This document shows positions 1 to 64,000 of a stretch of 64,000 nt of DNA, piece by piece. The notes under the pieces were generated by a model. It had not been told where the DNA came from. It did not search any database and was given only the letters and a program-made list of their open reading frames with translations. This stretch comes from Eubacteriales bacterium (GTDB lineage: Bacteria; Bacillota; Clostridia; Oscillospirales; CAG-382): contig JAZNZY010000019.1 of assembly GCA_045595165.1 (NCBI GenBank), positions 11,884 to 75,883 on the forward strand, in the 5' to 3' direction. The position numbers were made by a program, and so were the translations under genes. Position 1 is the stretch's first letter. Every line of letters begins with the position of its first letter.

Positions 1-3
1 AGT

Positions 4-789
4 TTATTTTATATCTTTTTTCGTGTATACCGCGTAGGCGGTTATAATTCCCGCGGCGGTAAGCAGGAGTCCTGCCCACATATATTTAAAATCCAAAGCG
101 CCGTTATTGATAATATATCCGCTGTCGGTATAGCCGTAAGGGGTTATATATTTTAGGAACTTTATCTCGTCGGTAATGTTGGCAAGTATGTTCATAAAAT
201 AAAACGCCATGGTAATTCCCAAAGAAACGGCAAACCCGCCTCTGCGCAAAAACGCAGACAGACCGAAGCATATAAACGCCACCTCAAGATCAAGCAAAAA
301 GTATGCCAGAAAGATAAGCGCAATCTTTCCCCATTCGGGATTTTCTCCTATAACCGCCGCGGCGATGCAGGAAACCGCCATAACCGATACGTTCAGCACA
401 ATTATCTGTGCAATTACGGCAAACAGCTTTTCCGTAACAATCCTCCCACGGGAAATGGGGTGGGTAAGCAAAAATTCCGCAGTTTTGTTTTTTTCTTCCT
501 TTGCCAAGGCGGCAACCGCGGTTATGGCGGCAAAGATAGGTCCTCCCAATCCCAGCACGTTTCCGCACTCCACGCCGAAATATCCCATAAATTCGCCGAA
601 GTTCAACCGGTCCATTCCGAACGCATCGGAAAACGCGCCCATATTCGCAAACATATCCGATATATCTCCCATCTGTGAGGACATCTCGGGATATATAAGT
701 ATACTTACTCCCAGCATAAAGGCGATGACAGCCGACCATACGATAAGTGATATTCTGTTTTGCTTTAACTCGTGTAAAAAGACGGTCAT
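4..789 (-). CDS. ABC-2 type transporter permease (multi-pass membrane protein)
   Basis: 261-aa ORF with about six hydrophobic spans. Its ATG (787-789) overlaps the TGA of the upstream ATPase gene (ATGA at 786-789), the usual coupling of ABC-2 exporter pairs. Family call rests on architecture and context only. Confidence 0.6.
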   Translation of the reverse strand: MTVFLHELKQNRISLIVWSAVIAFMLGVSILIYPEMSSQMGDISDMFANMGAFSDAFGMDRLNFGEFMGYFGVECGNVLGLGGPIFAAITAVAALAKEEKNKTAEFLLTHPISRGRIVTEKLFAVIAQIIVLNVSVMAVSCIAAAVIGENPEWGKIALIFLAYFLLDLEVAFICFGLSAFLRRGGFAVSLGITMAFYFMNILANITDEIKFLKYITPYGYTDSGYIINNGALDFKYMWAGLLLTAAGIITAYAVYTKKDIK

Positions 790-1664
790 TTGCTTTCCTC
801 CTTTACGTAGTAGTGCATAAACACCTCGTCCAGATCCGGATCGGTTATGCTTATATCCTCAAAGCTTGCCGAGGCGAGGGCTTTTATAAGCGCTTCCGCT
901 TTTCCGCCGTACAAAAAGCTTATGTTATCGTTTTCTTTTTTCATGTCCTTTACGTCTGCAAGCACCGGCATATTCTTTACGCCCCGCAGGGATATGCGCT
1001 TAACTCCCGTGTTGCCAAGGTTTGCAACGGAATCGGTTACCAACAGCCTTCCCTCGCGGATAATGGCGGCGTGCTTGCAATAACGGCTTACCTCGGACAG
1101 CACGTGGGAGGATAAAAATACCGTAGCGCCCTCGGCGTTTCTTTCCTGCATTATGGTGTAAAACTCTCTTTGCATCAAGGGGTCAAGACCGCTTGTGGGT
1201 TCGTCAAGTATATAAAGCTCGGGCTTGTGCTGTAAAGCGCAGATTATACCTACCTTTTTTCTGTTTCCCAAGGAAAGCTCGCCTATACGCTTTTCCATAT
1301 CCAGATCAAGTCTTTCGCAAAGGTTTTTTGCTTCCGCTTCGCAGTTTTTCTTTCTTAATCTTGCGCTTAAAGCAAGCATTTCTTTAACCCGCATATTTCC
1401 GTAAAAGCCGGATTCGGAGGGCAGATAGCCAACGGATGCAAGTATTTCGGTTTTATTCTTTTGAATATCCTTTCCCAAGATCTCCGCCTTGCCGGAGGTA
1501 GGGGATATAAGTCCCAGAAGAGCCCGAATGGTGGTGCTTTTTCCTGCGCCGTTGGGACCGATAAACCCGTAAAAATCACCTTTTTCCACGGAAAGGTCAA
1601 CTTCGATAATTCCTCGGGATGCGCCGTAATATTTTGTTAATGCTGTCGTTTTAATGGCTTTCAT
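786..1664 (-). CDS. ABC transporter ATP-binding protein
   Basis: Walker A GPNGAGKST, ABC signature LSLGNRKK, Walker B LYILDEPTSGLD. Start moved from the track value (1679) to ATG 1664 (MKAIKT...), which has GGAG about 8 nt upstream. Confidence 0.9.
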   Translation of the reverse strand: MKAIKTTALTKYYGASRGIIEVDLSVEKGDFYGFIGPNGAGKSTTIRALLGLISPTSGKAEILGKDIQKNKTEILASVGYLPSESGFYGNMRVKEMLALSARLRKKNCEAEAKNLCERLDLDMEKRIGELSLGNRKKVGIICALQHKPELYILDEPTSGLDPLMQREFYTIMQERNAEGATVFLSSHVLSEVSRYCKHAAIIREGRLLVTDSVANLGNTGVKRISLRGVKNMPVLADVKDMKKENDNISFLYGGKAEALIKALASASFEDISITDPDLDEVFMHYYVKEESK

Positions 1665-1666
1665 AT

Positions 1667-2755
1667 TTAATCTCCGCAAAAAAGATTCAGTTTTTCATAT
1701 ATCTTTTCGGTTTCCGCCTTGTCTTTTCCCGTAATGATAAGCGTTTTTTCGCCGGAGCGCACCACCACGCCGTAATCGCATTTTGTGTAAGCGTACAGGG
1801 TGTATTTTCCGTAAGTGTCGCTTTCAAAGGTGCCCATAAGCAGCTTTGAGCCGCCAAATCCGTATACTCTTGCGCCTCTGTCGTAATCCTCTACCAGCTC
1901 CACGCTGTCAACCTCGTTATAGCCTACGGTAAGATCTTCGAAATAATCGGCCACTATTTTAAATCCTGCGTTTCCGTATTCCACGGTAATATTTCCCGTA
2001 AACATAAGCGGAATAAGCGCGGCAAAAAGGATCGCCAAAACAAGCGTTACGATAATTCCGATCATTCTGTATTTCTTTTTATCGTATATTGGCTTGGGCT
2101 CAAAGCCGCCCTCCTTCTTTTGCTTTTTATAAAAGCAGTAGGAGTATATGGTGGGAACCAAAACGGCAACCAATATCAGTACAAACATTGCCGCCATGGA
2201 AAGCTTTTCGGGAAGCAGGATGGTAAGTACCAGAGCCGCACCGCAGAAAAACCATACTATTCCTCCGAAACGGTGGGTGGCTTGCCAGTTTTCCTCACTT
2301 TCAAGGGTCCACTTTATCTTTATACCCATGGTTTTGTTTTGCTTGCATTTGGGCAGATAGTTACCCATTATTATAAACATTCCGCCGATGATAAGGTTTA
2401 TAAAATAAACGGGGAAAGTGCTTTCATAAAGTACTGCGCCGTACGTCAATCCGCTCAAACAGCAGGAAAGCAGAGGGATTATCAACAGCATCGCGGAAAC
2501 CGCCTTGGGATTTTGCTTTTTGCTTTCTTTATCCAAAGCAGTTAAAAGAATGCACACCCACAAAAGGGCAAGCATTATAAGGGGCAAACCGAACACGAAG
2601 AAAGCTTTGCTCCCGTAGGAATCGGCATTTCCCGCCAAGTTCCAATGTATAGGCATGGACGGGGGTAGTTTATCCCAAAGGATGACTCCCGAAATTATCG
2701 GTAAAAGGGTTAAAATATTTGCAAAAATTATGGTTATTTTATTCTTTTTTATCAT
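1667..2755 (-). CDS. SdpI/DUF1648-like polytopic membrane protein with soluble C-terminal domain
   Basis: The track ORF (to 2929) runs into the ArsR gene. Start set at ATG 2755 (MIKKNKITIIF...), overlapping the ArsR stop as TAATG. About seven TM spans; the N-terminal block 'PIHWNLAGNADSYGSK' resembles SdpI/DUF1648-family proteins; ~110-aa non-membrane C-terminus. Confidence 0.55.
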   Translation of the reverse strand: MIKKNKITIIFANILTLLPIISGVILWDKLPPSMPIHWNLAGNADSYGSKAFFVFGLPLIMLALLWVCILLTALDKESKKQNPKAVSAMLLIIPLLSCCLSGLTYGAVLYESTFPVYFINLIIGGMFIIMGNYLPKCKQNKTMGIKIKWTLESEENWQATHRFGGIVWFFCGAALVLTILLPEKLSMAAMFVLILVAVLVPTIYSYCFYKKQKKEGGFEPKPIYDKKKYRMIGIIVTLVLAILFAALIPLMFTGNITVEYGNAGFKIVADYFEDLTVGYNEVDSVELVEDYDRGARVYGFGGSKLLMGTFESDTYGKYTLYAYTKCDYGVVVRSGEKTLIITGKDKAETEKIYEKLNLFCGD

Positions 2756-3024
2756 TACCGCGTTTCTCCTTTCAGGTCTGTTATCCACAGCATAATTTCT
2801 TCCAGCACGGATGCGTTCAGCTCGTAATATATATACTTTCCCTCGCGGGTATCTCTTATAAGATCCGCTTCCTTCAGCACCGAAAGATGTCTTGAAACCG
2901 CCGCTCCTGTAACAGAAAACCGCTCGCATATTTCTCCCGCGGATTTCCGCCCTTCCTTAAGCATATTCAGTATTTCCCGTCTGATCGGGTCGGAAAGAGC
3001 TTTTAACGTGTTTTGAAGTCCCAC
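2755..3024 (-). CDS. ArsR/SmtB-family (SdpR-like) transcriptional regulator
   Basis: 89 aa. 'LKALSDPIRREILNMLKEGRKSAGEICERFSVTGAAVSRHLSVLKEADLI' is the canonical ArsR winged-HTH. GAGGTGA RBS upstream. Confidence 0.85.
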   Translation of the reverse strand: MGLQNTLKALSDPIRREILNMLKEGRKSAGEICERFSVTGAAVSRHLSVLKEADLIRDTREGKYIYYELNASVLEEIMLWITDLKGETR

Positions 3025-3040
3025 GCGTTCACCTCATTTA

Positions 3041-3064
3041 ACATTTAACTTAATTGTTAAATGT
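3041..3064. promoter_or_regulatory. Candidate ArsR operator (perfect 9-bp inverted repeat)
   Basis: ACATTTAAC-N6-GTTAAATGT lies about 17 nt upstream of the ArsR start codon, the typical position for an autoregulatory operator. Confidence 0.45.
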
Positions 3065-3178
3065 ATTGTATCACAGTATTTTTGTGCTGTCAAGAGGAGA
3101 AAAGGTGCCATTTTTTGCATATTATATTGAATTTTGTCTTATTCAGGGGTATAATGGGGCAAGGACGGAGGGATTTTT

Positions 3179-3988
3179 ATGAACCGTATACTGTGTTCCA
3201 CGGGCGCCGTTATCGGCAGACCCAACGGAAGAAATATATATTTGCTTGAAGAGTGTGTCCGCAGCCTTAATTGCGACGGATTTGAATTTATGATGTACAG
3301 CACCTGGTACGATAAGATAGACGAAGTTAAAAAGGTCGTTTTGGGCACGGGAGCATCCTTTCCCGTTTTCCATATAGAAAAGCAGGTGGGGGATCGTATC
3401 AGCCGCAACGGAGAAGGAGATACCGAAAAAGCGGTAGAATTGTTTGAGATAAACTGCGCTCTTGCAAAAGATATCGGCTCCCAAAAATTGGTGCTTCATT
3501 TGTGGAGCGGGCTGGATTCGGATAAGGATATGCCCCACAATATGGAAGTATACGAGCGTTTTTACGAAATATCTCAATCCCACGGTCTGCTTTTAACGGT
3601 GGAAAACGTGGTGTGCAACCATCAGGATCCTTTTACACATCTTGTTTCGCTTTCACGTGAGTTCCCCGATATTTCCTTTACCTTCGATACGAAAATGTCC
3701 CAATTCCACGCACAAACGGAAAAGCTTTATGAAAATACAGAGGTTTTTAACCGTATAAAGCATTTTCATATAAACGATTACGGCGGAGGATATATGGATT
3801 GGTCAAACTTAAGGACCTTGCATATCGGCGAGGGCAACGTTAATTTTGACAGGCTGTTTGCATATCTGAAGGAGCAAAACTATGGGGGCGATTTTACCGT
3901 GGAAGCCACTTCGTTTGACGAAAACGGTGTAATTGATTTTGAATCTCTCAACCGAACCTTTGAAAAAATAAGAAAGTATTTGGCGTAA
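3179..3988 (+). CDS. Sugar phosphate isomerase/epimerase-like (xylose isomerase-type TIM barrel) protein
   Basis: 269 aa. The spacing of conserved H/E/D residues (VLHLWSG, TVENV, HFHINDYGGG, GEGNVNFDRL, GGDFTVEA) fits the AP-endonuclease-2/xylose-isomerase-like TIM barrel family. Confidence 0.55.
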   Translation: MNRILCSTGAVIGRPNGRNIYLLEECVRSLNCDGFEFMMYSTWYDKIDEVKKVVLGTGASFPVFHIEKQVGDRISRNGEGDTEKAVELFEINCALAKDIGSQKLVLHLWSGLDSDKDMPHNMEVYERFYEISQSHGLLLTVENVVCNHQDPFTHLVSLSREFPDISFTFDTKMSQFHAQTEKLYENTEVFNRIKHFHINDYGGGYMDWSNLRTLHIGEGNVNFDRLFAYLKEQNYGGDFTVEATSFDENGVIDFESLNRTFEKIRKYLA

Positions 3989-3989
3989 T

Positions 3990-4676
3990 ATGGAAAATAC
4001 AAACAAAAAACGCAAAATACTTGCGCTTCTTTCCTTGGCTGTGGTAATAATTCTTGCTCTCCTTGCCACCCTTTTCGTGTGGAAATGGCTGGATTCTTTT
4101 TCGGAAGAGGGGTTCAGAGATTACATACGCTCCTTCGGGCATTGGGGATGGCTGGTGCTTTTGGGAATACAGTTTTTGCAGGTGTTTATTGCCCTCATTC
4201 CCGGTGAGGTGGTGGAAACCGCCGCGGGATACGCATTCGGGCCTCTTTGGGGAACGGTTATCTGCTATGCGGGCGTTGCCGCCGCATCGGCTTTAATCTT
4301 TTTGCTCACCCGCCGTTTTGGAATACGGTTGGTGGAGGTGTTCGTTTCAAGAGAAAAGATTAACGAGCTTAAATTTTTAAATACCTCCAAAAAGCGGAAT
4401 TTTTTAATATTCATCTTGTTTTTTATTCCGGGTACGCCCAAAGACCTTATCACATATTTCGCAGGGCTAACGGATATTAAAATCACCGAATTTCTGTGCA
4501 TTTCCCTGGTTGCACGTTTTCCGTCGGTAATATCTTCCACCGTCGGAGGACATTTGCTGGGAGAGGGAAGCTATTTGTCCGCTTTGCTTTTATACGGAAT
4601 AACCGGCGCGGTAAGTATAGCCGGCTTGCTTATATACAATAAAATAATAAAAAGCAGGCAGGAAAAGAAAAAATAA
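3990..4676 (+). CDS. TVP38/TMEM64 (DedA-related) family membrane protein
   Basis: 228 aa, multi-TM. 'IALIPGEVVETAAGYAFGPLWGTVICYAGVAAASALIFLLTRRFG' matches the TVP38/SNARE-associated family core. Confidence 0.65.
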   Translation: MENTNKKRKILALLSLAVVIILALLATLFVWKWLDSFSEEGFRDYIRSFGHWGWLVLLGIQFLQVFIALIPGEVVETAAGYAFGPLWGTVICYAGVAAASALIFLLTRRFGIRLVEVFVSREKINELKFLNTSKKRNFLIFILFFIPGTPKDLITYFAGLTDIKITEFLCISLVARFPSVISSTVGGHLLGEGSYLSALLLYGITGAVSIAGLLIYNKIIKSRQEKKK

Positions 4677-4721
4677 CTAAAAAATTTTTTATTCGGCGGT
4701 TAAATTTTTTATTCCACGTAC

Positions 4722-4750
4722 TTGTCAAATTTTCAGTGCTGTGATATAAT
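4722..4750 (+). promoter_or_regulatory. Sigma-A type promoter for purC
   Basis: TTGTCA (4722-4727), 17-nt spacer, extended -10 TGaTATAAT (4742-4750). Confidence 0.55.
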
Positions 4751-4808
4751 TAATCGTTCTATTGGGATAATAAACAAAATCTATGATAAAAAGAAGGTTT
4801 TACGAAGT

Positions 4809-5498
4809 ATGAAGACACTTTACACCGGCAAAACAAAGGACGTTTTACTTGATGAGGAAAAGAATATAGTTCATCTTCTGTTCAAGGACAGTATGACAGG
4901 CGAAAACGGCGTGTTCGACCCCGGCTCCAACACAGTCGGCGGAAGCGTAGAAGGCAAGGGCAAGATCGGTCTTGCAATCTCCAAGTTCTTCTTTGAGCTT
5001 ATGGAGAAAAACGGTGTTCCCACCCACTATATCGCTGCAGACGTAGATAAGGGCCTTATGCAGGTTCGCAAGCTCACCGTTCCCAAGCTGGAGTTCGTGC
5101 TTCGTTATTACACCGCAGGCAGTATGTGCCGCCGCTTCTCTCTGGAGGAGGGTATCGTGTTCGATCCTCCTTATGCAGAGGTTACTCTTAAGGACGATAT
5201 CCAGGGCGATCCCCTTATCAGCGAGCGTCTTTGCATTATGAAGGGTCTTCTTAAGGAGGGTCAGTACGACGAAGCGCAGAACATCGTTCTCCGCGTAGGC
5301 GAAGTACTTAAGGAATACCTTGCAACTCTCAACCTCACCCTTATCGATTTCAAGATCGAAGTAGGCTACGATGAAAACGGCAAGATGTACGTTGCAGACG
5401 AGATCACTCCCGATATCTGGCGCGTGCGCGATGAAAACGGTAATATCCCCAACCAGCTCGATTGCTCCAAGATGCTCATAGCTAAAATGGGACTGTAA
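4809..5498 (+). CDS. purC: Phosphoribosylaminoimidazole-succinocarboxamide (SAICAR) synthase
   Basis: 'MKTLYTGKTKDVL...LFKDSMTGENG...GKGKIGLAISKFFFELMEKNGVPTHYI' is typical PurC. Start moved to ATG 4809, downstream of the promoter (the track ORF starts at 4722, inside the promoter). Confidence 0.9.
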   Translation: MKTLYTGKTKDVLLDEEKNIVHLLFKDSMTGENGVFDPGSNTVGGSVEGKGKIGLAISKFFFELMEKNGVPTHYIAADVDKGLMQVRKLTVPKLEFVLRYYTAGSMCRRFSLEEGIVFDPPYAEVTLKDDIQGDPLISERLCIMKGLLKEGQYDEAQNIVLRVGEVLKEYLATLNLTLIDFKIEVGYDENGKMYVADEITPDIWRVRDENGNIPNQLDCSKMLIAKMGL

Positions 5499-5515
5499 TT
5501 AAAAGCAATATTAAA

Positions 5516-5547
5516 CGGCGAGAGGAATTCCTCTCGCCGTATTTTTG
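5516..5547 (+). terminator. Rho-independent terminator after purC
   Basis: Perfect 10-bp stem CGGCGAGAGG / CCTCTCGCCG with loop AATT, followed by a T-run (5542-5546). Confidence 0.75.
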
Positions 5548-5564
5548 TGGTGTTTTTTGGTGGC

Positions 5565-6422
5565 TTATAAATTATTCAACAAAAAGTTGTAAAAATCCTC
5601 GGCGTAAATGGATTTCGGGTTTCGTTCGTGGAGCTCGATTATCAGATCTCTTCTGCAAACGGGGGCAGAAACGGGCAAAAGCTTTAAGTTGTCGTTTTGC
5701 AGCTTTCCCCAGGAATATTCGGGCCAGAAGGCTATTCCCGTACCCATACTTATAATATTCTGTACTGCCGTGGGGGAATCGGATTCAAAAAGTATTTTGG
5801 GGTAAAACCCTGCCTCCGAGCAGAATTTGTTGCATATGATACCGAACAGTCTGGCATTTGAAAGCATAATAAACCCTTCGTTTTTAACGGCGCTCAGCTC
5901 GATACTGTCCTTTTGTGCGTATTTTGAATTCTTGGGAACCGCAAGGTAGATGTTCTCTTTTTTTACACCGCGGCGGGAACACGGTCTTTCCTCATAGGTT
6001 TGTAAACCGTTGGTGGTTATAAGAATATCGCAATCGTGCTTTAGCTCGCTTTGCTCGAAATCAAAGATAACATCGGGATTTTTTCGTTTATACTCCATAA
6101 GGGTGTTTATTACGAACAAGGATGCCGCCAGAATGTTAAGCTTTACCGTTTTTGTTTCCCTGATTTTCAGATTTTCTATTTCCGTGGATAAATTATCAAA
6201 TTCCGGCAGTAAAACATCCAACCGCTTTTGCAGATATTTTCCGTATTCGGTAAGTGCTACCTTTCTTCCCGTGCGCATAAACAGGGGGACTCCCAGCTCG
6301 TCTTCAAGAGAATGTATTGCCTGAGTAAGGGAGGGTTGCGAAATGTGCAAGATCTCTGCGGAACGGGTAATATGCTCAAGACGGGCGGTGGTGTGAAAAT
6401 ATTTTAATTTCTGTATATCCAT
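5565..6422 (-). CDS. LysR-family transcriptional regulator
   Basis: N-terminal HTH 'MDIQKLKYFHTTARLEHITRSAEILHISQPSLTQAIHSLEDELGVPLF' plus a substrate-binding domain of the typical ~200-aa length. Confidence 0.85.
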   Translation of the reverse strand: MDIQKLKYFHTTARLEHITRSAEILHISQPSLTQAIHSLEDELGVPLFMRTGRKVALTEYGKYLQKRLDVLLPEFDNLSTEIENLKIRETKTVKLNILAASLFVINTLMEYKRKNPDVIFDFEQSELKHDCDILITTNGLQTYEERPCSRRGVKKENIYLAVPKNSKYAQKDSIELSAVKNEGFIMLSNARLFGIICNKFCSEAGFYPKILFESDSPTAVQNIISMGTGIAFWPEYSWGKLQNDNLKLLPVSAPVCRRDLIIELHERNPKSIYAEDFYNFLLNNL

Positions 6423-6526
6423 AAGACCTCATATATAGTTTAAACCTATTAATTTTATAGTAATTATATATTTTACATTATCGTTTGTCAAGCGTATAAT
6501 GTGTATAAAGAACGGAGGAATATATT

Positions 6527-6802
6527 ATGCAGATCTTTGAAGTTATAATGTTAATATGTTTTGGATTATCGTGGCCCATATCCGTATATAAGAGTATACG
6601 CTCCAAGTCCACCAAGGGAAAAAGTATCGTATTTATCTTGGCTATTATTCTGGGATATATATCGGGCATTATCGGCAAGATCGTAAATGACCAGATGTCC
6701 TACGTTCTGGTACTTTACTGTATAAATCTGGTAGTAGTATCAATAGACCTCGCTTTGTACTTCGTAAACTCTCGCCGCGAAAAAACGCTTGTGAACGCGT
6801 AA
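6527..6802 (+). CDS. Small three-TM membrane protein (possibly PQ-loop/SemiSWEET-like)
   Basis: 91 aa, three hydrophobic helices, GGAGG RBS upstream. The family assignment is tentative. Confidence 0.4.
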   Translation: MQIFEVIMLICFGLSWPISVYKSIRSKSTKGKSIVFILAIILGYISGIIGKIVNDQMSYVLVLYCINLVVVSIDLALYFVNSRREKTLVNA

Positions 6803-6809
6803 TAGAATC

Positions 6810-6927
6810 ACCCCAAGAAACCGTGCGGTTTCTCGGGGACCCCGACAAAAAACCACCCCAAAAATCCTGCGGATTTTCAGGGACCCCGGCAAAAAGTTAC
6901 CCCAAGAAGTTTTCGGCTTCTTGGGGC
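6810..6927. repeat. Array of three REP-like palindromic elements (consensus CACCCCAAGAAG-N7-9-CTTCTCGGGGACCCCG)
   Basis: Units at 6810-6845, 6853-6889 and 6899-6927, each a GC-clamped hairpin. Related copies at 10313-10348, 14593-14629, 17102-17138 and a degenerate one at 25284-25318. Confidence 0.7.
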
Positions 6928-6945
6928 TGTTTTTTATGGTATGAT

Positions 6946-7548
6946 TTATATTTCTGTTTTTCTGTCTTTAAAATAATATTCCTTGTCCCGCTCGCCTATA
7001 GGACGCAATACTCTGCAAGGGTTTCCCACCGCGACCACGCCTGCGGGCAGGTCTTTGGTAACCACGCTTCCTGCGCCTACCACCGTGTTATCTCCGATAG
7101 TTACTCCGGGAAGTATTATTGCCCCTGCGCCGATCCAGCAGTTTCTGCCGATGCGCACGGGCATATTGTATTGGTATCCCTTTTCCCGCAGTTCGGGCAG
7201 TATGGGATGTCCTCCCGTGGCGATTATTACGTTGGGTCCGAACATAGTGCAATCCCCCACGTAAACGTGGGTATCGTCCACCACGGTCAGATTGAAATTT
7301 GCGTACACGTTGTTGCCGAAATGAATATGCTTTCCGCCCCAGTTTGCGTGAAGCGGAGGTTCAATATAGCATCCCTCGCCCAGCTCTGCCAGCATTTCCT
7401 TTAAAAGTGCCAGCCGCTTTTCCGTTTCGTGAGGACGGGTGGCGTTGTATTCGTATTGCTTTTCCAGACAGTCAAGCTGTTCTTTCATTATGCTTTCATC
7501 CAAGGGCAGGTATAATTCCCCTGTGTGAAGACGGTCCTTTTGTTCCAT
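6946..7548 (-). CDS. maa: Maltose/galactoside O-acetyltransferase (left-handed beta-helix hexapeptide-repeat family)
   Basis: N-terminal Mac-type block 'GELYLPLDESIMKEQLDCLEKQYEYN' and hexapeptide repeats 'IGRNCWIGAGAIILPGVTIGDNTVVGAGSVVTKDLP'. Start set at ATG 7548 (MEQKDRL...) with GGGAGGG RBS. Confidence 0.8.
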   Translation of the reverse strand: MEQKDRLHTGELYLPLDESIMKEQLDCLEKQYEYNATRPHETEKRLALLKEMLAELGEGCYIEPPLHANWGGKHIHFGNNVYANFNLTVVDDTHVYVGDCTMFGPNVIIATGGHPILPELREKGYQYNMPVRIGRNCWIGAGAIILPGVTIGDNTVVGAGSVVTKDLPAGVVAVGNPCRVLRPIGERDKEYYFKDRKTEI

Positions 7549-7616
7549 TATTCGTCCCTCCCGTGAATTATGCCTTATTATACACCGTTTGCCCCCGTAA
7601 ATCAACGGTTTATCGC

Positions 7617-7645
7617 TTGACTTTACAAATATAAAGTTGTAGAAT
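7617..7645 (+). promoter_or_regulatory. Sigma-A type promoter
   Basis: TTGACT (7617-7622), 17-nt spacer, TAGAAT (7640-7645). Confidence 0.55.
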
Positions 7646-7670
7646 GTAAACGTAAACTACAAAAAGAGAG

Positions 7671-9014
7671 TTGATCGCTTTGAAAAAAATAACAGTTGCG
7701 TTAATTTGCGTTGCAATTTTGGTTCAGCTTTGCGCCTGCGCGGTTTCGGAGGGCGGCAATAATTCTTCTCCCGTTGTGTCCGATTTCAGCGATTTCGTGG
7801 ATATGATGGAGCAAAGCGGGTTTGAGCCGCAGGTTTCCTTTATAGAGGTAAGCGGAGATGAGGATTCCTCTTCTGAAGACGAGAGCAAGCCCGAGGAGAG
7901 CAAGCCCGAGGAGAGCAAGCCCGAGGAGAGCAAACTCGAAGAAAGCAAACCCGAAGAAAGTAAACCCGAAGAAAGCGTTCCCGAGGAAAGCAAGCCGGAA
8001 GAGAGCACTCCCGAGGTAAGCGTACCCGAAGAGAGCACTCCCGAGGTAAGCGTACCCGAAGAAAGCGTACCCGAAGTGAGCGTACCTGAAGTAAGTACCC
8101 CCGAGGTAAGCGTTCCTGAGGTAAGCATTCCCGAGGTAAGTAACCCCGAAGAAAAGCCCGAATACGGCTACACCACGGGGCAAAAGCATACTGCCCTTAA
8201 ATATACCGACAGATACCTGTATTCCATTCTTAACGATCAGCAAAAGGAATGGTACCGCAAAATAGATGCGGCGGTAAGAAATCTTGAGGACAAGGTTTGT
8301 CTGGATGCGGATCTTCTTGCAGATGACAATTATTATATTTTTTATCTTTATGCGGCAGACAACCCCGAATTGTTCTATCTGGGCGTAGAGCTGGGCTTGG
8401 AATACGGCACGGGCAAGGACAGCCTGCTTCTGTCTTATTCCGACGGTGTTAACCACAGCGGATCTGATCGGGGCGGTATGACAGAAGAGTTAAAGCAAAG
8501 CATTCTTGCAAAGAAAGCCCGTTTTGATGCGGAGGTACAGCGTATAATAAGCACCATCCCCGCTGATGCACCCGACGTTGTTAAGGAAAAGCTTATATAC
8601 GATCGCATCCTTATGGATTCAAGCTATAAGCAGGGCGCAGTGTGGGACGGTCCCGCTCCCGACTGTTGGACTGCCTACGGTGTTATTATAAATCATACCG
8701 GCGTATGTGAATCTTATGCGGAAGCGTTCCATACCCTTTGCCTTATGGTGGGCATTAAATGCGTAGAGGTAGTGGGCACCGCAGACGGCGAAAACCATAA
8801 ATGGAGCGCAGTCTGCCTTGAGGGCGAATGGTATATGTGCGATATCACCTTTGATGATCCTATCAACGGCAGGCCCGGTGAAACCCGCCACGAGTTTTTT
8901 AACCTCACCACCAAGCAGATGCAGGAAAAGGACCACAGCATAATGAATATGTATTGGACTACACCTTCCTGCAACGGCACCAAATACGGCTACAAAAACC
9001 ACTTCGGCAAATAA
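7671..9014 (+). CDS. Lipoprotein with acidic P/E/S/V-repeat linker and C-terminal transglutaminase-like cysteine protease core
   Basis: Lipobox-type signal (...ILVQLCAC). Cys-His-Asp core 'GVCESYAEAF...ENHKWSAV...YMCDITFDD'. The start is a TTG (7671, or more likely 7680 giving MKKITVAL...). Confidence 0.75.
   Translation: MIALKKITVALICVAILVQLCACAVSEGGNNSSPVVSDFSDFVDMMEQSGFEPQVSFIEVSGDEDSSSEDESKPEESKPEESKPEESKLEESKPEESKPEESVPEESKPEESTPEVSVPEESTPEVSVPEESVPEVSVPEVSTPEVSVPEVSIPEVSNPEEKPEYGYTTGQKHTALKYTDRYLYSILNDQQKEWYRKIDAAVRNLEDKVCLDADLLADDNYYIFYLYAADNPELFYLGVELGLEYGTGKDSLLLSYSDGVNHSGSDRGGMTEELKQSILAKKARFDAEVQRIISTIPADAPDVVKEKLIYDRILMDSSYKQGAVWDGPAPDCWTAYGVIINHTGVCESYAEAFHTLCLMVGIKCVEVVGTADGENHKWSAVCLEGEWYMCDITFDDPINGRPGETRHEFFNLTTKQMQEKDHSIMNMYWTTPSCNGTKYGYKNHFGK
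7881..8160 (+). repeat. In-frame 15-bp (5-aa) tandem repeat, about 18 units (ESKPE / VSVPE variants)
   Basis: Direct reading: GAGAGCAAGCCCGAG repeated with drift to GTAAGCGTACCCGAA. It encodes 'ESKPEESKPEESKPE...VSVPEVSTPEVSVPE'. Confidence 0.9.
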
Positions 9015-9030
9015 CCATATATTTTTTGTG

Positions 9031-9060
9031 AAAGGCTTTGATTATATCAAAGCTTTTCTT
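9031..9060 (+). terminator. Probable intrinsic terminator
   Basis: An 11-bp stem (9031-9041 / 9047-9057, one G-U pair) with loop TTATA, running into a T-rich tract. Confidence 0.5.
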
Positions 9061-9087
9061 GACATTACCGTACATATATGTTAATAT
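9059..9087 (+). promoter_or_regulatory. Sigma-A type promoter
   Basis: TTGACA (9059-9064), 17-nt spacer, TAATAT (9082-9087). Confidence 0.5.
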
Positions 9088-9121
9088 GAAGACAGTGATA
9101 CATCAGAAAGGAAAACGCTTT

Positions 9122-9418
9122 ATGAGAAATGACGATTGGATAAACCACGCAGACGACGTTCCCGAAGAGCTTTTGAAACAGGCAGCGGAAAAAGAGTTTG
9201 AAAATCAATATCATAATCCGGATTGGAATTATCAGGCTCAAACATGGCACAAGGTCTATAAAAGACCAAGTGTTGCTTACCTTGGCGTTATTGTGCTGGG
9301 CGGAATTGCGCTTACCGTCTTTTTCTGGCCATATATAAAAGAATGGGCGACAGAGCTGTTTGAAAAGATTTCCACAATGTTTTCTTCCGAAGCCAGCGTT
9401 TTTGATTTGTTTTATTAA
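9122..9418 (+). CDS. Hypothetical single-pass membrane protein
   Basis: Start moved to ATG 9122 (MRNDDW...), downstream of the promoter and an AAAGGAAAA RBS. One TM span (VAYLGVIVLGGIALTVFFWPYI). No recognisable family. Confidence 0.4.
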   Translation: MRNDDWINHADDVPEELLKQAAEKEFENQYHNPDWNYQAQTWHKVYKRPSVAYLGVIVLGGIALTVFFWPYIKEWATELFEKISTMFSSEASVFDLFY

Positions 9419-9435
9419 ATATCGGGCGGTGTAAT

Positions 9436-10272
9436 ATGAAGAAAAGATCTGCAGGCGGAATACAAAAGCCCATAAAGCGCAGTGCCTTGCGGGCAAAGCT
9501 GGGTATGTGGTACTACGGCGGTATGCGCCGTTTGTACTGGGTGACCCACCGCAGAACATTTGCCCGTGAGAGAAAGGAATATTTCGGCGAAATACAGTTT
9601 TCCCATAAAACGCCCTTGCTCCGCAAGCTGCGGGACGTGGATATGCAGTACCAATACAACAAAATAGTAAACCTTAAGATCGCCGTAAAACAGCTTGACG
9701 GAATCGTTTTGCGCCCCGGTGAGGTGTTCAGTTATTGGTATCTTATCGGCAACACCACCCGCAAAAAGGGATATATAGAGGGAATGGTGCTCAAAAACGG
9801 CACCTTCGGCTATGGAGTCGGCGGAGGTCTTTGTCAGATGTCCAACCTTATTTATTGGATGACTATACATACACCTCTCACGGTTATCGAGCGGCACCGC
9901 CACGGGTATGATGTTTTTCCCGATTCCAAGCGGACACAGCCCTTCGGAAGCGGTGCTACCTGCTATTATCCCCACGGCGACCTTATGATCCGCAACGATA
10001 CCGACCGTCCTTTCCAGCTTTGCGTCCGCGTGGGCAAGGAGTATCTGGAGGGAGAATGGCGCGCTGTCGGCGAGCCCGAGTTTTCTTACGAGGTGGTGGA
10101 AAAGGACCACGAGGTAAGAAGCGAGTATTGGGGCGGTTATTCCCGCCATAACAAGCTGTTCAGGCGCGTGTACGATAAAGACGGCGCTTTCCTGCGGGAA
10201 GAATTTATCGTACAAAACGATGCAATTATGATGTACCCGCCCTTTTTGAGCGATACTTATACCAAGACCTAA
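9436..10272 (+). CDS. VanW-family protein
   Basis: 'GEVFSYWYLIGNTTRKKGY...GGGLCQMSNLIYWMTIHTPL...ERHRHGYDVFPD' matches the VanW domain core. Confidence 0.8.
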   Translation: MKKRSAGGIQKPIKRSALRAKLGMWYYGGMRRLYWVTHRRTFARERKEYFGEIQFSHKTPLLRKLRDVDMQYQYNKIVNLKIAVKQLDGIVLRPGEVFSYWYLIGNTTRKKGYIEGMVLKNGTFGYGVGGGLCQMSNLIYWMTIHTPLTVIERHRHGYDVFPDSKRTQPFGSGATCYYPHGDLMIRNDTDRPFQLCVRVGKEYLEGEWRAVGEPEFSYEVVEKDHEVRSEYWGGYSRHNKLFRRVYDKDGAFLREEFIVQNDAIMMYPPFLSDTYTKT

Positions 10273-10312
10273 TAATCACGAAAAACCGACACCCGCGTCG
10301 TTTTTTTGTTGT

Positions 10313-10348
10313 CGGGGTCCCCAAGAAGTCGCAGACTTCTTGGGGTGA
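10313..10348. repeat. REP-like palindromic element (inverted orientation)
   Basis: CGGGGTCCCCAAGAAGTC-GCA-GACTTCTTGGGGTG, with a perfect 12-bp stem. Confidence 0.7.
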
Positions 10349-10361
10349 TTTCGCATAGCTA

Positions 10362-10391
10362 TTGATTATTTACTCACATCTGTGGTATAAT
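10362..10391 (+). promoter_or_regulatory. Sigma-A type promoter for metF-metH
   Basis: TTGATT (10362-10367), 18-nt spacer, extended -10 TGgTATAAT (10383-10391). Confidence 0.55.
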
Positions 10392-10423
10392 AATTTATTA
10401 TTCACGGCAAGGAAGTGCTTTTT

Positions 10424-11302
10424 ATGAAAATATCCGATGCGTTAAAGAAAGATACTCTTTCCATATCCTTTGAGGTGTTCCCGCCCAAGACGGAAAGCTC
10501 CTTTGATACGGTAAAGACCGCCACGGAGGAGATCGCAAAGCTGCGCCCTCTGTTTATGAGCGTAACCTACGGCGCAGGCGGAGGAACAAGCAGATATACT
10601 CTGGATATTGCAAAAAACATAAAATCTCTTTACGGTGTGCCTACCTTGGCGCATCTTACCTGCGTTTCCTCCACCAAGGAAACGGTAAAAGAAAAAATAG
10701 CCCAAATTAAAGAAGCGGGCATACAGAACGTAATGGCGCTCCGCGGTGATATTCCCTCCCATCTGGAAAACGCGGACAGATGCTTGTGGGCGTACAAGCA
10801 CGCCACCCAGCTTATATACGATCTTAAATGCGTGGACGAGGATTTTTGTATCGGCGCCGCTTGCTATCCCGAAATACATCCCGAAAGCGAAAATCAAAAG
10901 GAAGATATAAAATACTTAAAGGAAAAGGTAAAAGCAGGTGCGGATTTCCTCACCACCCAGATGTTTTTCGATAACAACCTGCTTTATAACTTTTTATACA
11001 AGATACGGGAAGCAGGCATCACCGTGCCCGTTATTCCCGGTGTAATGCCCATTACCAACGCTAATCAGGTAGAGAGGGCAGTAAAGCTTTCGGGCTCATT
11101 TATGCCTCAGCGGTTCAAAAGTCTTGTAGATAAGTTCGGGTATGACCCTGCTGCAATGAAGCAGGCGGGAATTGCCTATGCCACAGATCAGATAATAGAT
11201 CTTTACGCAAACGGAATAACCAACGTACACGTTTATTCTATGAACAAGCCCGACGTGGCGGAGAAAATACAAAGCAATTTATCGGATATTTTAGGTAAGT
11301 AA
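10424..11302 (+). CDS. metF: Methylenetetrahydrofolate reductase
   Basis: 'SFEVFPPKT...MSVTYGAGGGT...TLAHLTCV...ALRGD' are MetF hallmarks. Start at ATG 10424 (MKISD...). Confidence 0.9.
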   Translation: MKISDALKKDTLSISFEVFPPKTESSFDTVKTATEEIAKLRPLFMSVTYGAGGGTSRYTLDIAKNIKSLYGVPTLAHLTCVSSTKETVKEKIAQIKEAGIQNVMALRGDIPSHLENADRCLWAYKHATQLIYDLKCVDEDFCIGAACYPEIHPESENQKEDIKYLKEKVKAGADFLTTQMFFDNNLLYNFLYKIREAGITVPVIPGVMPITNANQVERAVKLSGSFMPQRFKSLVDKFGYDPAAMKQAGIAYATDQIIDLYANGITNVHVYSMNKPDVAEKIQSNLSDILGK

Positions 11303-11303
11303 T

Positions 11304-13736
11304 ATGAGCTTCAGAGAGTTTTTGAAAAACAATTTGGTTTACCTTGACGGCGGTATGGGCACCATGCTCCAAAGAAAGGGAGTTTTGGGCACGGGACATC
11401 CCGAATTGCTCAATATCACCCACCCCGAAACGGTAACCGAAATACACAAGGCATATTTTGATGCGGGCAGTAACGTGGTCTGCACCAACACCTTCGGCGC
11501 AAATATACTTAAATTTGATCTTTCTACTCTTGAAAATATAATTAAACACGCTTTTCAAAACGCAAACAACGCCCGTAATACCACGGTAAACGGGGGAGAG
11601 AAGTTTGTGGCTCTTGATATCGGTCCTACGGGAAAGCTTCTTGAGCCTATGGGGGACTTATCCTTTGAAAAAGCGGTAGAGGTCTTTGCCCAAACCGTGC
11701 GTCTGGGCGTGAAATACGGGGCAGATCTTATCGTTATCGAAACGATGACGGATAGCTACGAAACAAAAGCCGCCATTCTTGCCGCCAAGGAAAACAGCAC
11801 TCTTCCCGTTATAGTTACCAACGCATACGATAAAAACGGAAAGCTTCTTACGGGGGCAACTCCTGCCGCAATGGTTTCATTATTGGAGGGAATGGGGGCA
11901 GACGCTATCGGCGCAAACTGTTCTTTAGGTCCCAAACAGCTGGCTTCCGTAGCGGAGGAATATATAAAATACGCTTCCGTCCCCGTGGTGTTAAAGCCCA
12001 ATGCGGGGCTTCCCGAGGTGGAAAACGGAAAAACCGTATACGATGTGGATGCAGAGGAATTTGCCTCTGACCTTGCAGAACTTATCAAAAAAGGCGTTCG
12101 CGTTGCAGGCGGCTGCTGCGGAACCACACCCGAATATATAAAGGCTTTAACCGAAAAGACCTCGTCCTTTACTCCCGTACCTTTAATGGAAAAGAATTAC
12201 ACCGCGGTTTCTTCATATTCACACGCTGTGTTTTTCGGAGCATCGCCGTTGCTTATCGGTGAGCGTATAAATCCCACAGGCAAAAAGCGGTTTAAGCAGG
12301 CGCTTGCGGAAAACGATATGGAATATATCCTTTCCGAAGGCGTTTCCCAGGCAGAAAGGGGAGTACAACTGCTTGACGTTAACGTGGGACTTCCCGAAAT
12401 TGACGAAAAGCAGGTGCTTTGCAATGCGGTTCGCGCTTTGCAGGGCGTAACCGACCTTCCCTTGCAGATAGATACCGCTTCTTCTTCCGCAATGGAAAAC
12501 GCTTTGCGCATCTACAACGGCAAAGCTCTTGTTAATTCGGTAAACGGCAAGGCGGAAAGTATGGATGCCATCTTCCCCCTTGTGAAAAAATACGGCGGCA
12601 CGGTTATCGCTCTTACTCTGGATGAAAACGGTATTCCGGAAACGGCATCGGGCAGGGTGGAGATCGCCAAAAAGATACTTAAAAAAGCTGCCGAATACGG
12701 AATAAATAAAAAGGATATAGTTTTCGATCCCCTTGCCCTTACCGTAAGCGCAGACGGAAACGCCGCGGCGGTTACGCTGGAATCGGTAAGACGTATAAAC
12801 ACCGAGCTGGGCTGCCACACCTCTTTAGGTGTATCCAACGTATCCTTCGGACTTCCCGCAAGGGACGGAATAAACAGCGTTTTCTTTGCTCTTGCTTTGG
12901 AAAACGGACTTTCCGCCGCCATTATGAACCCTTATTCTGAGGATATGATGCGCACCTATTACGCATACAAAGCCTTAAAGGGTATGGACGAAAACTGCGC
13001 CGAATACATTTCCCGTTCGGGTGAATTTGTTTCCTCCTTCCAACCCGCCCAAAATAATACGGTTCTTTCGGGAACGAGTCCCCTTATGGATGCGGTAATA
13101 AAAGGATTAAAGGAAAAGGCTGTGGAAGCAACCAAGGAGCTTCTTTCCGAAAAAGCGCCCCTTGATATAGTAAACGAGGATATTATTCCCGCTCTCAACA
13201 AGGTAGGGGAAGGGTTTGAAAAGAATATTATCTTTTTACCCCAGCTTCTCACCTCCGCAGAAGCGGCAAAGTGCGCTTTCGAGCAGATAAAAGCCGTGTC
13301 CGCAAAGTGCGCTTTCGAGCAGATAAAAGCCGTGTCCGCAAAGGGCGGGGAAGCAGTAAAGGGAAAATTTGTTCTCGCCACCGTCCACGGCGATATACAC
13401 GATATCGGCAAGAATATAGTGAAATTACTGTTGCAAAACTACGGCTTTGACGTTATCGACTTGGGCAAGGACGTTCCTCCCGAGGTTATCGTAAAAACCG
13501 CCGTTGAAACGGGCGCGCCTCTGGTAGGACTTTCCGCCCTTATGACCACCACCGTTCCCGCTATGGAGGAAACCATAAAACAGCTTCGTAAATATGCTCC
13601 TCTTTGCAAAATAGTTGTAGGCGGCGCGGTGCTTACCGAGGAATACGCCAAATCTATCGGTGCTGATAAATATGCACGGGACGCAATGGAAACCGTGCGG
13701 TATGCAGAAAGCGTCGTAAACGGAAAGACAGTATGA
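11304..13736 (+). CDS. metH: Cobalamin-dependent methionine synthase, short form (Hcy-binding + pterin-binding + B12-cap/B12-binding; no AdoMet activation domain)
   Basis: Homocysteine S-methyltransferase N-terminus (LDGGMGT..., GGCCGTTPEYI). Pterin-binding block (LLDVNVG, VNSVNG). B12 motif 'GDIHDIGKN' (DxHxxG) and 'LSALMTTT'. The 810-aa length lacks the C-terminal reactivation domain. Confidence 0.9.
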   Translation: MSFREFLKNNLVYLDGGMGTMLQRKGVLGTGHPELLNITHPETVTEIHKAYFDAGSNVVCTNTFGANILKFDLSTLENIIKHAFQNANNARNTTVNGGEKFVALDIGPTGKLLEPMGDLSFEKAVEVFAQTVRLGVKYGADLIVIETMTDSYETKAAILAAKENSTLPVIVTNAYDKNGKLLTGATPAAMVSLLEGMGADAIGANCSLGPKQLASVAEEYIKYASVPVVLKPNAGLPEVENGKTVYDVDAEEFASDLAELIKKGVRVAGGCCGTTPEYIKALTEKTSSFTPVPLMEKNYTAVSSYSHAVFFGASPLLIGERINPTGKKRFKQALAENDMEYILSEGVSQAERGVQLLDVNVGLPEIDEKQVLCNAVRALQGVTDLPLQIDTASSSAMENALRIYNGKALVNSVNGKAESMDAIFPLVKKYGGTVIALTLDENGIPETASGRVEIAKKILKKAAEYGINKKDIVFDPLALTVSADGNAAAVTLESVRRINTELGCHTSLGVSNVSFGLPARDGINSVFFALALENGLSAAIMNPYSEDMMRTYYAYKALKGMDENCAEYISRSGEFVSSFQPAQNNTVLSGTSPLMDAVIKGLKEKAVEATKELLSEKAPLDIVNEDIIPALNKVGEGFEKNIIFLPQLLTSAEAAKCAFEQIKAVSAKCAFEQIKAVSAKGGEAVKGKFVLATVHGDIHDIGKNIVKLLLQNYGFDVIDLGKDVPPEVIVKTAVETGAPLVGLSALMTTTVPAMEETIKQLRKYAPLCKIVVGGAVLTEEYAKSIGADKYARDAMETVRYAESVVNGKTV
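13269..13340 (+). repeat. Perfect 36-bp in-frame tandem duplication inside metH
   Basis: AAGTGCGCTTTCGAGCAGATAAAAGCCGTGTCCGCA occurs twice back-to-back (13269-13304 and 13305-13340), duplicating 'KCAFEQIKAVSA'. Confidence 0.95.
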
Positions 13737-14611
13737 AAAAAATATTTTCTCCCCGTTTAATGCTTGTTTTTTCAATGGTATGCTTTGGCACTATCGGGTA
13801 TTTTGTAAGAAATATAGACCTCCCCTCGGGTGAGATCGCCCTTTACCGCGCGTTTTTCGCCATACTGCTTATCGGCGGCTATATGCTTTTAACAAAGCAA
13901 AAAATAGACTTCGGCAAAGCAAAAAAAGAGCTGCTTTTACTTGCCCTTTCGGGTGCGGCGATGGGCGTAAACTGGATATTTCTTTTTGAAGCATATAAAT
14001 ATACCACCGTTTCCGTGGCTACCCTTTGTTATTACTTTGCCCCCGTTCTGGTAACCCTTGCTTGCCCCGTTCTTTTTAAGGAGAAAATGGGAGTAAAACA
14101 ATGGGTGTGCTTTGTAATGGCGACTCTGGGCTTGGGACTTATTACGGGTATCGGCAGTATGGGCGAGGGGAACCACCTCGCAGGAATACTGTTTGGTATT
14201 TCCGCCGCCGTGTTTTACGCAACGGTGGTCATACTTAATAAATACATAAAGCAGATCTCGGGCATACACCGCACCTTTTTGCAGTTTGTTTCCGCCTTTG
14301 CGGTACTCCTTCCTTACGTTTTGTTAACGGAGGGAATAAACCTTTCTTCCTTAAACGGCGTGGGCTGGGCAAGTCTTGTAACCGTGGGGCTTTTGCATAC
14401 GGGCGTTACCTATTGCCTGTATTTTTCCGCACTCAAAGACCTGCCCGGTCAGACCGCGGCGGTACTCAGCTATATAGACCCGTTGGTGGCGGTAATCGTG
14501 TCCGTAACCCTGCTGGGAGAAACCATTACCCCCGTGCAGATAATCGGCGGTGCGCTGATACTTGGCTTTACCTTGCTTAACGAAATAAAATTCACCCCAA
14601 GAAGCCGTTAA
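13733..14611 (+). CDS. DMT-superfamily (EamA-type) transporter
   Basis: 292 aa, ten hydrophobic spans arranged as two EamA-like halves. ATGA overlap with the metH stop. Confidence 0.75.
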   Translation: MKKIFSPRLMLVFSMVCFGTIGYFVRNIDLPSGEIALYRAFFAILLIGGYMLLTKQKIDFGKAKKELLLLALSGAAMGVNWIFLFEAYKYTTVSVATLCYYFAPVLVTLACPVLFKEKMGVKQWVCFVMATLGLGLITGIGSMGEGNHLAGILFGISAAVFYATVVILNKYIKQISGIHRTFLQFVSAFAVLLPYVLLTEGINLSSLNGVGWASLVTVGLLHTGVTYCLYFSALKDLPGQTAAVLSYIDPLVAVIVSVTLLGETITPVQIIGGALILGFTLLNEIKFTPRSR

Positions 14612-14629
14612 GGCTTCTCGGGGACCCCG
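14593..14629. repeat. REP-like palindromic element overlapping the 3' end of the EamA gene
   Basis: CACCCCAAGAAGCC-GTTA-AGGCTTCTCGGGGACCCCG. The last six codons (TPRSR + TAA) of the CDS are encoded by the element. Confidence 0.7.
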
Positions 14630-14630
14630 A

Positions 14631-14664
14631 AATAAAAAAAGAGCCTTGATAGGCTCATTTTTTA
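14631..14664. terminator. Bidirectional intrinsic terminator between convergent EamA and azlD genes
   Basis: A-run, stem GAGCCT / AGGCTC (loop TGAT), then T-run. Confidence 0.6.
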
Positions 14665-14961
14665 TACAAAAAATTCTGCTAAAAAGACCACGGCGCAGCT
14701 TATTACAGCCACGGGGAAAAGTCCTGCGCCCAGCCATGCGGCAATAATTCCCACGGCCAGCGCAATAGCGCCCGAAACAGGAGAATTTGTTGCGTGAATA
14801 ATGGCGGGGAATGTCATCACCGCAATGGTGACGTAAGGGACATAATACAAAAAAGACTGAATAAATCTGTTTTTTATAGGCTTTTTGAAAATCGTCATGG
14901 GCAGTACGCGTATGCCGAACGTAACCGCCGTCATTATGAGAATATATATCCAGTTTCTCAT
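14662..14961 (-). CDS. azlD: AzlD-family branched-chain amino acid transport protein
   Basis: 99-aa hydrophobic protein ('TFGIRVLPMTIF') with a 4-nt overlap to the upstream AzlC gene. Confidence 0.7.
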   Translation of the reverse strand: MRNWIYILIMTAVTFGIRVLPMTIFKKPIKNRFIQSFLYYVPYVTIAVMTFPAIIHATNSPVSGAIALAVGIIAAWLGAGLFPVAVISCAVVFLAEFFV

Positions 14962-15695
14962 TTTTTGCCCTCGCTTTCCGTTTTACGGGGAAAAACAAGA
15001 GCCGCCAGCGCGGATATTGCCACCGTCAAAATAATGGTGCGGGTGCCCTCGGATATGTCGGATACCACGGGAAGTATGCCCGCAAGCCAGCTTGCCGCAA
15101 AGCTTACCAACACCGCGATAAGTACCCTTTTGTCCTTCTTGGAAGGAGGTATGATTATGGCTATAAACATACCGAATATAGCTACGCTCAGAGCACTTAC
15201 CGCTCTGTCGGGCAAAACGCTTCCCGCAATTATGCCGATGGCCGTGCCTGCCGCCCAGCAGGGGGATGCCATTAATGCGGCGCCGTAGGTATACAGCGGG
15301 TTTATGTATCCGTTTTGGGCGATGGATATACCGAAAATCTCATCGGTAATATAAAAGGACACTCCCAGTCTGTGCAAAAATCCCATCTTCGGGTCTGTCC
15401 TCTGGCTTAATGCAAAGGACATGAGCAGGTATCTGGCATTGGCGATAAGGGTTATAAGTGCCACCTCCGCAAAGGCGGCGGAAATCCCCATAAGAGTAAA
15501 TACCGCGTGCTCACCCGTGGAGGTGTTGCAAAGCAGACTTGCAAAAAATCCCTGCAGGGGAGTTATACCCGCGCTCTTTGCCGCCACGCCGAGAGAAAAG
15601 GAAACGGCTAAATATCCAAGCCCTATAGGGATGCCGTCTATAATACCCCGCCTGAAAACAGCGCGGTTTTCTTTGTTTTTAAGAGAATATTTCAT
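14958..15695 (-). CDS. azlC: AzlC-family branched-chain amino acid transporter permease
   Basis: 245 aa, multi-TM. 'FRRGIIDGIPIGLGYLAVSFSLGVAA' is a typical AzlC N-terminus, and the gene is paired with azlD. Confidence 0.75.
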   Translation of the reverse strand: MKYSLKNKENRAVFRRGIIDGIPIGLGYLAVSFSLGVAAKSAGITPLQGFFASLLCNTSTGEHAVFTLMGISAAFAEVALITLIANARYLLMSFALSQRTDPKMGFLHRLGVSFYITDEIFGISIAQNGYINPLYTYGAALMASPCWAAGTAIGIIAGSVLPDRAVSALSVAIFGMFIAIIIPPSKKDKRVLIAVLVSFAASWLAGILPVVSDISEGTRTIILTVAISALAALVFPRKTESEGKK

Positions 15696-15712
15696 TTTTT
15701 GCCTGTGCTTTT

Positions 15713-16015
15713 TTATATTTCAAAATCCATACAGCGTCTTTCGGCGGTGAAGGGAACGACCAGATTTTTTGCCACCCAAACGTGGTCGGGGTGAACGGCA
15801 TAGCCCTTAAGTGCATCAAAATCCACAAAGGTGCTGTCAAGGCAAAGGTCAACGTTGGATGTTTCCAAAGCGCGAGTATAAACCTTTATATCCGTAAGCC
15901 CTTCTATTTTACCGTAAAGTGCTTCCAGTCCGTTTTTTATATCTGCTTTTATTTTTCCTTTTTGCGTATCGGTGTACTCGCTTTTAAGAGTCCAAAGTAT
16001 AATGTGCTTTACCAT
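15713..16015 (-). CDS. Dabb (stress-responsive alpha/beta barrel) domain protein
   Basis: 100 aa. 'MVKHIILW...' with C-terminal 'YAVHPDHV', typical of the Dabb family. Confidence 0.75.
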   Translation of the reverse strand: MVKHIILWTLKSEYTDTQKGKIKADIKNGLEALYGKIEGLTDIKVYTRALETSNVDLCLDSTFVDFDALKGYAVHPDHVWVAKNLVVPFTAERRCMDFEI

Positions 16016-16147
16016 AATAAACGTCCTTTTTATTAAAACGATTTAAAAAATAATACCACAAACCCGTAATTTTGTAAAGGAAAATATGGAAAAACCCGGT
16101 TTTTTGTGTTATACTTTTTGCAAAGTATGAAAAGGAGCGGTTTGTTT

Positions 16148-17086
16148 ATGTGGATAGCGATAATATGTATCGGCGTTTTGGCGCTGTGCGTTCTCGCCGG
16201 CTGTTATTGGATATATACGGTGGCGTTTATGTCCCACCCGAAACACCGTAACGATCCCTATTATCTCCCCTCGGGTTTCGACCCGGGCACGGATAAGGAA
16301 ACCTTCAACAAATGGGTAAAAGCGGTGGACGATATTCCCTATGAGCCCGTATACATCACCTCTCGGGACGGACTTAAATTAAAGGGAAGATATTACCACA
16401 CCGCAGATAACGCACCTGTGGCAGTATGTATGCACGGCTACCGTTCCCATCCTATGAAGGATTTTTGCGGCGGCGGAAAGCTGCTTCCCGCTTTGGGATA
16501 TAACCTCATTATCGCAGAACAGCGGGGCCACGCGGAAAGCGGCGGAAACGTAATAACCTTCGGCGTGCGCGAGAGGTTCGATTGCATAGATTGGGTAAAT
16601 TATGCGGTTGACCGTTTCGGTAAAGATACAAAGGTGTTCCTTTACGGCTTGTCTATGGGTGCTGCAACTGTGCTTCTCGCCTGCGGGGAAAATGAACTGC
16701 CCCAAAACGTTACCTGCTGTATCGCGGATTGTCCTTATTCATCTCCCAAAGCCATAATCCAAAAGGTAAGCGGAGATATGGGCTTTCCCCAAAAAGCGGT
16801 TTATCCTTTCGTGGCGTTAAGCGCCGTTGTTTTCGGAAAATTCCGTATCGGCAACGTTTCCTGCGTGGAAGCGGCGAAGAATTCTCCCGTTCCCATACTT
16901 CTTATCCACGGCGAAGCGGATACCTTTGTCCCCGAATATATGAGCAGGGAAATAGCCGCCGAATCTCCTATGGTGGATTACCATTCCTTCCCCAACGCCA
17001 CCCACGCCATAAGCTATATGGCGGATAAGGAAAGATACATAAAACTTGTAACAGAATTTCTGCAAAAAAATGCGGGCATCGATTGA
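16148..17086 (+). CDS. Membrane-anchored alpha/beta hydrolase (S9/BAAT-like serine hydrolase)
   Basis: N-terminal TM span, nucleophile elbow 'GLSMGA', and late 'HGEADTFVP' and 'ATHA' blocks. Start set at ATG 16148 after AAGGAG. Confidence 0.75.
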   Translation: MWIAIICIGVLALCVLAGCYWIYTVAFMSHPKHRNDPYYLPSGFDPGTDKETFNKWVKAVDDIPYEPVYITSRDGLKLKGRYYHTADNAPVAVCMHGYRSHPMKDFCGGGKLLPALGYNLIIAEQRGHAESGGNVITFGVRERFDCIDWVNYAVDRFGKDTKVFLYGLSMGAATVLLACGENELPQNVTCCIADCPYSSPKAIIQKVSGDMGFPQKAVYPFVALSAVVFGKFRIGNVSCVEAAKNSPVPILLIHGEADTFVPEYMSREIAAESPMVDYHSFPNATHAISYMADKERYIKLVTEFLQKNAGID

Positions 17087-17101
17087 TGCCCGTGTTGTTA
17101 T

Positions 17102-17138
17102 CGGGGTCCCCGAGAAGCCGTTAGGCTTCTTGGGGTGA
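17102..17138. repeat. REP-like palindromic element (inverted orientation on + strand)
   Basis: CGGGGTCCCCGAGAAGCC-GTTA-GGCTTCTTGGGGTG, lying between the convergent hydrolase and trxB genes. Confidence 0.7.
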
Positions 17139-17141
17139 TTA

Positions 17142-18050
17142 TTATTTATTCTTTCTCTTTTTTATAATATACGCGGCTGCGGCGGTGGCTGCGGTGGCAC
17201 CGTCGGAAGCGGCGGTAACTATCTGGCGCAGGGGTTTGGTGCGTGTATCGCCTGCCGCCCAGACGCCTCTCGTATCCGTGGAGCAATCCTCGGAAGCGAT
17301 GATATATCCGCTGTCGTCAACCACTACTACCTTTGCGAAAATAGCGTTATCTCTGGTCTGTCCCAAAGCGGTAAAGACTGCCGCCGCGGGGAGATCGATC
17401 GTTTGCTCTTTATCGGAAATTTTGAGTCCCGTAACGCGGGTTTCTCCGTATATCTCCGTGGGATAAAATCCCTCATAAATTCTTATGTTTTCTTTTGATT
17501 TCACAGTATTTACCGTTTCCTCGGAAGCGGTAATTTTCTTTGCGCACAAATGTACTTCGGTGCAAAGCGCAGAGAGGTACAGAGCGTCCTCAAAGGCATT
17601 GTCGCCACCGCCCACAACCGCTACGGGCTGACCCTTGTAAAGCTGACCGTCGCAGGTGGCGCAATAAGACACACCCAGTCCCTCGTAACGGTCGCTTCCT
17701 TTGCATCCGATTCTAAGACGCTTTGAGCCGTTGGCGATTATCACCGCCGCACATTCGGTCTGACCGTTATCTGTTTTAACAACAAAATGACCGTCCTCTT
17801 CGTAAACGTCCAGTACGCCTTCGTATAAAAATTCCGCACCGCACGCTTCGGCTTGAAGGTACATATTACGGGCAAGCTCCCAACCCTCCACCGATTTATA
17901 GGACGGATAATTCTTTATCACTTCCGTGTTTACAAGCTGACCGCCGTACATACCGCCTTCGCACACCAGCACGTCTATTCCCGCGCGGCGGGCATATAAA
18001 GCGGCGGTAAGACCTGCAGGTCCTGCGCCTATAATTACAAGCTCTCTCAT
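17142..18050 (-). CDS. trxB: Thioredoxin-disulfide reductase
   Basis: FAD motif 'IIGAGPAGLTAALYA', redox-active 'CATCDG', NADPH motif 'VVGGGDNAFEDALYL'. Confidence 0.9.
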   Translation of the reverse strand: MRELVIIGAGPAGLTAALYARRAGIDVLVCEGGMYGGQLVNTEVIKNYPSYKSVEGWELARNMYLQAEACGAEFLYEGVLDVYEEDGHFVVKTDNGQTECAAVIIANGSKRLRIGCKGSDRYEGLGVSYCATCDGQLYKGQPVAVVGGGDNAFEDALYLSALCTEVHLCAKKITASEETVNTVKSKENIRIYEGFYPTEIYGETRVTGLKISDKEQTIDLPAAAVFTALGQTRDNAIFAKVVVVDDSGYIIASEDCSTDTRGVWAAGDTRTKPLRQIVTAASDGATAATAAAAYIIKKRKNK

Positions 18051-18054
18051 AGTT

Positions 18055-18588
18055 TCACCTTGATCTTTGCAATATACTTTTAATCTTTCTTCCGCACAAA
18101 ACTCCTGCGGCTATCTTGATTATATCAGGTATTATAAACGGAAAAACACATACTGTCAACCCCTGCATAAAATCGGCGCCGGTGGTTATAAAATACCACG
18201 CACAGCCGCATATGTAGCAGGACACAAGACCAAGTAAGGAGAACAGGAAATCATAGCGCGCCTTATTGCGTTTCCTTGCGCCTATTCCGGTTATCAACGC
18301 AAAGGGGATGTATCCGAAAATAAACCCTCCCGTCGCTCCCGCAAGGACACCGATACCGCCTGCAAAGCCTGCAAAAACGGGAAGCCCCGCCGCACCGATA
18401 AGGATATACAACACGGTGGAGAGGGGCGCTTTTTCTTCTGTTATTATGCTTATGCAACAGACCGCAAAAACGGACAACGTAAAGGGAACTGCCCCGAGGG
18501 GCAGGGTTATGGGCGATATAACGCACAGTAAAGCGGCAAATACCGCCGTCAGGACCACACCCGTAAGACGCTTTTTCTTTGCGCTCAT
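18055..18588 (-). CDS. bioY: Biotin transporter BioY (ECF S-component)
   Basis: 177 aa, six TM spans. 'PFTLSVFAV...GAAGLPVFAGFAGGIGVLAGATGGFIFGYIP' is the typical BioY core. Confidence 0.85.
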   Translation of the reverse strand: MSAKKKRLTGVVLTAVFAALLCVISPITLPLGAVPFTLSVFAVCCISIITEEKAPLSTVLYILIGAAGLPVFAGFAGGIGVLAGATGGFIFGYIPFALITGIGARKRNKARYDFLFSLLGLVSCYICGCAWYFITTGADFMQGLTVCVFPFIIPDIIKIAAGVLCGRKIKSILQRSR

Positions 18589-19157
18589 TCTATATCAAAC
18601 TCTCTGTCAATACAAAGACGGACCATATCTATATTTTCCTCGGTATAATGCAGGGAATCCGCTGTCATCATTTCGGCGGCGCCGAGGATAAGTGCGCGTA
18701 CGATAAAGGTTTTGCGCTTCTTTGCGTTTTCGCTCATTTCCACTTCGTCGCAGTAGCGGTCGATAACCGTCTTTACCTCCTTGGAGATGAGAGATTTCTC
18801 TCTTACCTGCTGAGGACTAAGAAACTTTTCGTTCATTACCGCAACGGAAAAATATCCCGGGTTTTCGCACAAAAAGCGTATGTACTCCACGGAAATATCC
18901 ACGATCTTTTCTCTTGTGGTACCCGTGTGTCCGTCAAGCAACGCCAGTACGCGGTTTCTCCATCTCTCCGCCACCGCCCGTATCACTTCTTCGATCAGCT
19001 CGTTTTTGCTTTTGAAGTGGCGATAAGGTGCGGCGCAGGACAGCCCGCAGGATTTTGCTACGTTGCGTATGGAAAAGCCCGCCGTTCCGTAAAGATACAG
19101 TTCTTCCAGAGCCGCGTCTATAAATTTTTCTTTTGTTTCCGGCAGTGCTTTTCTCAT
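18585..19157 (-). CDS. TetR/AcrR-family transcriptional regulator
   Basis: N-terminal HTH 'FSIRNVAKSCGLSCAAPYRHFKSKNELI'. Confidence 0.85.
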   Translation of the reverse strand: MRKALPETKEKFIDAALEELYLYGTAGFSIRNVAKSCGLSCAAPYRHFKSKNELIEEVIRAVAERWRNRVLALLDGHTGTTREKIVDISVEYIRFLCENPGYFSVAVMNEKFLSPQQVREKSLISKEVKTVIDRYCDEVEMSENAKKRKTFIVRALILGAAEMMTADSLHYTEENIDMVRLCIDREFDIE

Positions 19158-19166
19158 ACTCGCTCC

Positions 19167-20837
19167 TTAATTTTCGCTTCTGTTTTCGGGTTCGTTTCTC
19201 TTTATTTTACTTGTAGTGGTTTTTACAAATTCGTTTTCTCTTATAATTACTTTGCCGATATATTTGTAAGAAGGGAACAGCTTGTTGACTTCGGATACCA
19301 GCTCGGTTATGATCTCCTTTGCGGTCAAGCCCCGCTTTTCCATTTCTGCGTTGAGCAGCTCCGTATCGGGGTATACCGATACCGCCAGAACGGGCTTTCC
19401 GTCCTTTTCGGTAAGGAATACCATGCTGTCCTTTACGAAGGGGGAACGGTCAATAAACATTTCCTGCTCTTCGGGGAACACTTTTTTACCGTTGGGAAGC
19501 ACGATCATGCTCTTTATTCTGCCGGTAATGGAATAAGAGCCGTTGGCATTCTTTTTAACAAGGTCGCCGGTGGAGAACCAGCCGTCGTTAAGGACCTTCG
19601 CTGTTTCCTCGGGATTTTTGTAATATCCCAGCATCACGTTGGCGCCTTTTACCTGCAATTCGCCGATACCTTCTTCGTTTGCATCGCAAATGCGGCACTG
19701 TACGCCGATAACGGGCATGCCGGTATCGCCCACAGCACGGTAATTATCGTTTTGCATGATACAAACGGGCGCGGTTTCTGTAAGACCGTAGCCTATATAC
19801 ACTTTACAGCCGAACAGCTCGTAATCCTCGTGAATATTGGGAAGCATAGCTGCGGCGCCTACTACAAGACGTTCAACTCTTCCGCCCAAAGCTTCGTGTA
19901 TGGAGGAGAACAGCTTTCTTCTTGCGGACATGGAAAGTCCTTTTGCCATAACCTTCTGGGCGCTGAGCAGGGTTTTTCCGCCCTTCATCTTGTTGTAATT
20001 CGCCATAATGCTTCTGTGGAGAGTTTCAAGCACCAAAGGCACGCAGGCGATCACGGTGGGAGAGAACAGCTTAAGCTCTGCTTTCAGCTTGGAGATAGCG
20101 CTGTTGAACGCAATGCTTGCACCGGAATAGAAGAGTGCCTGGTCAACGGTACATTCAAAGGTGTGGTGGAGAGGAAGCATAGAGAGCGCTCTGTCTTCGG
20201 GAGAAACAGAGAAACGCTTGCGTATCTGCACGATGTTGGAGCAGATGTTTCGCTGGGAAAGCATAACTCCTTTGGAAACTCCGGTGGTACCGGATGTATA
20301 CAGCAAAATGCCCATTTCATAGGGATTTATATAGTGGTCGCGGTAAGATGTATCGCCGTTAAGCAAAAGCTTGTTGCCTTCGTTGATATATTCGGGAATA
20401 TTGTCCATAGATATAATAATTCCCTCGTATCCGCTGGCTTTAACCTTGTTCAAGGTTTCGGGAGAGCAGATTATCGCCTTGGATTCGGAATGCTCCAGAA
20501 GATACGCAACCTCGTCGCCGCGCAGGTCCTTGTCTATAGGAACGATAATTCCCGTACCGCAGCAGACCGAAAGGTAGGTGAGTATCCAAAAATATGAGTT
20601 CTTGCCGGTTACTGCGATCTTCTGATTTTCAAGCCCCAGGGAATTCAGATATGTGGAAAATGCTTTTATATCTTTTCCCGTCTGCTCGTAAGTAACCTCG
20701 GTTACGTTAGCCCCGCTTTTATATAAAAAAGCCACGTTTTTTGCGTATAATTCGCAGCTTGTTTCCACAAGCTCTCTTGTGCTTGCTACATCTCTTACGT
20801 TATATACGTACTTTTCAGCATCAAATTTTTTAGCCAA
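19167..20837 (-). CDS. AMP-dependent long-chain acyl-CoA synthetase/ligase
   Basis: AMP-binding motif 'LLYTSGTTGVSKGVMLSQRN', 'GYGLTE', 'WFSTGDL'. Confidence 0.85.
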   Translation of the reverse strand: MAKKFDAEKYVYNVRDVASTRELVETSCELYAKNVAFLYKSGANVTEVTYEQTGKDIKAFSTYLNSLGLENQKIAVTGKNSYFWILTYLSVCCGTGIIVPIDKDLRGDEVAYLLEHSESKAIICSPETLNKVKASGYEGIIISMDNIPEYINEGNKLLLNGDTSYRDHYINPYEMGILLYTSGTTGVSKGVMLSQRNICSNIVQIRKRFSVSPEDRALSMLPLHHTFECTVDQALFYSGASIAFNSAISKLKAELKLFSPTVIACVPLVLETLHRSIMANYNKMKGGKTLLSAQKVMAKGLSMSARRKLFSSIHEALGGRVERLVVGAAAMLPNIHEDYELFGCKVYIGYGLTETAPVCIMQNDNYRAVGDTGMPVIGVQCRICDANEEGIGELQVKGANVMLGYYKNPEETAKVLNDGWFSTGDLVKKNANGSYSITGRIKSMIVLPNGKKVFPEEQEMFIDRSPFVKDSMVFLTEKDGKPVLAVSVYPDTELLNAEMEKRGLTAKEIITELVSEVNKLFPSYKYIGKVIIRENEFVKTTTSKIKRNEPENRSEN

Positions 20838-20912
20838 TTTAATTTGCCTCCGTTAGTGTAATATGTGGTCTTTAAGTTAACATTGTTCACTTTTACCGCA
20901 ATACTATACCAC

Positions 20913-20941
20913 GGATTTGTTGCTTTGTCAACATCTTCTTG
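20913..20941 (-). promoter_or_regulatory. Near-consensus sigma-A promoter for the acyl-CoA synthetase/TetR/bioY/trxB strand
   Basis: On the minus strand: TTGACA (20941-20936), 17-nt spacer, TATAGT (20918-20913). Confidence 0.6.
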
Positions 20942-21023
20942 CGAAAGGCAAAAAATAATTATGTGTTAACTTAAACATATTACCATATTCGTCATGTTTT
21001 GTCTATAGTATTTCCCGTTGTGG

Positions 21024-21052
21024 TAAAAATAAAGCCCCCAAAAAAGGGGGAC
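21024..21052 (-). terminator. Probable intrinsic terminator after the lipoprotein gene
   Basis: Minus strand reads CCCCC-TTTTTT-GGGGG followed by CTTTATTTTT. Confidence 0.5.
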
Positions 21053-21058
21053 GTTATT

Positions 21059-21622
21059 TTACTGCGATACTTCGTCGGTGTTTAATTCCACAACCAAGGT
21101 ATCCAATATTTCAAAAATTTCTTCTTCGTATTCGGCGGACCACTGAATTGCGTTGCATTCCATATAAAACTTTCTACTATAACCATTCAGGGTTATATAG
21201 TCCCAGGCGGCATGGCTTTCATAATAAGTGCTCACTATGGCATCATATCCTGCTACAGTGCATTCTTCTGAAAATAAGCCCGTACCGCAAAGTCCCGGCA
21301 TAGCATGTAATTGGATGATTACTCCTCCCTTTTCCCCTTCGGGATTAAAGGAGATGCTGCCGTGTTGCCCATCATCTCCCGCTTCCGTTACGGTATATTC
21401 CCAGCCGTCAAACCGTTTTATCGTAACCGTTATTTCGGAATTGGAGCAGGATACCGTATCACTTTCAGCGGGTGCACTTTCCTCGGGGACGCTTTCCTCC
21501 GTTTGTACGGATACTTCTTTGGATTCCTCGGCGGGAGCGGAGCTTTGGCTTTCAGGTGCTTTTTCACAACCCCACACAAGGCAGATACAAAACATAAGCA
21601 TTAAACATAAGTGTTTTTTCAT
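21059..21622 (-). CDS. Hypothetical lipoprotein with acidic S/E/P linker
   Basis: Start set at ATG 21622 (MKKHLCLMLMFCICLVWGC..., lipobox VWGC) with an AAAGGATGG RBS. No recognisable family. Confidence 0.5.
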   Translation of the reverse strand: MKKHLCLMLMFCICLVWGCEKAPESQSSAPAEESKEVSVQTEESVPEESAPAESDTVSCSNSEITVTIKRFDGWEYTVTEAGDDGQHGSISFNPEGEKGGVIIQLHAMPGLCGTGLFSEECTVAGYDAIVSTYYESHAAWDYITLNGYSRKFYMECNAIQWSAEYEEEIFEILDTLVVELNTDEVSQ

Positions 21623-21689
21623 ATTCTCAACCATCCTTTCGTATATAATACTTTTCAAAACCGGAAAATGTTACATCGCTTTTAAAAAA

Positions 21690-23243
21690 TCAATAAGGCT
21701 GTGTGTTATAGTCCAGCAGAGCAGGGTAGGAATCTTCTATAAAATCGAATTCCACGGTTTTTCCGTCAATATTCCATACCGACGGAGTGTTGTTATAGGT
21801 CCAATCCAAAGGCTCGGCGCTGTTTTGCTGAACCGAATTCACCTTGAATGCCTGCACAAGGTCTTTTTTCATTTCTTCTGTTAAGGCGCTCGGCTGTATG
21901 GAAACGAACAGAGGCGTTCCGCTGTATGCCAGCAGGTAAAGCCACTTTTTGTTTAATGACCAAGGGATGTTTTCTTCCAGTATTCCCACACAGTCCGCAT
22001 CGGCGGAATAAAAGGTGTTGTTCTGGCACATTCTGAACGCCAGCGAGTTTATGCCCAGCGTTCTCGTTCTTGACCAATGTCTGCCGCTGGTATCGTCGCC
22101 TATACGGTTGAGCGCGTGTATTCCCGCGCAAAGATGGGATACGGTATTGCATCCGATCACCACGGCATCCCCCGCCTCTCTTTGTATAAGCAGGTAAAGG
22201 TCTTTTACTATCTCTGCGTTGGTTTTTGTATCGTCGTAAAAGCTCCAATCCCCATCGGAGGTAATCATTCCGTTAAGAGAAAATCCGTATCTGCCGAACA
22301 GATCGAAGGTGGAATAATCGTGCTTTATAAGGGTGTATCCCCAGCTTCGTATTCGGCGAACCGTATCTGCCAGATATTTTTTTACTTCGGGATGGGTGGG
22401 ATCGAGAAAGCGGTTTTCCCATCTGTCTATACATCTTTCGGGATGGTCGGCTTCTTCCTTTATGTCGTGAAGCGGTCTGAACCATATTCCCGCTTTTACG
22501 TCCATTTTCTTGAAGGCATCGGCAATTTCGCCCATATCCCCGTATTTTTCATTGGGGTACCATGGGCCTGCGCAGGAGTTTTGGGACCAGCCGTCGTCAA
22601 TTACCATGTATGGGCGGTTTTGTAACCCCTGTGTAAGGGACGCGATAACTTCGCAGTCCTTTATAATATCTTCTTTGCTGCTTACCCCGTAAGCGTAATA
22701 CCAGTTGTTGCTTCCGTATACCGGTTCTGCAGGCAGAACGGGATTTTCGCACATAAGCGCGCAAAAGCTTTTCGCTGCCTCAAAGGGGGAAACACCTGCG
22801 TATTCGCGGCATACAATTTCGCAAGCTTTAAGCCTTCTTCCGTTTAAGCGCACGCCTTTTCCGCCGTTGCGCAGGTCGATATGGCAGGTAACGCCTTGGG
22901 CATCGTATTGAAAGCATACGAAAGAGTTCGCTCCCGTTTTTACACCGCAACCCGCGGTGCGTTCTCCGCTGTTGGCAATAAAATACCAAGGCATAAAGAC
23001 TTCGCCGTTAAGGGATGCCCAGCACATATCTCCGTAAGCGCGTTCCCATTTATCGCCCATTACACGGGTGTTTTCTCGTGTGGGATAGTTCCAGCGGAGC
23101 AGGACGCGTTTTATCTTTGCAGTGTCCGCGGCAATATATACTGCAAGAGCACCGTTTTCCAAAACGGTTTCCAAAACAGCATCGGTATTTTCTCCTTCGC
23201 AGTATATTTTTATATCATCGGGTATACGAAGTATATTTATCAT
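21690..23243 (-). CDS. Alpha-galactosidase-like glycoside hydrolase (clan GH-D; GH27/GH36-type motifs)
   Basis: 'VIDDGWSQ', 'YTLIKHDYS' (K-x-D nucleophile block) and 'LNRIGDDTSGRHW' (R-I-x-D-D acid/base block) resemble melibiase-type TIM barrels. No signal peptide. Confidence 0.6.
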   Translation of the reverse strand: MINILRIPDDIKIYCEGENTDAVLETVLENGALAVYIAADTAKIKRVLLRWNYPTRENTRVMGDKWERAYGDMCWASLNGEVFMPWYFIANSGERTAGCGVKTGANSFVCFQYDAQGVTCHIDLRNGGKGVRLNGRRLKACEIVCREYAGVSPFEAAKSFCALMCENPVLPAEPVYGSNNWYYAYGVSSKEDIIKDCEVIASLTQGLQNRPYMVIDDGWSQNSCAGPWYPNEKYGDMGEIADAFKKMDVKAGIWFRPLHDIKEEADHPERCIDRWENRFLDPTHPEVKKYLADTVRRIRSWGYTLIKHDYSTFDLFGRYGFSLNGMITSDGDWSFYDDTKTNAEIVKDLYLLIQREAGDAVVIGCNTVSHLCAGIHALNRIGDDTSGRHWSRTRTLGINSLAFRMCQNNTFYSADADCVGILEENIPWSLNKKWLYLLAYSGTPLFVSIQPSALTEEMKKDLVQAFKVNSVQQNSAEPLDWTYNNTPSVWNIDGKTVEFDFIEDSYPALLDYNTQPY

Positions 23244-23260
23244 ATTTCAAAACCTTTCTG

Positions 23261-24487
23261 TCAGTAGAAATAAACTATAAAAAAGGTGTTTTTGTTGGTA
23301 TGGAATGCCCAAATGTAATAATTGCCTTCGGAGTCGGTTTTCAGCAGGTCTTCGTAAAGTATATCGCTCAGAGCGCTCCAATCCACCGCTTGGTTCAAAA
23401 GCATAGTGTGAAATTCGGTTTCACCCGAAAGCATGCCGTTTATAATATCCGCCGACATTTCTTCCAGAGATTCATAGGCTTCTCCCTCGGTATAGTAATA
23501 ATTCTTGTTGCTGTTCTCGGAAATGGGATTATATTCCCACAGTTCAAGCCAATCGTATTCATCACACATATCCGCCCCTGCGTTGAAAAGGCGGTAATTG
23601 GTCTTGTACTCGCTTCCGTAAGAGGCATCGTCAAAGGTAACGTCAACAACATACCATTCGTTATCAAGACAAATGGTGTTGATCATATGCCCTTCTCCGT
23701 TAAAGTCGGTAACACACATTCTGCCAACCTTAAACCCTGCAATAGTCGCCAGCAGGTAAAAAGAATCGGTATATCCCTGGCAGTTGGCGTATTTATCCAA
23801 CAGCCCGCCCACGGCTGTAAGGTGTCTTGGCGGATCGGAAGGATCGGGCACATCAACGGAGGGGTTGTAATAGGTTATGGTTTCGGCAAGATAATCGTGA
23901 AGATATATTTCCAGCTCGTAATCCCCGTTGGTCTCCGCTTTCGCGGCTTCCACAATTTTTACAGCCTCGTTTAACACCTGTTTTTCATCGTCGTTTAGGG
24001 ATGACGTGTCTTCGCAGAAATATGCATCCGCTATCCGATCTCCGGGAAATTCGGTTATCTCAAGGGTATAATGATTTTCCGTGTATTCGTATTTTATGTA
24101 TAATGCGGCAAGCATACGGGCGATAAGCTGCGCGTCGAATTCCTCGTCGCCCAGATATTCAAAGCGTATCTCCAGCTCATCCCGTTCTTTTTTTTCGTTA
24201 AGATAATCTCTTAATTCAACAAGACTGTATATTGTTCTCTCTTCCTTCGGTGCCTCGTCTTCCTCGGACATCTCTTCTGCGGATATTTCGTCTTTTTCGG
24301 GAACGGATATATCATCTTCGTTTATTGTGGGAAAGCTTTCTTCAATGCCCAAATCATCGCTGTTTTCCGATGTAATGCCCGCATCTGAAGAAGACGCTTC
24401 GGGAAGGGGGAACGGAAAAAAACAAGATGAAGTAAGCAAAGCGGTTATAACGATAAAAGCGGTGATGATTACTATGCGTTTTTTCAT
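23261..24487 (-). CDS. Lipoprotein with acidic linker and transglutaminase-like core
   Basis: Lipobox 'LLTSSC'. Cys-His-Asp core 'ANCQGYTDSF...GEGHMINT...YVVDVTFDD'. Same overall design as the 7671-9014 protein. Confidence 0.7.
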   Translation of the reverse strand: MKKRIVIITAFIVITALLTSSCFFPFPLPEASSSDAGITSENSDDLGIEESFPTINEDDISVPEKDEISAEEMSEEDEAPKEERTIYSLVELRDYLNEKKERDELEIRFEYLGDEEFDAQLIARMLAALYIKYEYTENHYTLEITEFPGDRIADAYFCEDTSSLNDDEKQVLNEAVKIVEAAKAETNGDYELEIYLHDYLAETITYYNPSVDVPDPSDPPRHLTAVGGLLDKYANCQGYTDSFYLLATIAGFKVGRMCVTDFNGEGHMINTICLDNEWYVVDVTFDDASYGSEYKTNYRLFNAGADMCDEYDWLELWEYNPISENSNKNYYYTEGEAYESLEEMSADIINGMLSGETEFHTMLLNQAVDWSALSDILYEDLLKTDSEGNYYIWAFHTNKNTFFIVYFY

Positions 24488-24611
24488 AATTTTCTCCCTC
24501 CGTTTTTTATTGGCGCCGTACTCTTATCAGAACATTATACAGCAATTATTTGCCCGTGTCAATAAAGCAAATATTCTCTGTGCATCAGCTTTTGCTGAAG
24601 CTCACAACGCA

Positions 24612-24640
24612 TTGACAGCATGGGAAAAATAAAGTATAAT
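24612..24640 (+). promoter_or_regulatory. Consensus sigma-A promoter for tag
   Basis: TTGACA (24612-24617), 17-nt spacer, TATAAT (24635-24640). Confidence 0.65.
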
Positions 24641-24719
24641 TCAAAAAACGGAGAAGCTTTTTGCAACTGTGAAATCGTTGCGTTGATTTTTTTACTGTAT
24701 CTTTTTTGGAGGAAGCGTT

Positions 24720-25274
24720 ATGGCAGATATCAAGAGATGCTCGTGGTGCAATTTGAAAAATCCTTTGTACGTGGAATACCACGATACCGAGTGGTGCGTG
24801 CCGAATTTTGATGAAAAGCATTTATACGAAATGCTCATTCTGGAATCCTTTCAGGCGGGTCTTTCCTGGGAGTGTGTTTTGAACAAACGGGAAGCGTTCA
24901 GAAATGCCTACGATAATTTCGATATCGCTTCCGTCGCTTCTTATGATGACGACAAGATAAACGAGCTGATGCAAAACAAGGGTATCATAAGAAACAGACT
25001 TAAAATATCCGCCAGCATTCAGAACAGTAAGGTTTTTGAGAAAATATCAGATGAATACGGCTCTTTTTACGCATATTTGTTAACCTTTACAAAGGGTGCT
25101 ACCCTTTACGAAACGGATAAAACCACAAACCTTTTATCGGATGCCATCTCAAAGGATCTGCAAAAAAGGGGAATGAAATTCGTAGGCTCGGTCATCATCT
25201 ATTCCTACCTGCAAGCCATAGGAATTATACATTCCCACGATACGGATTGTTACCTGCACAAAAACAGCGAATAA
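24720..25274 (+). CDS. tag: DNA-3-methyladenine glycosylase I
   Basis: 'RCSWC...NPLYVEYHDTEWCVP..DEKHLYEMLILESFQAGLSWECVLNKREAFR' is the canonical Tag sequence, including the zinc-binding Cys/His residues. Confidence 0.9.
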   Translation: MADIKRCSWCNLKNPLYVEYHDTEWCVPNFDEKHLYEMLILESFQAGLSWECVLNKREAFRNAYDNFDIASVASYDDDKINELMQNKGIIRNRLKISASIQNSKVFEKISDEYGSFYAYLLTFTKGATLYETDKTTNLLSDAISKDLQKRGMKFVGSVIIYSYLQAIGIIHSHDTDCYLHKNSE

Positions 25275-25283
25275 GAAAAATCC

Positions 25284-25318
25284 ATCCCAAGAAACAAAGC
25301 GTTTTCTCGGGGACACCG
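25284..25318. repeat. Degenerate REP-like element
   Basis: ATCCCAAGAAAC-AAAGC-GTTTTCTCGGGGACACCG shares both arms and the CTCGGGGAC tail with the consensus. Confidence 0.4.
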
Positions 25319-25325
25319 ATAAGTA

Positions 25326-25368
25326 AAGCAGATGAACGAAAAAATCCATCTGCTTTTGTTTTTTTTGG
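25326..25368 (+). terminator. Rho-independent terminator after tag
   Basis: Stem AAGCAGATG / CATCTGCTT followed by TTTTGTTTTTTTT. Confidence 0.7.
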
Positions 25369-25381
25369 ATATTAAATTTCC

Positions 25382-25410
25382 TTGACAAATTTCCGTGTAT
25401 TTGTTAGAAT
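25382..25410 (+). promoter_or_regulatory. Sigma-A type promoter driving the structured RNA
   Basis: TTGACA (25382-25387), 17-nt spacer, TAGAAT (25405-25410). Confidence 0.55.
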
Positions 25411-25416
25411 TGCCTT

Positions 25417-25583
25417 GCGACGCAACCGAATATACACCGCTATGAATTACGTAAGTGTGAGTTTTTATTTTTTGATAAAAACGCATGCTCTTTTCGGCAT
25501 ACTTACGTAAGGTAGCGGATTTGCGTCGCGGCAAATTGGGCAGTGCGGTTTTTTGTGCGTTGCTGTTTGCAACGCATTTTTTT
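25417..25583 (+). ncRNA. Candidate structured small RNA or leader, unknown class
   Basis: Bounded by the promoter above and a clean terminator (stem 25556-25563 / 25569-25576, then T7). Nested helices: GCGACGCAA (25418-26) / TTGCGTCGC (25521-29); CCGCTA (25437-42) / TAGCGG (25513-18); TTACGTAAGT (25447-56) / ACTTACGTAA (25501-10); apical GTTTTTAT (25461-68) / ATAAAAAC (25475-82). No convincing ORF inside. Confidence 0.35.
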
Positions 25584-25727
25584 ATGAAAGCGGAAGATGT
25601 TGTTTTTTCAACCGTCAATTTGCAATGAAAAAGTGTAAAAAACAAGCGGAATTTTGTTGTATTTTTTCCGTCGCATTATATAATGTAATTTTTTCCAAGG
25701 TTTTTTGTTCCAATTTTGTCGAAACTA

Positions 25728-25756
25728 TTGACTTGGCGTTGCTTTTTTGCTATATT
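25728..25756 (+). promoter_or_regulatory. Sigma-A type promoter for the large surface locus
   Basis: TTGACT (25728-25733), 17-nt spacer, TATATT (25751-25756), about 135 nt upstream of the 2053-aa ORF. Confidence 0.5.
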
Positions 25757-25788
25757 AGGTATGCGTATATTTGTGCCATCGTATTGCC

Positions 25789-25822
25789 CCTGTTTTGTGT
25801 CTATCCTGTAATACAAAACAGG
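25789..25822 (+). other. 5'-UTR stem-loop (10-bp perfect stem, no U-tract)
   Basis: CCTGTTTTGT (25789-98) / ACAAAACAGG (25813-22) with a 14-nt loop. It lies in the leader of the giant gene and is a possible mRNA stabiliser or regulatory hairpin. Confidence 0.5.
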
Positions 25823-25893
25823 CAAGCAGAACTGCGATGTTCGGATAACGAAATAGAAAATAAAAAATATAAAATTTTTCAGGAGGCGAAAAA

Positions 25894-28800
25894 ATGGGTA
25901 AACATTCCAATTTTTTCAAACGTGCCCAAACGTGGGTTCTTACCGTTGCGATACTGTTGACGGTATTCCAACCTATTTTGGGCTTCGTGGTTGTTGCGGA
26001 AGATAAAACTCCCGTAGACATCACTGTCGGTGAGCTTGTTGTTAAAAATTATGACCAGCTTACCGATTCCGAAAAGGCCCTTATCGAGTCGGGCGTATTG
26101 GTGGGAGATGAAACTCTTACATATACGAAGCCTGATGCGCTTAATGGCGATGAAGTTATATCTGTAAACACAGATAACAAGACTGTGACCGTAAAGGCTT
26201 ACAAAGACGGCGGCTACACCTGGCAGCCCGTTTCCGTTAAGCTTGTAAATAACGGCGCAGTACTCGAAGAGCTTACGCTTGTAGCCGGCAAAGCCACCTA
26301 CGAATACGACGGAAACGCTTTCGCCGTTGTAGTTGACTATAAGCTTGAAGTGGAAGTTGATGAAGCTGTTCAGAACAACCTTCTCACCGCTCCCGCAAAG
26401 CTTTCTGACGCAGTTGCAAAGCTCGACGCTATTGCAGGCGTTGACTTGAGCGCAATTGTTATGGCGCTTCCCGAGCTCAGAGAATTTGCAACCGAAGACG
26501 GTATGGAAGTTTATAAGATCAAAGATTCGCCTGCATATCTCGATTTCGACGATGCTGCTAAACCTGCTACAAATGCACTGATTAGTCAGCTCGATGCAAA
26601 CGGCGGCAAACTTGATCTTCAGCTTATGGTAGAAGCCTACGAAGCTGCTGACCACAAGGTTGCATACGCTATTGCAAACGGCGAAGCCATAGTTGAAAAA
26701 GCGATTGAAACCTATGAATATCTTGCAATCGTCCTTGATGGTTTCGATTACGATGGAGAGATCGAAAACAAAGATTCTCTCTTGGGTAAGATAGACGCTA
26801 TCAATTCGGTTCTTGATATCTTGATTTCCAATCATCTCGTTTCTGCGGATGTTCGCACTAAAGTTGAACTGGCTCAAAAGTCTGTAAACACTGCAATTTC
26901 CGTATTTGAAACTGCTGTTAACGCACTTGAGGCTCCTTGCGCTTCCGGTTGGAAGAGCATTGATGGTATCGTTAAGGCCGGTCTTACCGATGTTCAGCTT
27001 GAGGCTCTTGACGGATACGTTGCTTCTATTGCAATTCCCACCACCGGTATTGCTGTAAAGAATCCTCTTTACGTTGAAACTGTTTCCGTACAGCACAATA
27101 TGAGCATGTACAACGTTACCGTTAACGTAGAGCTTGAGCTTACCGGCGACAATAACGTTGTCGGCAAGGTTGATACCGTTACAACCACCGTTACTCTCGC
27201 AGAGGGTGCAACTACCGCTGAAATCCTTGCTGCAGTTGAAGCAAGCGGCGTTGTTGACAGCGCTCTCACTAAGTGGAACGATAAATACGTAGACGGCAAG
27301 TTTGACGTGGTCAAGTCTGCGCTTCCCGCAGTTCTTGAAGCGGATACCGTTTACACTATCACTTATACTCCCAAAACCTTTAACGTAGATTACGCCGGCA
27401 ACAATGTTGCATATCCTTACGGTGCTACCGTAGTGCTTGAAAAGCACGCTGATGCAACAAAGGCTTACGATTACAAGGTTAACGGAACACCTTACGCACA
27501 GGGCGAATACTTCGTTGTAGAAGGTGATACCGTTATTACTCGTGAAGAGGGCAAGAGCTACACCGCTTCTACCCTGTTCAATATTATCGCAAACAACTAC
27601 CTCAGCGGCAAGGGTGCTGCAATCCTTACCTCCGGCGCGTTGTTCGGCGACGTTGCCGTGAACGTTCGTTATCCCGGCGATGAAGACGAGCTTGTTTCTC
27701 TTGACGGCAAGAAGCTCACCGCTAAGAAATATGCTGCAAGCTATGAGGGCCTGTCTTGGACCGCATACAGCTATACTCTTACCAAAAACGAAGTTGAGAG
27801 CGAACCCGTTCTCTTCAATGGCGCTGAAACCGTTGAGATCAGCGGAAGCTTCGATTACGTTACCGTAATCTACCGCTTGAACTTCACTAACTTCAGCGAA
27901 GATACAGTTCTCGGCTTTGCTAATCTTCCCCACGTTCTTGCAGAAGAGTCTGCCGCACAGAAAGCGGCTCTTGAAAGAATCGCCGCAAAGAACGGAACTC
28001 TCGCACAGCTGAAAAAAGCAGTTCTTTCGGTAGCAGCTGAATCCATCAATGATTCCACGCTTAACGCCGATCTCGCTAAGGACGCTGCGCTTAAAGCTTC
28101 TTTTACTACTGCTTTCAACGGCATTATAAACGAATGCTACTCCGGCACTACTATGAAGCTCAGCCTTCTGATCAACGATTATCTCGCTTCCGGCGATAAG
28201 ATCGCTCATTACTATGCAAACCACGAAGAGATCCGCGGTGAGATCGCAGTGCTTGCAGGCTACCTTTCCACCATGATTGCAGAAGAAGCAGGCTTGACCA
28301 AGGATGATAAGAAGGCGGCTCTTGAGATTCTTCTTACCGATCTTGGTACAGGGGTGATTACCGCTGAAGATATTAAGAAATACGTGGACAACTTCGAATC
28401 TATCGAAGAGATCATGAATTCCGTGCTTGACGATCTCAGCGTTCCCAATGCCGCTATCGATCTTGAAAGCCCCAACCTTGGTAAGCTCACTGCTGCCCTC
28501 GACGGCGCAACTGTTGACGCTGTAAATTCCTACAAGGGACTTTACCTTACCAGCGTTGGCTTTACCGAAACTTCCGATGAACAGACTCTTATCACCGTAA
28601 ATGTAAATGTAAACGGCACTACCGTTTCCGTTACCTCCGCACTTATGGACAACGTTGATACGGTTTCTGCAGGCGTCATCGGCGATCTTATCGAAGCTAT
28701 CAATGCAAAGATACCCGGTGATTCCGCTTATTACAACAGCAATTACAACGAAGTAGTTGCAGCGCTCAACGCACTTGTTGGCGAGCAGGCAGGCTCTGTA

Positions 28801-31800
28801 ACCAAGAATTACACCATCAACTACACCTATAAGGAATTCACTGTTTCCGTTCCCGAAACCGAAGACCAGACTGTAACTGCAGTTGATAAGGTTATCAACC
28901 TTCCCGCCAGCGGAAATGCCGGCTTCAAGTATGTATACAGCGTTAACGGAATCGAAGTTCCTACCGGCAACTATACTCTTACCGATGCTGATTTCGCTTC
29001 CCTCGTTGCAGGCAATCTTAAGATCACCTTGAAAAAGGTTGACGTTCTCAGACAGAACCTTATCGATTACGTTGACAGCCTGAATGCTAACTCCGGTGAT
29101 ACCGTGAAGTTTGCTCTTGTTGAAAACAACGGCGAATATTCTATCGTACTTAAGATCGACGGCCTCCAGCCCAACGCTCTTATGAGCGCTGTTATGGGCA
29201 CCGCGCAGGGTATGGTTACCGGTGATTACGCGTACGTTGGACTTGACGGCAAGGCGTTCATTGACGGCAAGATCTATCTCCAGTCTGTGCTGGATGCATT
29301 TATGAACAGCGGCTTTGGCGATAAGACCATCGTTGACGTTATGGATGCTAACGGTAATATTAATAATATGAAGCTTTCCGGCACCGTTATTTCCAATACT
29401 CCCGTTGCTCCTTACGGCGGCGAGCTGTTGGCAACCACTATGCAGCTGGGTAACACCGCTTCCGATGCTATTGACGTAGACTTCTATATTACTCTTGGAT
29501 CCGTTTCTTCTGAAATGGTTCAGGTGAGAAACGTTCTGGCAGGAAAAGTTTCCAATTACTTCGGCTTGGTATGCGATAACGGCTATGCAAATATGTCCGT
29601 TAACCTTCCCGAAAAGGCTTACGAAGCATTCCTCGCAATGCTCCTCGTAACCGAGAAGATCGATATAGCAAACATCAACGCTGTTAACAGCGAAATCGCT
29701 ATTTCCTTCTTCCACGATCTGCTTATGCCCACTCTTAAGACTCCCGGCGTAACAGTTCAGACCTTCGATAACACTCTTTCCAAGTTCGGCTTTGATCTGG
29801 ATCTCTCTTCTCAGAAGGGCGCAGAGCGTCTGTATGATTATATGGTAGGTTTCTACACCAACGCTGATTATACTTACGATCCCGAAACCGGCTATATGGT
29901 AAACAATATATCTATTTCCGCTGCTATCGACGCTATGAATCTTGGCAGCCTCGGAAATATGATCGCTGAAAAAGACACCGGTCTTGACATCGCACTTTCT
30001 CTTACTATCGAAGACCTCGGCCACGAATACGATGCTCTCTATGTTGATATAACCGCAGACGGCATTGCAAACAAAGCAGGTCTTTCCACCGATATCGTTG
30101 CTAAGGCAGATGATATTGAAGGTACCGCAGTAATCGTATTGCTCGATAACGTTAACGGTCCTCTCAACCTTGGCACCACCACTCTTCTTAACCTCAACGG
30201 CTTTACCGTTGACGGCGACCTTAACTGTGAAGGAAAGGTAATCGTAGTTGATACCCGTGTCGCTGACGGCGTGAACGGCGGCGTGACCGGCGAAGTAACC
30301 GGCAACGCAATCATTCTCGGCGGTAAGTATGCAGATGATGTATCCGCATTTACCAAGAACGGTTACGTTCAGAACTCCGAAGGCGTAGTAAACAACAAGT
30401 TCTATGATATAGTTGAAGATTCCGAAGGAAATGTTATCGTAGAGCTTAACGCAGGTGTAATTCACACCGATAGTATTCCCAGCATCCCCGGTCTTGCAAT
30501 AGACCTCGCTTGCGATCTCCTCTTCAACGGATACAGCAGCAACTACCTTGAAATTGCAGGCAATACCGTTTATGATATCTCCTTTGAGGATCTCGTAGGT
30601 ATTTATGCAAGCACCGATCGTGTAAACAAAGTAGTTGATGAAGTTGTAAACATCGTTGACAGTGCAGAGCTTTCCGCACTTATCAACCTTGTTCTTGACG
30701 ACGTATTCAATTTCACTGCTATAAGCGAAGCTATCAAGGCAGACGAACCCGTACTTTCCTACGAAATGGTAACCAAGCCTTGGAGCATCCAGTTCTCTCA
30801 TGTTTCTTCCGAGGATTACATTACCGCAGGCATCGTATCCGGTGAACCTGCCATAGTAAGAGAACTTAGCATCACTCTTGTTGGCGAGGAAGCTGATAAG
30901 GCTTATTTTGCAGATCTCTTTGCAGAACTCGGCAGAACCGTTTCTGCTGATATCAACGTAAACATCAACCACGGTCTTGACGGAAAAGAACTTTATGCTG
31001 AGGTTTCCGCAGACGCAAACGTTTATGTTGACTATACCAACCCCAATTATGCTGTAATGTTCAGCGTAATGATCGCTGACGGTATCGGCGCTCCCGCAAA
31101 CACCGCACTTGTTGAGGGTATCAAGGAATTCTATGCAACCAACGGCGATATCTCCGATCTCGCATTTGCATTCAATTCTCTTACCGTTAATCAGGTAGTA
31201 ACCGCGCTTAAGAATCTTACTCTGAACGATGATTTCGACGCTATGGTTGCAAGACTCGGTCTTGACGGTATCGTTCCTTCCAAGGTAGCAGAGCTCGAAG
31301 ATCTTTACGATCGTATCGGCAAAGTTGCTGCAGCTGCAGTTCGCAAGGCTGATATCACCGGCGGCAGCCGCAAGTTGGGTACCTTCCTTGATGCAGACGG
31401 CGCATACGGCATGAGCAGATCCAACTTTGCAAGATATCTGGAGAGAAACCTCTTCAAGGGTTACTCCGCATCCGCTTCTGTAGAAGTTACCGATTTCTAC
31501 GTAGGCGTTAAGCTCTTTGCAGATGACGTGCTCAACCTCCTGCCCGAATTTGTAGACGGCACCGGTACTCCCGATCTCACCTTCAGCGATAAACTCGTTG
31601 GCTACCAGATCGATTTCGATGGCAACTACATCATAATCGATACTCATGCAAGCGGCATTACCGTTGATGAGCTCAAGGCACTTATTAACCTCTACGCTGA
31701 CAATGCCGATTATATCGACATTGCTCTCGGCGATAACCTTTCCGGCGATTCTCTCGTACCTAACGGCACAAAGCTTCTCGCTACCGCAGGCAACGAATTC

Positions 31801-32055
31801 ACCGATGAAGTTGATACGGTTGAATACACCGTTATCGTACTCGGCGATATTAACTGCAACGGTACCGTTGAAGTAGGTGACGCTGTACTTATCACCCGTC
31901 ATCTCGTTTACGACCAGGAACTCAGCGCAGTTCAGAAGCTTGCTGCTGATACCAGCAACAACGGAAGAATTGACGTTGGTGACGCTGTAAGAATCACTCG
32001 TAAGAAGCTTTACTGGGATGAATACAAGTCCTTGCTTGAAGAAGTTGAAGACTAA
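25894..32055 (+). CDS. Giant secreted surface protein (2053 aa) with C-terminal type-I dockerin
   Basis: AGGAGG RBS 7 nt upstream. Signal peptide (...ILGFVVVAEDK). C-terminus carries duplicated Ca-binding dockerin segments 'DINCNGTVEVGDAVLITRHL' and 'DTSNNGRIDVGDAVRITRKKL'. The body is A/V/D/N/T-rich with recurring 'YTI(T/N)YT.K.F.V' beta modules. Confidence 0.85.
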   Translation: MGKHSNFFKRAQTWVLTVAILLTVFQPILGFVVVAEDKTPVDITVGELVVKNYDQLTDSEKALIESGVLVGDETLTYTKPDALNGDEVISVNTDNKTVTVKAYKDGGYTWQPVSVKLVNNGAVLEELTLVAGKATYEYDGNAFAVVVDYKLEVEVDEAVQNNLLTAPAKLSDAVAKLDAIAGVDLSAIVMALPELREFATEDGMEVYKIKDSPAYLDFDDAAKPATNALISQLDANGGKLDLQLMVEAYEAADHKVAYAIANGEAIVEKAIETYEYLAIVLDGFDYDGEIENKDSLLGKIDAINSVLDILISNHLVSADVRTKVELAQKSVNTAISVFETAVNALEAPCASGWKSIDGIVKAGLTDVQLEALDGYVASIAIPTTGIAVKNPLYVETVSVQHNMSMYNVTVNVELELTGDNNVVGKVDTVTTTVTLAEGATTAEILAAVEASGVVDSALTKWNDKYVDGKFDVVKSALPAVLEADTVYTITYTPKTFNVDYAGNNVAYPYGATVVLEKHADATKAYDYKVNGTPYAQGEYFVVEGDTVITREEGKSYTASTLFNIIANNYLSGKGAAILTSGALFGDVAVNVRYPGDEDELVSLDGKKLTAKKYAASYEGLSWTAYSYTLTKNEVESEPVLFNGAETVEISGSFDYVTVIYRLNFTNFSEDTVLGFANLPHVLAEESAAQKAALERIAAKNGTLAQLKKAVLSVAAESINDSTLNADLAKDAALKASFTTAFNGIINECYSGTTMKLSLLINDYLASGDKIAHYYANHEEIRGEIAVLAGYLSTMIAEEAGLTKDDKKAALEILLTDLGTGVITAEDIKKYVDNFESIEEIMNSVLDDLSVPNAAIDLESPNLGKLTAALDGATVDAVNSYKGLYLTSVGFTETSDEQTLITVNVNVNGTTVSVTSALMDNVDTVSAGVIGDLIEAINAKIPGDSAYYNSNYNEVVAALNALVGEQAGSVTKNYTINYTYKEFTVSVPETEDQTVTAVDKVINLPASGNAGFKYVYSVNGIEVPTGNYTLTDADFASLVAGNLKITLKKVDVLRQNLIDYVDSLNANSGDTVKFALVENNGEYSIVLKIDGLQPNALMSAVMGTAQGMVTGDYAYVGLDGKAFIDGKIYLQSVLDAFMNSGFGDKTIVDVMDANGNINNMKLSGTVISNTPVAPYGGELLATTMQLGNTASDAIDVDFYITLGSVSSEMVQVRNVLAGKVSNYFGLVCDNGYANMSVNLPEKAYEAFLAMLLVTEKIDIANINAVNSEIAISFFHDLLMPTLKTPGVTVQTFDNTLSKFGFDLDLSSQKGAERLYDYMVGFYTNADYTYDPETGYMVNNISISAAIDAMNLGSLGNMIAEKDTGLDIALSLTIEDLGHEYDALYVDITADGIANKAGLSTDIVAKADDIEGTAVIVLLDNVNGPLNLGTTTLLNLNGFTVDGDLNCEGKVIVVDTRVADGVNGGVTGEVTGNAIILGGKYADDVSAFTKNGYVQNSEGVVNNKFYDIVEDSEGNVIVELNAGVIHTDSIPSIPGLAIDLACDLLFNGYSSNYLEIAGNTVYDISFEDLVGIYASTDRVNKVVDEVVNIVDSAELSALINLVLDDVFNFTAISEAIKADEPVLSYEMVTKPWSIQFSHVSSEDYITAGIVSGEPAIVRELSITLVGEEADKAYFADLFAELGRTVSADINVNINHGLDGKELYAEVSADANVYVDYTNPNYAVMFSVMIADGIGAPANTALVEGIKEFYATNGDISDLAFAFNSLTVNQVVTALKNLTLNDDFDAMVARLGLDGIVPSKVAELEDLYDRIGKVAAAAVRKADITGGSRKLGTFLDADGAYGMSRSNFARYLERNLFKGYSASASVEVTDFYVGVKLFADDVLNLLPEFVDGTGTPDLTFSDKLVGYQIDFDGNYIIIDTHASGITVDELKALINLYADNADYIDIALGDNLSGDSLVPNGTKLLATAGNEFTDEVDTVEYTVIVLGDINCNGTVEVGDAVLITRHLVYDQELSAVQKLAADTSNNGRIDVGDAVRITRKKLYWDEYKSLLEEVED

Positions 32056-32069
32056 GGAGGTGCGGAATA

Positions 32070-33476
32070 ATGAAATTTACTAAGAATTTATTTGCTTTAT
32101 TGCTTACCGCAGTTCTCGTTTTCACTATGTCTATTCCCGCCTTTGCTGCTGTTGCCACTGATGTGGTAACAGCGGAGGCAGGCGAAACTGTTTCCCTTAC
32201 CTATACTTATACCGACGTAGCCGGTATATACGGCGCATTCACGCTTTCCAATCCCGATATGGTTTCCTCTTTCAAGATAACCATTCCCGATCTCGGCTTG
32301 GAAGAAGTTGAATACAACGAAGCGGACGGAAGATTTTCTTACTTCCTGTCTGATAATATGACCTTTGATATCGTTCTCGAAGTAGTAGTTTCTTCTACCG
32401 CTAAAGCAGGCGATAAGTGTGAAGTTACCTTCAAGCACGAAGCAGTTTCCGAAGATGGAGTGCTTCCCGAAGAAGAAAACTTTACCGTAGATACCATTAC
32501 CATAGTTATTGAAGATGCTCCCGTAGTTGAACTTGACTACAGCAAGCTGGAAGCTCTTATCGACGAAGCAAACGCTCTCGTAGAAGATGAGTATACCGAA
32601 GAATCCTGGAAGGCAATGGCAGACGTTCTTGCGGATGCAACTGCGCTCGTAGGCAACGCTCAGACCCAGCAGGAGATCGACGATATGGCAGCAGCTCTTC
32701 AGGCAGCTATCGACGCTCTCGTAAAGAAGACTCCCGTAGTTGAACTTGATTACAGCAAGCTGGAAGCTCTTATCGATGAAGCAAACGCTCTCGTAGAAGA
32801 CGAGTATACCGAAGAGTCCTGGAAGGCAATGAGCGAAGTTCTGGCAGGTGCAGAAGCACTTATCGGCAACGCGCAGACCCAGAAAGAAATCGACGATATG
32901 GTAGCAGCACTTCAGGCAGCTATAGATGCTCTCGTAAAGAAGACTCCCGTAGTTGAACTTGATTACAGCAAGCTGGAAGCTCTTATCGACGAAGCAAACG
33001 CTCTCGTAGAAGACGAGTATACCGAAGAATCCTGGAAGGCAATGAGCGAAGTTCTGGCAGGTGCAGAAGCACTTATCGGCAACGCTCAGACCCAGAAAGA
33101 AATCGACGATATGGTAGCGGCACTTCAGGCAGCTATCGATGCTCTCGTAAAGAAGACTCCCGTAGTTGAACTTGACTACAGCAAGCTGGAAGCTCTTATC
33201 GCAAGTATAGACGAACTCAACAAGGAAAACTACACCGAAGAATCCTGGGCAGCAATGGAAGCAGTTCTTGCAGAAGCACGTGAACTTCTGAAGAACAAGA
33301 ACGCTCAGAGCCAGGATGAGATCGACGCGAAGGTAAAATCACTTCAGGCAGCTGTTGATGCTCTCGTAGGTAAATACGGTGATAACTCCACCATTATTTA
33401 CGCACTTGTTGCAATGATCATTGCTGCAGTTGCTACTGTTGCAGTTCTTAAGACCAGAAAGAAAGCTCGCAATTGA
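32070..33476 (+). CDS. Membrane-anchored cohesin-like / FIVAR-repeat protein (468 aa)
   Basis: AAGGAGG RBS and signal peptide (...IPAFAAVA). An N-terminal ~130-aa beta module has a cohesin-like pattern ('AGETVSLTYTYTDVAGIYGAFTLSNPDMV', 'AKAGDKCEVTF'). Four 71-aa FIVAR-type helical repeats ('LDYSKLEALIDEANAL..DEYTEESWKAM...QTQ.EIDDM.AALQAAIDALV'). C-terminal TM span plus KTRKKARN. Confidence 0.8.
   Translation: MKFTKNLFALLLTAVLVFTMSIPAFAAVATDVVTAEAGETVSLTYTYTDVAGIYGAFTLSNPDMVSSFKITIPDLGLEEVEYNEADGRFSYFLSDNMTFDIVLEVVVSSTAKAGDKCEVTFKHEAVSEDGVLPEEENFTVDTITIVIEDAPVVELDYSKLEALIDEANALVEDEYTEESWKAMADVLADATALVGNAQTQQEIDDMAAALQAAIDALVKKTPVVELDYSKLEALIDEANALVEDEYTEESWKAMSEVLAGAEALIGNAQTQKEIDDMVAALQAAIDALVKKTPVVELDYSKLEALIDEANALVEDEYTEESWKAMSEVLAGAEALIGNAQTQKEIDDMVAALQAAIDALVKKTPVVELDYSKLEALIASIDELNKENYTEESWAAMEAVLAEARELLKNKNAQSQDEIDAKVKSLQAAVDALVGKYGDNSTIIYALVAMIIAAVATVAVLKTRKKARN
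32518..33369 (+). repeat. 213-bp in-frame tandem repeat x4 (FIVAR modules)
   Basis: Units start at 32518, 32731, 32944 and 33157. Units 2 and 3 encode identical peptides and differ at five positions, all synonymous third-codon positions (GAT/GAC, GAG/GAA, GCG/GCT, GCA/GCG, ATA/ATC). Confidence 0.9.
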
Positions 33477-33525
33477 TCTTTCTTCTAAACCGCGCACCGC
33501 AAACATTTAAAAAACGGTGACAAGT

Positions 33526-33561
33526 TCCGTACACTGCCGTTAATTTTCGGCAGTGTACGGA
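33526..33561 (+). other. Perfect 14-bp intercistronic stem-loop without U-tract
   Basis: TCCGTACACTGCCG (33526-39) / CGGCAGTGTACGGA (33548-61), loop TTAATTTT, between the two cohesin-like genes. Confidence 0.6.
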
Positions 33562-33604
33562 CCAACTGAATACAAAAACAATTTTTGAACAGGATGTTAT
33601 ACAA

Positions 33605-35281
33605 ATGAAATTATTAAAACGAATATTGGTTTTGTTCCTCACCGCTTTGCTTGCTGTGTGCACTGTTGTCCCCGCATTTGCGGCGGCTCCTTCTACCGCT
33701 ACCGGCAGAGTAGGAGAAACCGTTAATATCACCTTTACGTTTGATGCTGTCGTAGGTATCGAAGGCGAAGTTATTTTGTCGAATCCCGATCTTTTTACGT
33801 CCGCAAGCCTTTCCGCAACCGGTGCCATGGTTGGCGGATATTCCGATGGATATTTTATGTATTATTCACCTACCGGTGATTACATGGCATCTACGTACAC
33901 GCTTATCCTCAATGTTTCCGAAAACGCAAAGCCCGGAGATACTTGTACCGTAACTTTTGAATATACGCTCAGCGACCTGAACGGTATTATGGGCGAGGTT
34001 AAGCAGGACGTTGTTCAGGTTACTATCAAATCCGCACCCGATCTTAATTTTGATGAACTTAACGAGCAGATCCGCATTGCGGAATCTCTCAAATCTACAG
34101 ATTACACTTCCGCAAGCTGGAGCGCTCTCCAGACTGCATTGAAAAACGCAAAGAATGCTCTTAAGAGCACAACACAGGAGGGAATAGATTCCGCTACAGC
34201 TGCACTTAAAACCGCTATTGCGAATCTTAAACCCGTTACATCTCTCAACGTCGATTATTCGGAGCTGGTAAAGCAGATAAAGATTGCCGAAGCTCTCAAT
34301 TCAAAGAATTATACTGCAGCGTCTTGGGCTAATCTTACAAAGGCGCTAAACACCGCAAAAGCGGCGCTCAAGAGCGAAAGCCAGACAGAAGTAAATTCTG
34401 CGGCAACTGCGCTCAAGAACGCAATCGCAAACCTCGTGGCGGTTTCCAACGGCATTGATTATTCCGAGCTCAACAAGCAGATCGCTATTGCTGAAGGCTT
34501 GAAAAAGGCTGATTACACCGCAGATTCCTGGGCGGCGCTTGAGAGTGCCCTCGTTAACGCGATCGCCGCAAGAGGAAGCAATAATCAGGCGACTGTAGAT
34601 ACTGCAGCCAACGCACTCAAAAACGCTATTTCGGCGCTGGTACGTGTTAACAACGCCGTTGATTACACTGAACTTGAAAAACAGATCGCCATAGCCGAAG
34701 GGCTTGACGAATCATTATATACAGACGCAAGCTGGGAAAACCTGCTTGAGAAGCTGGAAGCGGCAAAGCTTGCCGCAACCGGCAAGGATCAGGCTGAGGT
34801 AGATGCAGCTACCGCGGCTTTGAAAACAGCTATTGCCGACCTCGTGCGCATGGATTATCAGGCGCTTCACGATATTATTGAGGCAATAAAGAAGCACGCC
34901 GAGGATGAGAATCTTTCCGGCCTCTGGCTTAAGATGCACGAGCTTCTTGAGAAAGCACCTGCTATGTTTGAAAGCGGCGATCAGGCAGAGGTTGACGCTT
35001 ACGTAGCACAGCTTTCCGCACTCCTTGCAGAAATAATAAGAGAGATCGAATCCCTTAAGGATGCAAACCAGGTGATCGTGGGTGATCCCCAGATCACGTA
35101 TCCTACCGATCCTTATTGTAATATAGGTATGCACCGTGTATGGCCCATACTGTTCTGGGTAAGCTTCGCGCTTAATCTGTGCACAGTAGCCGTCGTAGTG
35201 TATATATATATAAATAAAAGGAAGAAAACTACGGACGATACTCCGCTTGTTGATTACGATATAGCGGACGACGCCGAGTAA
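33605..35281 (+). CDS. Membrane-anchored cohesin-like / FIVAR-repeat protein (558 aa), paralog of 32070-33476
   Basis: Signal peptide (...VPAFAAAP). N-terminal module 'VGETVNITFTFDAVVGIEGEVILSNPDLF ... AKPGDTCTVTF'. Four clear FIVAR repeats plus one divergent ('DYSEL..QI.IAE.L...DYT..SW..L..AL...'). C-terminal TM span (VWPILFWVSFALNLCTVAVVVYIYI) followed by NKRKK. Confidence 0.8.
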   Translation: MKLLKRILVLFLTALLAVCTVVPAFAAAPSTATGRVGETVNITFTFDAVVGIEGEVILSNPDLFTSASLSATGAMVGGYSDGYFMYYSPTGDYMASTYTLILNVSENAKPGDTCTVTFEYTLSDLNGIMGEVKQDVVQVTIKSAPDLNFDELNEQIRIAESLKSTDYTSASWSALQTALKNAKNALKSTTQEGIDSATAALKTAIANLKPVTSLNVDYSELVKQIKIAEALNSKNYTAASWANLTKALNTAKAALKSESQTEVNSAATALKNAIANLVAVSNGIDYSELNKQIAIAEGLKKADYTADSWAALESALVNAIAARGSNNQATVDTAANALKNAISALVRVNNAVDYTELEKQIAIAEGLDESLYTDASWENLLEKLEAAKLAATGKDQAEVDAATAALKTAIADLVRMDYQALHDIIEAIKKHAEDENLSGLWLKMHELLEKAPAMFESGDQAEVDAYVAQLSALLAEIIREIESLKDANQVIVGDPQITYPTDPYCNIGMHRVWPILFWVSFALNLCTVAVVVYIYINKRKKTTDDTPLVDYDIADDAE

Positions 35282-35373
35282 ATATACGAGTAAACATAAC
35301 AAAACCGACCTGATCTTTTGTAAAAAATCGATCAGGTATACGGCTATAGAGGAATATAAAGGAAGAAATTGCT

Positions 35374-36840
35374 TTGGAAGGACAAAACTGGAAACGAAAA
35401 GAATATGAAACCTGGGACGAAGCGTTCAGAGGTCTCGCTCCGGTTGTAAGACAGCAATCCGTAAGGGTGGCGGCTTACACGCAGGCTTTGTTTGTGCAGG
35501 CTGTTAAACTTCGCTTTGGCTCCAATACCGCCGCAGGAAAAGAACGAATGAAGGGACAATATGCGGACCTGATGTACAAATGCGGTTTGTACCATCAGCT
35601 TGGAAAAGCGTTGGTCCCCCCCGAATATCAAATTCTGCAAAACGATTTTACCGAAGAGGAATCTGCCGTGTATAAAAAATATACGACAGACGGCCGCGTG
35701 CTCGTTGCCGGATTGCAGGAAAAGGGTGCCCGTGCGAAGAACAAGCGCAAAGGCGAATTTGCCGAGCTTCCCACCAAGAATATCCCTTGGCTTATGCTCC
35801 GCGAATGCTGTGAGCAGCATATGGAGCGGTGGGACGGCAGCGGTTTCCCCGCAGGAAGGCTGGGAAGCGATACCAGCGTAGTCGCTCAGATAGTCGGCAT
35901 AGCAAAAGAGCTTGACAGGATCTCTTCGGAAACGCGTTCTGAAACCCCCTTTGAAATAGCTTATGAAACGCTGATAGCAGGCGCCGGCACGGCTTGGTCT
36001 ACCGAGCTTGTGGAGGTGCTCAAATCCGCCAAGGAGAGCTGTTACGCGGTTTATAATAAATACGTAGCATACACCCGCGCTTTGCCCAAAACAATACCTC
36101 TCGTTGAGCGCAGAGAGGACCGTGTAATGGGACTCAAGTACCGCCCGATGGTTTCGGACGGGGAGGGAACTGTGCTTATGTACGAAGCGAACCCTTGGTT
36201 TGGCGGCGTGGCTGACAGACCGAGCGAAACAGAAACCGCTTCGGAACTGCGCGAGTTGTTTAAGCGCACTAATTTGAGCGTGGAATTGGCATGGTACTTC
36301 TTATATGAGGCGACAGATACCATTCTGCGTATCAACAACTGCAATCTGTGTCTTGAGGGAGTTTTGCTCGAGATGCTTCCGGAATTTTACCTCTCCGGCA
36401 CACAGCTTCAAAACTTCAATAAGCTTTTCGAAGATCAGCCTATTGAAAAAGAGCAGCTGTTGCTTACCGTTCCCGAAGAGATAATCCGAACTTGCAGTAA
36501 AACAAATCTTGAGATTATCGAGCGTTATCTCCGCAACGGCATTTGCCTTGTTCTTGATGATTACCGGCCCGATGATGATCTCCCGCCGGAGCGTGTTATC
36601 GAGCTTGGATTTACAAAGGTTCGTCTTGCGTCCGAACTTTACAGAAAGAACGAGGGCGTTATCGCCATAAGCGAGCTTCGCAGCAAAGGACTTACCGTTT
36701 TAGGTAAAAATGCCGATACGCCCGAGGTTATCTCTTGGCTTGTTAATCACGGTGCATTGTGCTTTTCCGGCACGATGACGGGAATCCCCGTTAATGACGA
36801 TGAGCTTATTCTTGATTCCCTGGCAAGGGAGCAAGCGTAA
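35374..36840 (+). CDS. Cytoplasmic degenerate HD-GYP + degenerate EAL-like two-domain protein (c-di-GMP-related)
   Basis: TTG start after AAAGGAAG. HD-GYP-type block 'QHMERWDGSGFPAGRLG', but the upstream 'HD..GK' reads 'YHQLGK'. The C-terminal half follows EAL-domain order with substituted catalytic positions ('YRPMV', 'EAN' for EAL, 'LDDYR' for DDFG, 'KVR' for K-x-D, 'SGTMTGIPV' for QGY...P). Confidence 0.65.
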   Translation: MEGQNWKRKEYETWDEAFRGLAPVVRQQSVRVAAYTQALFVQAVKLRFGSNTAAGKERMKGQYADLMYKCGLYHQLGKALVPPEYQILQNDFTEEESAVYKKYTTDGRVLVAGLQEKGARAKNKRKGEFAELPTKNIPWLMLRECCEQHMERWDGSGFPAGRLGSDTSVVAQIVGIAKELDRISSETRSETPFEIAYETLIAGAGTAWSTELVEVLKSAKESCYAVYNKYVAYTRALPKTIPLVERREDRVMGLKYRPMVSDGEGTVLMYEANPWFGGVADRPSETETASELRELFKRTNLSVELAWYFLYEATDTILRINNCNLCLEGVLLEMLPEFYLSGTQLQNFNKLFEDQPIEKEQLLLTVPEEIIRTCSKTNLEIIERYLRNGICLVLDDYRPDDDLPPERVIELGFTKVRLASELYRKNEGVIAISELRSKGLTVLGKNADTPEVISWLVNHGALCFSGTMTGIPVNDDELILDSLAREQA

Positions 36841-36858
36841 ACTCGTTGGTGAGGCACT

Positions 36859-37884
36859 ATGGCAGAGAAAAAGAAGCCTAAAGAGCAAAAGTTAACGGGA
36901 GCGGAGAAAAAGCAGCGCGGTCTGTTCAAAAAGAAACGCGCCGGTATCGTCCTGACCAAGGACGAGGTAAAGCAGATCAAAGCAGGCAGGAAGAAGCTCC
37001 GCCGCGATATGCGCAAGGCGGGAATAAAGAGCAAGAAGGAGTTCGAGCTCACCGCTTCCTCAATGGGTCTGTATTTTGATAAGCGAAAGCCACTTGTACT
37101 TTTCTGGTGGTGGTTACGCGGCAAAGGGATATGGTTCTTGCTTGCTGCAGGAGCACTTGCACTGGCTGCGCTTTACGGAATATCCTATATCACCGAGCTG
37201 AGAGGACATTTTACCATAAGCATGTCGGGCGATATGTTCCGTGAGGGATTCACTATATCGGAAACGGTAGGGTTTGAGAATCCCACTTCCCATTTGTTTG
37301 CTACCCCTGCGGAAGGAGTACCGTGTATATCTATTTATGATATACCCGAAAATGTCGATGATATCGACGGCGCTCATAATGCGAATTATTTCGCATATAC
37401 GTTTTACCTTCGTAACGAGGGTGAAACCGCCCAGGATATAGATTGGGTTCTCCGCCTTAATTCGGAAAGCTTGTCTGTATCAGATGCGGCTTGGGCGATG
37501 ATCTTTCTTGACGGCAAGATGCAATTTTACGCCAAGGCGGACGAGGACGGAAATGTCCAGTGCCTTCCCGCGGCGGACGATAATACCAGAGGATATACAA
37601 AAGCCCCTCTTTATGACAAAGCTCTTTATCCCGACGAACAGTACGAGATTATAAAGAGTATGGGTGAAATGACCTTCTGGCGCGTCAAGCCAAAACCGTT
37701 TATCTCCGAGCTTTCTATAGATTCCGGCAGAATAACGGATATCCAGCCTTTTGAGGTCCACAAATTCACCGTGGTCATCTGGCTTGAGGGGGACGACCCC
37801 CAGTGCACCAATGATCTTATAGGCGGTCATTTGGGATTGGAATTTTATATGGAAATGGTGGAAGAGAATGACACCGCCGAATAA
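36859..37884 (+). CDS. Signal-anchored TasA-like-family protein with long K/R-rich cytoplasmic N-tail (341 aa)
   Basis: About 85 basic residues, then a TM span (IWFLLAAGALALAALYGISYI), then an extracytoplasmic domain ending 'FTVVIWLEGDDPQCTNDLIGGHLGLEFYM'. This motif is shared with the 40534 and 46516 proteins. Confidence 0.6.
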   Translation: MAEKKKPKEQKLTGAEKKQRGLFKKKRAGIVLTKDEVKQIKAGRKKLRRDMRKAGIKSKKEFELTASSMGLYFDKRKPLVLFWWWLRGKGIWFLLAAGALALAALYGISYITELRGHFTISMSGDMFREGFTISETVGFENPTSHLFATPAEGVPCISIYDIPENVDDIDGAHNANYFAYTFYLRNEGETAQDIDWVLRLNSESLSVSDAAWAMIFLDGKMQFYAKADEDGNVQCLPAADDNTRGYTKAPLYDKALYPDEQYEIIKSMGEMTFWRVKPKPFISELSIDSGRITDIQPFEVHKFTVVIWLEGDDPQCTNDLIGGHLGLEFYMEMVEENDTAE

Positions 37885-38030
37885 CCCCGGTTTTTTCGGT
37901 CAGTACCGCGACCTGGCCGTTTAAATATCATATATATTCGCAAAGGCGTGAATATCGATAAAGGGTATTTGCGCTCCGACCAAAAAAACAAAAAAACAAA
38001 AAATAAAAACAAAAGAAAGAAGGCAAAAAA

Positions 38031-40340
38031 ATGCAAACACAAGAAACAAAGCAGACCTATGGTATAAAAGGTAAGCTTATTTCTGCAGTGGCTATGCTTT
38101 TGGTAGCTATCATCATGGTAGTATCCTCTACCTATGCATGGTTCACACTTTCTACGGCACCCGAAGTAACGGGTATCTCTACCGCAGTCGGCGCAAACGG
38201 CGCTCTCGAAATGCTCCTGCTCACTCAGGATGCTACCGGTAACTGGGTTTACAACGATGGTCTCGTTGGCGAAAAGACTGTAACCGAGAAAAACACTTAT
38301 TGGGGTAACTTGGTTGACGTTTCCACCGGTTACGGTTTGGATAACATAGTTCTTTATCCCTCCCAGTTATCTCTTGATAACACAGGCGCTATCAAGCCCG
38401 GTGTTGTTGAATTCCCCGTATACGGCGCAGACGGACGTGTTTCCGTTCTTTCTCCCAATGCTGTAACCGGTATTTATGAAGGCACTGCTTTCTATCCCGG
38501 CAACGGCTACGGTGTACGTGCGGTCGGTTCTTCCTCCGGTATGACAGAACGCCAGCTCGCATACCGTAACGCACTCTCTGCTGCAGGCACCAATATGGCT
38601 CAGGCAAAGAGAGATGCTGCCACTGCTCTTTCTACAAACGGTAATGCAATCGCGGATATTGCTGTAAGAAAAGGTACTGCTGAAAGCGGCGATGGCTCTT
38701 ATAACCAGCAGGACGTTAAGAATCTTCTTGCTTTGACTACCGCGCTCAACAGCGTTGTTGCACAAATGGAAGAATCCTACAAGCAGTATATTATTGCTTA
38801 TGCCGCAAGTGCTGCGCTTGTTACTCCTGACGGAGCAGATGAGGCAACAAAGCTTGCTTATGAAAACTTCTACGCAACCGTTGAAACTTGGTTTGCAACT
38901 GAAGGAAATACCATATACAACTTCGCAACCAATTTCACTCCTGCTGATGGTATCACCATTTCTCTGCCTACTCAGGTAGCTACCGGTATTGCTAAGCTCG
39001 CAACCACTAAAACCGATGTTAACACTGCTCACACTAAATTGACCGCAATTCATGACAGAACCGATACGGACGGTAAGAAATACAGCGAATATACTACAGA
39101 TGAAGAACTCAAAAAGCTTAGTGAAGCATCTGTTGCTTGGGCGGATAGCACTGCAGGCGCCGGTGACGGACTCGGTTCTGCTCTTACTTCCCTTGTTACC
39201 ATAAACGCAATTACAGTATCCGGCTGGAAAGTAAGCGATATCTTGGCTAACAAAGATGCGTTTGCAGCTGATGCTATGGCACAGTTTGGTTCCGGCGGTA
39301 TCGCTCTTGAAATCAAGACCGGCGGCGGCGTATTGGCAGATATTGCAGACCAGTGCGGAAATTATGAAGCTAAGATCGTTATCAGCGAGATCACCTACGG
39401 TGTAACCCTCAAAGATGTTCCTGCACACATGAAAGCTGTAACTGATAACGCTATTACTAATTGTACAGACACCTATCTCGGCGATATTAAGACTGCTGTT
39501 AATGCTGTTGGCGCTCCCGAAAATGACGGCGCAGAAAAAATGCCTATTTCCGAATACTACGGATATATCGTTGACCTTGCGTTCCGTACCAATGCTGCAG
39601 AATCCAACCTCCTTCTCCAGACCGCACCCAAGGACCGTATCTACAGCGATAACGCTGAAAACGAGCTTACCTGGGGCAAGGGTAGCACTATGACCTTCAA
39701 GGCTACCGCTGCAGATTTCACCGATCAGGATGTAAAGGATCTTATGGAGCATATTAACATAGTATTCTTTACTCCCGGTAAAACTGCAAACGATAACAAT
39801 ACCGTTCTTGCATACGCAAAGCTTGACGTTGCAAACGCTACGGTCAGCGCTGCAGACGGTGTTACCGCAGATATCTATCTGTGCGAAATGGTAGATGCAT
39901 ACAAGTGCACTCTTGCAGATAATACAACCGTTACTTTGTACAAGGTTGTAACTCCCGCAGTAGCAGACGATCCCAGTACTGATGAAAACGAAACTGCCGC
40001 AGAAGTTGTTACTTACTACGAAGATTACGAACATACGAAGGTATATACGGTTCCTGGAGATGCTACTGTTGATACAACTGCAACCAAGGTAGTACATTGG
40101 CTTAAGGAAGATGACGCTGTCATCAAGAAGCTTACTCAGAACACCGCAGAAAACGTTTCCGTTCTCGTATACCTTGACGGTTCCACCATCACCAATGCAG
40201 ACGTTGCAGCTACCGTTGCAACCTCTATGACCGGTTCTATGAACCTTCAGTTTGCAAGCTCTGCTACTCTCGATCCTATGGATTACGAAGAGTTTAAGAA
40301 TCCCGCAAACAATAACCAGGGCGGCACTCAGAATCCTTAA
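38031..40340 (+). CDS. Putative major fibre subunit: 769-aa protein with SipW-cognate (TasA/camelysin-type) N-terminus
   Basis: N-terminus 'KLISAVAMLLVAIIMVVSSTYAWFTLSTAPEVTGISTAVGANGALEMLLL'. C-terminal 'VSVLVYLDGSTITNADVAATVATSMTGSMNLQFASS'. Almost no TTA/CTA/TCA codons (a 576-aa in-register mirror ORF exists). Own A-rich leader and a downstream terminator. Confidence 0.7.
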   Translation: MQTQETKQTYGIKGKLISAVAMLLVAIIMVVSSTYAWFTLSTAPEVTGISTAVGANGALEMLLLTQDATGNWVYNDGLVGEKTVTEKNTYWGNLVDVSTGYGLDNIVLYPSQLSLDNTGAIKPGVVEFPVYGADGRVSVLSPNAVTGIYEGTAFYPGNGYGVRAVGSSSGMTERQLAYRNALSAAGTNMAQAKRDAATALSTNGNAIADIAVRKGTAESGDGSYNQQDVKNLLALTTALNSVVAQMEESYKQYIIAYAASAALVTPDGADEATKLAYENFYATVETWFATEGNTIYNFATNFTPADGITISLPTQVATGIAKLATTKTDVNTAHTKLTAIHDRTDTDGKKYSEYTTDEELKKLSEASVAWADSTAGAGDGLGSALTSLVTINAITVSGWKVSDILANKDAFAADAMAQFGSGGIALEIKTGGGVLADIADQCGNYEAKIVISEITYGVTLKDVPAHMKAVTDNAITNCTDTYLGDIKTAVNAVGAPENDGAEKMPISEYYGYIVDLAFRTNAAESNLLLQTAPKDRIYSDNAENELTWGKGSTMTFKATAADFTDQDVKDLMEHINIVFFTPGKTANDNNTVLAYAKLDVANATVSAADGVTADIYLCEMVDAYKCTLADNTTVTLYKVVTPAVADDPSTDENETAAEVVTYYEDYEHTKVYTVPGDATVDTTATKVVHWLKEDDAVIKKLTQNTAENVSVLVYLDGSTITNADVAATVATSMTGSMNLQFASSATLDPMDYEEFKNPANNNQGGTQNP

Positions 40341-40379
40341 TCGTCCCCTTAATTACTTAATACTTTAAGTACTTACTTT

Positions 40380-40426
40380 CTTCCTCCGCGGGCAACCGCG
40401 GGGGAAGAAAACCCATTTTATTTTTT
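40380..40426 (+). terminator. Intrinsic terminator/attenuator after the 769-aa gene
   Basis: 12-bp stem CTTCCTCCGCGG / CCGCGGGGGAAG (one G-U pair), loop GCAA, then AAAACCCATTTTATTTTTT. Confidence 0.65.
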
Positions 40427-40533
40427 ATATTTACTGCTTTTTTCTCTCTTCTTTTTCGCGGTTTTTAAAAAGAACGGAGAAAAGCGCGGTAACCTATTAA
40501 CCGTATCCACACATTTTTGGCAGGTGAGCAGTT

Positions 40534-41556
40534 TTGGATACCAATACCTTTAACCAAAAAGAAAACGGAAAAAGCACCCTGGGCAAGCGTGTTATAATAT
40601 ATTTTTATATGATCCTCATTCTGCTCATATTGGTTACCACCGCTACCTACACTTGGTTTGCTTTAAGCAAAACACCCCGTGTAAGCAATATGGCAATGTA
40701 TATTACCGCACCCGTCGGCTTGGAGCTTGCGCTCACGCCTGACAGCGCCGAATGGGGAAGTCAGCTTTCCTTTTTGGATATGATTCCGGAAACCACTCCT
40801 CTCCGCCCCGTAACATGGTCAAATGCAGATGGCATCTTTTACGCCGCTTCATACGGTATAGACGGCAGGCTTACACACCGTTGGCAGCCCCTTTCCGACG
40901 ATGTCAACGCAAACCGCAATAATTACGAAGGATATTATTGTGTGGGCACCTTTTACGCCCGCACGGGTGAAAACGTAACCGTATCCTTAAGCCCCGCGGT
41001 GGAGGTATCCGAAGGGGTGGCGGGCTCGGGCACATATCTTATCGGCACTCCCATCTGGGATGCAGGCGAGATCGCTCACCAAAACGCAGGTCTGGGCGCA
41101 GAAAACGCAATGCGTATCGGAATAAAGATAACCTATCTGGATACCGCCTTGCTTCCCATTGAAGACAGCTCCGTGTTTTATATATACGAGCCCAACTGCG
41201 ATACCCACGCAGACGGATCCGTAGGCTACGTTCCCACTCCCAGTATAGATGGAACGAACACCCTCATTCCCGAGGACAAGCTCATAACCCAGACACATTC
41301 CACATGGACCGAGGCAGATCCGGTGCAAAACGGTGTTCAGGTGTATGAATTCGGTGAATTCACTTCTCCCGTAGAGCTGTTTTATCTCAAAGCCGAGCAA
41401 AAGGTTATGATACAGTTTTACATTTGGCTGGAAGGTCAGGATATAGACTGCACAAACCGTATCGAAGAAGCTCAAATATTGGCGAATATTCAGTTTTCCG
41501 CTGCTTTTGAAGGCGGCTCCGGTTTGCAGCCCATATATCCCGAAGAAAGCGAGTAA
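40534..41556 (+). CDS. TasA-like-family minor subunit (340 aa) with SipW-cognate-type N-terminus
   Basis: TTG start after AGGTGA. 'ILILLILVTTATYTWFALSKTPRVSNMAMYITAPVGLELAL'. C-terminal 'IQFYIWLEGQDIDCTNRIEEAQILANIQFSAAFEG'. Confidence 0.6.
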   Translation: MDTNTFNQKENGKSTLGKRVIIYFYMILILLILVTTATYTWFALSKTPRVSNMAMYITAPVGLELALTPDSAEWGSQLSFLDMIPETTPLRPVTWSNADGIFYAASYGIDGRLTHRWQPLSDDVNANRNNYEGYYCVGTFYARTGENVTVSLSPAVEVSEGVAGSGTYLIGTPIWDAGEIAHQNAGLGAENAMRIGIKITYLDTALLPIEDSSVFYIYEPNCDTHADGSVGYVPTPSIDGTNTLIPEDKLITQTHSTWTEADPVQNGVQVYEFGEFTSPVELFYLKAEQKVMIQFYIWLEGQDIDCTNRIEEAQILANIQFSAAFEGGSGLQPIYPEESE

Positions 41557-41577
41557 ACTTTAAAAGGAGTATCTGGT

Positions 41578-42066
41578 ATGGATACAAATATTACTCCCGT
41601 TCAACCTAAAAAGAAGAAAAAGAAAAAATTAATTATCGCCCTTTCCGTAACTGCCGTCTTGCTTGCAATAGTTTTGTGCTTGACTGCGGTCGTCGCCTTT
41701 GAGGTTGTCCGTTTTACCCTCACTCTTGATTACGTTTTGACTTCCGGCGACGGTGTTCCCACGCTGTTCGGTTACACGGTGTTTCGAGCGCAGACGGATT
41801 CTATGTATCCCGAATTTTCCTCAGGTGCATATCTGGTCGGAGATCCGGATTTCGACCCGGCAGATCTCCGTCCGGGGGATATTATAACCTATTGGACGGC
41901 TATTGGCGGCGAACGTGTGCTGAATACTCACCGTATCGTAAACGTATATGATGGCGGCGATTATCTCATTTTTGAAACAAGGGGAGATAATAATACGGCT
42001 TCGGATCCCCTTACGGTACACGAAAGAGAGATCGTGTCCGTATATAAATTCAGCTTTGGCGGATGA
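41578..42066 (+). CDS. sipW: SipW-type (archaeal/ER-type S26B) signal peptidase I, short form without C-terminal TM (162 aa)
   Basis: N-terminal TM span, catalytic Ser block 'QTDSMYPEF', 'NTHRIV' His block, 'RGDNN'. AAGGAG RBS. Confidence 0.8.
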   Translation: MDTNITPVQPKKKKKKKLIIALSVTAVLLAIVLCLTAVVAFEVVRFTLTLDYVLTSGDGVPTLFGYTVFRAQTDSMYPEFSSGAYLVGDPDFDPADLRPGDIITYWTAIGGERVLNTHRIVNVYDGGDYLIFETRGDNNTASDPLTVHEREIVSVYKFSFGG

Positions 42067-42157
42067 ACCCTTTTAAAGTACAAATATTAAGCATACTGCT
42101 TTGAATATATCGCGCACTCTAAAATTTATTTCCGTATTAAACGGATGGAGGATGTCC

Positions 42158-42994
42158 ATGAATAAAAACGAAAAAGTTCAAAAAACAGCAAATGAGAACG
42201 TTGAAAAAGTAGAGAAAAAGCAGCGTAAGCCCCGCAAGGTGCTTAACACCATAATAAATGTTGTGCTTATTATCGCCATAATTGTTGCCGGTGTTGCTAC
42301 TTACGTTTCCTTCGTATCCTCATCCGGTCAAGGCGCACCCAATATATTCGGTTTGCGCTTGCTGTCCATACAGACAAACTCAATGGCAGATACCCTTATG
42401 CCCGGCGACCTTGTCGTTTCCACCGGCGTTAAGGACCCTGCAGATCTCCGTCCCGGGGATATCATTACATATTGGACAGTTATTAACGGCGAACGTGTGC
42501 TTAATACCCACCGTATTATAAATATTTACGATGGCGGCGATTATCTCATATTCGAAACTCAGGGTGATAACAACACTACAGTCGACCCTCTCACCGTTCA
42601 CGAAAGCGAAATTATAGGTAAATACAGCTTCCATATTTCCGGTGTAGGTAAGGTATTTGACTATCTGCAGACTCCTACCGGATTCCTTATAGTAGTTGTT
42701 GTTCCCGTATTCATATTCTTTATTTACCACCTCGTTCAGTTCTTCCGCGTACTGTTTGAATATCAGAATGTGAAGAACCGTATTAAGTACGAGCAGGAAC
42801 GCGGCCGTACCGAAGATCTTATCGCCGCACAGCAGGAAGAACAGGCAAAGAAGGAAGCGGAACGCGCTCAGATGGAAGCAGAGCTCAGAGAAAAACTGCG
42901 CGCAGAGCTGCTTGAGAGTATGGCAAAGGAACAGCAAGCCGCACAGGAACAGAAAGCGCCTGAAAGCGAACAAGAAACAGAACAGGGTGAATAG
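42158..42994 (+). CDS. sipW: SipW-type signal peptidase I with C-terminal TM and charged coiled tail (278 aa)
   Basis: 'QTNSMADTL', 'NTHRII', 'QGDNN'. Long identical runs with the upstream paralog ('DPADLRPGDIITYWT', 'GERVLNTHRI', 'YDGGDYLIFET'). A second TM span (FLIVVVVPVFIFFIYHLV) and a Q/E/A/K-rich tail. Start set at ATG 42158 after GGAGG. Confidence 0.8.
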   Translation: MNKNEKVQKTANENVEKVEKKQRKPRKVLNTIINVVLIIAIIVAGVATYVSFVSSSGQGAPNIFGLRLLSIQTNSMADTLMPGDLVVSTGVKDPADLRPGDIITYWTVINGERVLNTHRIINIYDGGDYLIFETQGDNNTTVDPLTVHESEIIGKYSFHISGVGKVFDYLQTPTGFLIVVVVPVFIFFIYHLVQFFRVLFEYQNVKNRIKYEQERGRTEDLIAAQQEEQAKKEAERAQMEAELREKLRAELLESMAKEQQAAQEQKAPESEQETEQGE

Positions 42995-43022
42995 TCCTTA
43001 TTCACCTTAGAAGAAAGTTGAT

Positions 43023-44603
43023 ATGGATAATTTTTTAAGATATTTTTTCCAGGATATAAATAATATTCTCGATGGTTTCGCAGAGTTTTTCAAATCTTTG
43101 TGGTATTGTCTGAATTTGTTGTTTAATTTCCCAAAAAGATTTGATCTTATAAAACAATACGATGAATCCTTCACCACTACGGACTGGATATTGGTGTTAG
43201 TTGTTAATGCGATCTTGCTCGTGTTCGCTGTCGCAATTATTATCGGCGTTATTATGCTGTTAAAAAAGATATTCCGTTTCCGTGTCCCCGCAAAAAAGTA
43301 CGATGAACTCAAAAAGCAGGTTCAGCATCTTCAAAGAGATCTCGTCCGCGCCAATTACGAAAAGGACAGACTTCTGGCAATGCGTGTGGAACAGCTCGGC
43401 GGAAAAAATCCTTTGGATCTTACCCCGCCCGAAGGGGAAGAGGAAGAAAAAGAGGAGCAGGAGGAATACGTTGCTTCCGCAAACCGCAACAGATTCGATT
43501 CTCCTTGTGTAGATCCTGCCGAAAGCCGTTTCTTCAGACTCACCGGTGTTGATAATTACTATAAAACCGAATATGTCGCTCCCGAGTACGATAACGAGAT
43601 CACCTTGGCAGAGCTTTGTGAAAGATTCCGTAAGTACGCGGCGTCCCGCCTTAAGCTGTATTACGATCTCGATATGATGCGGTATTTTATCGCGTCTATG
43701 GGTACCACCAGAATTATCATTCTTCAGGGTATTTCCGGTACAGGTAAAACCAGTTTGCCTTATGCGTTCGGTAAATTCGTTCAAAAGGATACTACTGTTG
43801 TGTCCGTTCAGCCTTCCTGGCGTGAACGTACCGAGCTTTACGGTTATTTCAACGAATTTACAAAGAAGTATTCCGAAACCGAATTCCTTCGCGCTATTTA
43901 CGAGAGTAATTATTTCAGAGATCCTCATATCGTTATTCTCGACGAAATGAACATCGCCCGTGTTGAGTATTACTTTGCGGAAATGCTTTCAATTTTGGAA
44001 ATGCCTCTGCAGGAGGAATGGAAGGTTGACGTTGTTACCGCGGTGTGGGATAACGACCCCTGCCTTATAAACGGCGGTACGGTGCAGATAACCAATAACG
44101 TTTGGTTTGTCGGTACTATTAATAACGACGACTCTACCTTCGCCGTTGCGGATAAAGTGTACGACCGTGCTATTCCTATCGACCTTGACAGCCGCGCAGA
44201 TCCCTTTGAGTGCGAAGATACCGAGCCGGTGTATATTTCCACCGATCATCTTAACGCTATGTTTGCGCAGGCAAAAGAGGATTACCCCATATCCGAAGAG
44301 ATAATCCAAAAGCTGGAAGTTGTAAACGATTATGTTATCAAAAACTTCCGTCTTGCTTTCGGTAACCGTATTATGAAGCAGATCCGCGAATTCGTGCCCT
44401 GCTTTATCGCTTGCGGCGGAACCGAGATACAGGCAGTTGACTTTATCGTTGCAAAGAAGGTTTTGCGTAAGTTTGAATCTCTCAGTATCGGCTTTATGAA
44501 AGACGAGCTTACAAAATTCAGCAACTTTTTGGATAGAACCTTTGGCAAAAACGTAATGGTACATTGCAAAACGTACATAGAATTGCTTAAGAAAAATAAT
44601 TAA
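43023..44603 (+). CDS. Membrane-anchored McrB-like AAA+ (AAA_5-type) NTPase (526 aa)
   Basis: One TM span (ILVLVVNAILLVFAVAIIIGVIMLL), a coiled segment and an acidic stretch. Then Walker A 'GISGTGKTS', Walker B 'IVILDEMN', 'ARVEYYFAEMLSILE' and 'VGTINNDDSTFAVADKVYDRA' (McrB-type N-x-x-D block). Confidence 0.75.
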   Translation: MDNFLRYFFQDINNILDGFAEFFKSLWYCLNLLFNFPKRFDLIKQYDESFTTTDWILVLVVNAILLVFAVAIIIGVIMLLKKIFRFRVPAKKYDELKKQVQHLQRDLVRANYEKDRLLAMRVEQLGGKNPLDLTPPEGEEEEKEEQEEYVASANRNRFDSPCVDPAESRFFRLTGVDNYYKTEYVAPEYDNEITLAELCERFRKYAASRLKLYYDLDMMRYFIASMGTTRIIILQGISGTGKTSLPYAFGKFVQKDTTVVSVQPSWRERTELYGYFNEFTKKYSETEFLRAIYESNYFRDPHIVILDEMNIARVEYYFAEMLSILEMPLQEEWKVDVVTAVWDNDPCLINGGTVQITNNVWFVGTINNDDSTFAVADKVYDRAIPIDLDSRADPFECEDTEPVYISTDHLNAMFAQAKEDYPISEEIIQKLEVVNDYVIKNFRLAFGNRIMKQIREFVPCFIACGGTEIQAVDFIVAKKVLRKFESLSIGFMKDELTKFSNFLDRTFGKNVMVHCKTYIELLKKNN

Positions 44604-44635
44604 TGTGTTTATAAATTCAGGAAGGAGGGCGTGTA

Positions 44636-46519
44636 ATGGCAACAAAAAAGAAGGTTTTCGATGCTGAAAATCAATCTGCGATAAGCGTTATAGACCCGCT
44701 TTATAAAAAATATGTAAAAAGTGTTGTACGCGCTCTCGGAACCACTGAATTTTACGAATATTTTATGGAGTCTGTTGCCCAAGCCGAAAACGAAATTCAG
44801 TTTTCCAACAGACGAATGGAAAAGCTTGTTGATACAAGCTGGATCGATGCAATAGAAAGCGCATTGACCGGATTCCAGAATATTATCGCATCTCCCCGTA
44901 ACGTTATCCGCGAAGACGAGCTTATCGTTAACGTGGCGAACGCCAAAAAAACGGGAAGCGACGTTGTGCGCCATCTGGCTGTCCACACCTCTTTGGTTGA
45001 AGATTTCAACGAGGAAAGCGGCGACGTGCGCCCCAGCAAGCTTATGCAAAAATACCGCGAGGACTCTATCGGACAGGTGTATGAAAACCGCGTGGTTTTC
45101 ACAACGCTTGAAATGGCGTTTCAGTTTGTAAAGATACGCCACGATGCGCTTTTCGAAGCGATGAGCGATGAGTTCGGTGCGAAGCTTAAGGTAAAAACCG
45201 ATATGACAAGCTCAAACGAGGTTGTTCATATGGATACGTTCATTCACATACGTGACGTAGACAGTGCGCTGGATACGGATGATAAAAACCGTGATGTTTT
45301 CGAGCGTATTTCAAGGCTTTACCGTATTTTGTCCACCAATATGAATTCTCATTTTGCAAGACATATGGCTAAGTATCCCAGGGTAAAGGGTACGGTAACC
45401 AAAACGAACGTTTTAAAGAAAAACAAGAACTACCACGCAATAATGGAATTGATGGAGTTTCTCAAGGGCTACGGCGATATCGGATACACCATAAAGATCA
45501 TAGAGCAAAATCCGGTAGTCGATGAGAATTTCCAAAAAGATATTTTCCATAACGTTCTGTTCAATTATCTTGTATTGAAGGGACATTTGGAGCGTGATAA
45601 GGACAGACGTCTGCCTGCTCCGGTTAAAGAGAAAAAACGTTCTCTTAAGCCTAAGTTTATAAAAGAGATCATTGAAGAGCTTACGGAAGATTACGATCTT
45701 CCCGATATTGAGATACGCAAGGTCCTCATAGAGGAGCTGACAAAAGAACAGCTTATGCGTGAGGAAGCGGCAGAGCGCCGCCGTCTTGTTGAAGAGCAGG
45801 AAAAACGCAAAAAAGAAGAAGAACAGCGTATCAAGCGGGAAAAAGAAGAAGAAAAAGAACGCCTGCGCCGAGAAAAAGAAGAAGAAAAAGAGCGTTTGCG
45901 TTTGGAAAAAGAAGCGGAGCGTCAAAAACAGCTTATCGAGCGTATGGAGCGCGAGCAGGAAGACAGACGCAGAAGCAAGCTGTTCAGAAAAGAGCTTGAG
46001 CATTTCGCAAAGTATTTTGAGGAAAGATTGCAGGAACGTTCGGAAAAGCAGCAGCTGGAAACCGTGGCTCGTCAGGATTTCGAAGACGCCGCATATATTC
46101 TGGAGGAAACCGAACGGCTCAAGCAGGAAGAGCTTGAAAGAGCAAGGATCCGCCGCCGCGAAGAGCGTGAGCGTCAGCAGCAGGAGGAATTCGAAGCGCG
46201 TCAGAAGGCGTTGGAAGAGGAAGCCGAGCGTCAGGCAAAGCTTCGTCGGGAACAACGCGAAGCAGAAGAGCGGCTGAAGCTGCAGCTTGAGGAGCAGGAA
46301 GAAGCCGCCCGTATAGAAAAGCATATGCAGGATCTGCTGGCTGTTGAATCCTATGCTCGTGTGATTTCCGATTTCCAAAAGAATCTCTCTGCACGTATGA
46401 AGCTCAGAACCGATCTTGCGGAAAGACAGTTGTCCGAACAGCGTGCCCGCGAAGACGAACGCCGCAGGATTATTGATGCCCGTTCAAAGAATCGCAACAG
46501 GAGAATGAGCAAAAGATGA
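44636..46519 (+). CDS. 627-aa protein: globular N-terminal domain (tentatively McrC/DUF2357-like, no nuclease motif seen) plus ~280-aa E/K/R-rich coiled coil
   Basis: Follows the AAA+ gene after a 33-nt gap. The C-terminal half is 'EEQEKRKKEEEQRIKREKEEEKERLRREKEEEKERLRLEKEAERQ...', with imperfect DNA repeats at about 45836-45915. Its stop overlaps the next ATG (ATGA). Confidence 0.5.
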   Translation: MATKKKVFDAENQSAISVIDPLYKKYVKSVVRALGTTEFYEYFMESVAQAENEIQFSNRRMEKLVDTSWIDAIESALTGFQNIIASPRNVIREDELIVNVANAKKTGSDVVRHLAVHTSLVEDFNEESGDVRPSKLMQKYREDSIGQVYENRVVFTTLEMAFQFVKIRHDALFEAMSDEFGAKLKVKTDMTSSNEVVHMDTFIHIRDVDSALDTDDKNRDVFERISRLYRILSTNMNSHFARHMAKYPRVKGTVTKTNVLKKNKNYHAIMELMEFLKGYGDIGYTIKIIEQNPVVDENFQKDIFHNVLFNYLVLKGHLERDKDRRLPAPVKEKKRSLKPKFIKEIIEELTEDYDLPDIEIRKVLIEELTKEQLMREEAAERRRLVEEQEKRKKEEEQRIKREKEEEKERLRREKEEEKERLRLEKEAERQKQLIERMEREQEDRRRSKLFRKELEHFAKYFEERLQERSEKQQLETVARQDFEDAAYILEETERLKQEELERARIRRREERERQQQEEFEARQKALEEEAERQAKLRREQREAEERLKLQLEEQEEAARIEKHMQDLLAVESYARVISDFQKNLSARMKLRTDLAERQLSEQRAREDERRRIIDARSKNRNRRMSKR

Positions 46520-47844
46520 ATAAAACACTCCTAAAGCTGATAGCCGTCGTTATGGCGTTGATAATTTCGGTAGTTATGGTCGTTACCATCAGTTATGCGT
46601 GGACGACTATTTCCACCGCGCCTATCGCTGAAGGAATACAGATCACTATCGGAGGCGGCAACACTATTATGATGGCGCCCGATATTTCCAAAACTGTAGA
46701 CGGTACAACGTTTCATTATCCCGGATTTTTTGATGATACGTTGAACTTTTCTCAGTATGAGCAGTATGATTATTTAAAGCAAGTAAGCGCACTTTCGCCC
46801 GTTTCCACGGCTGACGGAATAAATTGGTTTATTCCGGAATATTACGATATTCTTGATGAGGCTGTTATTAACGGAACCGCTTGCGTTGGCGAAGGTAAGC
46901 CGATTACCGAATTCACTTTGGATGATCTGCTGGAATATGCAAATCTCACCGAGAAAAAGGATAAAGACGGACATTATATTTATCTTGATTTCTGGGTTGT
47001 TTCTCCCGGCTCGGATTGTACGCTCCGCGTATCCGAGGGAGATGAAAACGGAGGAAGCTATTTACTTGAGCTTATGGCTCCCACGTTGAATGCTGACGGC
47101 AGCTTTGCGCTTGACTCCACCTCCGGAACCACTGCCGCTTCTGCGCGGGTAGGATTTCTTGTTGATCCGGATTACGTTACTGATAATACCATGCTGTATT
47201 ATCAGCAGAGTTATACCTACAAGGAACAGTATCAAAGATTAAGGGGCTCTTACGGTGAGCGCGGCAGCAAGTGGTATTCAAGCGAATATAATTTTACTAT
47301 TTATGAGCCCAACGGAGATCTTCATCCCAACGGCGGGAATGATACCTATGTCATCACTTCTCCTTTGGGATATTCAGACGGGCAAATAGTTCTTGCCGAT
47401 ATCCGCGATTCCCTTGCGGTACAGCTTAAAAACAGTTGGAAAACCGCATCGAGCGCGGGAATAGGTATTGAAGAAGTGTTCCAAACCGCTATTGCGGGCA
47501 AGAATATTAATTCCGAAGCCGAGGCGAAGGACGCCCTCTATAATAAATATCTCCAAGGTAATTTTATACCTTATGTAACAAAAGGAAGCTTTGTTACCAA
47601 CACAGAAGATTTATACAGCTATTATGCCAGCGGAAATATAGTTGATACAGATGAAATGAGTTCTTTGGGGCTCAGCGGCGCTGCCGAGAGCACTTATATC
47701 GTTAAGCTGGAAAAAAACGTACCCCAAAGAATCAGAATGTTCGTTTGGATCGAAGGACAGGATGTGGATTGTACCGGGGCTGAGGCGGTTGATTTTGCAA
47801 TCAGCATAGAACTTGCCGGAAGCACTCAGGATATATATGAATAA
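46516..47844 (+). CDS. TasA-like-family subunit (442 aa) with SipW-cognate-type N-terminus
   Basis: 'LIAVVMALIISVVMVVTISYAWTTISTAPIAEGIQITIGGG'. C-terminal 'IRMFVWIEGQDVDCTGAEAVDFAISIELAG'. Confidence 0.6.
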   Translation: MNKTLLKLIAVVMALIISVVMVVTISYAWTTISTAPIAEGIQITIGGGNTIMMAPDISKTVDGTTFHYPGFFDDTLNFSQYEQYDYLKQVSALSPVSTADGINWFIPEYYDILDEAVINGTACVGEGKPITEFTLDDLLEYANLTEKKDKDGHYIYLDFWVVSPGSDCTLRVSEGDENGGSYLLELMAPTLNADGSFALDSTSGTTAASARVGFLVDPDYVTDNTMLYYQQSYTYKEQYQRLRGSYGERGSKWYSSEYNFTIYEPNGDLHPNGGNDTYVITSPLGYSDGQIVLADIRDSLAVQLKNSWKTASSAGIGIEEVFQTAIAGKNINSEAEAKDALYNKYLQGNFIPYVTKGSFVTNTEDLYSYYASGNIVDTDEMSSLGLSGAAESTYIVKLEKNVPQRIRMFVWIEGQDVDCTGAEAVDFAISIELAGSTQDIYE

Positions 47845-48559
47845 AGACAAAAATATTCGAAACAAGATAATATCAGCGATCGTATCAGTACTTTTGGTGG
47901 CATCTGTTTTTGTCTGCCTTTTTGTGGTTATTCAGGTGTTGAGTAACGGATACGTTTCTATCGGCGGCTACAGCTTTTTTAAGGTCGTAACCGGAAGTAT
48001 GGAGCCCGAAATACCCGTAGGGGCGCTTATTCTTTCCAAAGAAACGGAAATGAATGATATTGAGGTCGGTGAGGTTGTCTGTTTTCGGTCAAAATCACCG
48101 GATATGTTTGGCAAGATAATTACTCACAGAGTAATTGAAATTGTCAACGCAGAGGACAATACATTACAGTTTATTACCAAGGGAGATGCCAATCTTTCGC
48201 TTGACGGATACTATGTTTCACAGCAGAATTTGATCGGCAAAGTAGTATGGCAATCGGGAAGCGGCAAGCTTTCGGGTATTTTAAACTTCCTGTCCAATAA
48301 GTTTGGTTTTCTTTCCTGCATAGCTTTCCCCGCACTGCTTATATTGACACTTATACTTCGTGATAACGTTAAAACAATGCAACGGGATATTAAGAGAATA
48401 TCCGAGCAGTTGGAAACACGGGAAACAGCATCGGGCTCGAATACGCCTGAGAACGGTACGAAAACCGAAAATTATGAACAAATGCGCGCTAGGATACGCG
48501 CCGAGCTTATTGAGGAGCTGAATCAAATTGACAAATCAGAACAACCGAAACAGCAATAG
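47837..48559 (+). CDS. sipW: SipW-type signal peptidase I, third copy (240 aa) with C-terminal TM
   Basis: 'VVTGSMEPEIPVGALILSK', 'ITHRVI', 'KGDANLSLD'. C-terminal TM span (FGFLSCIAFPALLILTLIL). Start set at ATG 47837, overlapping the upstream stop by 8 nt. Confidence 0.8.
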   Translation: MNKDKNIRNKIISAIVSVLLVASVFVCLFVVIQVLSNGYVSIGGYSFFKVVTGSMEPEIPVGALILSKETEMNDIEVGEVVCFRSKSPDMFGKIITHRVIEIVNAEDNTLQFITKGDANLSLDGYYVSQQNLIGKVVWQSGSGKLSGILNFLSNKFGFLSCIAFPALLILTLILRDNVKTMQRDIKRISEQLETRETASGSNTPENGTKTENYEQMRARIRAELIEELNQIDKSEQPKQQ

Positions 48560-50465
48560 CTCGTTACCGGGTTCGTTCAACCTTTTAAAGGTTTTACAAA
48601 AGAGAATATTGTGGCGCGCTGCGCTGGTTGTGCTTACCGTTGTTCTTACTGTCGTGTTGGTGTTTGCCCTTACGGTAGCGTGGCACACCAACGTGGTTCA
48701 AACGGGAGGACTTACGTTTTCTGCCGAAACCTGGAATTTTAAAGGCGAGATCACTTTGGACGAAAGTTCCTTCAATATCGCCCCCGGGGACAGCGGCGTT
48801 GTTTCTATGTCCTTTAAAAACGAGAGTGCTTCTCTCGTAGCCGCAAGCGTTACCGTTTCAAAAGATCAGCTTGCGCAAGCGGCTTTGAAATCCAAGCTGT
48901 TTTTTTACATAGATACTTCTGTGACAAGAAACGGCGAAAACGTAGAGAAGGTTTATATAAACAAATCAAACAGCTATACTTACGTAGCTTTTCCCTACAG
49001 CGAGCTTGACCTTAACGAAGGCACCAACAATGCGCCTATCCTTAAATGGGAATGGGTGTACGATCAGCTTGGCTATTATGTGCTTGGCACCGCTACCAAC
49101 AACGGCGGCGTAACAGTGGAAGAGTATATTCGTCCTATCGAATATGAATATGACGAAATGAAAACCACATTCGATGCAAACGGAAATCTCTTGACTGTTG
49201 ACGGCACCACTACTGCGAATGATTTTATTGAGTTGTTTTCCGCAACGGACGGATATGCAGGCGTTATCGACGTAACGAAAAAGACGGCAGGCGGGTATTA
49301 TCCTGTAGCTGTAAATGAAGGCGGATACGGCGTGTGGGCATATCTTTGTACCTACAGCGAGATACAGACAAGTGCTGCCGAGGATACCGATTGGGGTACA
49401 AACAACGTTTCGTTGGGCAACGTACGTGTTACCGTTACAGGCGTTAACAGCAAGGAAAAAGGCACGTTTGTAAGCACGGAGGCGGACTTTATTTCTGCTT
49501 TAAACAGCGGAGGAATAAGCGTTGTTACTCTGGCAAATGATATTACACTTACTCAGCCTATAGTTTTAACGGATTCTTCCGTTACTATGATAGATTTAGG
49601 CGGCTATAAGCTGACTTCAAGCGCACTTACTATAATAGATGCCAATCCCGGTTCGTCGGTAATGGTGTACAACGGCGATATCGAGGGCGCAGGTCAGGCG
49701 GCGTCTGCCGTAACAGCTGACGGTGCCAACGTGATATTGAATTCCGTGGATATTACCAACGTGGGCGAAGGAATTGAGGTTTTTGACTATCTCAATGATT
49801 TGGGAAGCGATTCCAACGTGCATCTTACCGATTGCACCATAACCGCTTTTGAAGACGGATTGTGGATCAAAGCAAACGGTGCAGATTCTGAGAAAAATGC
49901 TCAGATTACTATAGAAAATTGTACTATCGTCGGTGAAAAATATTCGGGTATCCTTTGCAACGGAACTTATTACGGAGTTGATATCAACATAACCTCGGGT
50001 TCGAAAATCACGGGATACTATGCGGGGATTTATTTCCCGGCAAAGGACAGTACCCTTAACATTCAGGACAGTACAGCCGAAGGGAAAAACGGTATTGTTG
50101 TTAAGGGCGGATTTGTAAACGTAGTAAATTCCACCGTCAAGGGCACCGGAACAACCCCCGAGGCACTTCCCGATGATCCGAGCAAGCTGCCGTTAAGCGG
50201 ATGGACAGAAACCTGCGACGGCATATATCTTGAAGCTAACTATACGGGCTGGGAAACAAAAGTTACCGTTTCCGGTGATAATACCGTTGTTACCAGCGTT
50301 TCCGGCTTGGCGGTCAGACAGTATCCCATAGGTGAGGGGTATCAGGCGACCCTTACCGTAAGCGGCGGTACTTACAGCAGCGATGTTACCGAGTATCTTG
50401 ATCCCGATGGCGGTTATACATGCAACAAGATCAATGAGTCGGAATACAAGGTTTCGGTTCAATAA
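48528..50465 (+). CDS. 645-aa protein: signal-anchor with TasA-like N-terminal region plus right-handed beta-helix C-terminal domain
   Basis: The only plausible start is TTG 48528 (GAGGAG 10 nt upstream), inside the 3' end of the sipW-3 gene. 'VVLVFALTVAWHTNVVQTGGLTFSAETWNF', and 'PGDSGVVSMSFKNES' resembles camelysin. C-terminal turns such as 'VILNSVDITNVGEGIEV', 'VHLTDCTITAFEDGLWI' and 'ITIENCTIVGEKYSGIL' look like PbH1-type repeats. Confidence 0.55.
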   Translation: MTNQNNRNSNSSLPGSFNLLKVLQKRILWRAALVVLTVVLTVVLVFALTVAWHTNVVQTGGLTFSAETWNFKGEITLDESSFNIAPGDSGVVSMSFKNESASLVAASVTVSKDQLAQAALKSKLFFYIDTSVTRNGENVEKVYINKSNSYTYVAFPYSELDLNEGTNNAPILKWEWVYDQLGYYVLGTATNNGGVTVEEYIRPIEYEYDEMKTTFDANGNLLTVDGTTTANDFIELFSATDGYAGVIDVTKKTAGGYYPVAVNEGGYGVWAYLCTYSEIQTSAAEDTDWGTNNVSLGNVRVTVTGVNSKEKGTFVSTEADFISALNSGGISVVTLANDITLTQPIVLTDSSVTMIDLGGYKLTSSALTIIDANPGSSVMVYNGDIEGAGQAASAVTADGANVILNSVDITNVGEGIEVFDYLNDLGSDSNVHLTDCTITAFEDGLWIKANGADSEKNAQITIENCTIVGEKYSGILCNGTYYGVDINITSGSKITGYYAGIYFPAKDSTLNIQDSTAEGKNGIVVKGGFVNVVNSTVKGTGTTPEALPDDPSKLPLSGWTETCDGIYLEANYTGWETKVTVSGDNTVVTSVSGLAVRQYPIGEGYQATLTVSGGTYSSDVTEYLDPDGGYTCNKINESEYKVSVQ

Positions 50466-50497
50466 CCAAAGCGTTTTTACACCAAGGAGAGGGAGTT

Positions 50498-51148
50498 ATG
50501 AAGCGAAAATTTAATATTCATACCCTTCTCGCGCTTTTTTGCACAGTTGCTGTTGCGGGATGTGCTCTGTGTTCCATAAATATCGCATACGGAAGATACA
50601 GCACCACAATAACCAACGATATAGGGTTTAAAGCTTCGCTCCCGCCGGAGGTTTATCTGGTTCAGACCGATTCGGAAAGCAGCAGAGTGGAGTTTACTCC
50701 CCAGTGGCAGACGGTGGGCGGCGAAAAATGCCTCTCGTTTTCGCTCAGTAATTATGATATAGACGATGAAGTTGCTCCCAAGCAGGATATAACCGTGCGT
50801 ATTCGGGTTTTCGTGCCCGAAACATCCGCTGAAGCAGGGGATGATAATGTTGCTGTTGCGAACGTTATGAGAACTCTCGCTTTTACTCTTCACATCGGCG
50901 AGGAAGCGGCTTCATACAGCTCGAGTATGGACTATTTAAGCGAACAAACTCCTATGTATATGGAGAATGTCAGCAATACAGATGTAGAAAACGGCGGTTG
51001 GATATATAGTTTTCATACCGCTGCAATGCAGGAAGTATCCGTAGTTTTGCCGGGTGGCGAATTAACGGATATACCAATTACAATAACGGTTGCGGATACG
51101 GACACAGACACTTCTGATTTTGTGATTTGTGTTGATAGAATCAAGTAA
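50498..51148 (+). CDS. Small secreted protein/lipoprotein of the locus (216 aa)
   Basis: The signal 'LLALFCTVAVAGCALCSINIAYGRYSTTITND' could be a lipobox (VAGC) or a SipW-type signal (IAYGRYS). GGAGAGGGAG RBS. Confidence 0.45.
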   Translation: MKRKFNIHTLLALFCTVAVAGCALCSINIAYGRYSTTITNDIGFKASLPPEVYLVQTDSESSRVEFTPQWQTVGGEKCLSFSLSNYDIDDEVAPKQDITVRIRVFVPETSAEAGDDNVAVANVMRTLAFTLHIGEEAASYSSSMDYLSEQTPMYMENVSNTDVENGGWIYSFHTAAMQEVSVVLPGGELTDIPITITVADTDTDTSDFVICVDRIK

Positions 51149-51191
51149 TATTCGTTAGTTATTGCCTTCATTGTTATAAGGAGACAGGCTT

Positions 51192-54100
51192 ATGAAAGAA
51201 ACACAAAAAAGGATAATGGAATACAACTTTAAGCTCCCGAAGCTTAAAGAAAAGGTAATAGCGGTTGCCTTGCTACTCGCCGTATCTGCATCTATGCTTG
51301 TTACGGTTTCTTTTGCATGGCTTTCTATCTCTATCAACCCCGCAGTACAAGGTGTTAATACCACTGTTGCGGCGAACGGTAACCTGGAGATCGCTCTTGC
51401 AACGGGCTCCGCGGCTACTATAACTGCGCCCGGCGAGTCCAAGGTAGGGGATAGCAATCTGCCTATTCTTGAGCGTAACCTTACCTGGGGTAACCTTGTC
51501 AACCTGGCGGATGCATCTTACGGTCTTTCCCAGATGACCCTTCGCCCCGCAAAGCTTAATGAGTTTGAACTTGCAACCAACCCTTTGTATGGACCCGTTT
51601 ACGATGAAGACGGACGAGTTGTTAAACTTAATACAAACTTTGGTTATTCTATGTGGGACACTAAAACCATGGTGTTTGAACATACTGATAAACTGGGTGT
51701 TCGCTCTATAACCTCAATGATATACGGCACGACCGGTACAGCTACTATGTACAGGAACAGGCTTGACGAGGTGAACAGTAAAAACGGTATTTTGCAGAGT
51801 AAATATACCGCTCTGGCAAACAATTCCAACCATATGAACGCTCTTACCGACGTAATGGTTGGTTATATGCTTCATGCTTTCAGAACCGGCGGTTCTTCTG
51901 TTGCCGGTTTGGTAAGCGAAGCTAATTTTACAAGGACTCAACTTCAGAACTTTAAAGTTTTATATGAAGATTTTGCAGAAGTATTGGCAGAGCAAGCTCA
52001 GGTTTATGCGGATTTTCTTAATTTACAGGCGGAAATACAGGCGTACATACAGGAAAAAAATGGCCAAGAGCCGATTTCTATTACTATTACTGCAGAGGAA
52101 ATCCTTTCTTTATCCTATGGCAGCAATGCCGCAGCTAATGCAGTGAAGAATAAGGGCTTTACCGCAATTTCCGGCGGATTTATCAATGAATTGGATTCTT
52201 ATTTGACCGATTACAATATAGTTGTGTCCGATATAGATAATATTCAGGGAATAATCGATGCAATGACCAGAACGTCTGTTAGCTGGCCTGATGCAAAATA
52301 TACCAACAGTGCAGGCGTTTCCGTTTCCTTGGAGGATATAGTTAACCGATTTGCTGTTTTGGGAACCTGCAAGGTTTATATTCCCAACGATAATGTGACA
52401 AAAGACGTTTCAGCATTTACCGGCGCCAGCACCGTAATGCTGTTGACGGACGAAGATTATATTGATATAACCATTACAAACGGTCTTTTGAAGAATTTTG
52501 AAAACCGTAACGGTGCGAGATTAAAAGCAGAAGGAATCCCTTTGCAAATGTCCGCCGCAGGACAGACTGTTGACGTAGAAGCGACCGTACAAACCAACGC
52601 GAACAAAAACCTTTTTGGCGCAGAAGCAAGTAATCTCGCTGCAACGATAACGTCAGAGATCGGCGCACCTACCCTTGTCCCCAGCGATACTTACGGTCTT
52701 GCTATAGACTTTTGGGTGAGAACAAACGCTTCCGGCGGATATCTTACCCTGCAGGGTAACGTGCTTACCGTGAAAAATGAAGTTGAAGTTACCGGTATAG
52801 ATAAAAACGGCGATACCGTAAATATTTATACTCTTTCCCGCGAATCGACACAGGAAGTAGAGGGCGAAAACGGCGAAACTTCTACAGAAACTTATACTCA
52901 GACATATGACCTTTATTGGTTGGAGGAAGAGGTTACTGCAGAAGACGGTTCTACCACTAAAGAAACCGTTTGGTATAACGCTGTCACCCATTCCAGATTT
53001 GAGCTTCAGGATGGCGAAAACCCCAGACAAAAGATAGAAACTGTTGAAACTGTCATCGGCTATGAGGGAGACAACCGCGTTTGGGAGGGCGACGAGCACG
53101 CTATCCTCTCCGTAAACAGCACTACTCAGGGCAGCGGCAGCTGTTACGTATACTATGCAGATACTCCCGAAGATCAGGCACGAAGCCTTGAGCTTCTCAA
53201 GTATATGAAGGTCGCTTTCATTGATGTAGAGGGCAATCTTCTTGCGAAGGCGTATATGGATACGGAGCGTCACTATGCGGCAAACGGTAAGGTTACCGTG
53301 CCTATGGTGCTTGAAAACGACAGTATCAATATCGGCACAAACGACGAAGGCGAAGCAGTGTTTGCCATCACTCCGCTGGAGAAGAACACACCTATGCTGG
53401 TCACCGCCCTCGTTTATCTTGACGGCGATAACCTTACAAACGATTACGTTCTCGCTTCTTCCGATATAGACGGTCAGCTTAATATCCAGTTTGGCAATAA
53501 CCAGCTTTTGAAGCCTATCGATAACGAAACCTTGTACAATGCTGAAATGAGCATTTCCGCCACAGTATCTCCCACCGAGTTTAATTATGATGACGGAACG
53601 GAAATGAAGAGCAGCGTTGCGGTTACGATTGAGGGCTATGAGCCTAATACCGTAGAGGCATTCTTCGTCCGCGCTATCAACGCCCAGACCGGTGCAAAAG
53701 AAGAAAAATTCGCACTTAACGATGCGGATGGCGACGGTGTATGGACATCTAATTACGAATTTATGTATCCCGGAACGTATTTGCTCCGCAGCGTTACTAT
53801 CGACGGTATCGAGCGCGAGCTTACCCTGGCAGAGGGAGAATCCTTCCCTACGGTAACCGTAAAGGGTTTTGATATACGAAACGTAACTTATAATATTAAC
53901 CCCACCGTGTTCAGCGTTAACAATTCATATACCGGCTCGGTAAGCCTGCAATTTGTTGCAGACGATCCCGCTAAGATGCCTCAAAAGGTAATGGGAAGAT
54001 TTATCCGTGAAGACGGCACCACCGTTAACGTAAACTTTGTTTATGATGCAACTACCCACGTCTGGACGGGTAATGCTACCTTCGTTTCCTCCGGCGTGTA

Positions 54101-61100: not shown

Positions 61101-64000
61101 GTCGGGAATCTGTGCGCAATGCGTTGATTATGCTTGGCGAGATTGATACTCCCGAAGTGGAAACATCTGTAAAGTTCCTTGGTTGGGATGGTTACAACAT
61201 CGTTGATACCATTACGGCGGCCACTACAGGCACCAGTGATACACTGGTAGTACCGAAGGTCTATCCGCTGTGGAAGGCGAAGGAGGTTGCTTATGCGCTT
61301 TCCGATGGTCTAACCTGGGATTACTATGATTTGCTGGCTGCGGATGCCCAGACAACAGGTATTTTGACTGCCGACGGATTATGTGTTAATGTCCTCAAGG
61401 CGGAGCCCGGATCTCATTATGCAGATCACTTAAGTGAACTTCCTGAAAATTTATGTTGCGGCTTAAACTTGTGGAATGAATTGGATCATGACAAGTATTT
61501 CTTTACTTATGGTACCCATTGGACAATCCATAGTTCTGGTGATGTATATTCTGTTACCTTCCCTGTAAACCCTGGTGATTTGATTTATGCAACCGCCTTT
61601 GGTAAGGCTGGAGAAAACGGAAGCATCAGTACCAATGGCATCCGTATGACCTTCTTCAGCGAATACGGTGTTGTAAAGACTTTGGATCCTGCAGGTACCT
61701 ATGCTGAATTCACCGCCAATGGTGGCTACATTATCGCACCTGAAGGAACTGTTGCCGTCAACATCCCCATGTGGACTAGCTCTGATAGCAACGAGGTCTA
61801 TATCCTGAACCGCCCACACGACACCACAAATGTGATTTGCTCTATTTGCGAAAAAAACAGTCATGAGCATGATTGGTCCGATTGGGAAATGATTGCTGTT
61901 CCGGAAAAAGATGAACCGGTTATTGAGAAACGCACTTGTTCTAGCTGCGGCGAAACCGAAACAAGGGAAGTCGAAAGCGTCTGGCAGAAATATAACCTTG
62001 CGGAACACTATTCCAACATTCCGGAAAATGTATGCTCCGGACTCAACCTCTGGAACGTTCTTGAGCACGATAAGTATTATTTTGCAAGCGGAACGAACTG
62101 GTCGATCTATAGCTCCGGAAAGGTTTATTCCGTAACCATTCCCGTTGAAGCAGGAGACAAAATTTTTGCAACCGCATGGGGAAAAGCAGGTGAAAACGGA
62201 CACGCTTCCACAAGCGGAATCCGCGTATCGTTCTTTGACGCATATGGCGTTGCAAAAACCATGACCCCTGTGGAATGCTATGCGGAATTTTCCGAAAACG
62301 GCGGTTATCTGATCGCGCCCGAAGATGCGATAGCCATAAATGTTGCCATGTGGAATAACAGCGATAAAAACGAAATTTACATCCTTAATCGAGCTCACAC
62401 CCATACCGCTATAATAACCAAACCCACTTGCACAGAACGGGGCTATACCACCTATACCTGCGATTGCGGCGACAGCTATGTGGATGATTATGTGGATGCG
62501 ACGGGGCATAGTTTCAACGGCGCGACCTGCACCATCTGCGGTGCGGAGCATCAGAACGTGCCCAATTACAAGGGTAAGGTGATCTCTATCCTTAGCGCCA
62601 GTACCTCGACCTTCGCAGGCTACATCCCCGTTGCGGACGGCTTCAATCTGGAGCACCGCCCCCGTTATCCCCAGGACAATTTGTTGACAGACGTCAACGA
62701 AACCTGGTGGATGCAGGTCATCAACGATCTGGATGCCAAGCTGGGTATCAATGACAGCTGGGCAGGTTCGCAGGTGCTCAATATGCTGGATAAGAACTCC
62801 GGAGATCTCGGTCCGGATGCCGCAATGGCATCCATCACCCGTATTAAGAATCTTGGTGCGAATGGCACCCCCGACATCATTCTGTTCTTTGGCGCGGGCA
62901 ATGATATGGGACGCGGCGTTCCTGCAGGCAGCTTTGATCCTGCGACCGCACCTTCCGAGGTGGATTTGACTACTACCAAGTGGGAAACCTTGGCCGATGC
63001 TTACGTAGCGGCCATTATGCGACTGAAGTACTTCTATCCCGATGCCAAGATCATCGCTATGAGTACCTACGCTATGCCGAGCTATGTTACACAGACAAAG
63101 CTAGATAAGTATGGTCCAATTCTTGAGGCGATTTGCGAGTATTACGGCGTAGAATATCTGTCTCTTAACGACTGCGGCGTAACCTTTGACATGCTGCCCG
63201 ATAACATTCACCCCAATGCAGAGGGTATGGATCAAATTACAGCTGCCGTGGTGGAGAAACTGCTTTTCGATGTTGAGATCGAGGCGGGAGAGAGCACGGT
63301 GCATACCGTGACGCACGAGTTGACTCAGGCAACGGCATCACTGAGTTACTATAAAGGTATTTCCGAGGGACACTCGTTCGAGGAAATGCTATTCGGTGAA
63401 AACGTAACGGTCAGCATCACCATGGGCGGCGTGGATATTACGGATTCCTGCTATGCTGACAACAAAATTCATATCGCGCGTGTGACAGGTGACCTTGTTA
63501 TCACGGTCAAGGGGGCCTTTACTGCCGACGGTCACCTGCAGCAGTTGCCTGAAATGCTTTGCCCGGGCATCAACCTTTGGCAGGTGCTTGAGCCCGAAAA
63601 TATTTACTACACCGTGAGCGGTTGGGGCAATACCACGGAAGGAACGAGCTGGTCGATTACTTTCCCGGTCAAAGCAGGGGATCGCATCTGGGCAATCTCA
63701 CTTGGGGCGTATCCTGATAACGGAAGCTCTGCGAATGGTGTCCGCGTGACCTGGTTTGATGAGAATGGTGTTCTGCAAACGCTCAGCCGCGACATAGTAT
63801 ACGCCGAGTTTGCCAAGTACGGCTATATCACCGCGCCCGAGGGGGCAGTGGCGCTCAACTTGCCCATGACCTACAATCAAGAGCATTATGCGGTCTATAT
63901 TTTAAGTGCGGAGCATGATTATAGAGCGAATGTAACAAATCCGACTTGCACCGAACAAGGCTATACAACGTACACCTGCACGACGTGTGGAGATAGTTAT
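58154..64000 (+). CDS. Large secreted multi-domain carbohydrate esterase, 3'-truncated by the window (>1949 aa): SGNH hydrolase, LamG-like, Ig-like, SASA/CE6-like 'GQSNM' esterase, second SGNH, three copies of a ~125-aa unknown domain, Cys-rich modules
   Basis: Not in the supplied track because there is no stop in the window. I read frame 2 from ATG 58154 (AAGGAAG RBS) to 64000 without a stop (5847 nt = 1949 codons). The long minus-strand ORFs here are in-register mirror ORFs. Signal peptide 'MKRTLSFILALVMLIGLMPMTAFA'. Motifs include 'ILSHSMSTY...GCNDF...DKRAHAN', 'LLLIGQSNMRGSEG...HGGTNITAW...FWCQGCTN' and 'ILSASTSTF...FGAGNDMG...DNIHPNAEG'. Confidence 0.8.
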   Translation, partial: MKRTLSFILALVMLIGLMPMTAFATEEANTASIQNPFEGKKVSILSHSMSTYAGVSNSTAANSTLGSNDVYYTAGRHDVYREDTWWQQVIDALDMELLVNNSWSGSCVFMPRKGEASVGYGDRAVNLHNDHTGEEPDIIFVYLGCNDFAYYKDTFGEAADVNYAALITDNGDGTFTYATPTTTCEAYAIMLHKAEHRYPDAEIYCMTSTARRETDYTGDTYPDAGQPTAYSAELQKVAQYFGYPVVDLENAIPKDVETFDKYIGDKRAHANALGMDQIANEVLSVMLGKDAEICHVTSEDGTVREQAVLLGGSYYTDIELQEGYSVIVTMDGEDVTDEVCNNGKISIEKVTGDIAICTTIQRDPFNFRWEMQEDALISIGDTDNALSKLAGTVTNGVLNNTRYQLATSVVLKHDLPWEVEWQFSGNWRGCVFTSDPVQNTKGMVYLSRTNGGQLCFGTWTGSQYDNYGVDLSYLDDQVHTYRFVNRIAADGSNMVWVYVDGEEIGPMNHYYIGSKDQGKSSDWISGKDFVFSYISMEGHALKDCRLNYLQVQECNHTYENGSCTGCGENEPFESMSLRYDDHLDMSGKTVEIINAGTPTSYQVGYGVEENKILDTAVVTLKGNTLVATGIGTATVKIDGETYEITVTAAPISLLLLIGQSNMRGSEGNANQSIVCPDGMVYSTYGDDRGADNTAMTVSNAAQFAPSALTGTYSSINVVGTTDCLSGYPVCSLTEAGAGKIGPDSGFAYEWVKQTGEKVWVVNAAHGGTNITAWQPGTKEYEECQALFTACQETLRKEIAAGHFTLSHMAYFWCQGCTNRINTAEWYVQKYLTMHESLKSEMSFDHDSNPATTDKTFEFGGIIPVRVGSTTTCYRDGVYESTNPYAYHESYVDLRFSGPKVAQYWMCNNPELEDIWMVCNIGEDWVWMPDGTNGVAEYFRAHYENGTVDYTTQVAQKASWYTPTTPAAVHDSIHYNQIGYNEVGRESVRNALIMLGEIDTPEVETSVKFLGWDGYNIVDTITAATTGTSDTLVVPKVYPLWKAKEVAYALSDGLTWDYYDLLAADAQTTGILTADGLCVNVLKAEPGSHYADHLSELPENLCCGLNLWNELDHDKYFFTYGTHWTIHSSGDVYSVTFPVNPGDLIYATAFGKAGENGSISTNGIRMTFFSEYGVVKTLDPAGTYAEFTANGGYIIAPEGTVAVNIPMWTSSDSNEVYILNRPHDTTNVICSICEKNSHEHDWSDWEMIAVPEKDEPVIEKRTCSSCGETETREVESVWQKYNLAEHYSNIPENVCSGLNLWNVLEHDKYYFASGTNWSIYSSGKVYSVTIPVEAGDKIFATAWGKAGENGHASTSGIRVSFFDAYGVAKTMTPVECYAEFSENGGYLIAPEDAIAINVAMWNNSDKNEIYILNRAHTHTAIITKPTCTERGYTTYTCDCGDSYVDDYVDATGHSFNGATCTICGAEHQNVPNYKGKVISILSASTSTFAGYIPVADGFNLEHRPRYPQDNLLTDVNETWWMQVINDLDAKLGINDSWAGSQVLNMLDKNSGDLGPDAAMASITRIKNLGANGTPDIILFFGAGNDMGRGVPAGSFDPATAPSEVDLTTTKWETLADAYVAAIMRLKYFYPDAKIIAMSTYAMPSYVTQTKLDKYGPILEAICEYYGVEYLSLNDCGVTFDMLPDNIHPNAEGMDQITAAVVEKLLFDVEIEAGESTVHTVTHELTQATASLSYYKGISEGHSFEEMLFGENVTVSITMGGVDITDSCYADNKIHIARVTGDLVITVKGAFTADGHLQQLPEMLCPGINLWQVLEPENIYYTVSGWGNTTEGTSWSITFPVKAGDRIWAISLGAYPDNGSSANGVRVTWFDENGVLQTLSRDIVYAEFAKYGYITAPEGAVALNLPMTYNQEHYAVYILSAEHDYRANVTNPTCTEQGYTTYTCTTCGDSY

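Follow-up and report, generated by a model that had tools for sequence, protein, structure and literature searches.

A predicted cohesin–dockerin pair for surface display of a giant secreted protein in a gut Clostridia bacterium

INTRODUCTION

Cohesin–dockerin pairs are textbook parts of the cellulosome. FIVAR domains also occur in cohesin–dockerin proteins, and the toxin and glycosidase complexes of Clostridium perfringens contain FIVAR–dockerin modules. Dockerin proteins of non-fibrolytic rumen bacteria have been reported to have non-carbohydrate roles (PMC6487960). Reviews describe sortase and SLH as the routes by which cellulosomes are anchored, and the R. flavefaciens protein ScaE is linked to the wall through an LPXTG motif and sortase (PMC12484212). 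SipW-dependent matrix fibres form a further context (PMC7395162; bioRxiv 10.1101/2024.11.04.621531).

Here we analyse a window, i.e. the whole stretch of 64,000 nt (one strand; Eubacteriales bacterium, GCA_045595165.1, JAZNZY010000019.1:11884-75883), from a gut Clostridia bacterium whose related carriers are uncultured gut and rumen Clostridia. We consider it probable that the locus described is a cell-surface display device built on a cohesin–dockerin pair. Dozens of uncultured relatives have the same gene pairing, which therefore most likely serves, outside any cellulosome, to attach a huge protein to the cell surface.

RESULTS

The giant cargo protein and its dockerin

The features of the region are as follows, with the evidence for each in brackets.

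25555-25577, terminator-like hairpin of the preceding region (consensus scan)
25728..25756, + strand, promoter-like site 5' of the giant gene (consensus scan only)
25894..32055, + strand, gene of the giant secreted cargo protein, 2053 aa (ORF and translation)
31840..32001, + strand, dockerin module of the giant, aa 1983-2036 (Pfam PF00404, motif scan, PDB dockerin matches)
32070..33476, + strand, predicted anchor protein P2, 468 aa (ORF, Pfam, hydropathy)
32148..32522, + strand, cohesin-like module of P2, aa 27-151 (family profile, AF2, Foldseek)
32518..33201, + strand, 213-nt tandem repeat in P2, encoding FIVAR (repeat scan, FIVAR Pfam matches)
33378..33461, + strand, C-terminal TM helix of P2, aa ~437-464 (hydropathy, homologue C-termini)
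33605..35281, + strand, predicted anchor protein P3, 558 aa (ORF, Pfam, alignment, hydropathy)
33680..34039, + strand, cohesin-like module of P3, aa 26-145 (paralogue of the P2 module, same HMM family)
35102..35278, + strand, conserved C-terminal unit of P3, aa ~500-558 (alignment of 18 P3-type proteins)
35374..36840, + strand, cytoplasmic HD-GYP-like and EAL-like protein (Pfam, PDB 4r8z, synteny)
36859..57971, + strand, remainder of the conserved locus (Pfam, NCBIfam, synteny, translations)

The promoter-like site is weak evidence, because such sites are no commoner in the region than in shuffled sequence (consensus scan). The start codon of P2 lies 14 nt beyond the stop codon of the giant gene.

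The giant begins with a signal peptide (hydrophobic N-terminus, aa ~1-36) and ends in the duplicated dockerin that an earlier note on this DNA had recognized: Pfam Dockerin_1 (PF00404, type I-like) matches aa 1983-2036 with 26.2 bits (cut-off 22.9), and two Ca-binding F-hand loops, DINCNGTVEVGD and DTSNNGRIDVGD, lie 34 residues apart. As in type I-like dockerins, the module contains one arrangement twice, within ~22 residues each time: a 12-residue loop (D/N at positions 1, 3, 5 and 12) and then a helix. The loop pair is the sole one of its kind in the six-frame translation of the window (motif scan), and the module matches dockerins of the PDB (phmmer; dockerin family profile, E=8e-9). Positions 10–11 read V-G in both repeats. 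They vary by locus (VG, SG, NN, ID, VA, IS, SN and others) and are the same in the two repeats of one dockerin at 30 of 45 loci, a symmetry that may be likened to that of dual-binding dockerins.

Between signal peptide and dockerin, helical bundles are mixed with small beta domains. The AF2 model of aa 36-1200 (pLDDT 84.6, pTM 0.51) had no Foldseek match in the PDB below E=0.03, and, dockerin aside, scans of Pfam and NCBIfam matched no family in the giant, SLH included. Fifty homologues were found. Judged from its sequence, the cargo is most likely an adhesin or a coat-type structural protein, with no recognisable enzyme domain.

The N-terminal modules of P2 and P3

The next two genes encode proteins with the N-terminal beta module and the two motifs to which the earlier note had drawn attention, GETV.(L/I) and AK(A/P)GD.C.VTF, each of which occurs in both P2 and P3. 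The two N-modules are paralogous (34% identity, E=1e-17), and the motifs are conserved landmarks of a family with at least 142 representatives at 50% identity. A family profile built from 65 sequences was searched against the PDB, where the R. flavefaciens ScaE cohesin was the best match (E=3.4e-5/4.3e-5, and also 0.0039), followed by the cohesins of ScaC (0.008) and A. cellulolyticus ScaC (0.016); in the alignment to cohesins the landmarks aGeTVtV and dAKaGD line up. A comparison of the family with one Pfam-positive cohesin by hhalign gave E=9e-4 but a probability of only 23%. The AF2 model of the P2 module is all-beta (pLDDT 91.3, pTM 0.84), with seven strand elements by DSSP, two of them long enough for double strands, i.e. 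about nine; the model is thus consistent with a nine-stranded beta-sandwich (jelly-roll). In Foldseek its best six PDB matches are all cohesins (5n5p, 5lxv and 4uyp among them; E=4e-5 to 1.5e-4, TMq 0.52-0.67). Moreover, one family member carries a cohesin-like module and a Pfam dockerin in one protein, somewhat like an adaptor scaffoldin. Sequence profile and predicted fold therefore support the modules as putative remote homologues of cohesins, and of the comparison that the earlier note had proposed, by HMM and by structure prediction, the family profile and the P2 model came out for a cohesin whereas the Pfam model did not.

The modules could instead be Ig-like or adhesin tips that do not bind dockerins, P2 and P3 being stalked adhesins and the dockerin of the giant binding a cohesin elsewhere in the genome, or nothing; we regard this as unlikely. 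It would fit the silence of Pfam Cohesin (PF00963), which matched neither P2 nor P3 at E<=1 and none of the 121 family members scanned at E<=0.01, as well as a weak Big_5 match of P3 (E=0.082) and the non-cohesin beta-sandwiches (GH123 N-domain, FimC-type chaperones) that come close behind the cohesins in Foldseek (E=1.5e-4 vs 4e-5). However, the PDB matches of the profile are cohesins, the exceptions being two Ig proteins designed de novo that score in the same range (E=0.004-0.005) over ~20 residues, and the 64-kb window holds no cohesin-like module or dockerin besides those of the giant, P2 and P3. Gene order, described below, bears on the same question.

Stalks and C-terminal anchors

Both P2 and P3 consist of a signal peptide, a beta module of ~120 aa, FIVAR repeats and a C-terminal TM helix. 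FIVAR (Pfam PF07554) matches four stretches in each (P2, 83 bits, E=2.4e-23; P3, 56.4 bits, E=4.9e-15), and is present in 75 of the 121 members of the cohesin-like family that were scanned. In P2, the 213-nt tandem repeat (3.2 copies, 93% matches) encodes three near-identical FIVAR units. Strongly hydrophobic segments number exactly two in each protein, the signal peptide and a C-terminal segment (P2, aa ~437-464; P3, aa ~512-537) after which basic residues follow. The FIVAR spacers and the TM segment of the earlier note are thus borne out, as is its statement that LPXTG and SLH are lacking: nothing like LPXTG came up when the last 80 aa of both were scanned for the motif, and Pfam and NCBIfam gave no SLH match in either protein.

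Its further view, that the proteins are anchored directly in the membrane and in this differ from sortase- or SLH-anchored scaffoldins, holds less evenly. The P2 tail after the helix is basic, KTRKKARN, and KYGDNS precedes the helix; at that place some homologues have a PxTG(D/E)-like sortase-type motif, so a sortase-type wall link is conceivable for the family, P2 itself reading KYGDNS. That P2 is sorted to the wall through a divergent signal, by the classical mechanism with only the motif changed, seems to us very doubtful. Its C-terminus does have the tripartite layout of short motif, hydrophobic stretch and basic tail, PQTGD, PATGD or PSTGD stands at the aligned place in several homologues, and Gram_pos_anchor matches weakly (15.1 bits, cut-off 20), covering only the hydrophobic and basic part. 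Against this, KYGDNS lacks the Thr after which sortases cleave, many P2-type homologues have no such motif at all, P3 lacks the sorting-signal layout, and a TLxTC motif scan, itself a weak test, found no sortase-like ORF in the window.

For P3, the TM segment of the earlier note stands but the description as a simple stop-transfer anchor does not. Its C-terminal unit reads P....CN...H..WP.LFW.S...N, then the TM helix, KRKK and an acidic, predicted cytoplasmic tail, DDTPLVDYDIADDAE, with invariant columns across 18 aligned P3-type proteins; a P3-type tail is found in ~47 of 128 family representatives and also in genome loci. The near-invariance of TM region and tail within the family indicates that this anchor is more than a stop-transfer sequence.

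Gene order and natural variants of the anchor

All relatives at the compared loci are metagenome-assembled genomes. A dockerin-ended ORF lies directly 5' of the cohesin-like gene and on the same strand at 45 of the 52 evaluable loci (47 by eye), the criterion being a stop no more than 400 nt upstream, and the distance typically <120 nt. These upstream ORFs encode about 2000-3300 aa, and 29 of the 31 complete ones at least 1900 aa. In one giant homologue, P0165, FIVAR, a TM segment and a 'TPLVD' tail stand in place of the dockerin; a cohesin-like gene is absent from its locus, where the HD/EAL gene comes straight after. P0165 is a natural fusion in which the giant, with neither dockerin nor cohesin, is joined covalently to the same kind of stalk and anchor. 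Other homologues of the giant end in SLH (P0169 and P0177) or in TM anchors of their own, and therefore the C-terminus looks like an interchangeable anchoring slot. Cohesin-like genes are missing in four loci of giants with their own anchors, and at locus L068 a dockerin-bearing paralogue lies directly 5' of a cohesin-like gene with a 'MVDYDI' tail.

The strict adjacency to dockerin-ended genes, and the loss of the cohesin-like gene exactly where the giant has its own FIVAR-TM or TM anchor, both speak against adhesin tips that ignore the dockerin. On the other side is a single locus, L064, where the giant has SLH and no dockerin, yet the cohesin-like gene is kept without a neighbouring dockerin.

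The surrounding locus

The earlier note had taken the giant and its partners for a self-contained docking pair. This we revise: the three genes open a conserved locus of ~30 kb, and the proposed display device belongs to this larger unit of secreted proteins and SipW-type peptidases, as listed here.

36859, 38031, 40534, 46516, 50498 and 51192, + strand, secreted or membrane proteins without a Pfam family
41578, 42101 and 47813, + strand, three SipW/archaeal-type signal peptidase I paralogues (NCBIfam)
43023, + strand, protein with TM and AAA_5 ATPase
44636, + strand, charged coiled-coil protein
48528, + strand, beta-helix protein
56193, + strand, BspA-type LRR protein

Most genes of 36859..57971 are kept in 30-56 of 60 loci; 48528, 50498 and 56193 were each matched at one locus, as expected because the compared flanks end 10 kb downstream. 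The peptidases score 63.5, 83.4 and 96.7 bits with the SipW-type TIGR02228 (41578, 42101 and 47813, respectively; cut-off 51.85). The downstream secreted proteins (340-1643 aa) have an aromatic motif right after the N-terminal hydrophobic segment; they gave no match to Peptidase_M73 (TasA/camelysin) or TIGR04088 at E<=5, or at E<=10 with N-terminal fragments, and their homologues at locus L061 show weak or faint Peptidase_M73 matches. No glycoside hydrolase family was found among the flanking ORFs scanned (19170-25274 and 35374-57971), in line with what the earlier note had said of such enzymes.

In 56 of 60 loci the next gene after that of the P3 type is the HD-GYP/EAL gene, whose product matches Pfam HD_5 (E=9.4e-12) and PDB 4r8z (PA4781; E=2.7e-11), with EAL below the cut-off, and is degenerate, its metal ligands being partly replaced (HD by HQ, HHE by HME). 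We mention, as a long shot, that the cohesin–dockerin pair might be the attachment point of an undescribed surface apparatus, widespread in uncultured gut Oscillospiraceae and made of SipW-processed TasA-like subunits, the AAA ATPase, the coiled-coil protein and the giant, with the P3 tail D.TPLVDYDI.DD read by the degenerate HD-GYP/EAL protein. If so, whether the giant is displayed or released would be linked to cyclic-dinucleotide signalling, as in inside-out control of the LapD type but in a Gram-positive bacterium and with non-homologous parts.

Docking might also be transient, P2 and P3 serving as chaperone platforms for assembly or export from which the giant is passed to a structure of the downstream SipW-dependent proteins. 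The presence of three SipW-type peptidases, an AAA_5 ATPase and large secreted proteins in the conserved locus agrees with this, as does the invariance of the P3 TM region and cytoplasmic tail, which suggests contact with other machinery. Relatives, however, swap the dockerin for permanent anchors (SLH, own TM, FIVAR-TM fusion), which argues for stable retention, and we hold the transient reading to be quite improbable.

DISCUSSION

The analyses presented here identify a dockerin-ended giant and two cohesin-like, FIVAR-containing predicted membrane proteins encoded side by side. Display of the giant at the surface through predicted cohesin–dockerin docking is well supported from sequence, because adjacency is conserved, P0165 presents a fusion and other homologues have SLH or anchors of their own. 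We suggest that the 2053-aa giant would be exported through its Sec signal peptide and that its C-terminal Ca2+-type duplicated dockerin would dock, presumably in a Ca2+-dependent manner, on the one cohesin that P3 carries at its N-terminus, and probably on that of P2 as well. P2 and P3 would be type I membrane proteins whose cohesin forms the membrane-distal tip once the signal peptide is cleaved, with 4-5 FIVAR three-helix units as a stalk that may pass through the wall, and the C-terminal helix would keep the protein in the membrane. The giant would then point outward, with its conserved N-terminal domain farthest from the cell.

The locus departs from the cellulosomal pairs in several respects. 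Its cohesins belong to a divergent subfamily that escapes the standard Pfam model and numbers at least 142 representatives (at 50% identity); they are borne on FIVAR stalks with a membrane helix as anchor; and in dozens of uncultured Clostridia of gut and rumen their predicted partner is a single giant, non-enzymatic protein. This gives a concrete handle on how these abundant, uncultured bacteria decorate their surface, and brings to notice a conserved ~30-kb locus of almost wholly unannotated secreted proteins. Additionally, the locus-specific recognition residues of the dockerins could yield new orthogonal cohesin–dockerin pairs for protein engineering.

Among known systems, ScaE of R. flavefaciens (with the type III X-dockerins of CttA, ScaB and ScaH; PDB 4IU2/4IU3, 2ZF9, 8AJY) is, like P2 and P3 as we read them, a single-cohesin holder of large dockerin proteins at the surface; its cohesin is the best profile match of the module family, and the ScaH dockerin is among the matches of the giant's dockerin. 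The gene adjacency also has a precedent there, because in the sca cluster cttA is the gene immediately before scaE. Where ScaE has LPXTG, P2 and P3 have a FIVAR stalk and a TM helix at the C-terminus, and the cargo is a 2053-aa protein without CBM or enzyme, with cellulosome genes absent nearby; its dockerin has two canonical Ca loops, whereas type III dockerins are less symmetric (PMC12484212). The SLH scaffoldins of Acetivibrio/Clostridium thermocellum (SdbA, OlpB, Orf2p; type II) share with the device proposed here the use of docking for surface attachment, not enzyme assembly, and P0169 and P0177 even use SLH directly. P2 and P3, in contrast, are without SLH, their cohesin family goes unseen by PF00963, and a lone non-enzymatic giant takes the place of a scaffoldin as cargo.

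By analogy only, LapA–LapD–LapG of Pseudomonas likewise retains a giant surface protein through an anchor dedicated to it, with a degenerate protein of the cyclic-di-GMP type encoded next to it, although no component is homologous, the envelope here is Gram-positive and the coupling is hypothetical. With SipW–TasA of Bacillus subtilis and SipW–BsaA of Clostridium perfringens the locus has SipW-type peptidases and secreted proteins in common, but its secreted proteins are much larger (340-1643 aa) and match neither Peptidase_M73 nor the SipW-cognate signal, whereas the known operons lack dockerin and cohesin, AAA ATPase and HD-GYP/EAL genes. Finally, the non-cellulosomal pairs of C. perfringens and of rumen bacteria resemble ours in placing cohesin and dockerin outside plant-fibre degradation; their partners are enzymes or toxins and their FIVAR stands beside the dockerin, whereas in P2 and P3 it is the cohesin that is mounted on FIVAR as its stalk, with a TM anchor that carries a conserved tail, in a SipW-containing locus.

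Three adjacent genes and their products

The putative docking system is encoded by three co-directional ORFs, at exactly the positions that the earlier note had given:

25894..32055, + strand, ORF of the giant (2053 aa), a secreted protein
32070..33476, + strand, ORF of P2 (468 aa), a putative anchor protein, starting 14 nt past the giant's stop
33605..35281, + strand, ORF of P3 (558 aa), a second putative anchor protein

The giant begins with a hydrophobic signal segment (by hydropathy), and the one family it matches is Pfam Dockerin_1 (aa 1983–2036; 26.2 bits; cut-off 22.9). This match and two Ca-loop motifs bear out the claim that the protein ends in a canonical duplicated dockerin; the motifs are DINCNGTVEVGD and DTSNNGRIDVGD, and the six frames of the 64-kb window contain no second pair of this kind. 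In the PDB the giant matches solved dockerins and nothing else. P2 and P3 each start with a cleavable-looking signal peptide (…PAFA↓A), followed by a beta-rich module of ~120 aa (the N-module), carry four FIVAR stretches (Pfam) and end in one hydrophobic helix with basic residues after it. Neither a motif scan nor Pfam/NCBIfam found an LPXTG-like motif or an SLH domain in P2 or P3, and with hydropathy these scans agree with the layout first proposed, in which FIVAR repeats lie between the N-module and a C-terminal TM helix. In P2, near-identical FIVAR units are encoded by a 213-nt tandem repeat at 32518-33201 (3.2 copies, 93% matches). Close homologues of P2 (468 aa) differ in length (325 aa for P0002, 405 aa for the ORF in locus L001), and stalk length is therefore strain-variable.

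The N-modules as divergent cohesins

The N-modules of P2 and P3 are paralogues (34% identity, E=1e-17), and the window has no further copy. Neither Pfam nor NCBIfam recognizes them, single-sequence phmmer against the PDB gave nothing significant, and a non-exhaustive homologue search with module alignments returned one 82-aa fragment only. Exhaustive HMMER searching of 1.84 billion representatives defined a module family of at least 142 proteins (E<1e-3), in nearly all of which the module directly follows the signal peptide; among the 121 members scanned, 75 carry FIVAR and none is matched by Pfam Cohesin. The sole dockerin bearer among these 121, P0059 (223 aa), joins a cohesin-like module to a dockerin at its C-terminus (Pfam, E=1.7e-12), and its predicted architecture is that of an adaptor scaffoldin.

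A profile of 65 modules found cohesins as its best matches among PDB sequences, namely Ruminococcus flavefaciens ScaE (E=3.4e-5 and 0.0039), R. flavefaciens ScaC (E=0.008) and A. cellulolyticus ScaC (E=0.016), and in this alignment the two motifs by which the modules had first been called cohesin-like line up with the corresponding ScaE strands. The AlphaFold2 model built from the 65-module alignment is confident and all-beta (pLDDT 91.3, pTM 0.84), and its top six Foldseek matches in the PDB are cohesins from cohesin–dockerin complexes (E=4e-5 to 1.5e-4, TMq 0.52–0.67), with other beta-sandwiches close behind. The hhalign comparison of the N-module with one Pfam-positive cohesin was weak (E=9e-4, probability 23%). 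The HMM and structure checks that the earlier note had called for thus favour its cohesin-like assignment, by the ScaE profile match and the six leading Foldseek matches. We conclude that the N-modules represent a divergent cohesin subfamily, inside the fold and superfamily and outside the Pfam family as now modelled.

Proposed docking mechanism

Export signals are present on the giant, P2 and P3; the dockerin lies at the giant's extreme C-terminus. In mature P2 and P3 the cohesin-like module comes first, and the FIVAR repeats separate it from the single C-terminal TM helix. We suggest that the giant would dock via its C-terminus onto the stalk tips of P2 and P3 and project outward, that the FIVAR stalk would cross the wall, and that cohesin–dockerin binding would be Ca2+-dependent.

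Conservation of the pairing across loci

Looked up as exact sequences, P2, P3 and the giant matched no contig. Scanning with an alignment of full-length P3-type proteins, one genome per species, yielded 60 loci, found via the conserved P3 tail (the cytoplasmic C-terminus). Every locus belongs to an uncultured member of the Clostridia from gut or rumen, with Oscillospiraceae, Acutalibacteraceae and Faecousia making up most of them; a water-buffalo caecum MAG carries the closest (95% identity). By an objective pattern, 45 of 52 evaluable loci have a duplicated dockerin at the very C-terminus of a same-strand ORF ending just upstream of the cohesin-like gene; judged by eye, the count of dockerin-ended upstream ORFs is 47/52. 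Nearly all complete upstream ORFs (29/31) encode 1900–3158 aa. Dockerin positions 10-11 vary among loci and are the same in both repeats of one dockerin in 30/45 loci, which is the pattern of symmetric, putatively dual-binding dockerins with lineage-specific partners.

The two repeats agree at these positions in 27/33 loci with one cohesin gene versus 3/12 with two (Fisher P=7.5e-4, uncorrected for shared ancestry; L001–L059). Asymmetric dockerins might address two anchor types separately.

Interchangeable C-termini of the giant

Most homologues of the giant carry a C-terminal dockerin. Others end in SLH domains (P0169, P0177) or in TM or xTG-like anchors of their own (P0176, P0180, P0184, P0191, P0192), and one, P0165 (locus L061, 10001-16717), has at its C-terminus FIVAR repeats, then a TM helix, then a 'TPLVD' tail; on its domain order, P0165 is a P3 anchor fused straight onto the giant. 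Together these termini mark the end of the giant as an interchangeable anchoring slot. The loci concerned are as follows.

Loci in which the giant has an alternative anchor
L061/L062 (P0165): fused FIVAR-TM-tail; no cohesin-like gene in ~20 kb, and the HD/EAL gene (for an HD-GYP-like/EAL-like protein) comes straight after
L063, L065, L066, L067: giant with its own TM or xTG-like anchor; no cohesin-like gene
L068: giant with its own anchor, then a 1280-aa dockerin-bearing paralogue; the paralogue is followed directly by a cohesin-like gene (TM; 'MVDYDI' tail)
L064 (P0177, 313-6651): giant with SLH; P3-type cohesin-like gene still present, the sole exception

Apart from L064, these anchor-variant loci behave in gene content as a docking model would predict.

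The anchors of P2 and P3

The C-terminal region of P3 (aa ~500–558; window 35102-35278) is near-invariant in the P3-type alignment (A4), reading P..CN...H..W..LF.S...N … KKKK..D.TPLVDYDI.DD. The invariant or near-invariant residues are P, CN, H, W, LF, S and N in the juxtamembrane and TM part and D.TPLVDYDI.DD in the tail, despite an overall identity of merely 35–50% among these proteins. In P3 the cytoplasmic tail is 21 aa (tail peptide KRKKTTDDTPLVDYDIADDAE), and within the loci scanned it occurs solely on the P3-type family. Of the TM stop-transfer anchor proposed for P3, the TM anchor stands and the simple stop-transfer does not, since both the TM region and the cytoplasmic tail are near-invariant. 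Such constancy implies a conserved partner, presumably in the membrane or cytoplasm.

P2 ends like a sorting signal in its layout, with PxTG(D/E) at the motif place in some homologues. Since P2 itself reads KYGDNS there and many homologues lack any motif, a plain TM anchor is the better reading of the P2 sequence.

Nature of the giant

The AF2 model of giant aa 36–1200 (pLDDT 84.6, pTM 0.51) is confident per domain and depicts helical bundles and small beta domains strung one after another. Foldseek with the whole, uncropped 1165-aa model found no solved structure below E=0.03, and the giant family profile matches only dockerins in the PDB. The giant gene has no TTA, CTA or TCA codon (0/2053), versus 75/7439 (1.0%) in twelve neighbouring genes (chance of zero at the neighbours' rate, P about 9e-10), which suggests strong translational selection and hints at high expression. 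An adhesin or coat-like protein is the most economical reading; both the SLH-bearing homologues and the codon avoidance fit it.

A 2007-aa ORF runs antisense to the giant (25879-31902, - strand). We weighed and dismissed it as a competing gene, since no family matches it and its frame stays open because TTA, CTA and TCA are missing from the giant gene, a by-product of extreme codon bias.

The surrounding locus

The pair had been described as self-contained, a view at odds with the fourteen co-directional genes that follow it (35374-57971, + strand), most of which (35374-48559 and 51192-56123) recur with it, conserved, in 30–56 of 60 loci. All the following are on the + strand:

35374-36840, + strand, degenerate HD-GYP-like/EAL-like protein, metal ligands partly replaced
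36859, 38031, 40534, 46516 and 51192, + strand, large secreted proteins without family
41578, 42101 and 47813, + strand, three paralogues of SipW/archaeal-type signal peptidase I, above the NCBIfam cut-off
43023, + strand, TM+AAA_5 ATPase
44636, + strand, charged coiled-coil protein
48528, + strand, beta-helix protein
56193, + strand, BspA LRR protein

The HD/EAL gene comes after the tail-bearing anchor gene in 56/60 loci. Its product, whose best solved relative is PA4781 (4r8z, E=2.7e-11), has LYHQLGK in place of the enzyme's LLHDIGK and QHMERWDGSGFP in place of SHHERWDGRGFP, and its EAL-like half falls under the Pfam cut-off; the protein may serve as a receptor for cyclic dinucleotides and not as an enzyme.

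The N-termini of 38031, 40534, 46516, 48528 and 51192 have a hydrophobic segment ending (S/T)(Y/F)(A/T)W(F/T/L), reminiscent, by analogy, of TasA-class, SipW-dependent signal peptides. Additionally, the C-termini of 36859, 40534, 46516, 38031 and 51192 carry the motif IWLEGxDxxCTN or VYLDGxxxTN…LNLQF. Neither the whole secreted neighbours nor their N-termini alone gave a Pfam/NCBIfam match at lenient thresholds; homologues of these neighbours in L061 have weak Peptidase_M73 matches. Taken together, genes 35374-57971 look like an undescribed surface-structure locus. Upstream (24720-25274, 19167-24487) lie a methyladenine glycosylase, a transglutaminase-like protein and an AMP-binding enzyme, housekeeping-type and unrelated; because these are not conserved with the locus, its left edge is placed at 25.7 kb. 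A phage origin was considered and rejected, megablast of window 31000-36000 giving no match in the phage collection.

Comparison with known systems

Reviews give sortase and SLH as anchoring modes (PMC12484212), and non-carbohydrate roles of rumen dockerin proteins have been noted (PMC6487960). In the part of the literature covered, we found neither the surrounding locus described nor the partnership of a cohesin-FIVAR-TM anchor with a dockerin-bearing, non-enzymatic giant protein. A further proposal, which we consider rather unlikely, would make the pair the point at which some undescribed surface apparatus is attached, the P3 tail serving in signalling. The closest known system is the anchoring scaffoldin ScaE of R. 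flavefaciens with its X-dockerin partners, followed by SLH-anchored scaffoldins and non-cellulosomal cohesin–dockerin pairs.

Follow-up and report, generated by a model that had tools for sequence, protein, structure and literature searches.

The closest described relatives of this locus form a class named CoCoPALM by Bell et al., 2024 (eLife, PMC11090510, section 7), who gave it three sentences and deferred its analysis. CoCoPALM systems encode an NxD-type McrB-like GTPase fused to a transmembrane and coiled-coil domain homologous to FtsB (PMC11090510). The GTPase adjoins an McrC homologue (DUF2357) with a coiled coil, and the genes are associated with genes of the signal peptidase family (PMC11090510). 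An E or another D usually follows the NxD motif, and Bell et al. note that a modulating effect of this truncated signature on the rate of hydrolysis may be expected (PMC11090510).

We analysed a window of 64,000 nucleotides from a Eubacteriales bacterium that contains an adjacent gene pair, A and B, within a secretion operon (Table 1). By sequence, the A/B pair is a CoCoPALM member, and nothing contradicts this membership. Protein A has an McrB-like (AAA_5 clade) GTPase with an NxD(D/E) signature (NNDD, invariant in 79 homologues), the adjacent gene encodes a DUF2357 partner with a charged helical tail, and three TIGR02228-positive signal peptidase genes lie alongside. The transmembrane and heptad-compatible helix architecture is also matched by A, with FtsB-type homology matches that are sub-threshold. 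The preliminary description of this DNA had regarded the arrangement as unusual; it is instead a widespread, large class that already has a name, not an oddity of one genome, and operons of this type are common among gut anaerobes. New relative to the published description are the archaeal/SipW type of the peptidases and their position on both sides of the pair, a paralogous family of putative subunits with probable SipW-type signal peptides, an anchor-like 341-aa membrane protein (g341), c-di-GMP components and the ER/K character of the B tail.

Table 1. Coordinates of operon genes and of features within A and B (window positions).
Feature	Position	Strand	Basis or remark
HD_5 and weak EAL-like protein, operon head	35374..36840	+	Pfam HD_5 9e-12, EAL 1.6e-4
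341-aa membrane protein (g341)	36859..37884	+	homologues in 28/80 loci
769-aa secreted protein, signal peptide SSTYAWFT, C-terminal motif as in 340-aa subunit	38031..40340	+	weak homologues in loci
340-aa secreted subunit, SipW-type signal peptide TATYTWFA	40534..41556	+	homologues in most loci
Extra SipW-type peptidase copy, truncated, 162 aa	41578..42066	+	TIGR02228 63.5 bits
SipW-type (archaeal-type) signal peptidase I, paralogue 1	42101..42994	+	TIGR02228 83.4 bits vs 51.85 cutoff
Protein A, membrane-tethered McrB-like GTPase (predicted), NxD branch	43023..44603	+	526 aa; ORF, Pfam AAA_5, McrB PDB match
Single TM helix of A, residues 56-74	43188..43244	+	KD19 = 3.34
Juxtamembrane coiled-coil-type helix of A, ~residues 90-125	43290..43397	+	heptad a/d fill 0.75
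McrB-type GTPase module of A, ~residues 209-507	43647..44543	+	motifs and alignment to Deinococcus plasmid GTPase
Protein B	44636..46519	+	627 aa
McrC N-terminal-type domain (DUF2357) of B, residues 1-325, without nuclease	44636..45610	+	PF09823 in relatives
Highly charged helical tail of B, residues 326-627 (~300 residues)	45611..46519	+	composition profile
442-aa secreted subunit paralogue, ISYAWTT	46516..47844	+	translationally coupled to B
SipW-type signal peptidase I, paralogue 2	47813..48559	+	TIGR02228 96.7 bits
645-aa secreted protein, right-handed beta-helix / pectate-lyase-like adhesive domain	48528..50465	+	Pfam Beta_helix 8e-7, Pectate_lyase_5 1e-3
216-aa small secreted or lipoprotein-like protein	50498..51148	+	operon member
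1643-aa giant secreted protein, signal peptide VSFAWLS, type as in subunits	51192..56123	+	sequence, homologues in loci

All McrB/AAA_5 hallmarks quoted for A in the preliminary description are present. Walker A (GISGTGKTS, G236-S244) includes K242, Walker B is D307-E308 (within ILDEMNIARVEYYFAEML, residues 305-322) and the signature motif is N367-N368-D369-D370 (within GTINNDDSTFAVADKVYDRA, residues 364-383). A matches the Pfam AAA_5 model at 23.4 bits (cutoff 22, E 6e-5). Its sole real PDB match is E. coli McrB (E 0.003 as a single sequence, 0.001 as a profile), in an alignment that covers Walker A, Walker B and the signature motif. Homologues of A number in the thousands; across 79 of them (38-75% identity), GxSGTGKTSLP, LDEMN[IL]AR and NNDDST are invariant, a conservation pattern typical of core machinery. 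On the Pfam and PDB matches, the sequence resemblance of A to McrB is beyond chance. A also aligns without gaps to a GTPase of the Deinococcus plasmid p96k (38% identity, E 2e-64). Because this alignment pairs the NNDD of A with NHDE, we read the signature as N367-x-D369 followed by D370 (NxD, then D/E). Given this McrB-family NxD signature, A is more likely a GTPase than the generic NTPase or ATPase first proposed.

The N-terminus of A is built differently from that of McrB, as had been noted. Residues 1-200 comprise an amphipathic segment, a transmembrane helix, a coiled coil and an acidic linker, and no DNA-binding domain was found in them. A transmembrane-like segment occurs near the same position (~residue 57) in 79/79 homologues. 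The 20 residues that follow it have a median charge of +3. The C-terminal GTPase is accordingly predicted to be cytoplasmic, which answers the earlier question about the location of the AAA+ domain. A is thus predicted to be a single-pass membrane protein. Its juxtamembrane helix contains a YEKDxxLAMxV motif that is kept across homologues, and the variable linker beyond, which extends to ~residue 160, has a net charge of 0 to -24 (78 homologues). Profile matches of the N-terminus to DivIC (E 0.13), FtsL (E 0.017) and LapA_dom (E 0.001) all fall below cutoffs.

Protein B had been described as faintly recalling McrC/DUF2357, and at the family level this resemblance is significant. PF09823 (DUF2357) is matched by 13/17 close and 39/50 distant relatives (best E 1.8e-14). 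A PDB search with B returned no McrC chain and no nuclease; the sequence link to McrC runs through the Pfam DUF2357 profile, not through a direct PDB match. The B family comprises 1240 clusters at 50% identity and has an invariant core of W, P, YENR, F, R, TN and K. In agreement with the earlier reading, no PD-(D/E)xK domain and no conserved D..(D/E)xK or acidic-Lys catalytic triad was found in B or its family, and no nuclease Pfam domain was detected among 50 relatives. Neither a transmembrane segment nor a signal peptide was found in B, which is predicted to be cytoplasmic.

Members of the B family characteristically carry EKRQ-rich tails (100-800 aa). The E/K/R richness previously noted in the tail of B holds (with Q), but a classical coiled coil does not describe all of it: long stretches contain just 7-14% hydrophobic residues, so that part of the tail looks more like an ER/K single alpha-helix, mixed with coiled-coil-like segments. 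In one relative (P0335), the B-type domain and tail are fused to a transmembrane segment and Peptidase_S26. The gap between A and B is 32 nt, not 33 as first given, and contains a GGAGG ribosome-binding site; the reported ATGA coupling of B to the next gene is correct (46516-46519, TGA of B overlapping ATG). The two AlphaFold models are poor (mean pLDDT 53 and 54).

A and B share several features with canonical McrBC (E. coli McrB/McrC; PDB 6HZ4, 6UT6). These include the AAA+ GTPase core with its Walker A and DExN Walker B, an Asn-containing signature motif past the sensor-1 strand, and a partner, encoded immediately downstream, with a DUF2357-type N-terminal domain. In contrast to McrBC, A has a transmembrane helix and coiled coil in place of an N-terminal DNA-binding domain and carries NxD where McrBC has NxxD, B lacks the PD-(D/E)xK nuclease, and A is membrane-tethered, with a gene that belongs to a secretion operon and does not occur on mobile elements.

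We compared gene neighbourhoods in 80 species-level loci from Lachnospiraceae, Oscillospiraceae, Erysipelotrichaceae, Peptococcaceae and Collinsella (two phyla). In 79/80 loci, the gene immediately upstream of B encodes an A homologue. The pair is usually flanked on both sides by SipW-type peptidases, a co-occurrence that had been proposed as a check. Of the 70 loci with room, 59 have a SipW-type gene immediately before A, and such a gene is the next one after B in 66/73 loci (within 2.5 kb in 70). Genes for paralogous secreted proteins whose signal peptides are of the SipW type ("TYAWF") are found near the pair, and 72/80 loci contain subunit-like genes within 8 kb of it. In relatives whose A is 72-75% identical, the whole 20-kb operon is syntenic. 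The fixed A-B order, with SipW-type peptidases and SipW-signal-peptide proteins around it in two phyla, strongly supports the first of two readings in the preliminary description, that an McrBC-type motor has been repurposed for a secretion/fibre operon.

These neighbourhoods also bear on a role in defence, in which A/B would be a degenerate McrBC- or CoCoNuT-type module lodged in the operon, or the whole operon would serve anti-phage surface remodelling. A matches the PADLOC candidate PDC-M26A (1e-41), and its closest non-PALM relatives are pairs of a CoCoNuT-like GTPase and a DUF2357 protein on plasmids. CoCoNuTs (coiled-coil nuclease tandems) belong to the same NxD GTPase clade, carry coiled coils on the GTPase and often have a DUF2357 partner without an active nuclease. 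The PADLOC model that matches both, however, covers just the common GTPase region of A and fits the plasmid relatives equally well. CoCoNuTs are soluble, with long N-terminal coiled coils instead of a transmembrane anchor, and always occur together with nucleases (HEPN or others) and helicases; no nuclease, HEPN, helicase or DNA-binding domain was found in the operon proteins scanned (Pfam, NCBIfam). CoCoNuTs also reside on plasmids and in defence islands, in contrast to a pair found beside SipW-type peptidases and secreted proteins. No full-length A-type protein occurs in 72,556 plasmid and 50,697 phage records. Together with operon-wide synteny and the conservation of A, these observations make a defence role very improbable. 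The second earlier reading, a defence pair trapped in the operon, was rejected on the conserved SipW-flanked neighbourhood and the absence from plasmids and phages.

The operon peptidases are, by sequence, of the archaeal/SipW type. All three exceed the TIGR02228 cutoff (51.85 bits) at 63.5-96.7 bits, and they score under the cutoff of the Bacillus SipW equivalog model. Paralogue 1 has two transmembrane helices and a charged cytoplasmic C-terminal tail of ~85 aa, and paralogue 2 likewise has two transmembrane helices and a charged tail. The truncated copy has one transmembrane helix, lacks the second helix and the tail, and is missing from five syntenic relatives (L001-L005).

The putative 340-aa subunit is the prototype of a paralogous family with common N- and C-terminal motifs, including a conserved (S/A)TYAWF at the end of the signal peptide. 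The commonest NCBIfam match in this family is TIGR04088 (5/26 members, best E 2e-4). No similarity to TasA/camelysin (Pfam Peptidase_M73), TasA PDB entries or pilins was detected with single sequences or a 26-member profile. The "TasA-type" label applied earlier to the operon is therefore unsupported at this level, since only the SipW-type peptidases and the probable SipW-type signal peptides are shared. The 645-aa beta-helix protein, syntenic in relatives, is a probable tip or adhesin.

We consider it probable that A and B form an McrBC-derived GTPase machine that no longer binds DNA or acts as a nuclease and whose present role lies in an operon for a SipW-dependent surface fibre or pilus. 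With A anchored by one transmembrane helix, its GTPase and B would both face the cytoplasm. By homology to solved McrBC structures, A may form a hexameric ring under the membrane, into which the DUF2357 domain of B would insert to stimulate GTP hydrolysis via the NxD/Walker B site. The architecture suggests that the charged helix of B, the coiled-coil stalk of A and its acidic linker could connect this ring to other parts that face the cytoplasm: each of the two SipW paralogues has a charged C-terminal tail there, and g341 a basic N-terminus. More speculatively, GTP-driven conformational cycles might be transmitted across the membrane, where they could gate or power ordered SipW cleavage of membrane-anchored pre-subunits and their polymerisation or extrusion through the cell wall. 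Control by c-di-GMP is conceivable, through the HD-GYP/EAL protein here and PilZ proteins in other loci.

The layout of g341 bears on another type of machine. This protein has a cytoplasmic N-terminus (~89 aa), one transmembrane helix and an extracytoplasmic domain with a subunit-type C-terminal motif. In 31 homologues, including those of syntenic relatives, the N-terminal net charge is +1 to +19 and mostly +5 or higher, opposite to the acidic linker beside the putative A ring. Such an arrangement would suit an extraction or quality-control AAA+ machine whose ring pulls cytoplasm-exposed segments (the g341 N-terminus, signal-peptide n-regions), clearing cleaved signal peptides or releasing or resetting the membrane anchor of the fibre. 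Polypeptide threading is common among AAA+ rings. McrC, however, fills the central pore of McrBC, and the DUF2357 domain kept by B would leave little room for threading. As g341 homologues at E<1e-5 are moreover found in just 28/80 loci, we regard extraction as improbable.

The HD_5/EAL-like gene at the operon head, syntenic in L001-L005, suggests c-di-GMP turnover or sensing. The SipW-dependent TasA fibres of B. subtilis are not known to need a dedicated NTPase for assembly, and the energy need of a fibre is therefore not obvious. A and B might instead act as a regulatory switch, a GTP-dependent checkpoint that senses cytoplasmic state (e.g. c-di-GMP effectors) and licenses SipW activity or subunit order without mechanical work. 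Consistent with a switch, c-di-GMP components recur (HD_5/EAL here, PilZ/YcgR-like proteins in 13/80 loci), the cytoplasmic tails of SipW are plausible regulatory handles, and NxD truncation may alter the hydrolysis rate, as introduced above. The near-invariance of the AAA+ catalytic apparatus across phyla and the retention of an McrC-type activator fit a high-turnover machine better, and we judge a switch in place of a motor to be rather unlikely. The switch and motor readings are not mutually exclusive.

Taking the McrBC-derived machine further, we tentatively suggest that the operon may produce an unrecognised Gram-positive surface fibre, with paired SipW-type processing and assembly or extrusion powered by a GTP-driven, membrane-tethered ring. 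Its putative subunits would have no sequence relationship to TasA, sortase pilins or type IV pilins. If true, the operon would represent a new pathway of pilus biogenesis and the first case of an McrBC machine working on something other than nucleic acids, and hundreds of gut species from humans and animals would carry it (Blautia, Dorea, Coprococcus, Oscillospiraceae, Collinsella).

Among known surface systems, B. subtilis tapA-sipW-tasA and B. cereus sipW-calY resemble the present operon in having a dedicated archaeal-type (SipW type) signal peptidase, (putative) substrates whose signal peptide ends in a characteristic aromatic motif, several subunits that are paralogues of one another, and regulation of the biofilm type. 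The present operon differs in its subunits, which lack detectable TasA/camelysin sequence similarity, in its two SipW paralogues with long cytoplasmic tails, in its giant and beta-helix proteins and in its McrBC-like GTPase pair, which the Bacillus operons lack. Type IV pili and type II secretion (PilB/GspE, PilC platform) offer an analogy of concept only: a cytoplasmic hexameric NTPase is coupled through the membrane to the assembly of a fibre whose subunits are membrane-anchored and peptidase-processed. PilB/GspE are secretion ATPases unrelated to McrB-type AAA+ proteins, the subunits are different, and the prepilin peptidase acts at the cytoplasmic face whereas SipW acts at the outer face. 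A further analogy comes from Clostridium perfringens, where one operon encodes the biofilm matrix protein BsaC, SipW and the SipW substrate BsaA (PMC11580942). For efficient secretion, BsaC depends on an ATPase-driven apparatus of the type IV pilus kind; the authors propose that this apparatus acts where the peptidoglycan layer has to be crossed (PMC11580942).

We identified a run of genes at 36859-56123 that all lie on the + strand and overlap or are separated by short gaps. A promoter and terminator scan of this operon gave the same result as shuffled sequence. Within the operon lie a McrB-like AAA+ protein (A) and its downstream partner (B), both exactly where the preliminary description had placed them. 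That description had offered two readings of the pair: a McrBC-type motor repurposed for a secretion/fibre operon, or a degenerate McrBC-like defence pair trapped there. McrBC is the textbook example of a restriction motor that depends on GTP.

Features of the operon and its surroundings (window positions)
Feature	Position	Strand	Description
2007-aa antisense ORF	25879-31902	-	within the ~6-kb two-strand stretch
2053-aa ORF	25894-32055	+	N-terminal hydrophobic segment; upstream of FIVAR genes
HD_5 protein with weak EAL-like C-terminal half	35374-36840	+	Pfam HD_5 9e-12, EAL 1.6e-4; first gene of the conserved block
g341	36859-37884	+	341-aa membrane protein
Extra truncated SipW-type peptidase	41578-42066	+	162 aa; N-terminal TM and catalytic core, without second TM or tail
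SipW1	42101-42994	+	full-length SipW-type peptidase
SipW1 C-terminal tail	42740-42994	+	charged, helical
A	43023-44603	+	526 aa
B	44636-46519	+	627 aa
B C-terminal tail	45611-46519	+
SipW2	47813-48559	+	full-length SipW-type peptidase
SipW2 C-terminal tail	48360-48559	+	charged, helical
BspA-type leucine-rich-repeat surface protein	56193-57971	+	Pfam LRR_5 6e-59

The McrB-type motifs first quoted for A are all present in its sequence. A matches Pfam AAA_5 slightly above the cutoff, and its only genuine match among all PDB sequences is E. coli McrB (E 0.003 with the single sequence, 0.001 with a 26-sequence profile). This alignment includes both Walker motifs (Walker B as DExN) and, past the sensor-1 strand, the signature motif. 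GxSGTGKTSLP, LDEMN[IL]AR and NNDDST are invariant in 79 A homologues (38-75% identity), and the catalytic residues K242, D307/E308 and N367/D369 are conserved; the catalytic motifs are under very strong purifying selection. The NNDD of A fits both NxxD and NxD with a further D. Because a gapless BLASTP alignment with an 800-aa AAA protein of Deinococcus plasmid p96k (38% identity, E 2e-64) sets TINNDDST opposite TANHDETT, the motif is read as NxD followed by D/E, a signature diagnostic of the ‘NxD branch’ among McrB GTPases (Bell et al., 2024; PMC11090510).

The N-terminus of A has the TM helix and coiled, acidic linker that had been described: a single strong hydrophobic segment (residues 56-74) is followed by a heptad-compatible helix (about 90-125) and then an acidic linker. 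The TM-like segment near residue 57 and a conserved YEKDxILAMxV helix occur in every one of the 79 homologues. Comparison of this N-terminus with FtsB/DivIC gave sub-threshold matches only. The 20 residues after the TM segment carry a median charge of +3, whereas the flank before it is about neutral, a distribution that places the GTPase in the cytoplasm; A is predicted to be tethered by one TM helix and a short coiled coil. An AlphaFold2 model of A built on a shallow alignment (A2; 70-90% identity) has a mean pLDDT of 53, with about 30 in the GTPase core.

B begins after a 32-nt spacer containing GGAGG, one nucleotide less than the 33 nt originally reported, and its TGA stop and the ATG that starts the next gene share the sequence ATGA. 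B lacks both a TM segment and a signal peptide and is predicted to be cytoplasmic. Nothing significant matched B as a single sequence. Its N-terminal ~330 residues represent a family that comprises 1240 clusters at 50% identity, of which 990 match at E<=1e-10; this large family is nearly always placed N-terminally and followed by E/K/R/Q-rich tails of about 100-800 residues. Scanned member by member, 13 of 17 close and 39 of 50 distant relatives contain Pfam DUF2357 (best E 1.8e-14), the N-terminal domain of McrC; the faint McrC/DUF2357 resemblance noted for B is thereby borne out at family level. Among 50 relatives, no nuclease Pfam domain, PD-(D/E)xK or otherwise, could be assigned to the family, and the D..(D/E)xK triad is absent from its conserved core (W, P, YENR, F, R, TN, K and aromatics), in agreement with the initial failure to see such a motif in B. 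By these sequence criteria, B is therefore a McrC homologue without a nuclease. Profiles of the B N-domain did not recover McrC from the PDB, returning only noise or low-complexity helical proteins, and an AlphaFold2 model of this domain has a mean pLDDT of 54 (shallow alignment A3; 70-90% identity). Conserved basic residues include R59/R60, K105, R152 and R168.

The last ~300 residues of B are 43-89% charged. Residues of about 377-440 and 490-560 are 7-14% hydrophobic with many i/i+4 opposite-charge pairs, a combination typical of ER/K single alpha-helices. A long E/K/R coiled coil had been proposed for this tail; some stretches are coiled-coil-like, but much of it has too few hydrophobics for a classical coiled coil and resembles an ER/K spacer. 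A 1329-aa protein (P0374) considered as an A-B fusion was ruled out by BLASTP. We also observed a 969-aa metagenomic representative (P0335) in which a B-type DUF2357 domain and charged tail are joined to a TM segment and Peptidase_S26; it is either a Rosetta-stone link between a McrC-like protein and a signal peptidase or a gene-calling read-through.

A B-family profile scan of one genome per species matched at least 572 genomes, from which 80 loci were retrieved. On the Bacillota side, these belong to Lachnospiraceae (Blautia, Dorea, Coprococcus and others), Oscillospiraceae, Erysipelotrichaceae and Peptococcaceae; the actinobacterial loci belong to Collinsella and Senegalimassilia. Culturable carriers include Blautia intestinihominis CLA-AA-H95, Jingyaoa shaoxingensis NSJ-46, Anaerosporobacter faecicola KCTC 15857, Lachnospiraceae bacterium 10-1 and Collinsella sp. 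AF33-16. Its presence in many Collinsella species indicates that the system spans the Bacillota/Actinomycetota boundary. One locus (L077) lies in a bin labelled Alloprevotella (Bacteroidota), and its neighbouring genes look like those of Collinsella loci L063-L084; bin contamination or horizontal transfer may be responsible.

Gene adjacency was counted from all-ORF matches in the 80 loci, high-GC Collinsella loci included. In 79 of 80 loci, the gene immediately before B is an A homologue, at a median gap of 49 nt. Among loci with room, 59 of 70 have a SipW-type gene immediately before A and 66 of 73 have one immediately after B; subunit-like genes occur within 8 kb in 72/80. The usual low-GC order is one to four ‘TYAWF’ proteins (260-300 aa), SipW1, A, B and SipW2, often with a PilZ/YcgR-like protein and a g341 homologue. 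The ~20-kb operon is syntenic throughout in relatives with an A of 72-75% identity, with shared HD_5 and FIVAR proteins upstream and a beta-helix and a giant protein downstream. This conserved neighbourhood supports the first reading, a McrBC-type motor repurposed for a secretion/fibre operon.

A PADLOC match of A to PDC-M26A (1e-41) might be taken to favour defence. It covers the GTPase region only, and plasmid relatives match equally well; ‘PDC-M26’ was found in no paper in our literature search. The match is domain-level and no evidence of defence function. Among 72,556 plasmid and 50,697 phage records there was no full-length A-type protein; the GTPase module alone matched (24-40% identity). 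These comparative data speak against a defence role for A and B, which we consider unlikely. Given the conserved multi-gene context and the absence of full-length A from plasmid and phage records, we reject the trapped defence pair; the gene pattern is, on comparative grounds, that of a conserved multi-component machine, not of a mobile defence pair that landed in the operon by chance. An unannotated 45.9-kb human faecal ‘Bacteriophage sp.’ record (MT835511.1; H16) encodes a relative of the GTPase module alone (A residues 194-490, 33% identity, E 3e-54); the protein is probably an NxD GTPase of CoCoNuT-like type, carried by a phage or prophage.

Three operon genes encode archaeal-type signal peptidase I (TIGR02228, 63.5-96.7 bits, cutoff 51.85), the type to which SipW belongs. 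Two are full-length, each with two TM helices and a charged tail after the second; these tails have medians of 78 and 45 aa in 75-79 homologues and are net acidic. Both tails should be cytoplasmic if the catalytic domain, which lies between the two TM helices, is on the outer side of the membrane. The truncated third peptidase has a catalytic core near-identical in stretches to SipW1, and looks like a recent partial tandem duplication because syntenic relatives (L001-L005) have one peptidase gene at this position.

The other products of the operon are secreted proteins, 216-1643 aa in length, several with a hydrophobic N-terminus ending in a (S/A)TYAWF-like motif. Paralogy, signal-peptide type and published annotation lead us to infer that these proteins form a fibre. 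Members of the g341 family have a long N-terminus that is cytoplasmic and strongly basic (mostly +5 to +19), together with an extracytoplasmic domain ending in ‘WLEGxDxxCTN...LxF’, a motif common to the secreted subunits; g341 may be a base or anchor subunit that stays in the membrane. The HD_5/EAL-like gene here and PilZ/YcgR-like proteins elsewhere suggest that the system is under c-di-GMP control. Of the 80 loci, 13 contain PilZ proteins, and in distant loci PilZ/YcgR-like proteins adjoin SipW2, replacing the HD_5/EAL-like gene. Directly 3' of the giant protein, outside the conserved block of relatives, lies the BspA-type protein, with hydrophobic segments at both termini. Very long ORFs occupy both strands of ~6 kb at 25879-32055; the + strand ORF is probably a giant surface protein and the antisense ORF likely a compositional artefact.

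By analogy with McrBC structures, A would form a hexamer into which the DUF2357 domain of B inserts, activating hydrolysis via the NxD/Walker B site. The acidic linker of A and the long charged helix of B would be well placed to touch the other predicted cytoplasm-facing parts: the SipW tails, the basic g341 N-terminus and c-di-GMP effectors. More speculatively, GTP-driven ring movements, relayed via TM/coiled-coil stalks or the SipW proteins, might gate or power the ordered cleavage of pre-subunits anchored in the membrane, as well as their polymerisation or extrusion through the wall. Besides defence, rival explanations are a purely regulatory GTPase switch and an AAA+ machine for polypeptide extraction or quality control. 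In at least 572 species-representative gut-anaerobe genomes, a GTPase ring and its activator have been kept with near-invariant catalytic motifs and no DNA-binding or nuclease part, as a membrane-tethered pair between two signal peptidases. If the ring drives or gates fibre assembly, a defence motor has been exapted for cell-surface biogenesis; this would provide an energy-dependent route for SipW-type fibres and an abundant, unstudied organelle for adhesion or biofilm formation in the gut microbiota.

A large clade in which NxD GTPases carry a fused FtsB-like TM and coiled-coil domain was reported in a census of McrBC systems (Bell, Makarova, Wolf and Koonin, eLife 2024, PMC11090510). Its authors named the clade CoCoPALM and postponed its analysis to a later publication. 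Our literature search for a follow-up, or for descriptions under other names, found only the census paper and its preprint. Since the A/B system has all defining CoCoPALM features except N-terminal FtsB/DivIC homology (sub-threshold here, with the TM and coiled-coil architecture present), we assign it by sequence to this already named class; it is not a discovery in itself. The present analysis adds a conserved parts list and a topology to a class found widely among gut bacteria, with an unexplored mechanism.

Compared with canonical McrBC, A and B lack a DNA-binding domain and a nuclease and have NxD instead of NxxD; unlike CoCoNuTs, their operon has no associated nuclease. The ‘TasA-type’ label first given to the system holds for the peptidase type, common to both, and weakly for the signal-peptide type: TIGR04088 is the NCBIfam model matched most often in the subunit family, but by only 5 of 26 members (best E 2e-4). 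It fails for the subunits, which match neither TasA/camelysin models in Pfam nor any PDB entry. A McrB link in work on the Clostridium perfringens matrix protein BsaC was ruled out, the mention being an E. coli strain genotype only (PMC11580942). The BsaC gene shares an operon with sipW and with the gene for the SipW substrate BsaA, and efficient secretion of BsaC requires a type IV pilus-type, ATPase-driven apparatus, which the authors propose helps BsaC through the peptidoglycan layer (PMC11580942). The BsaC system offers a useful analogy for the mechanism proposed for A and B.
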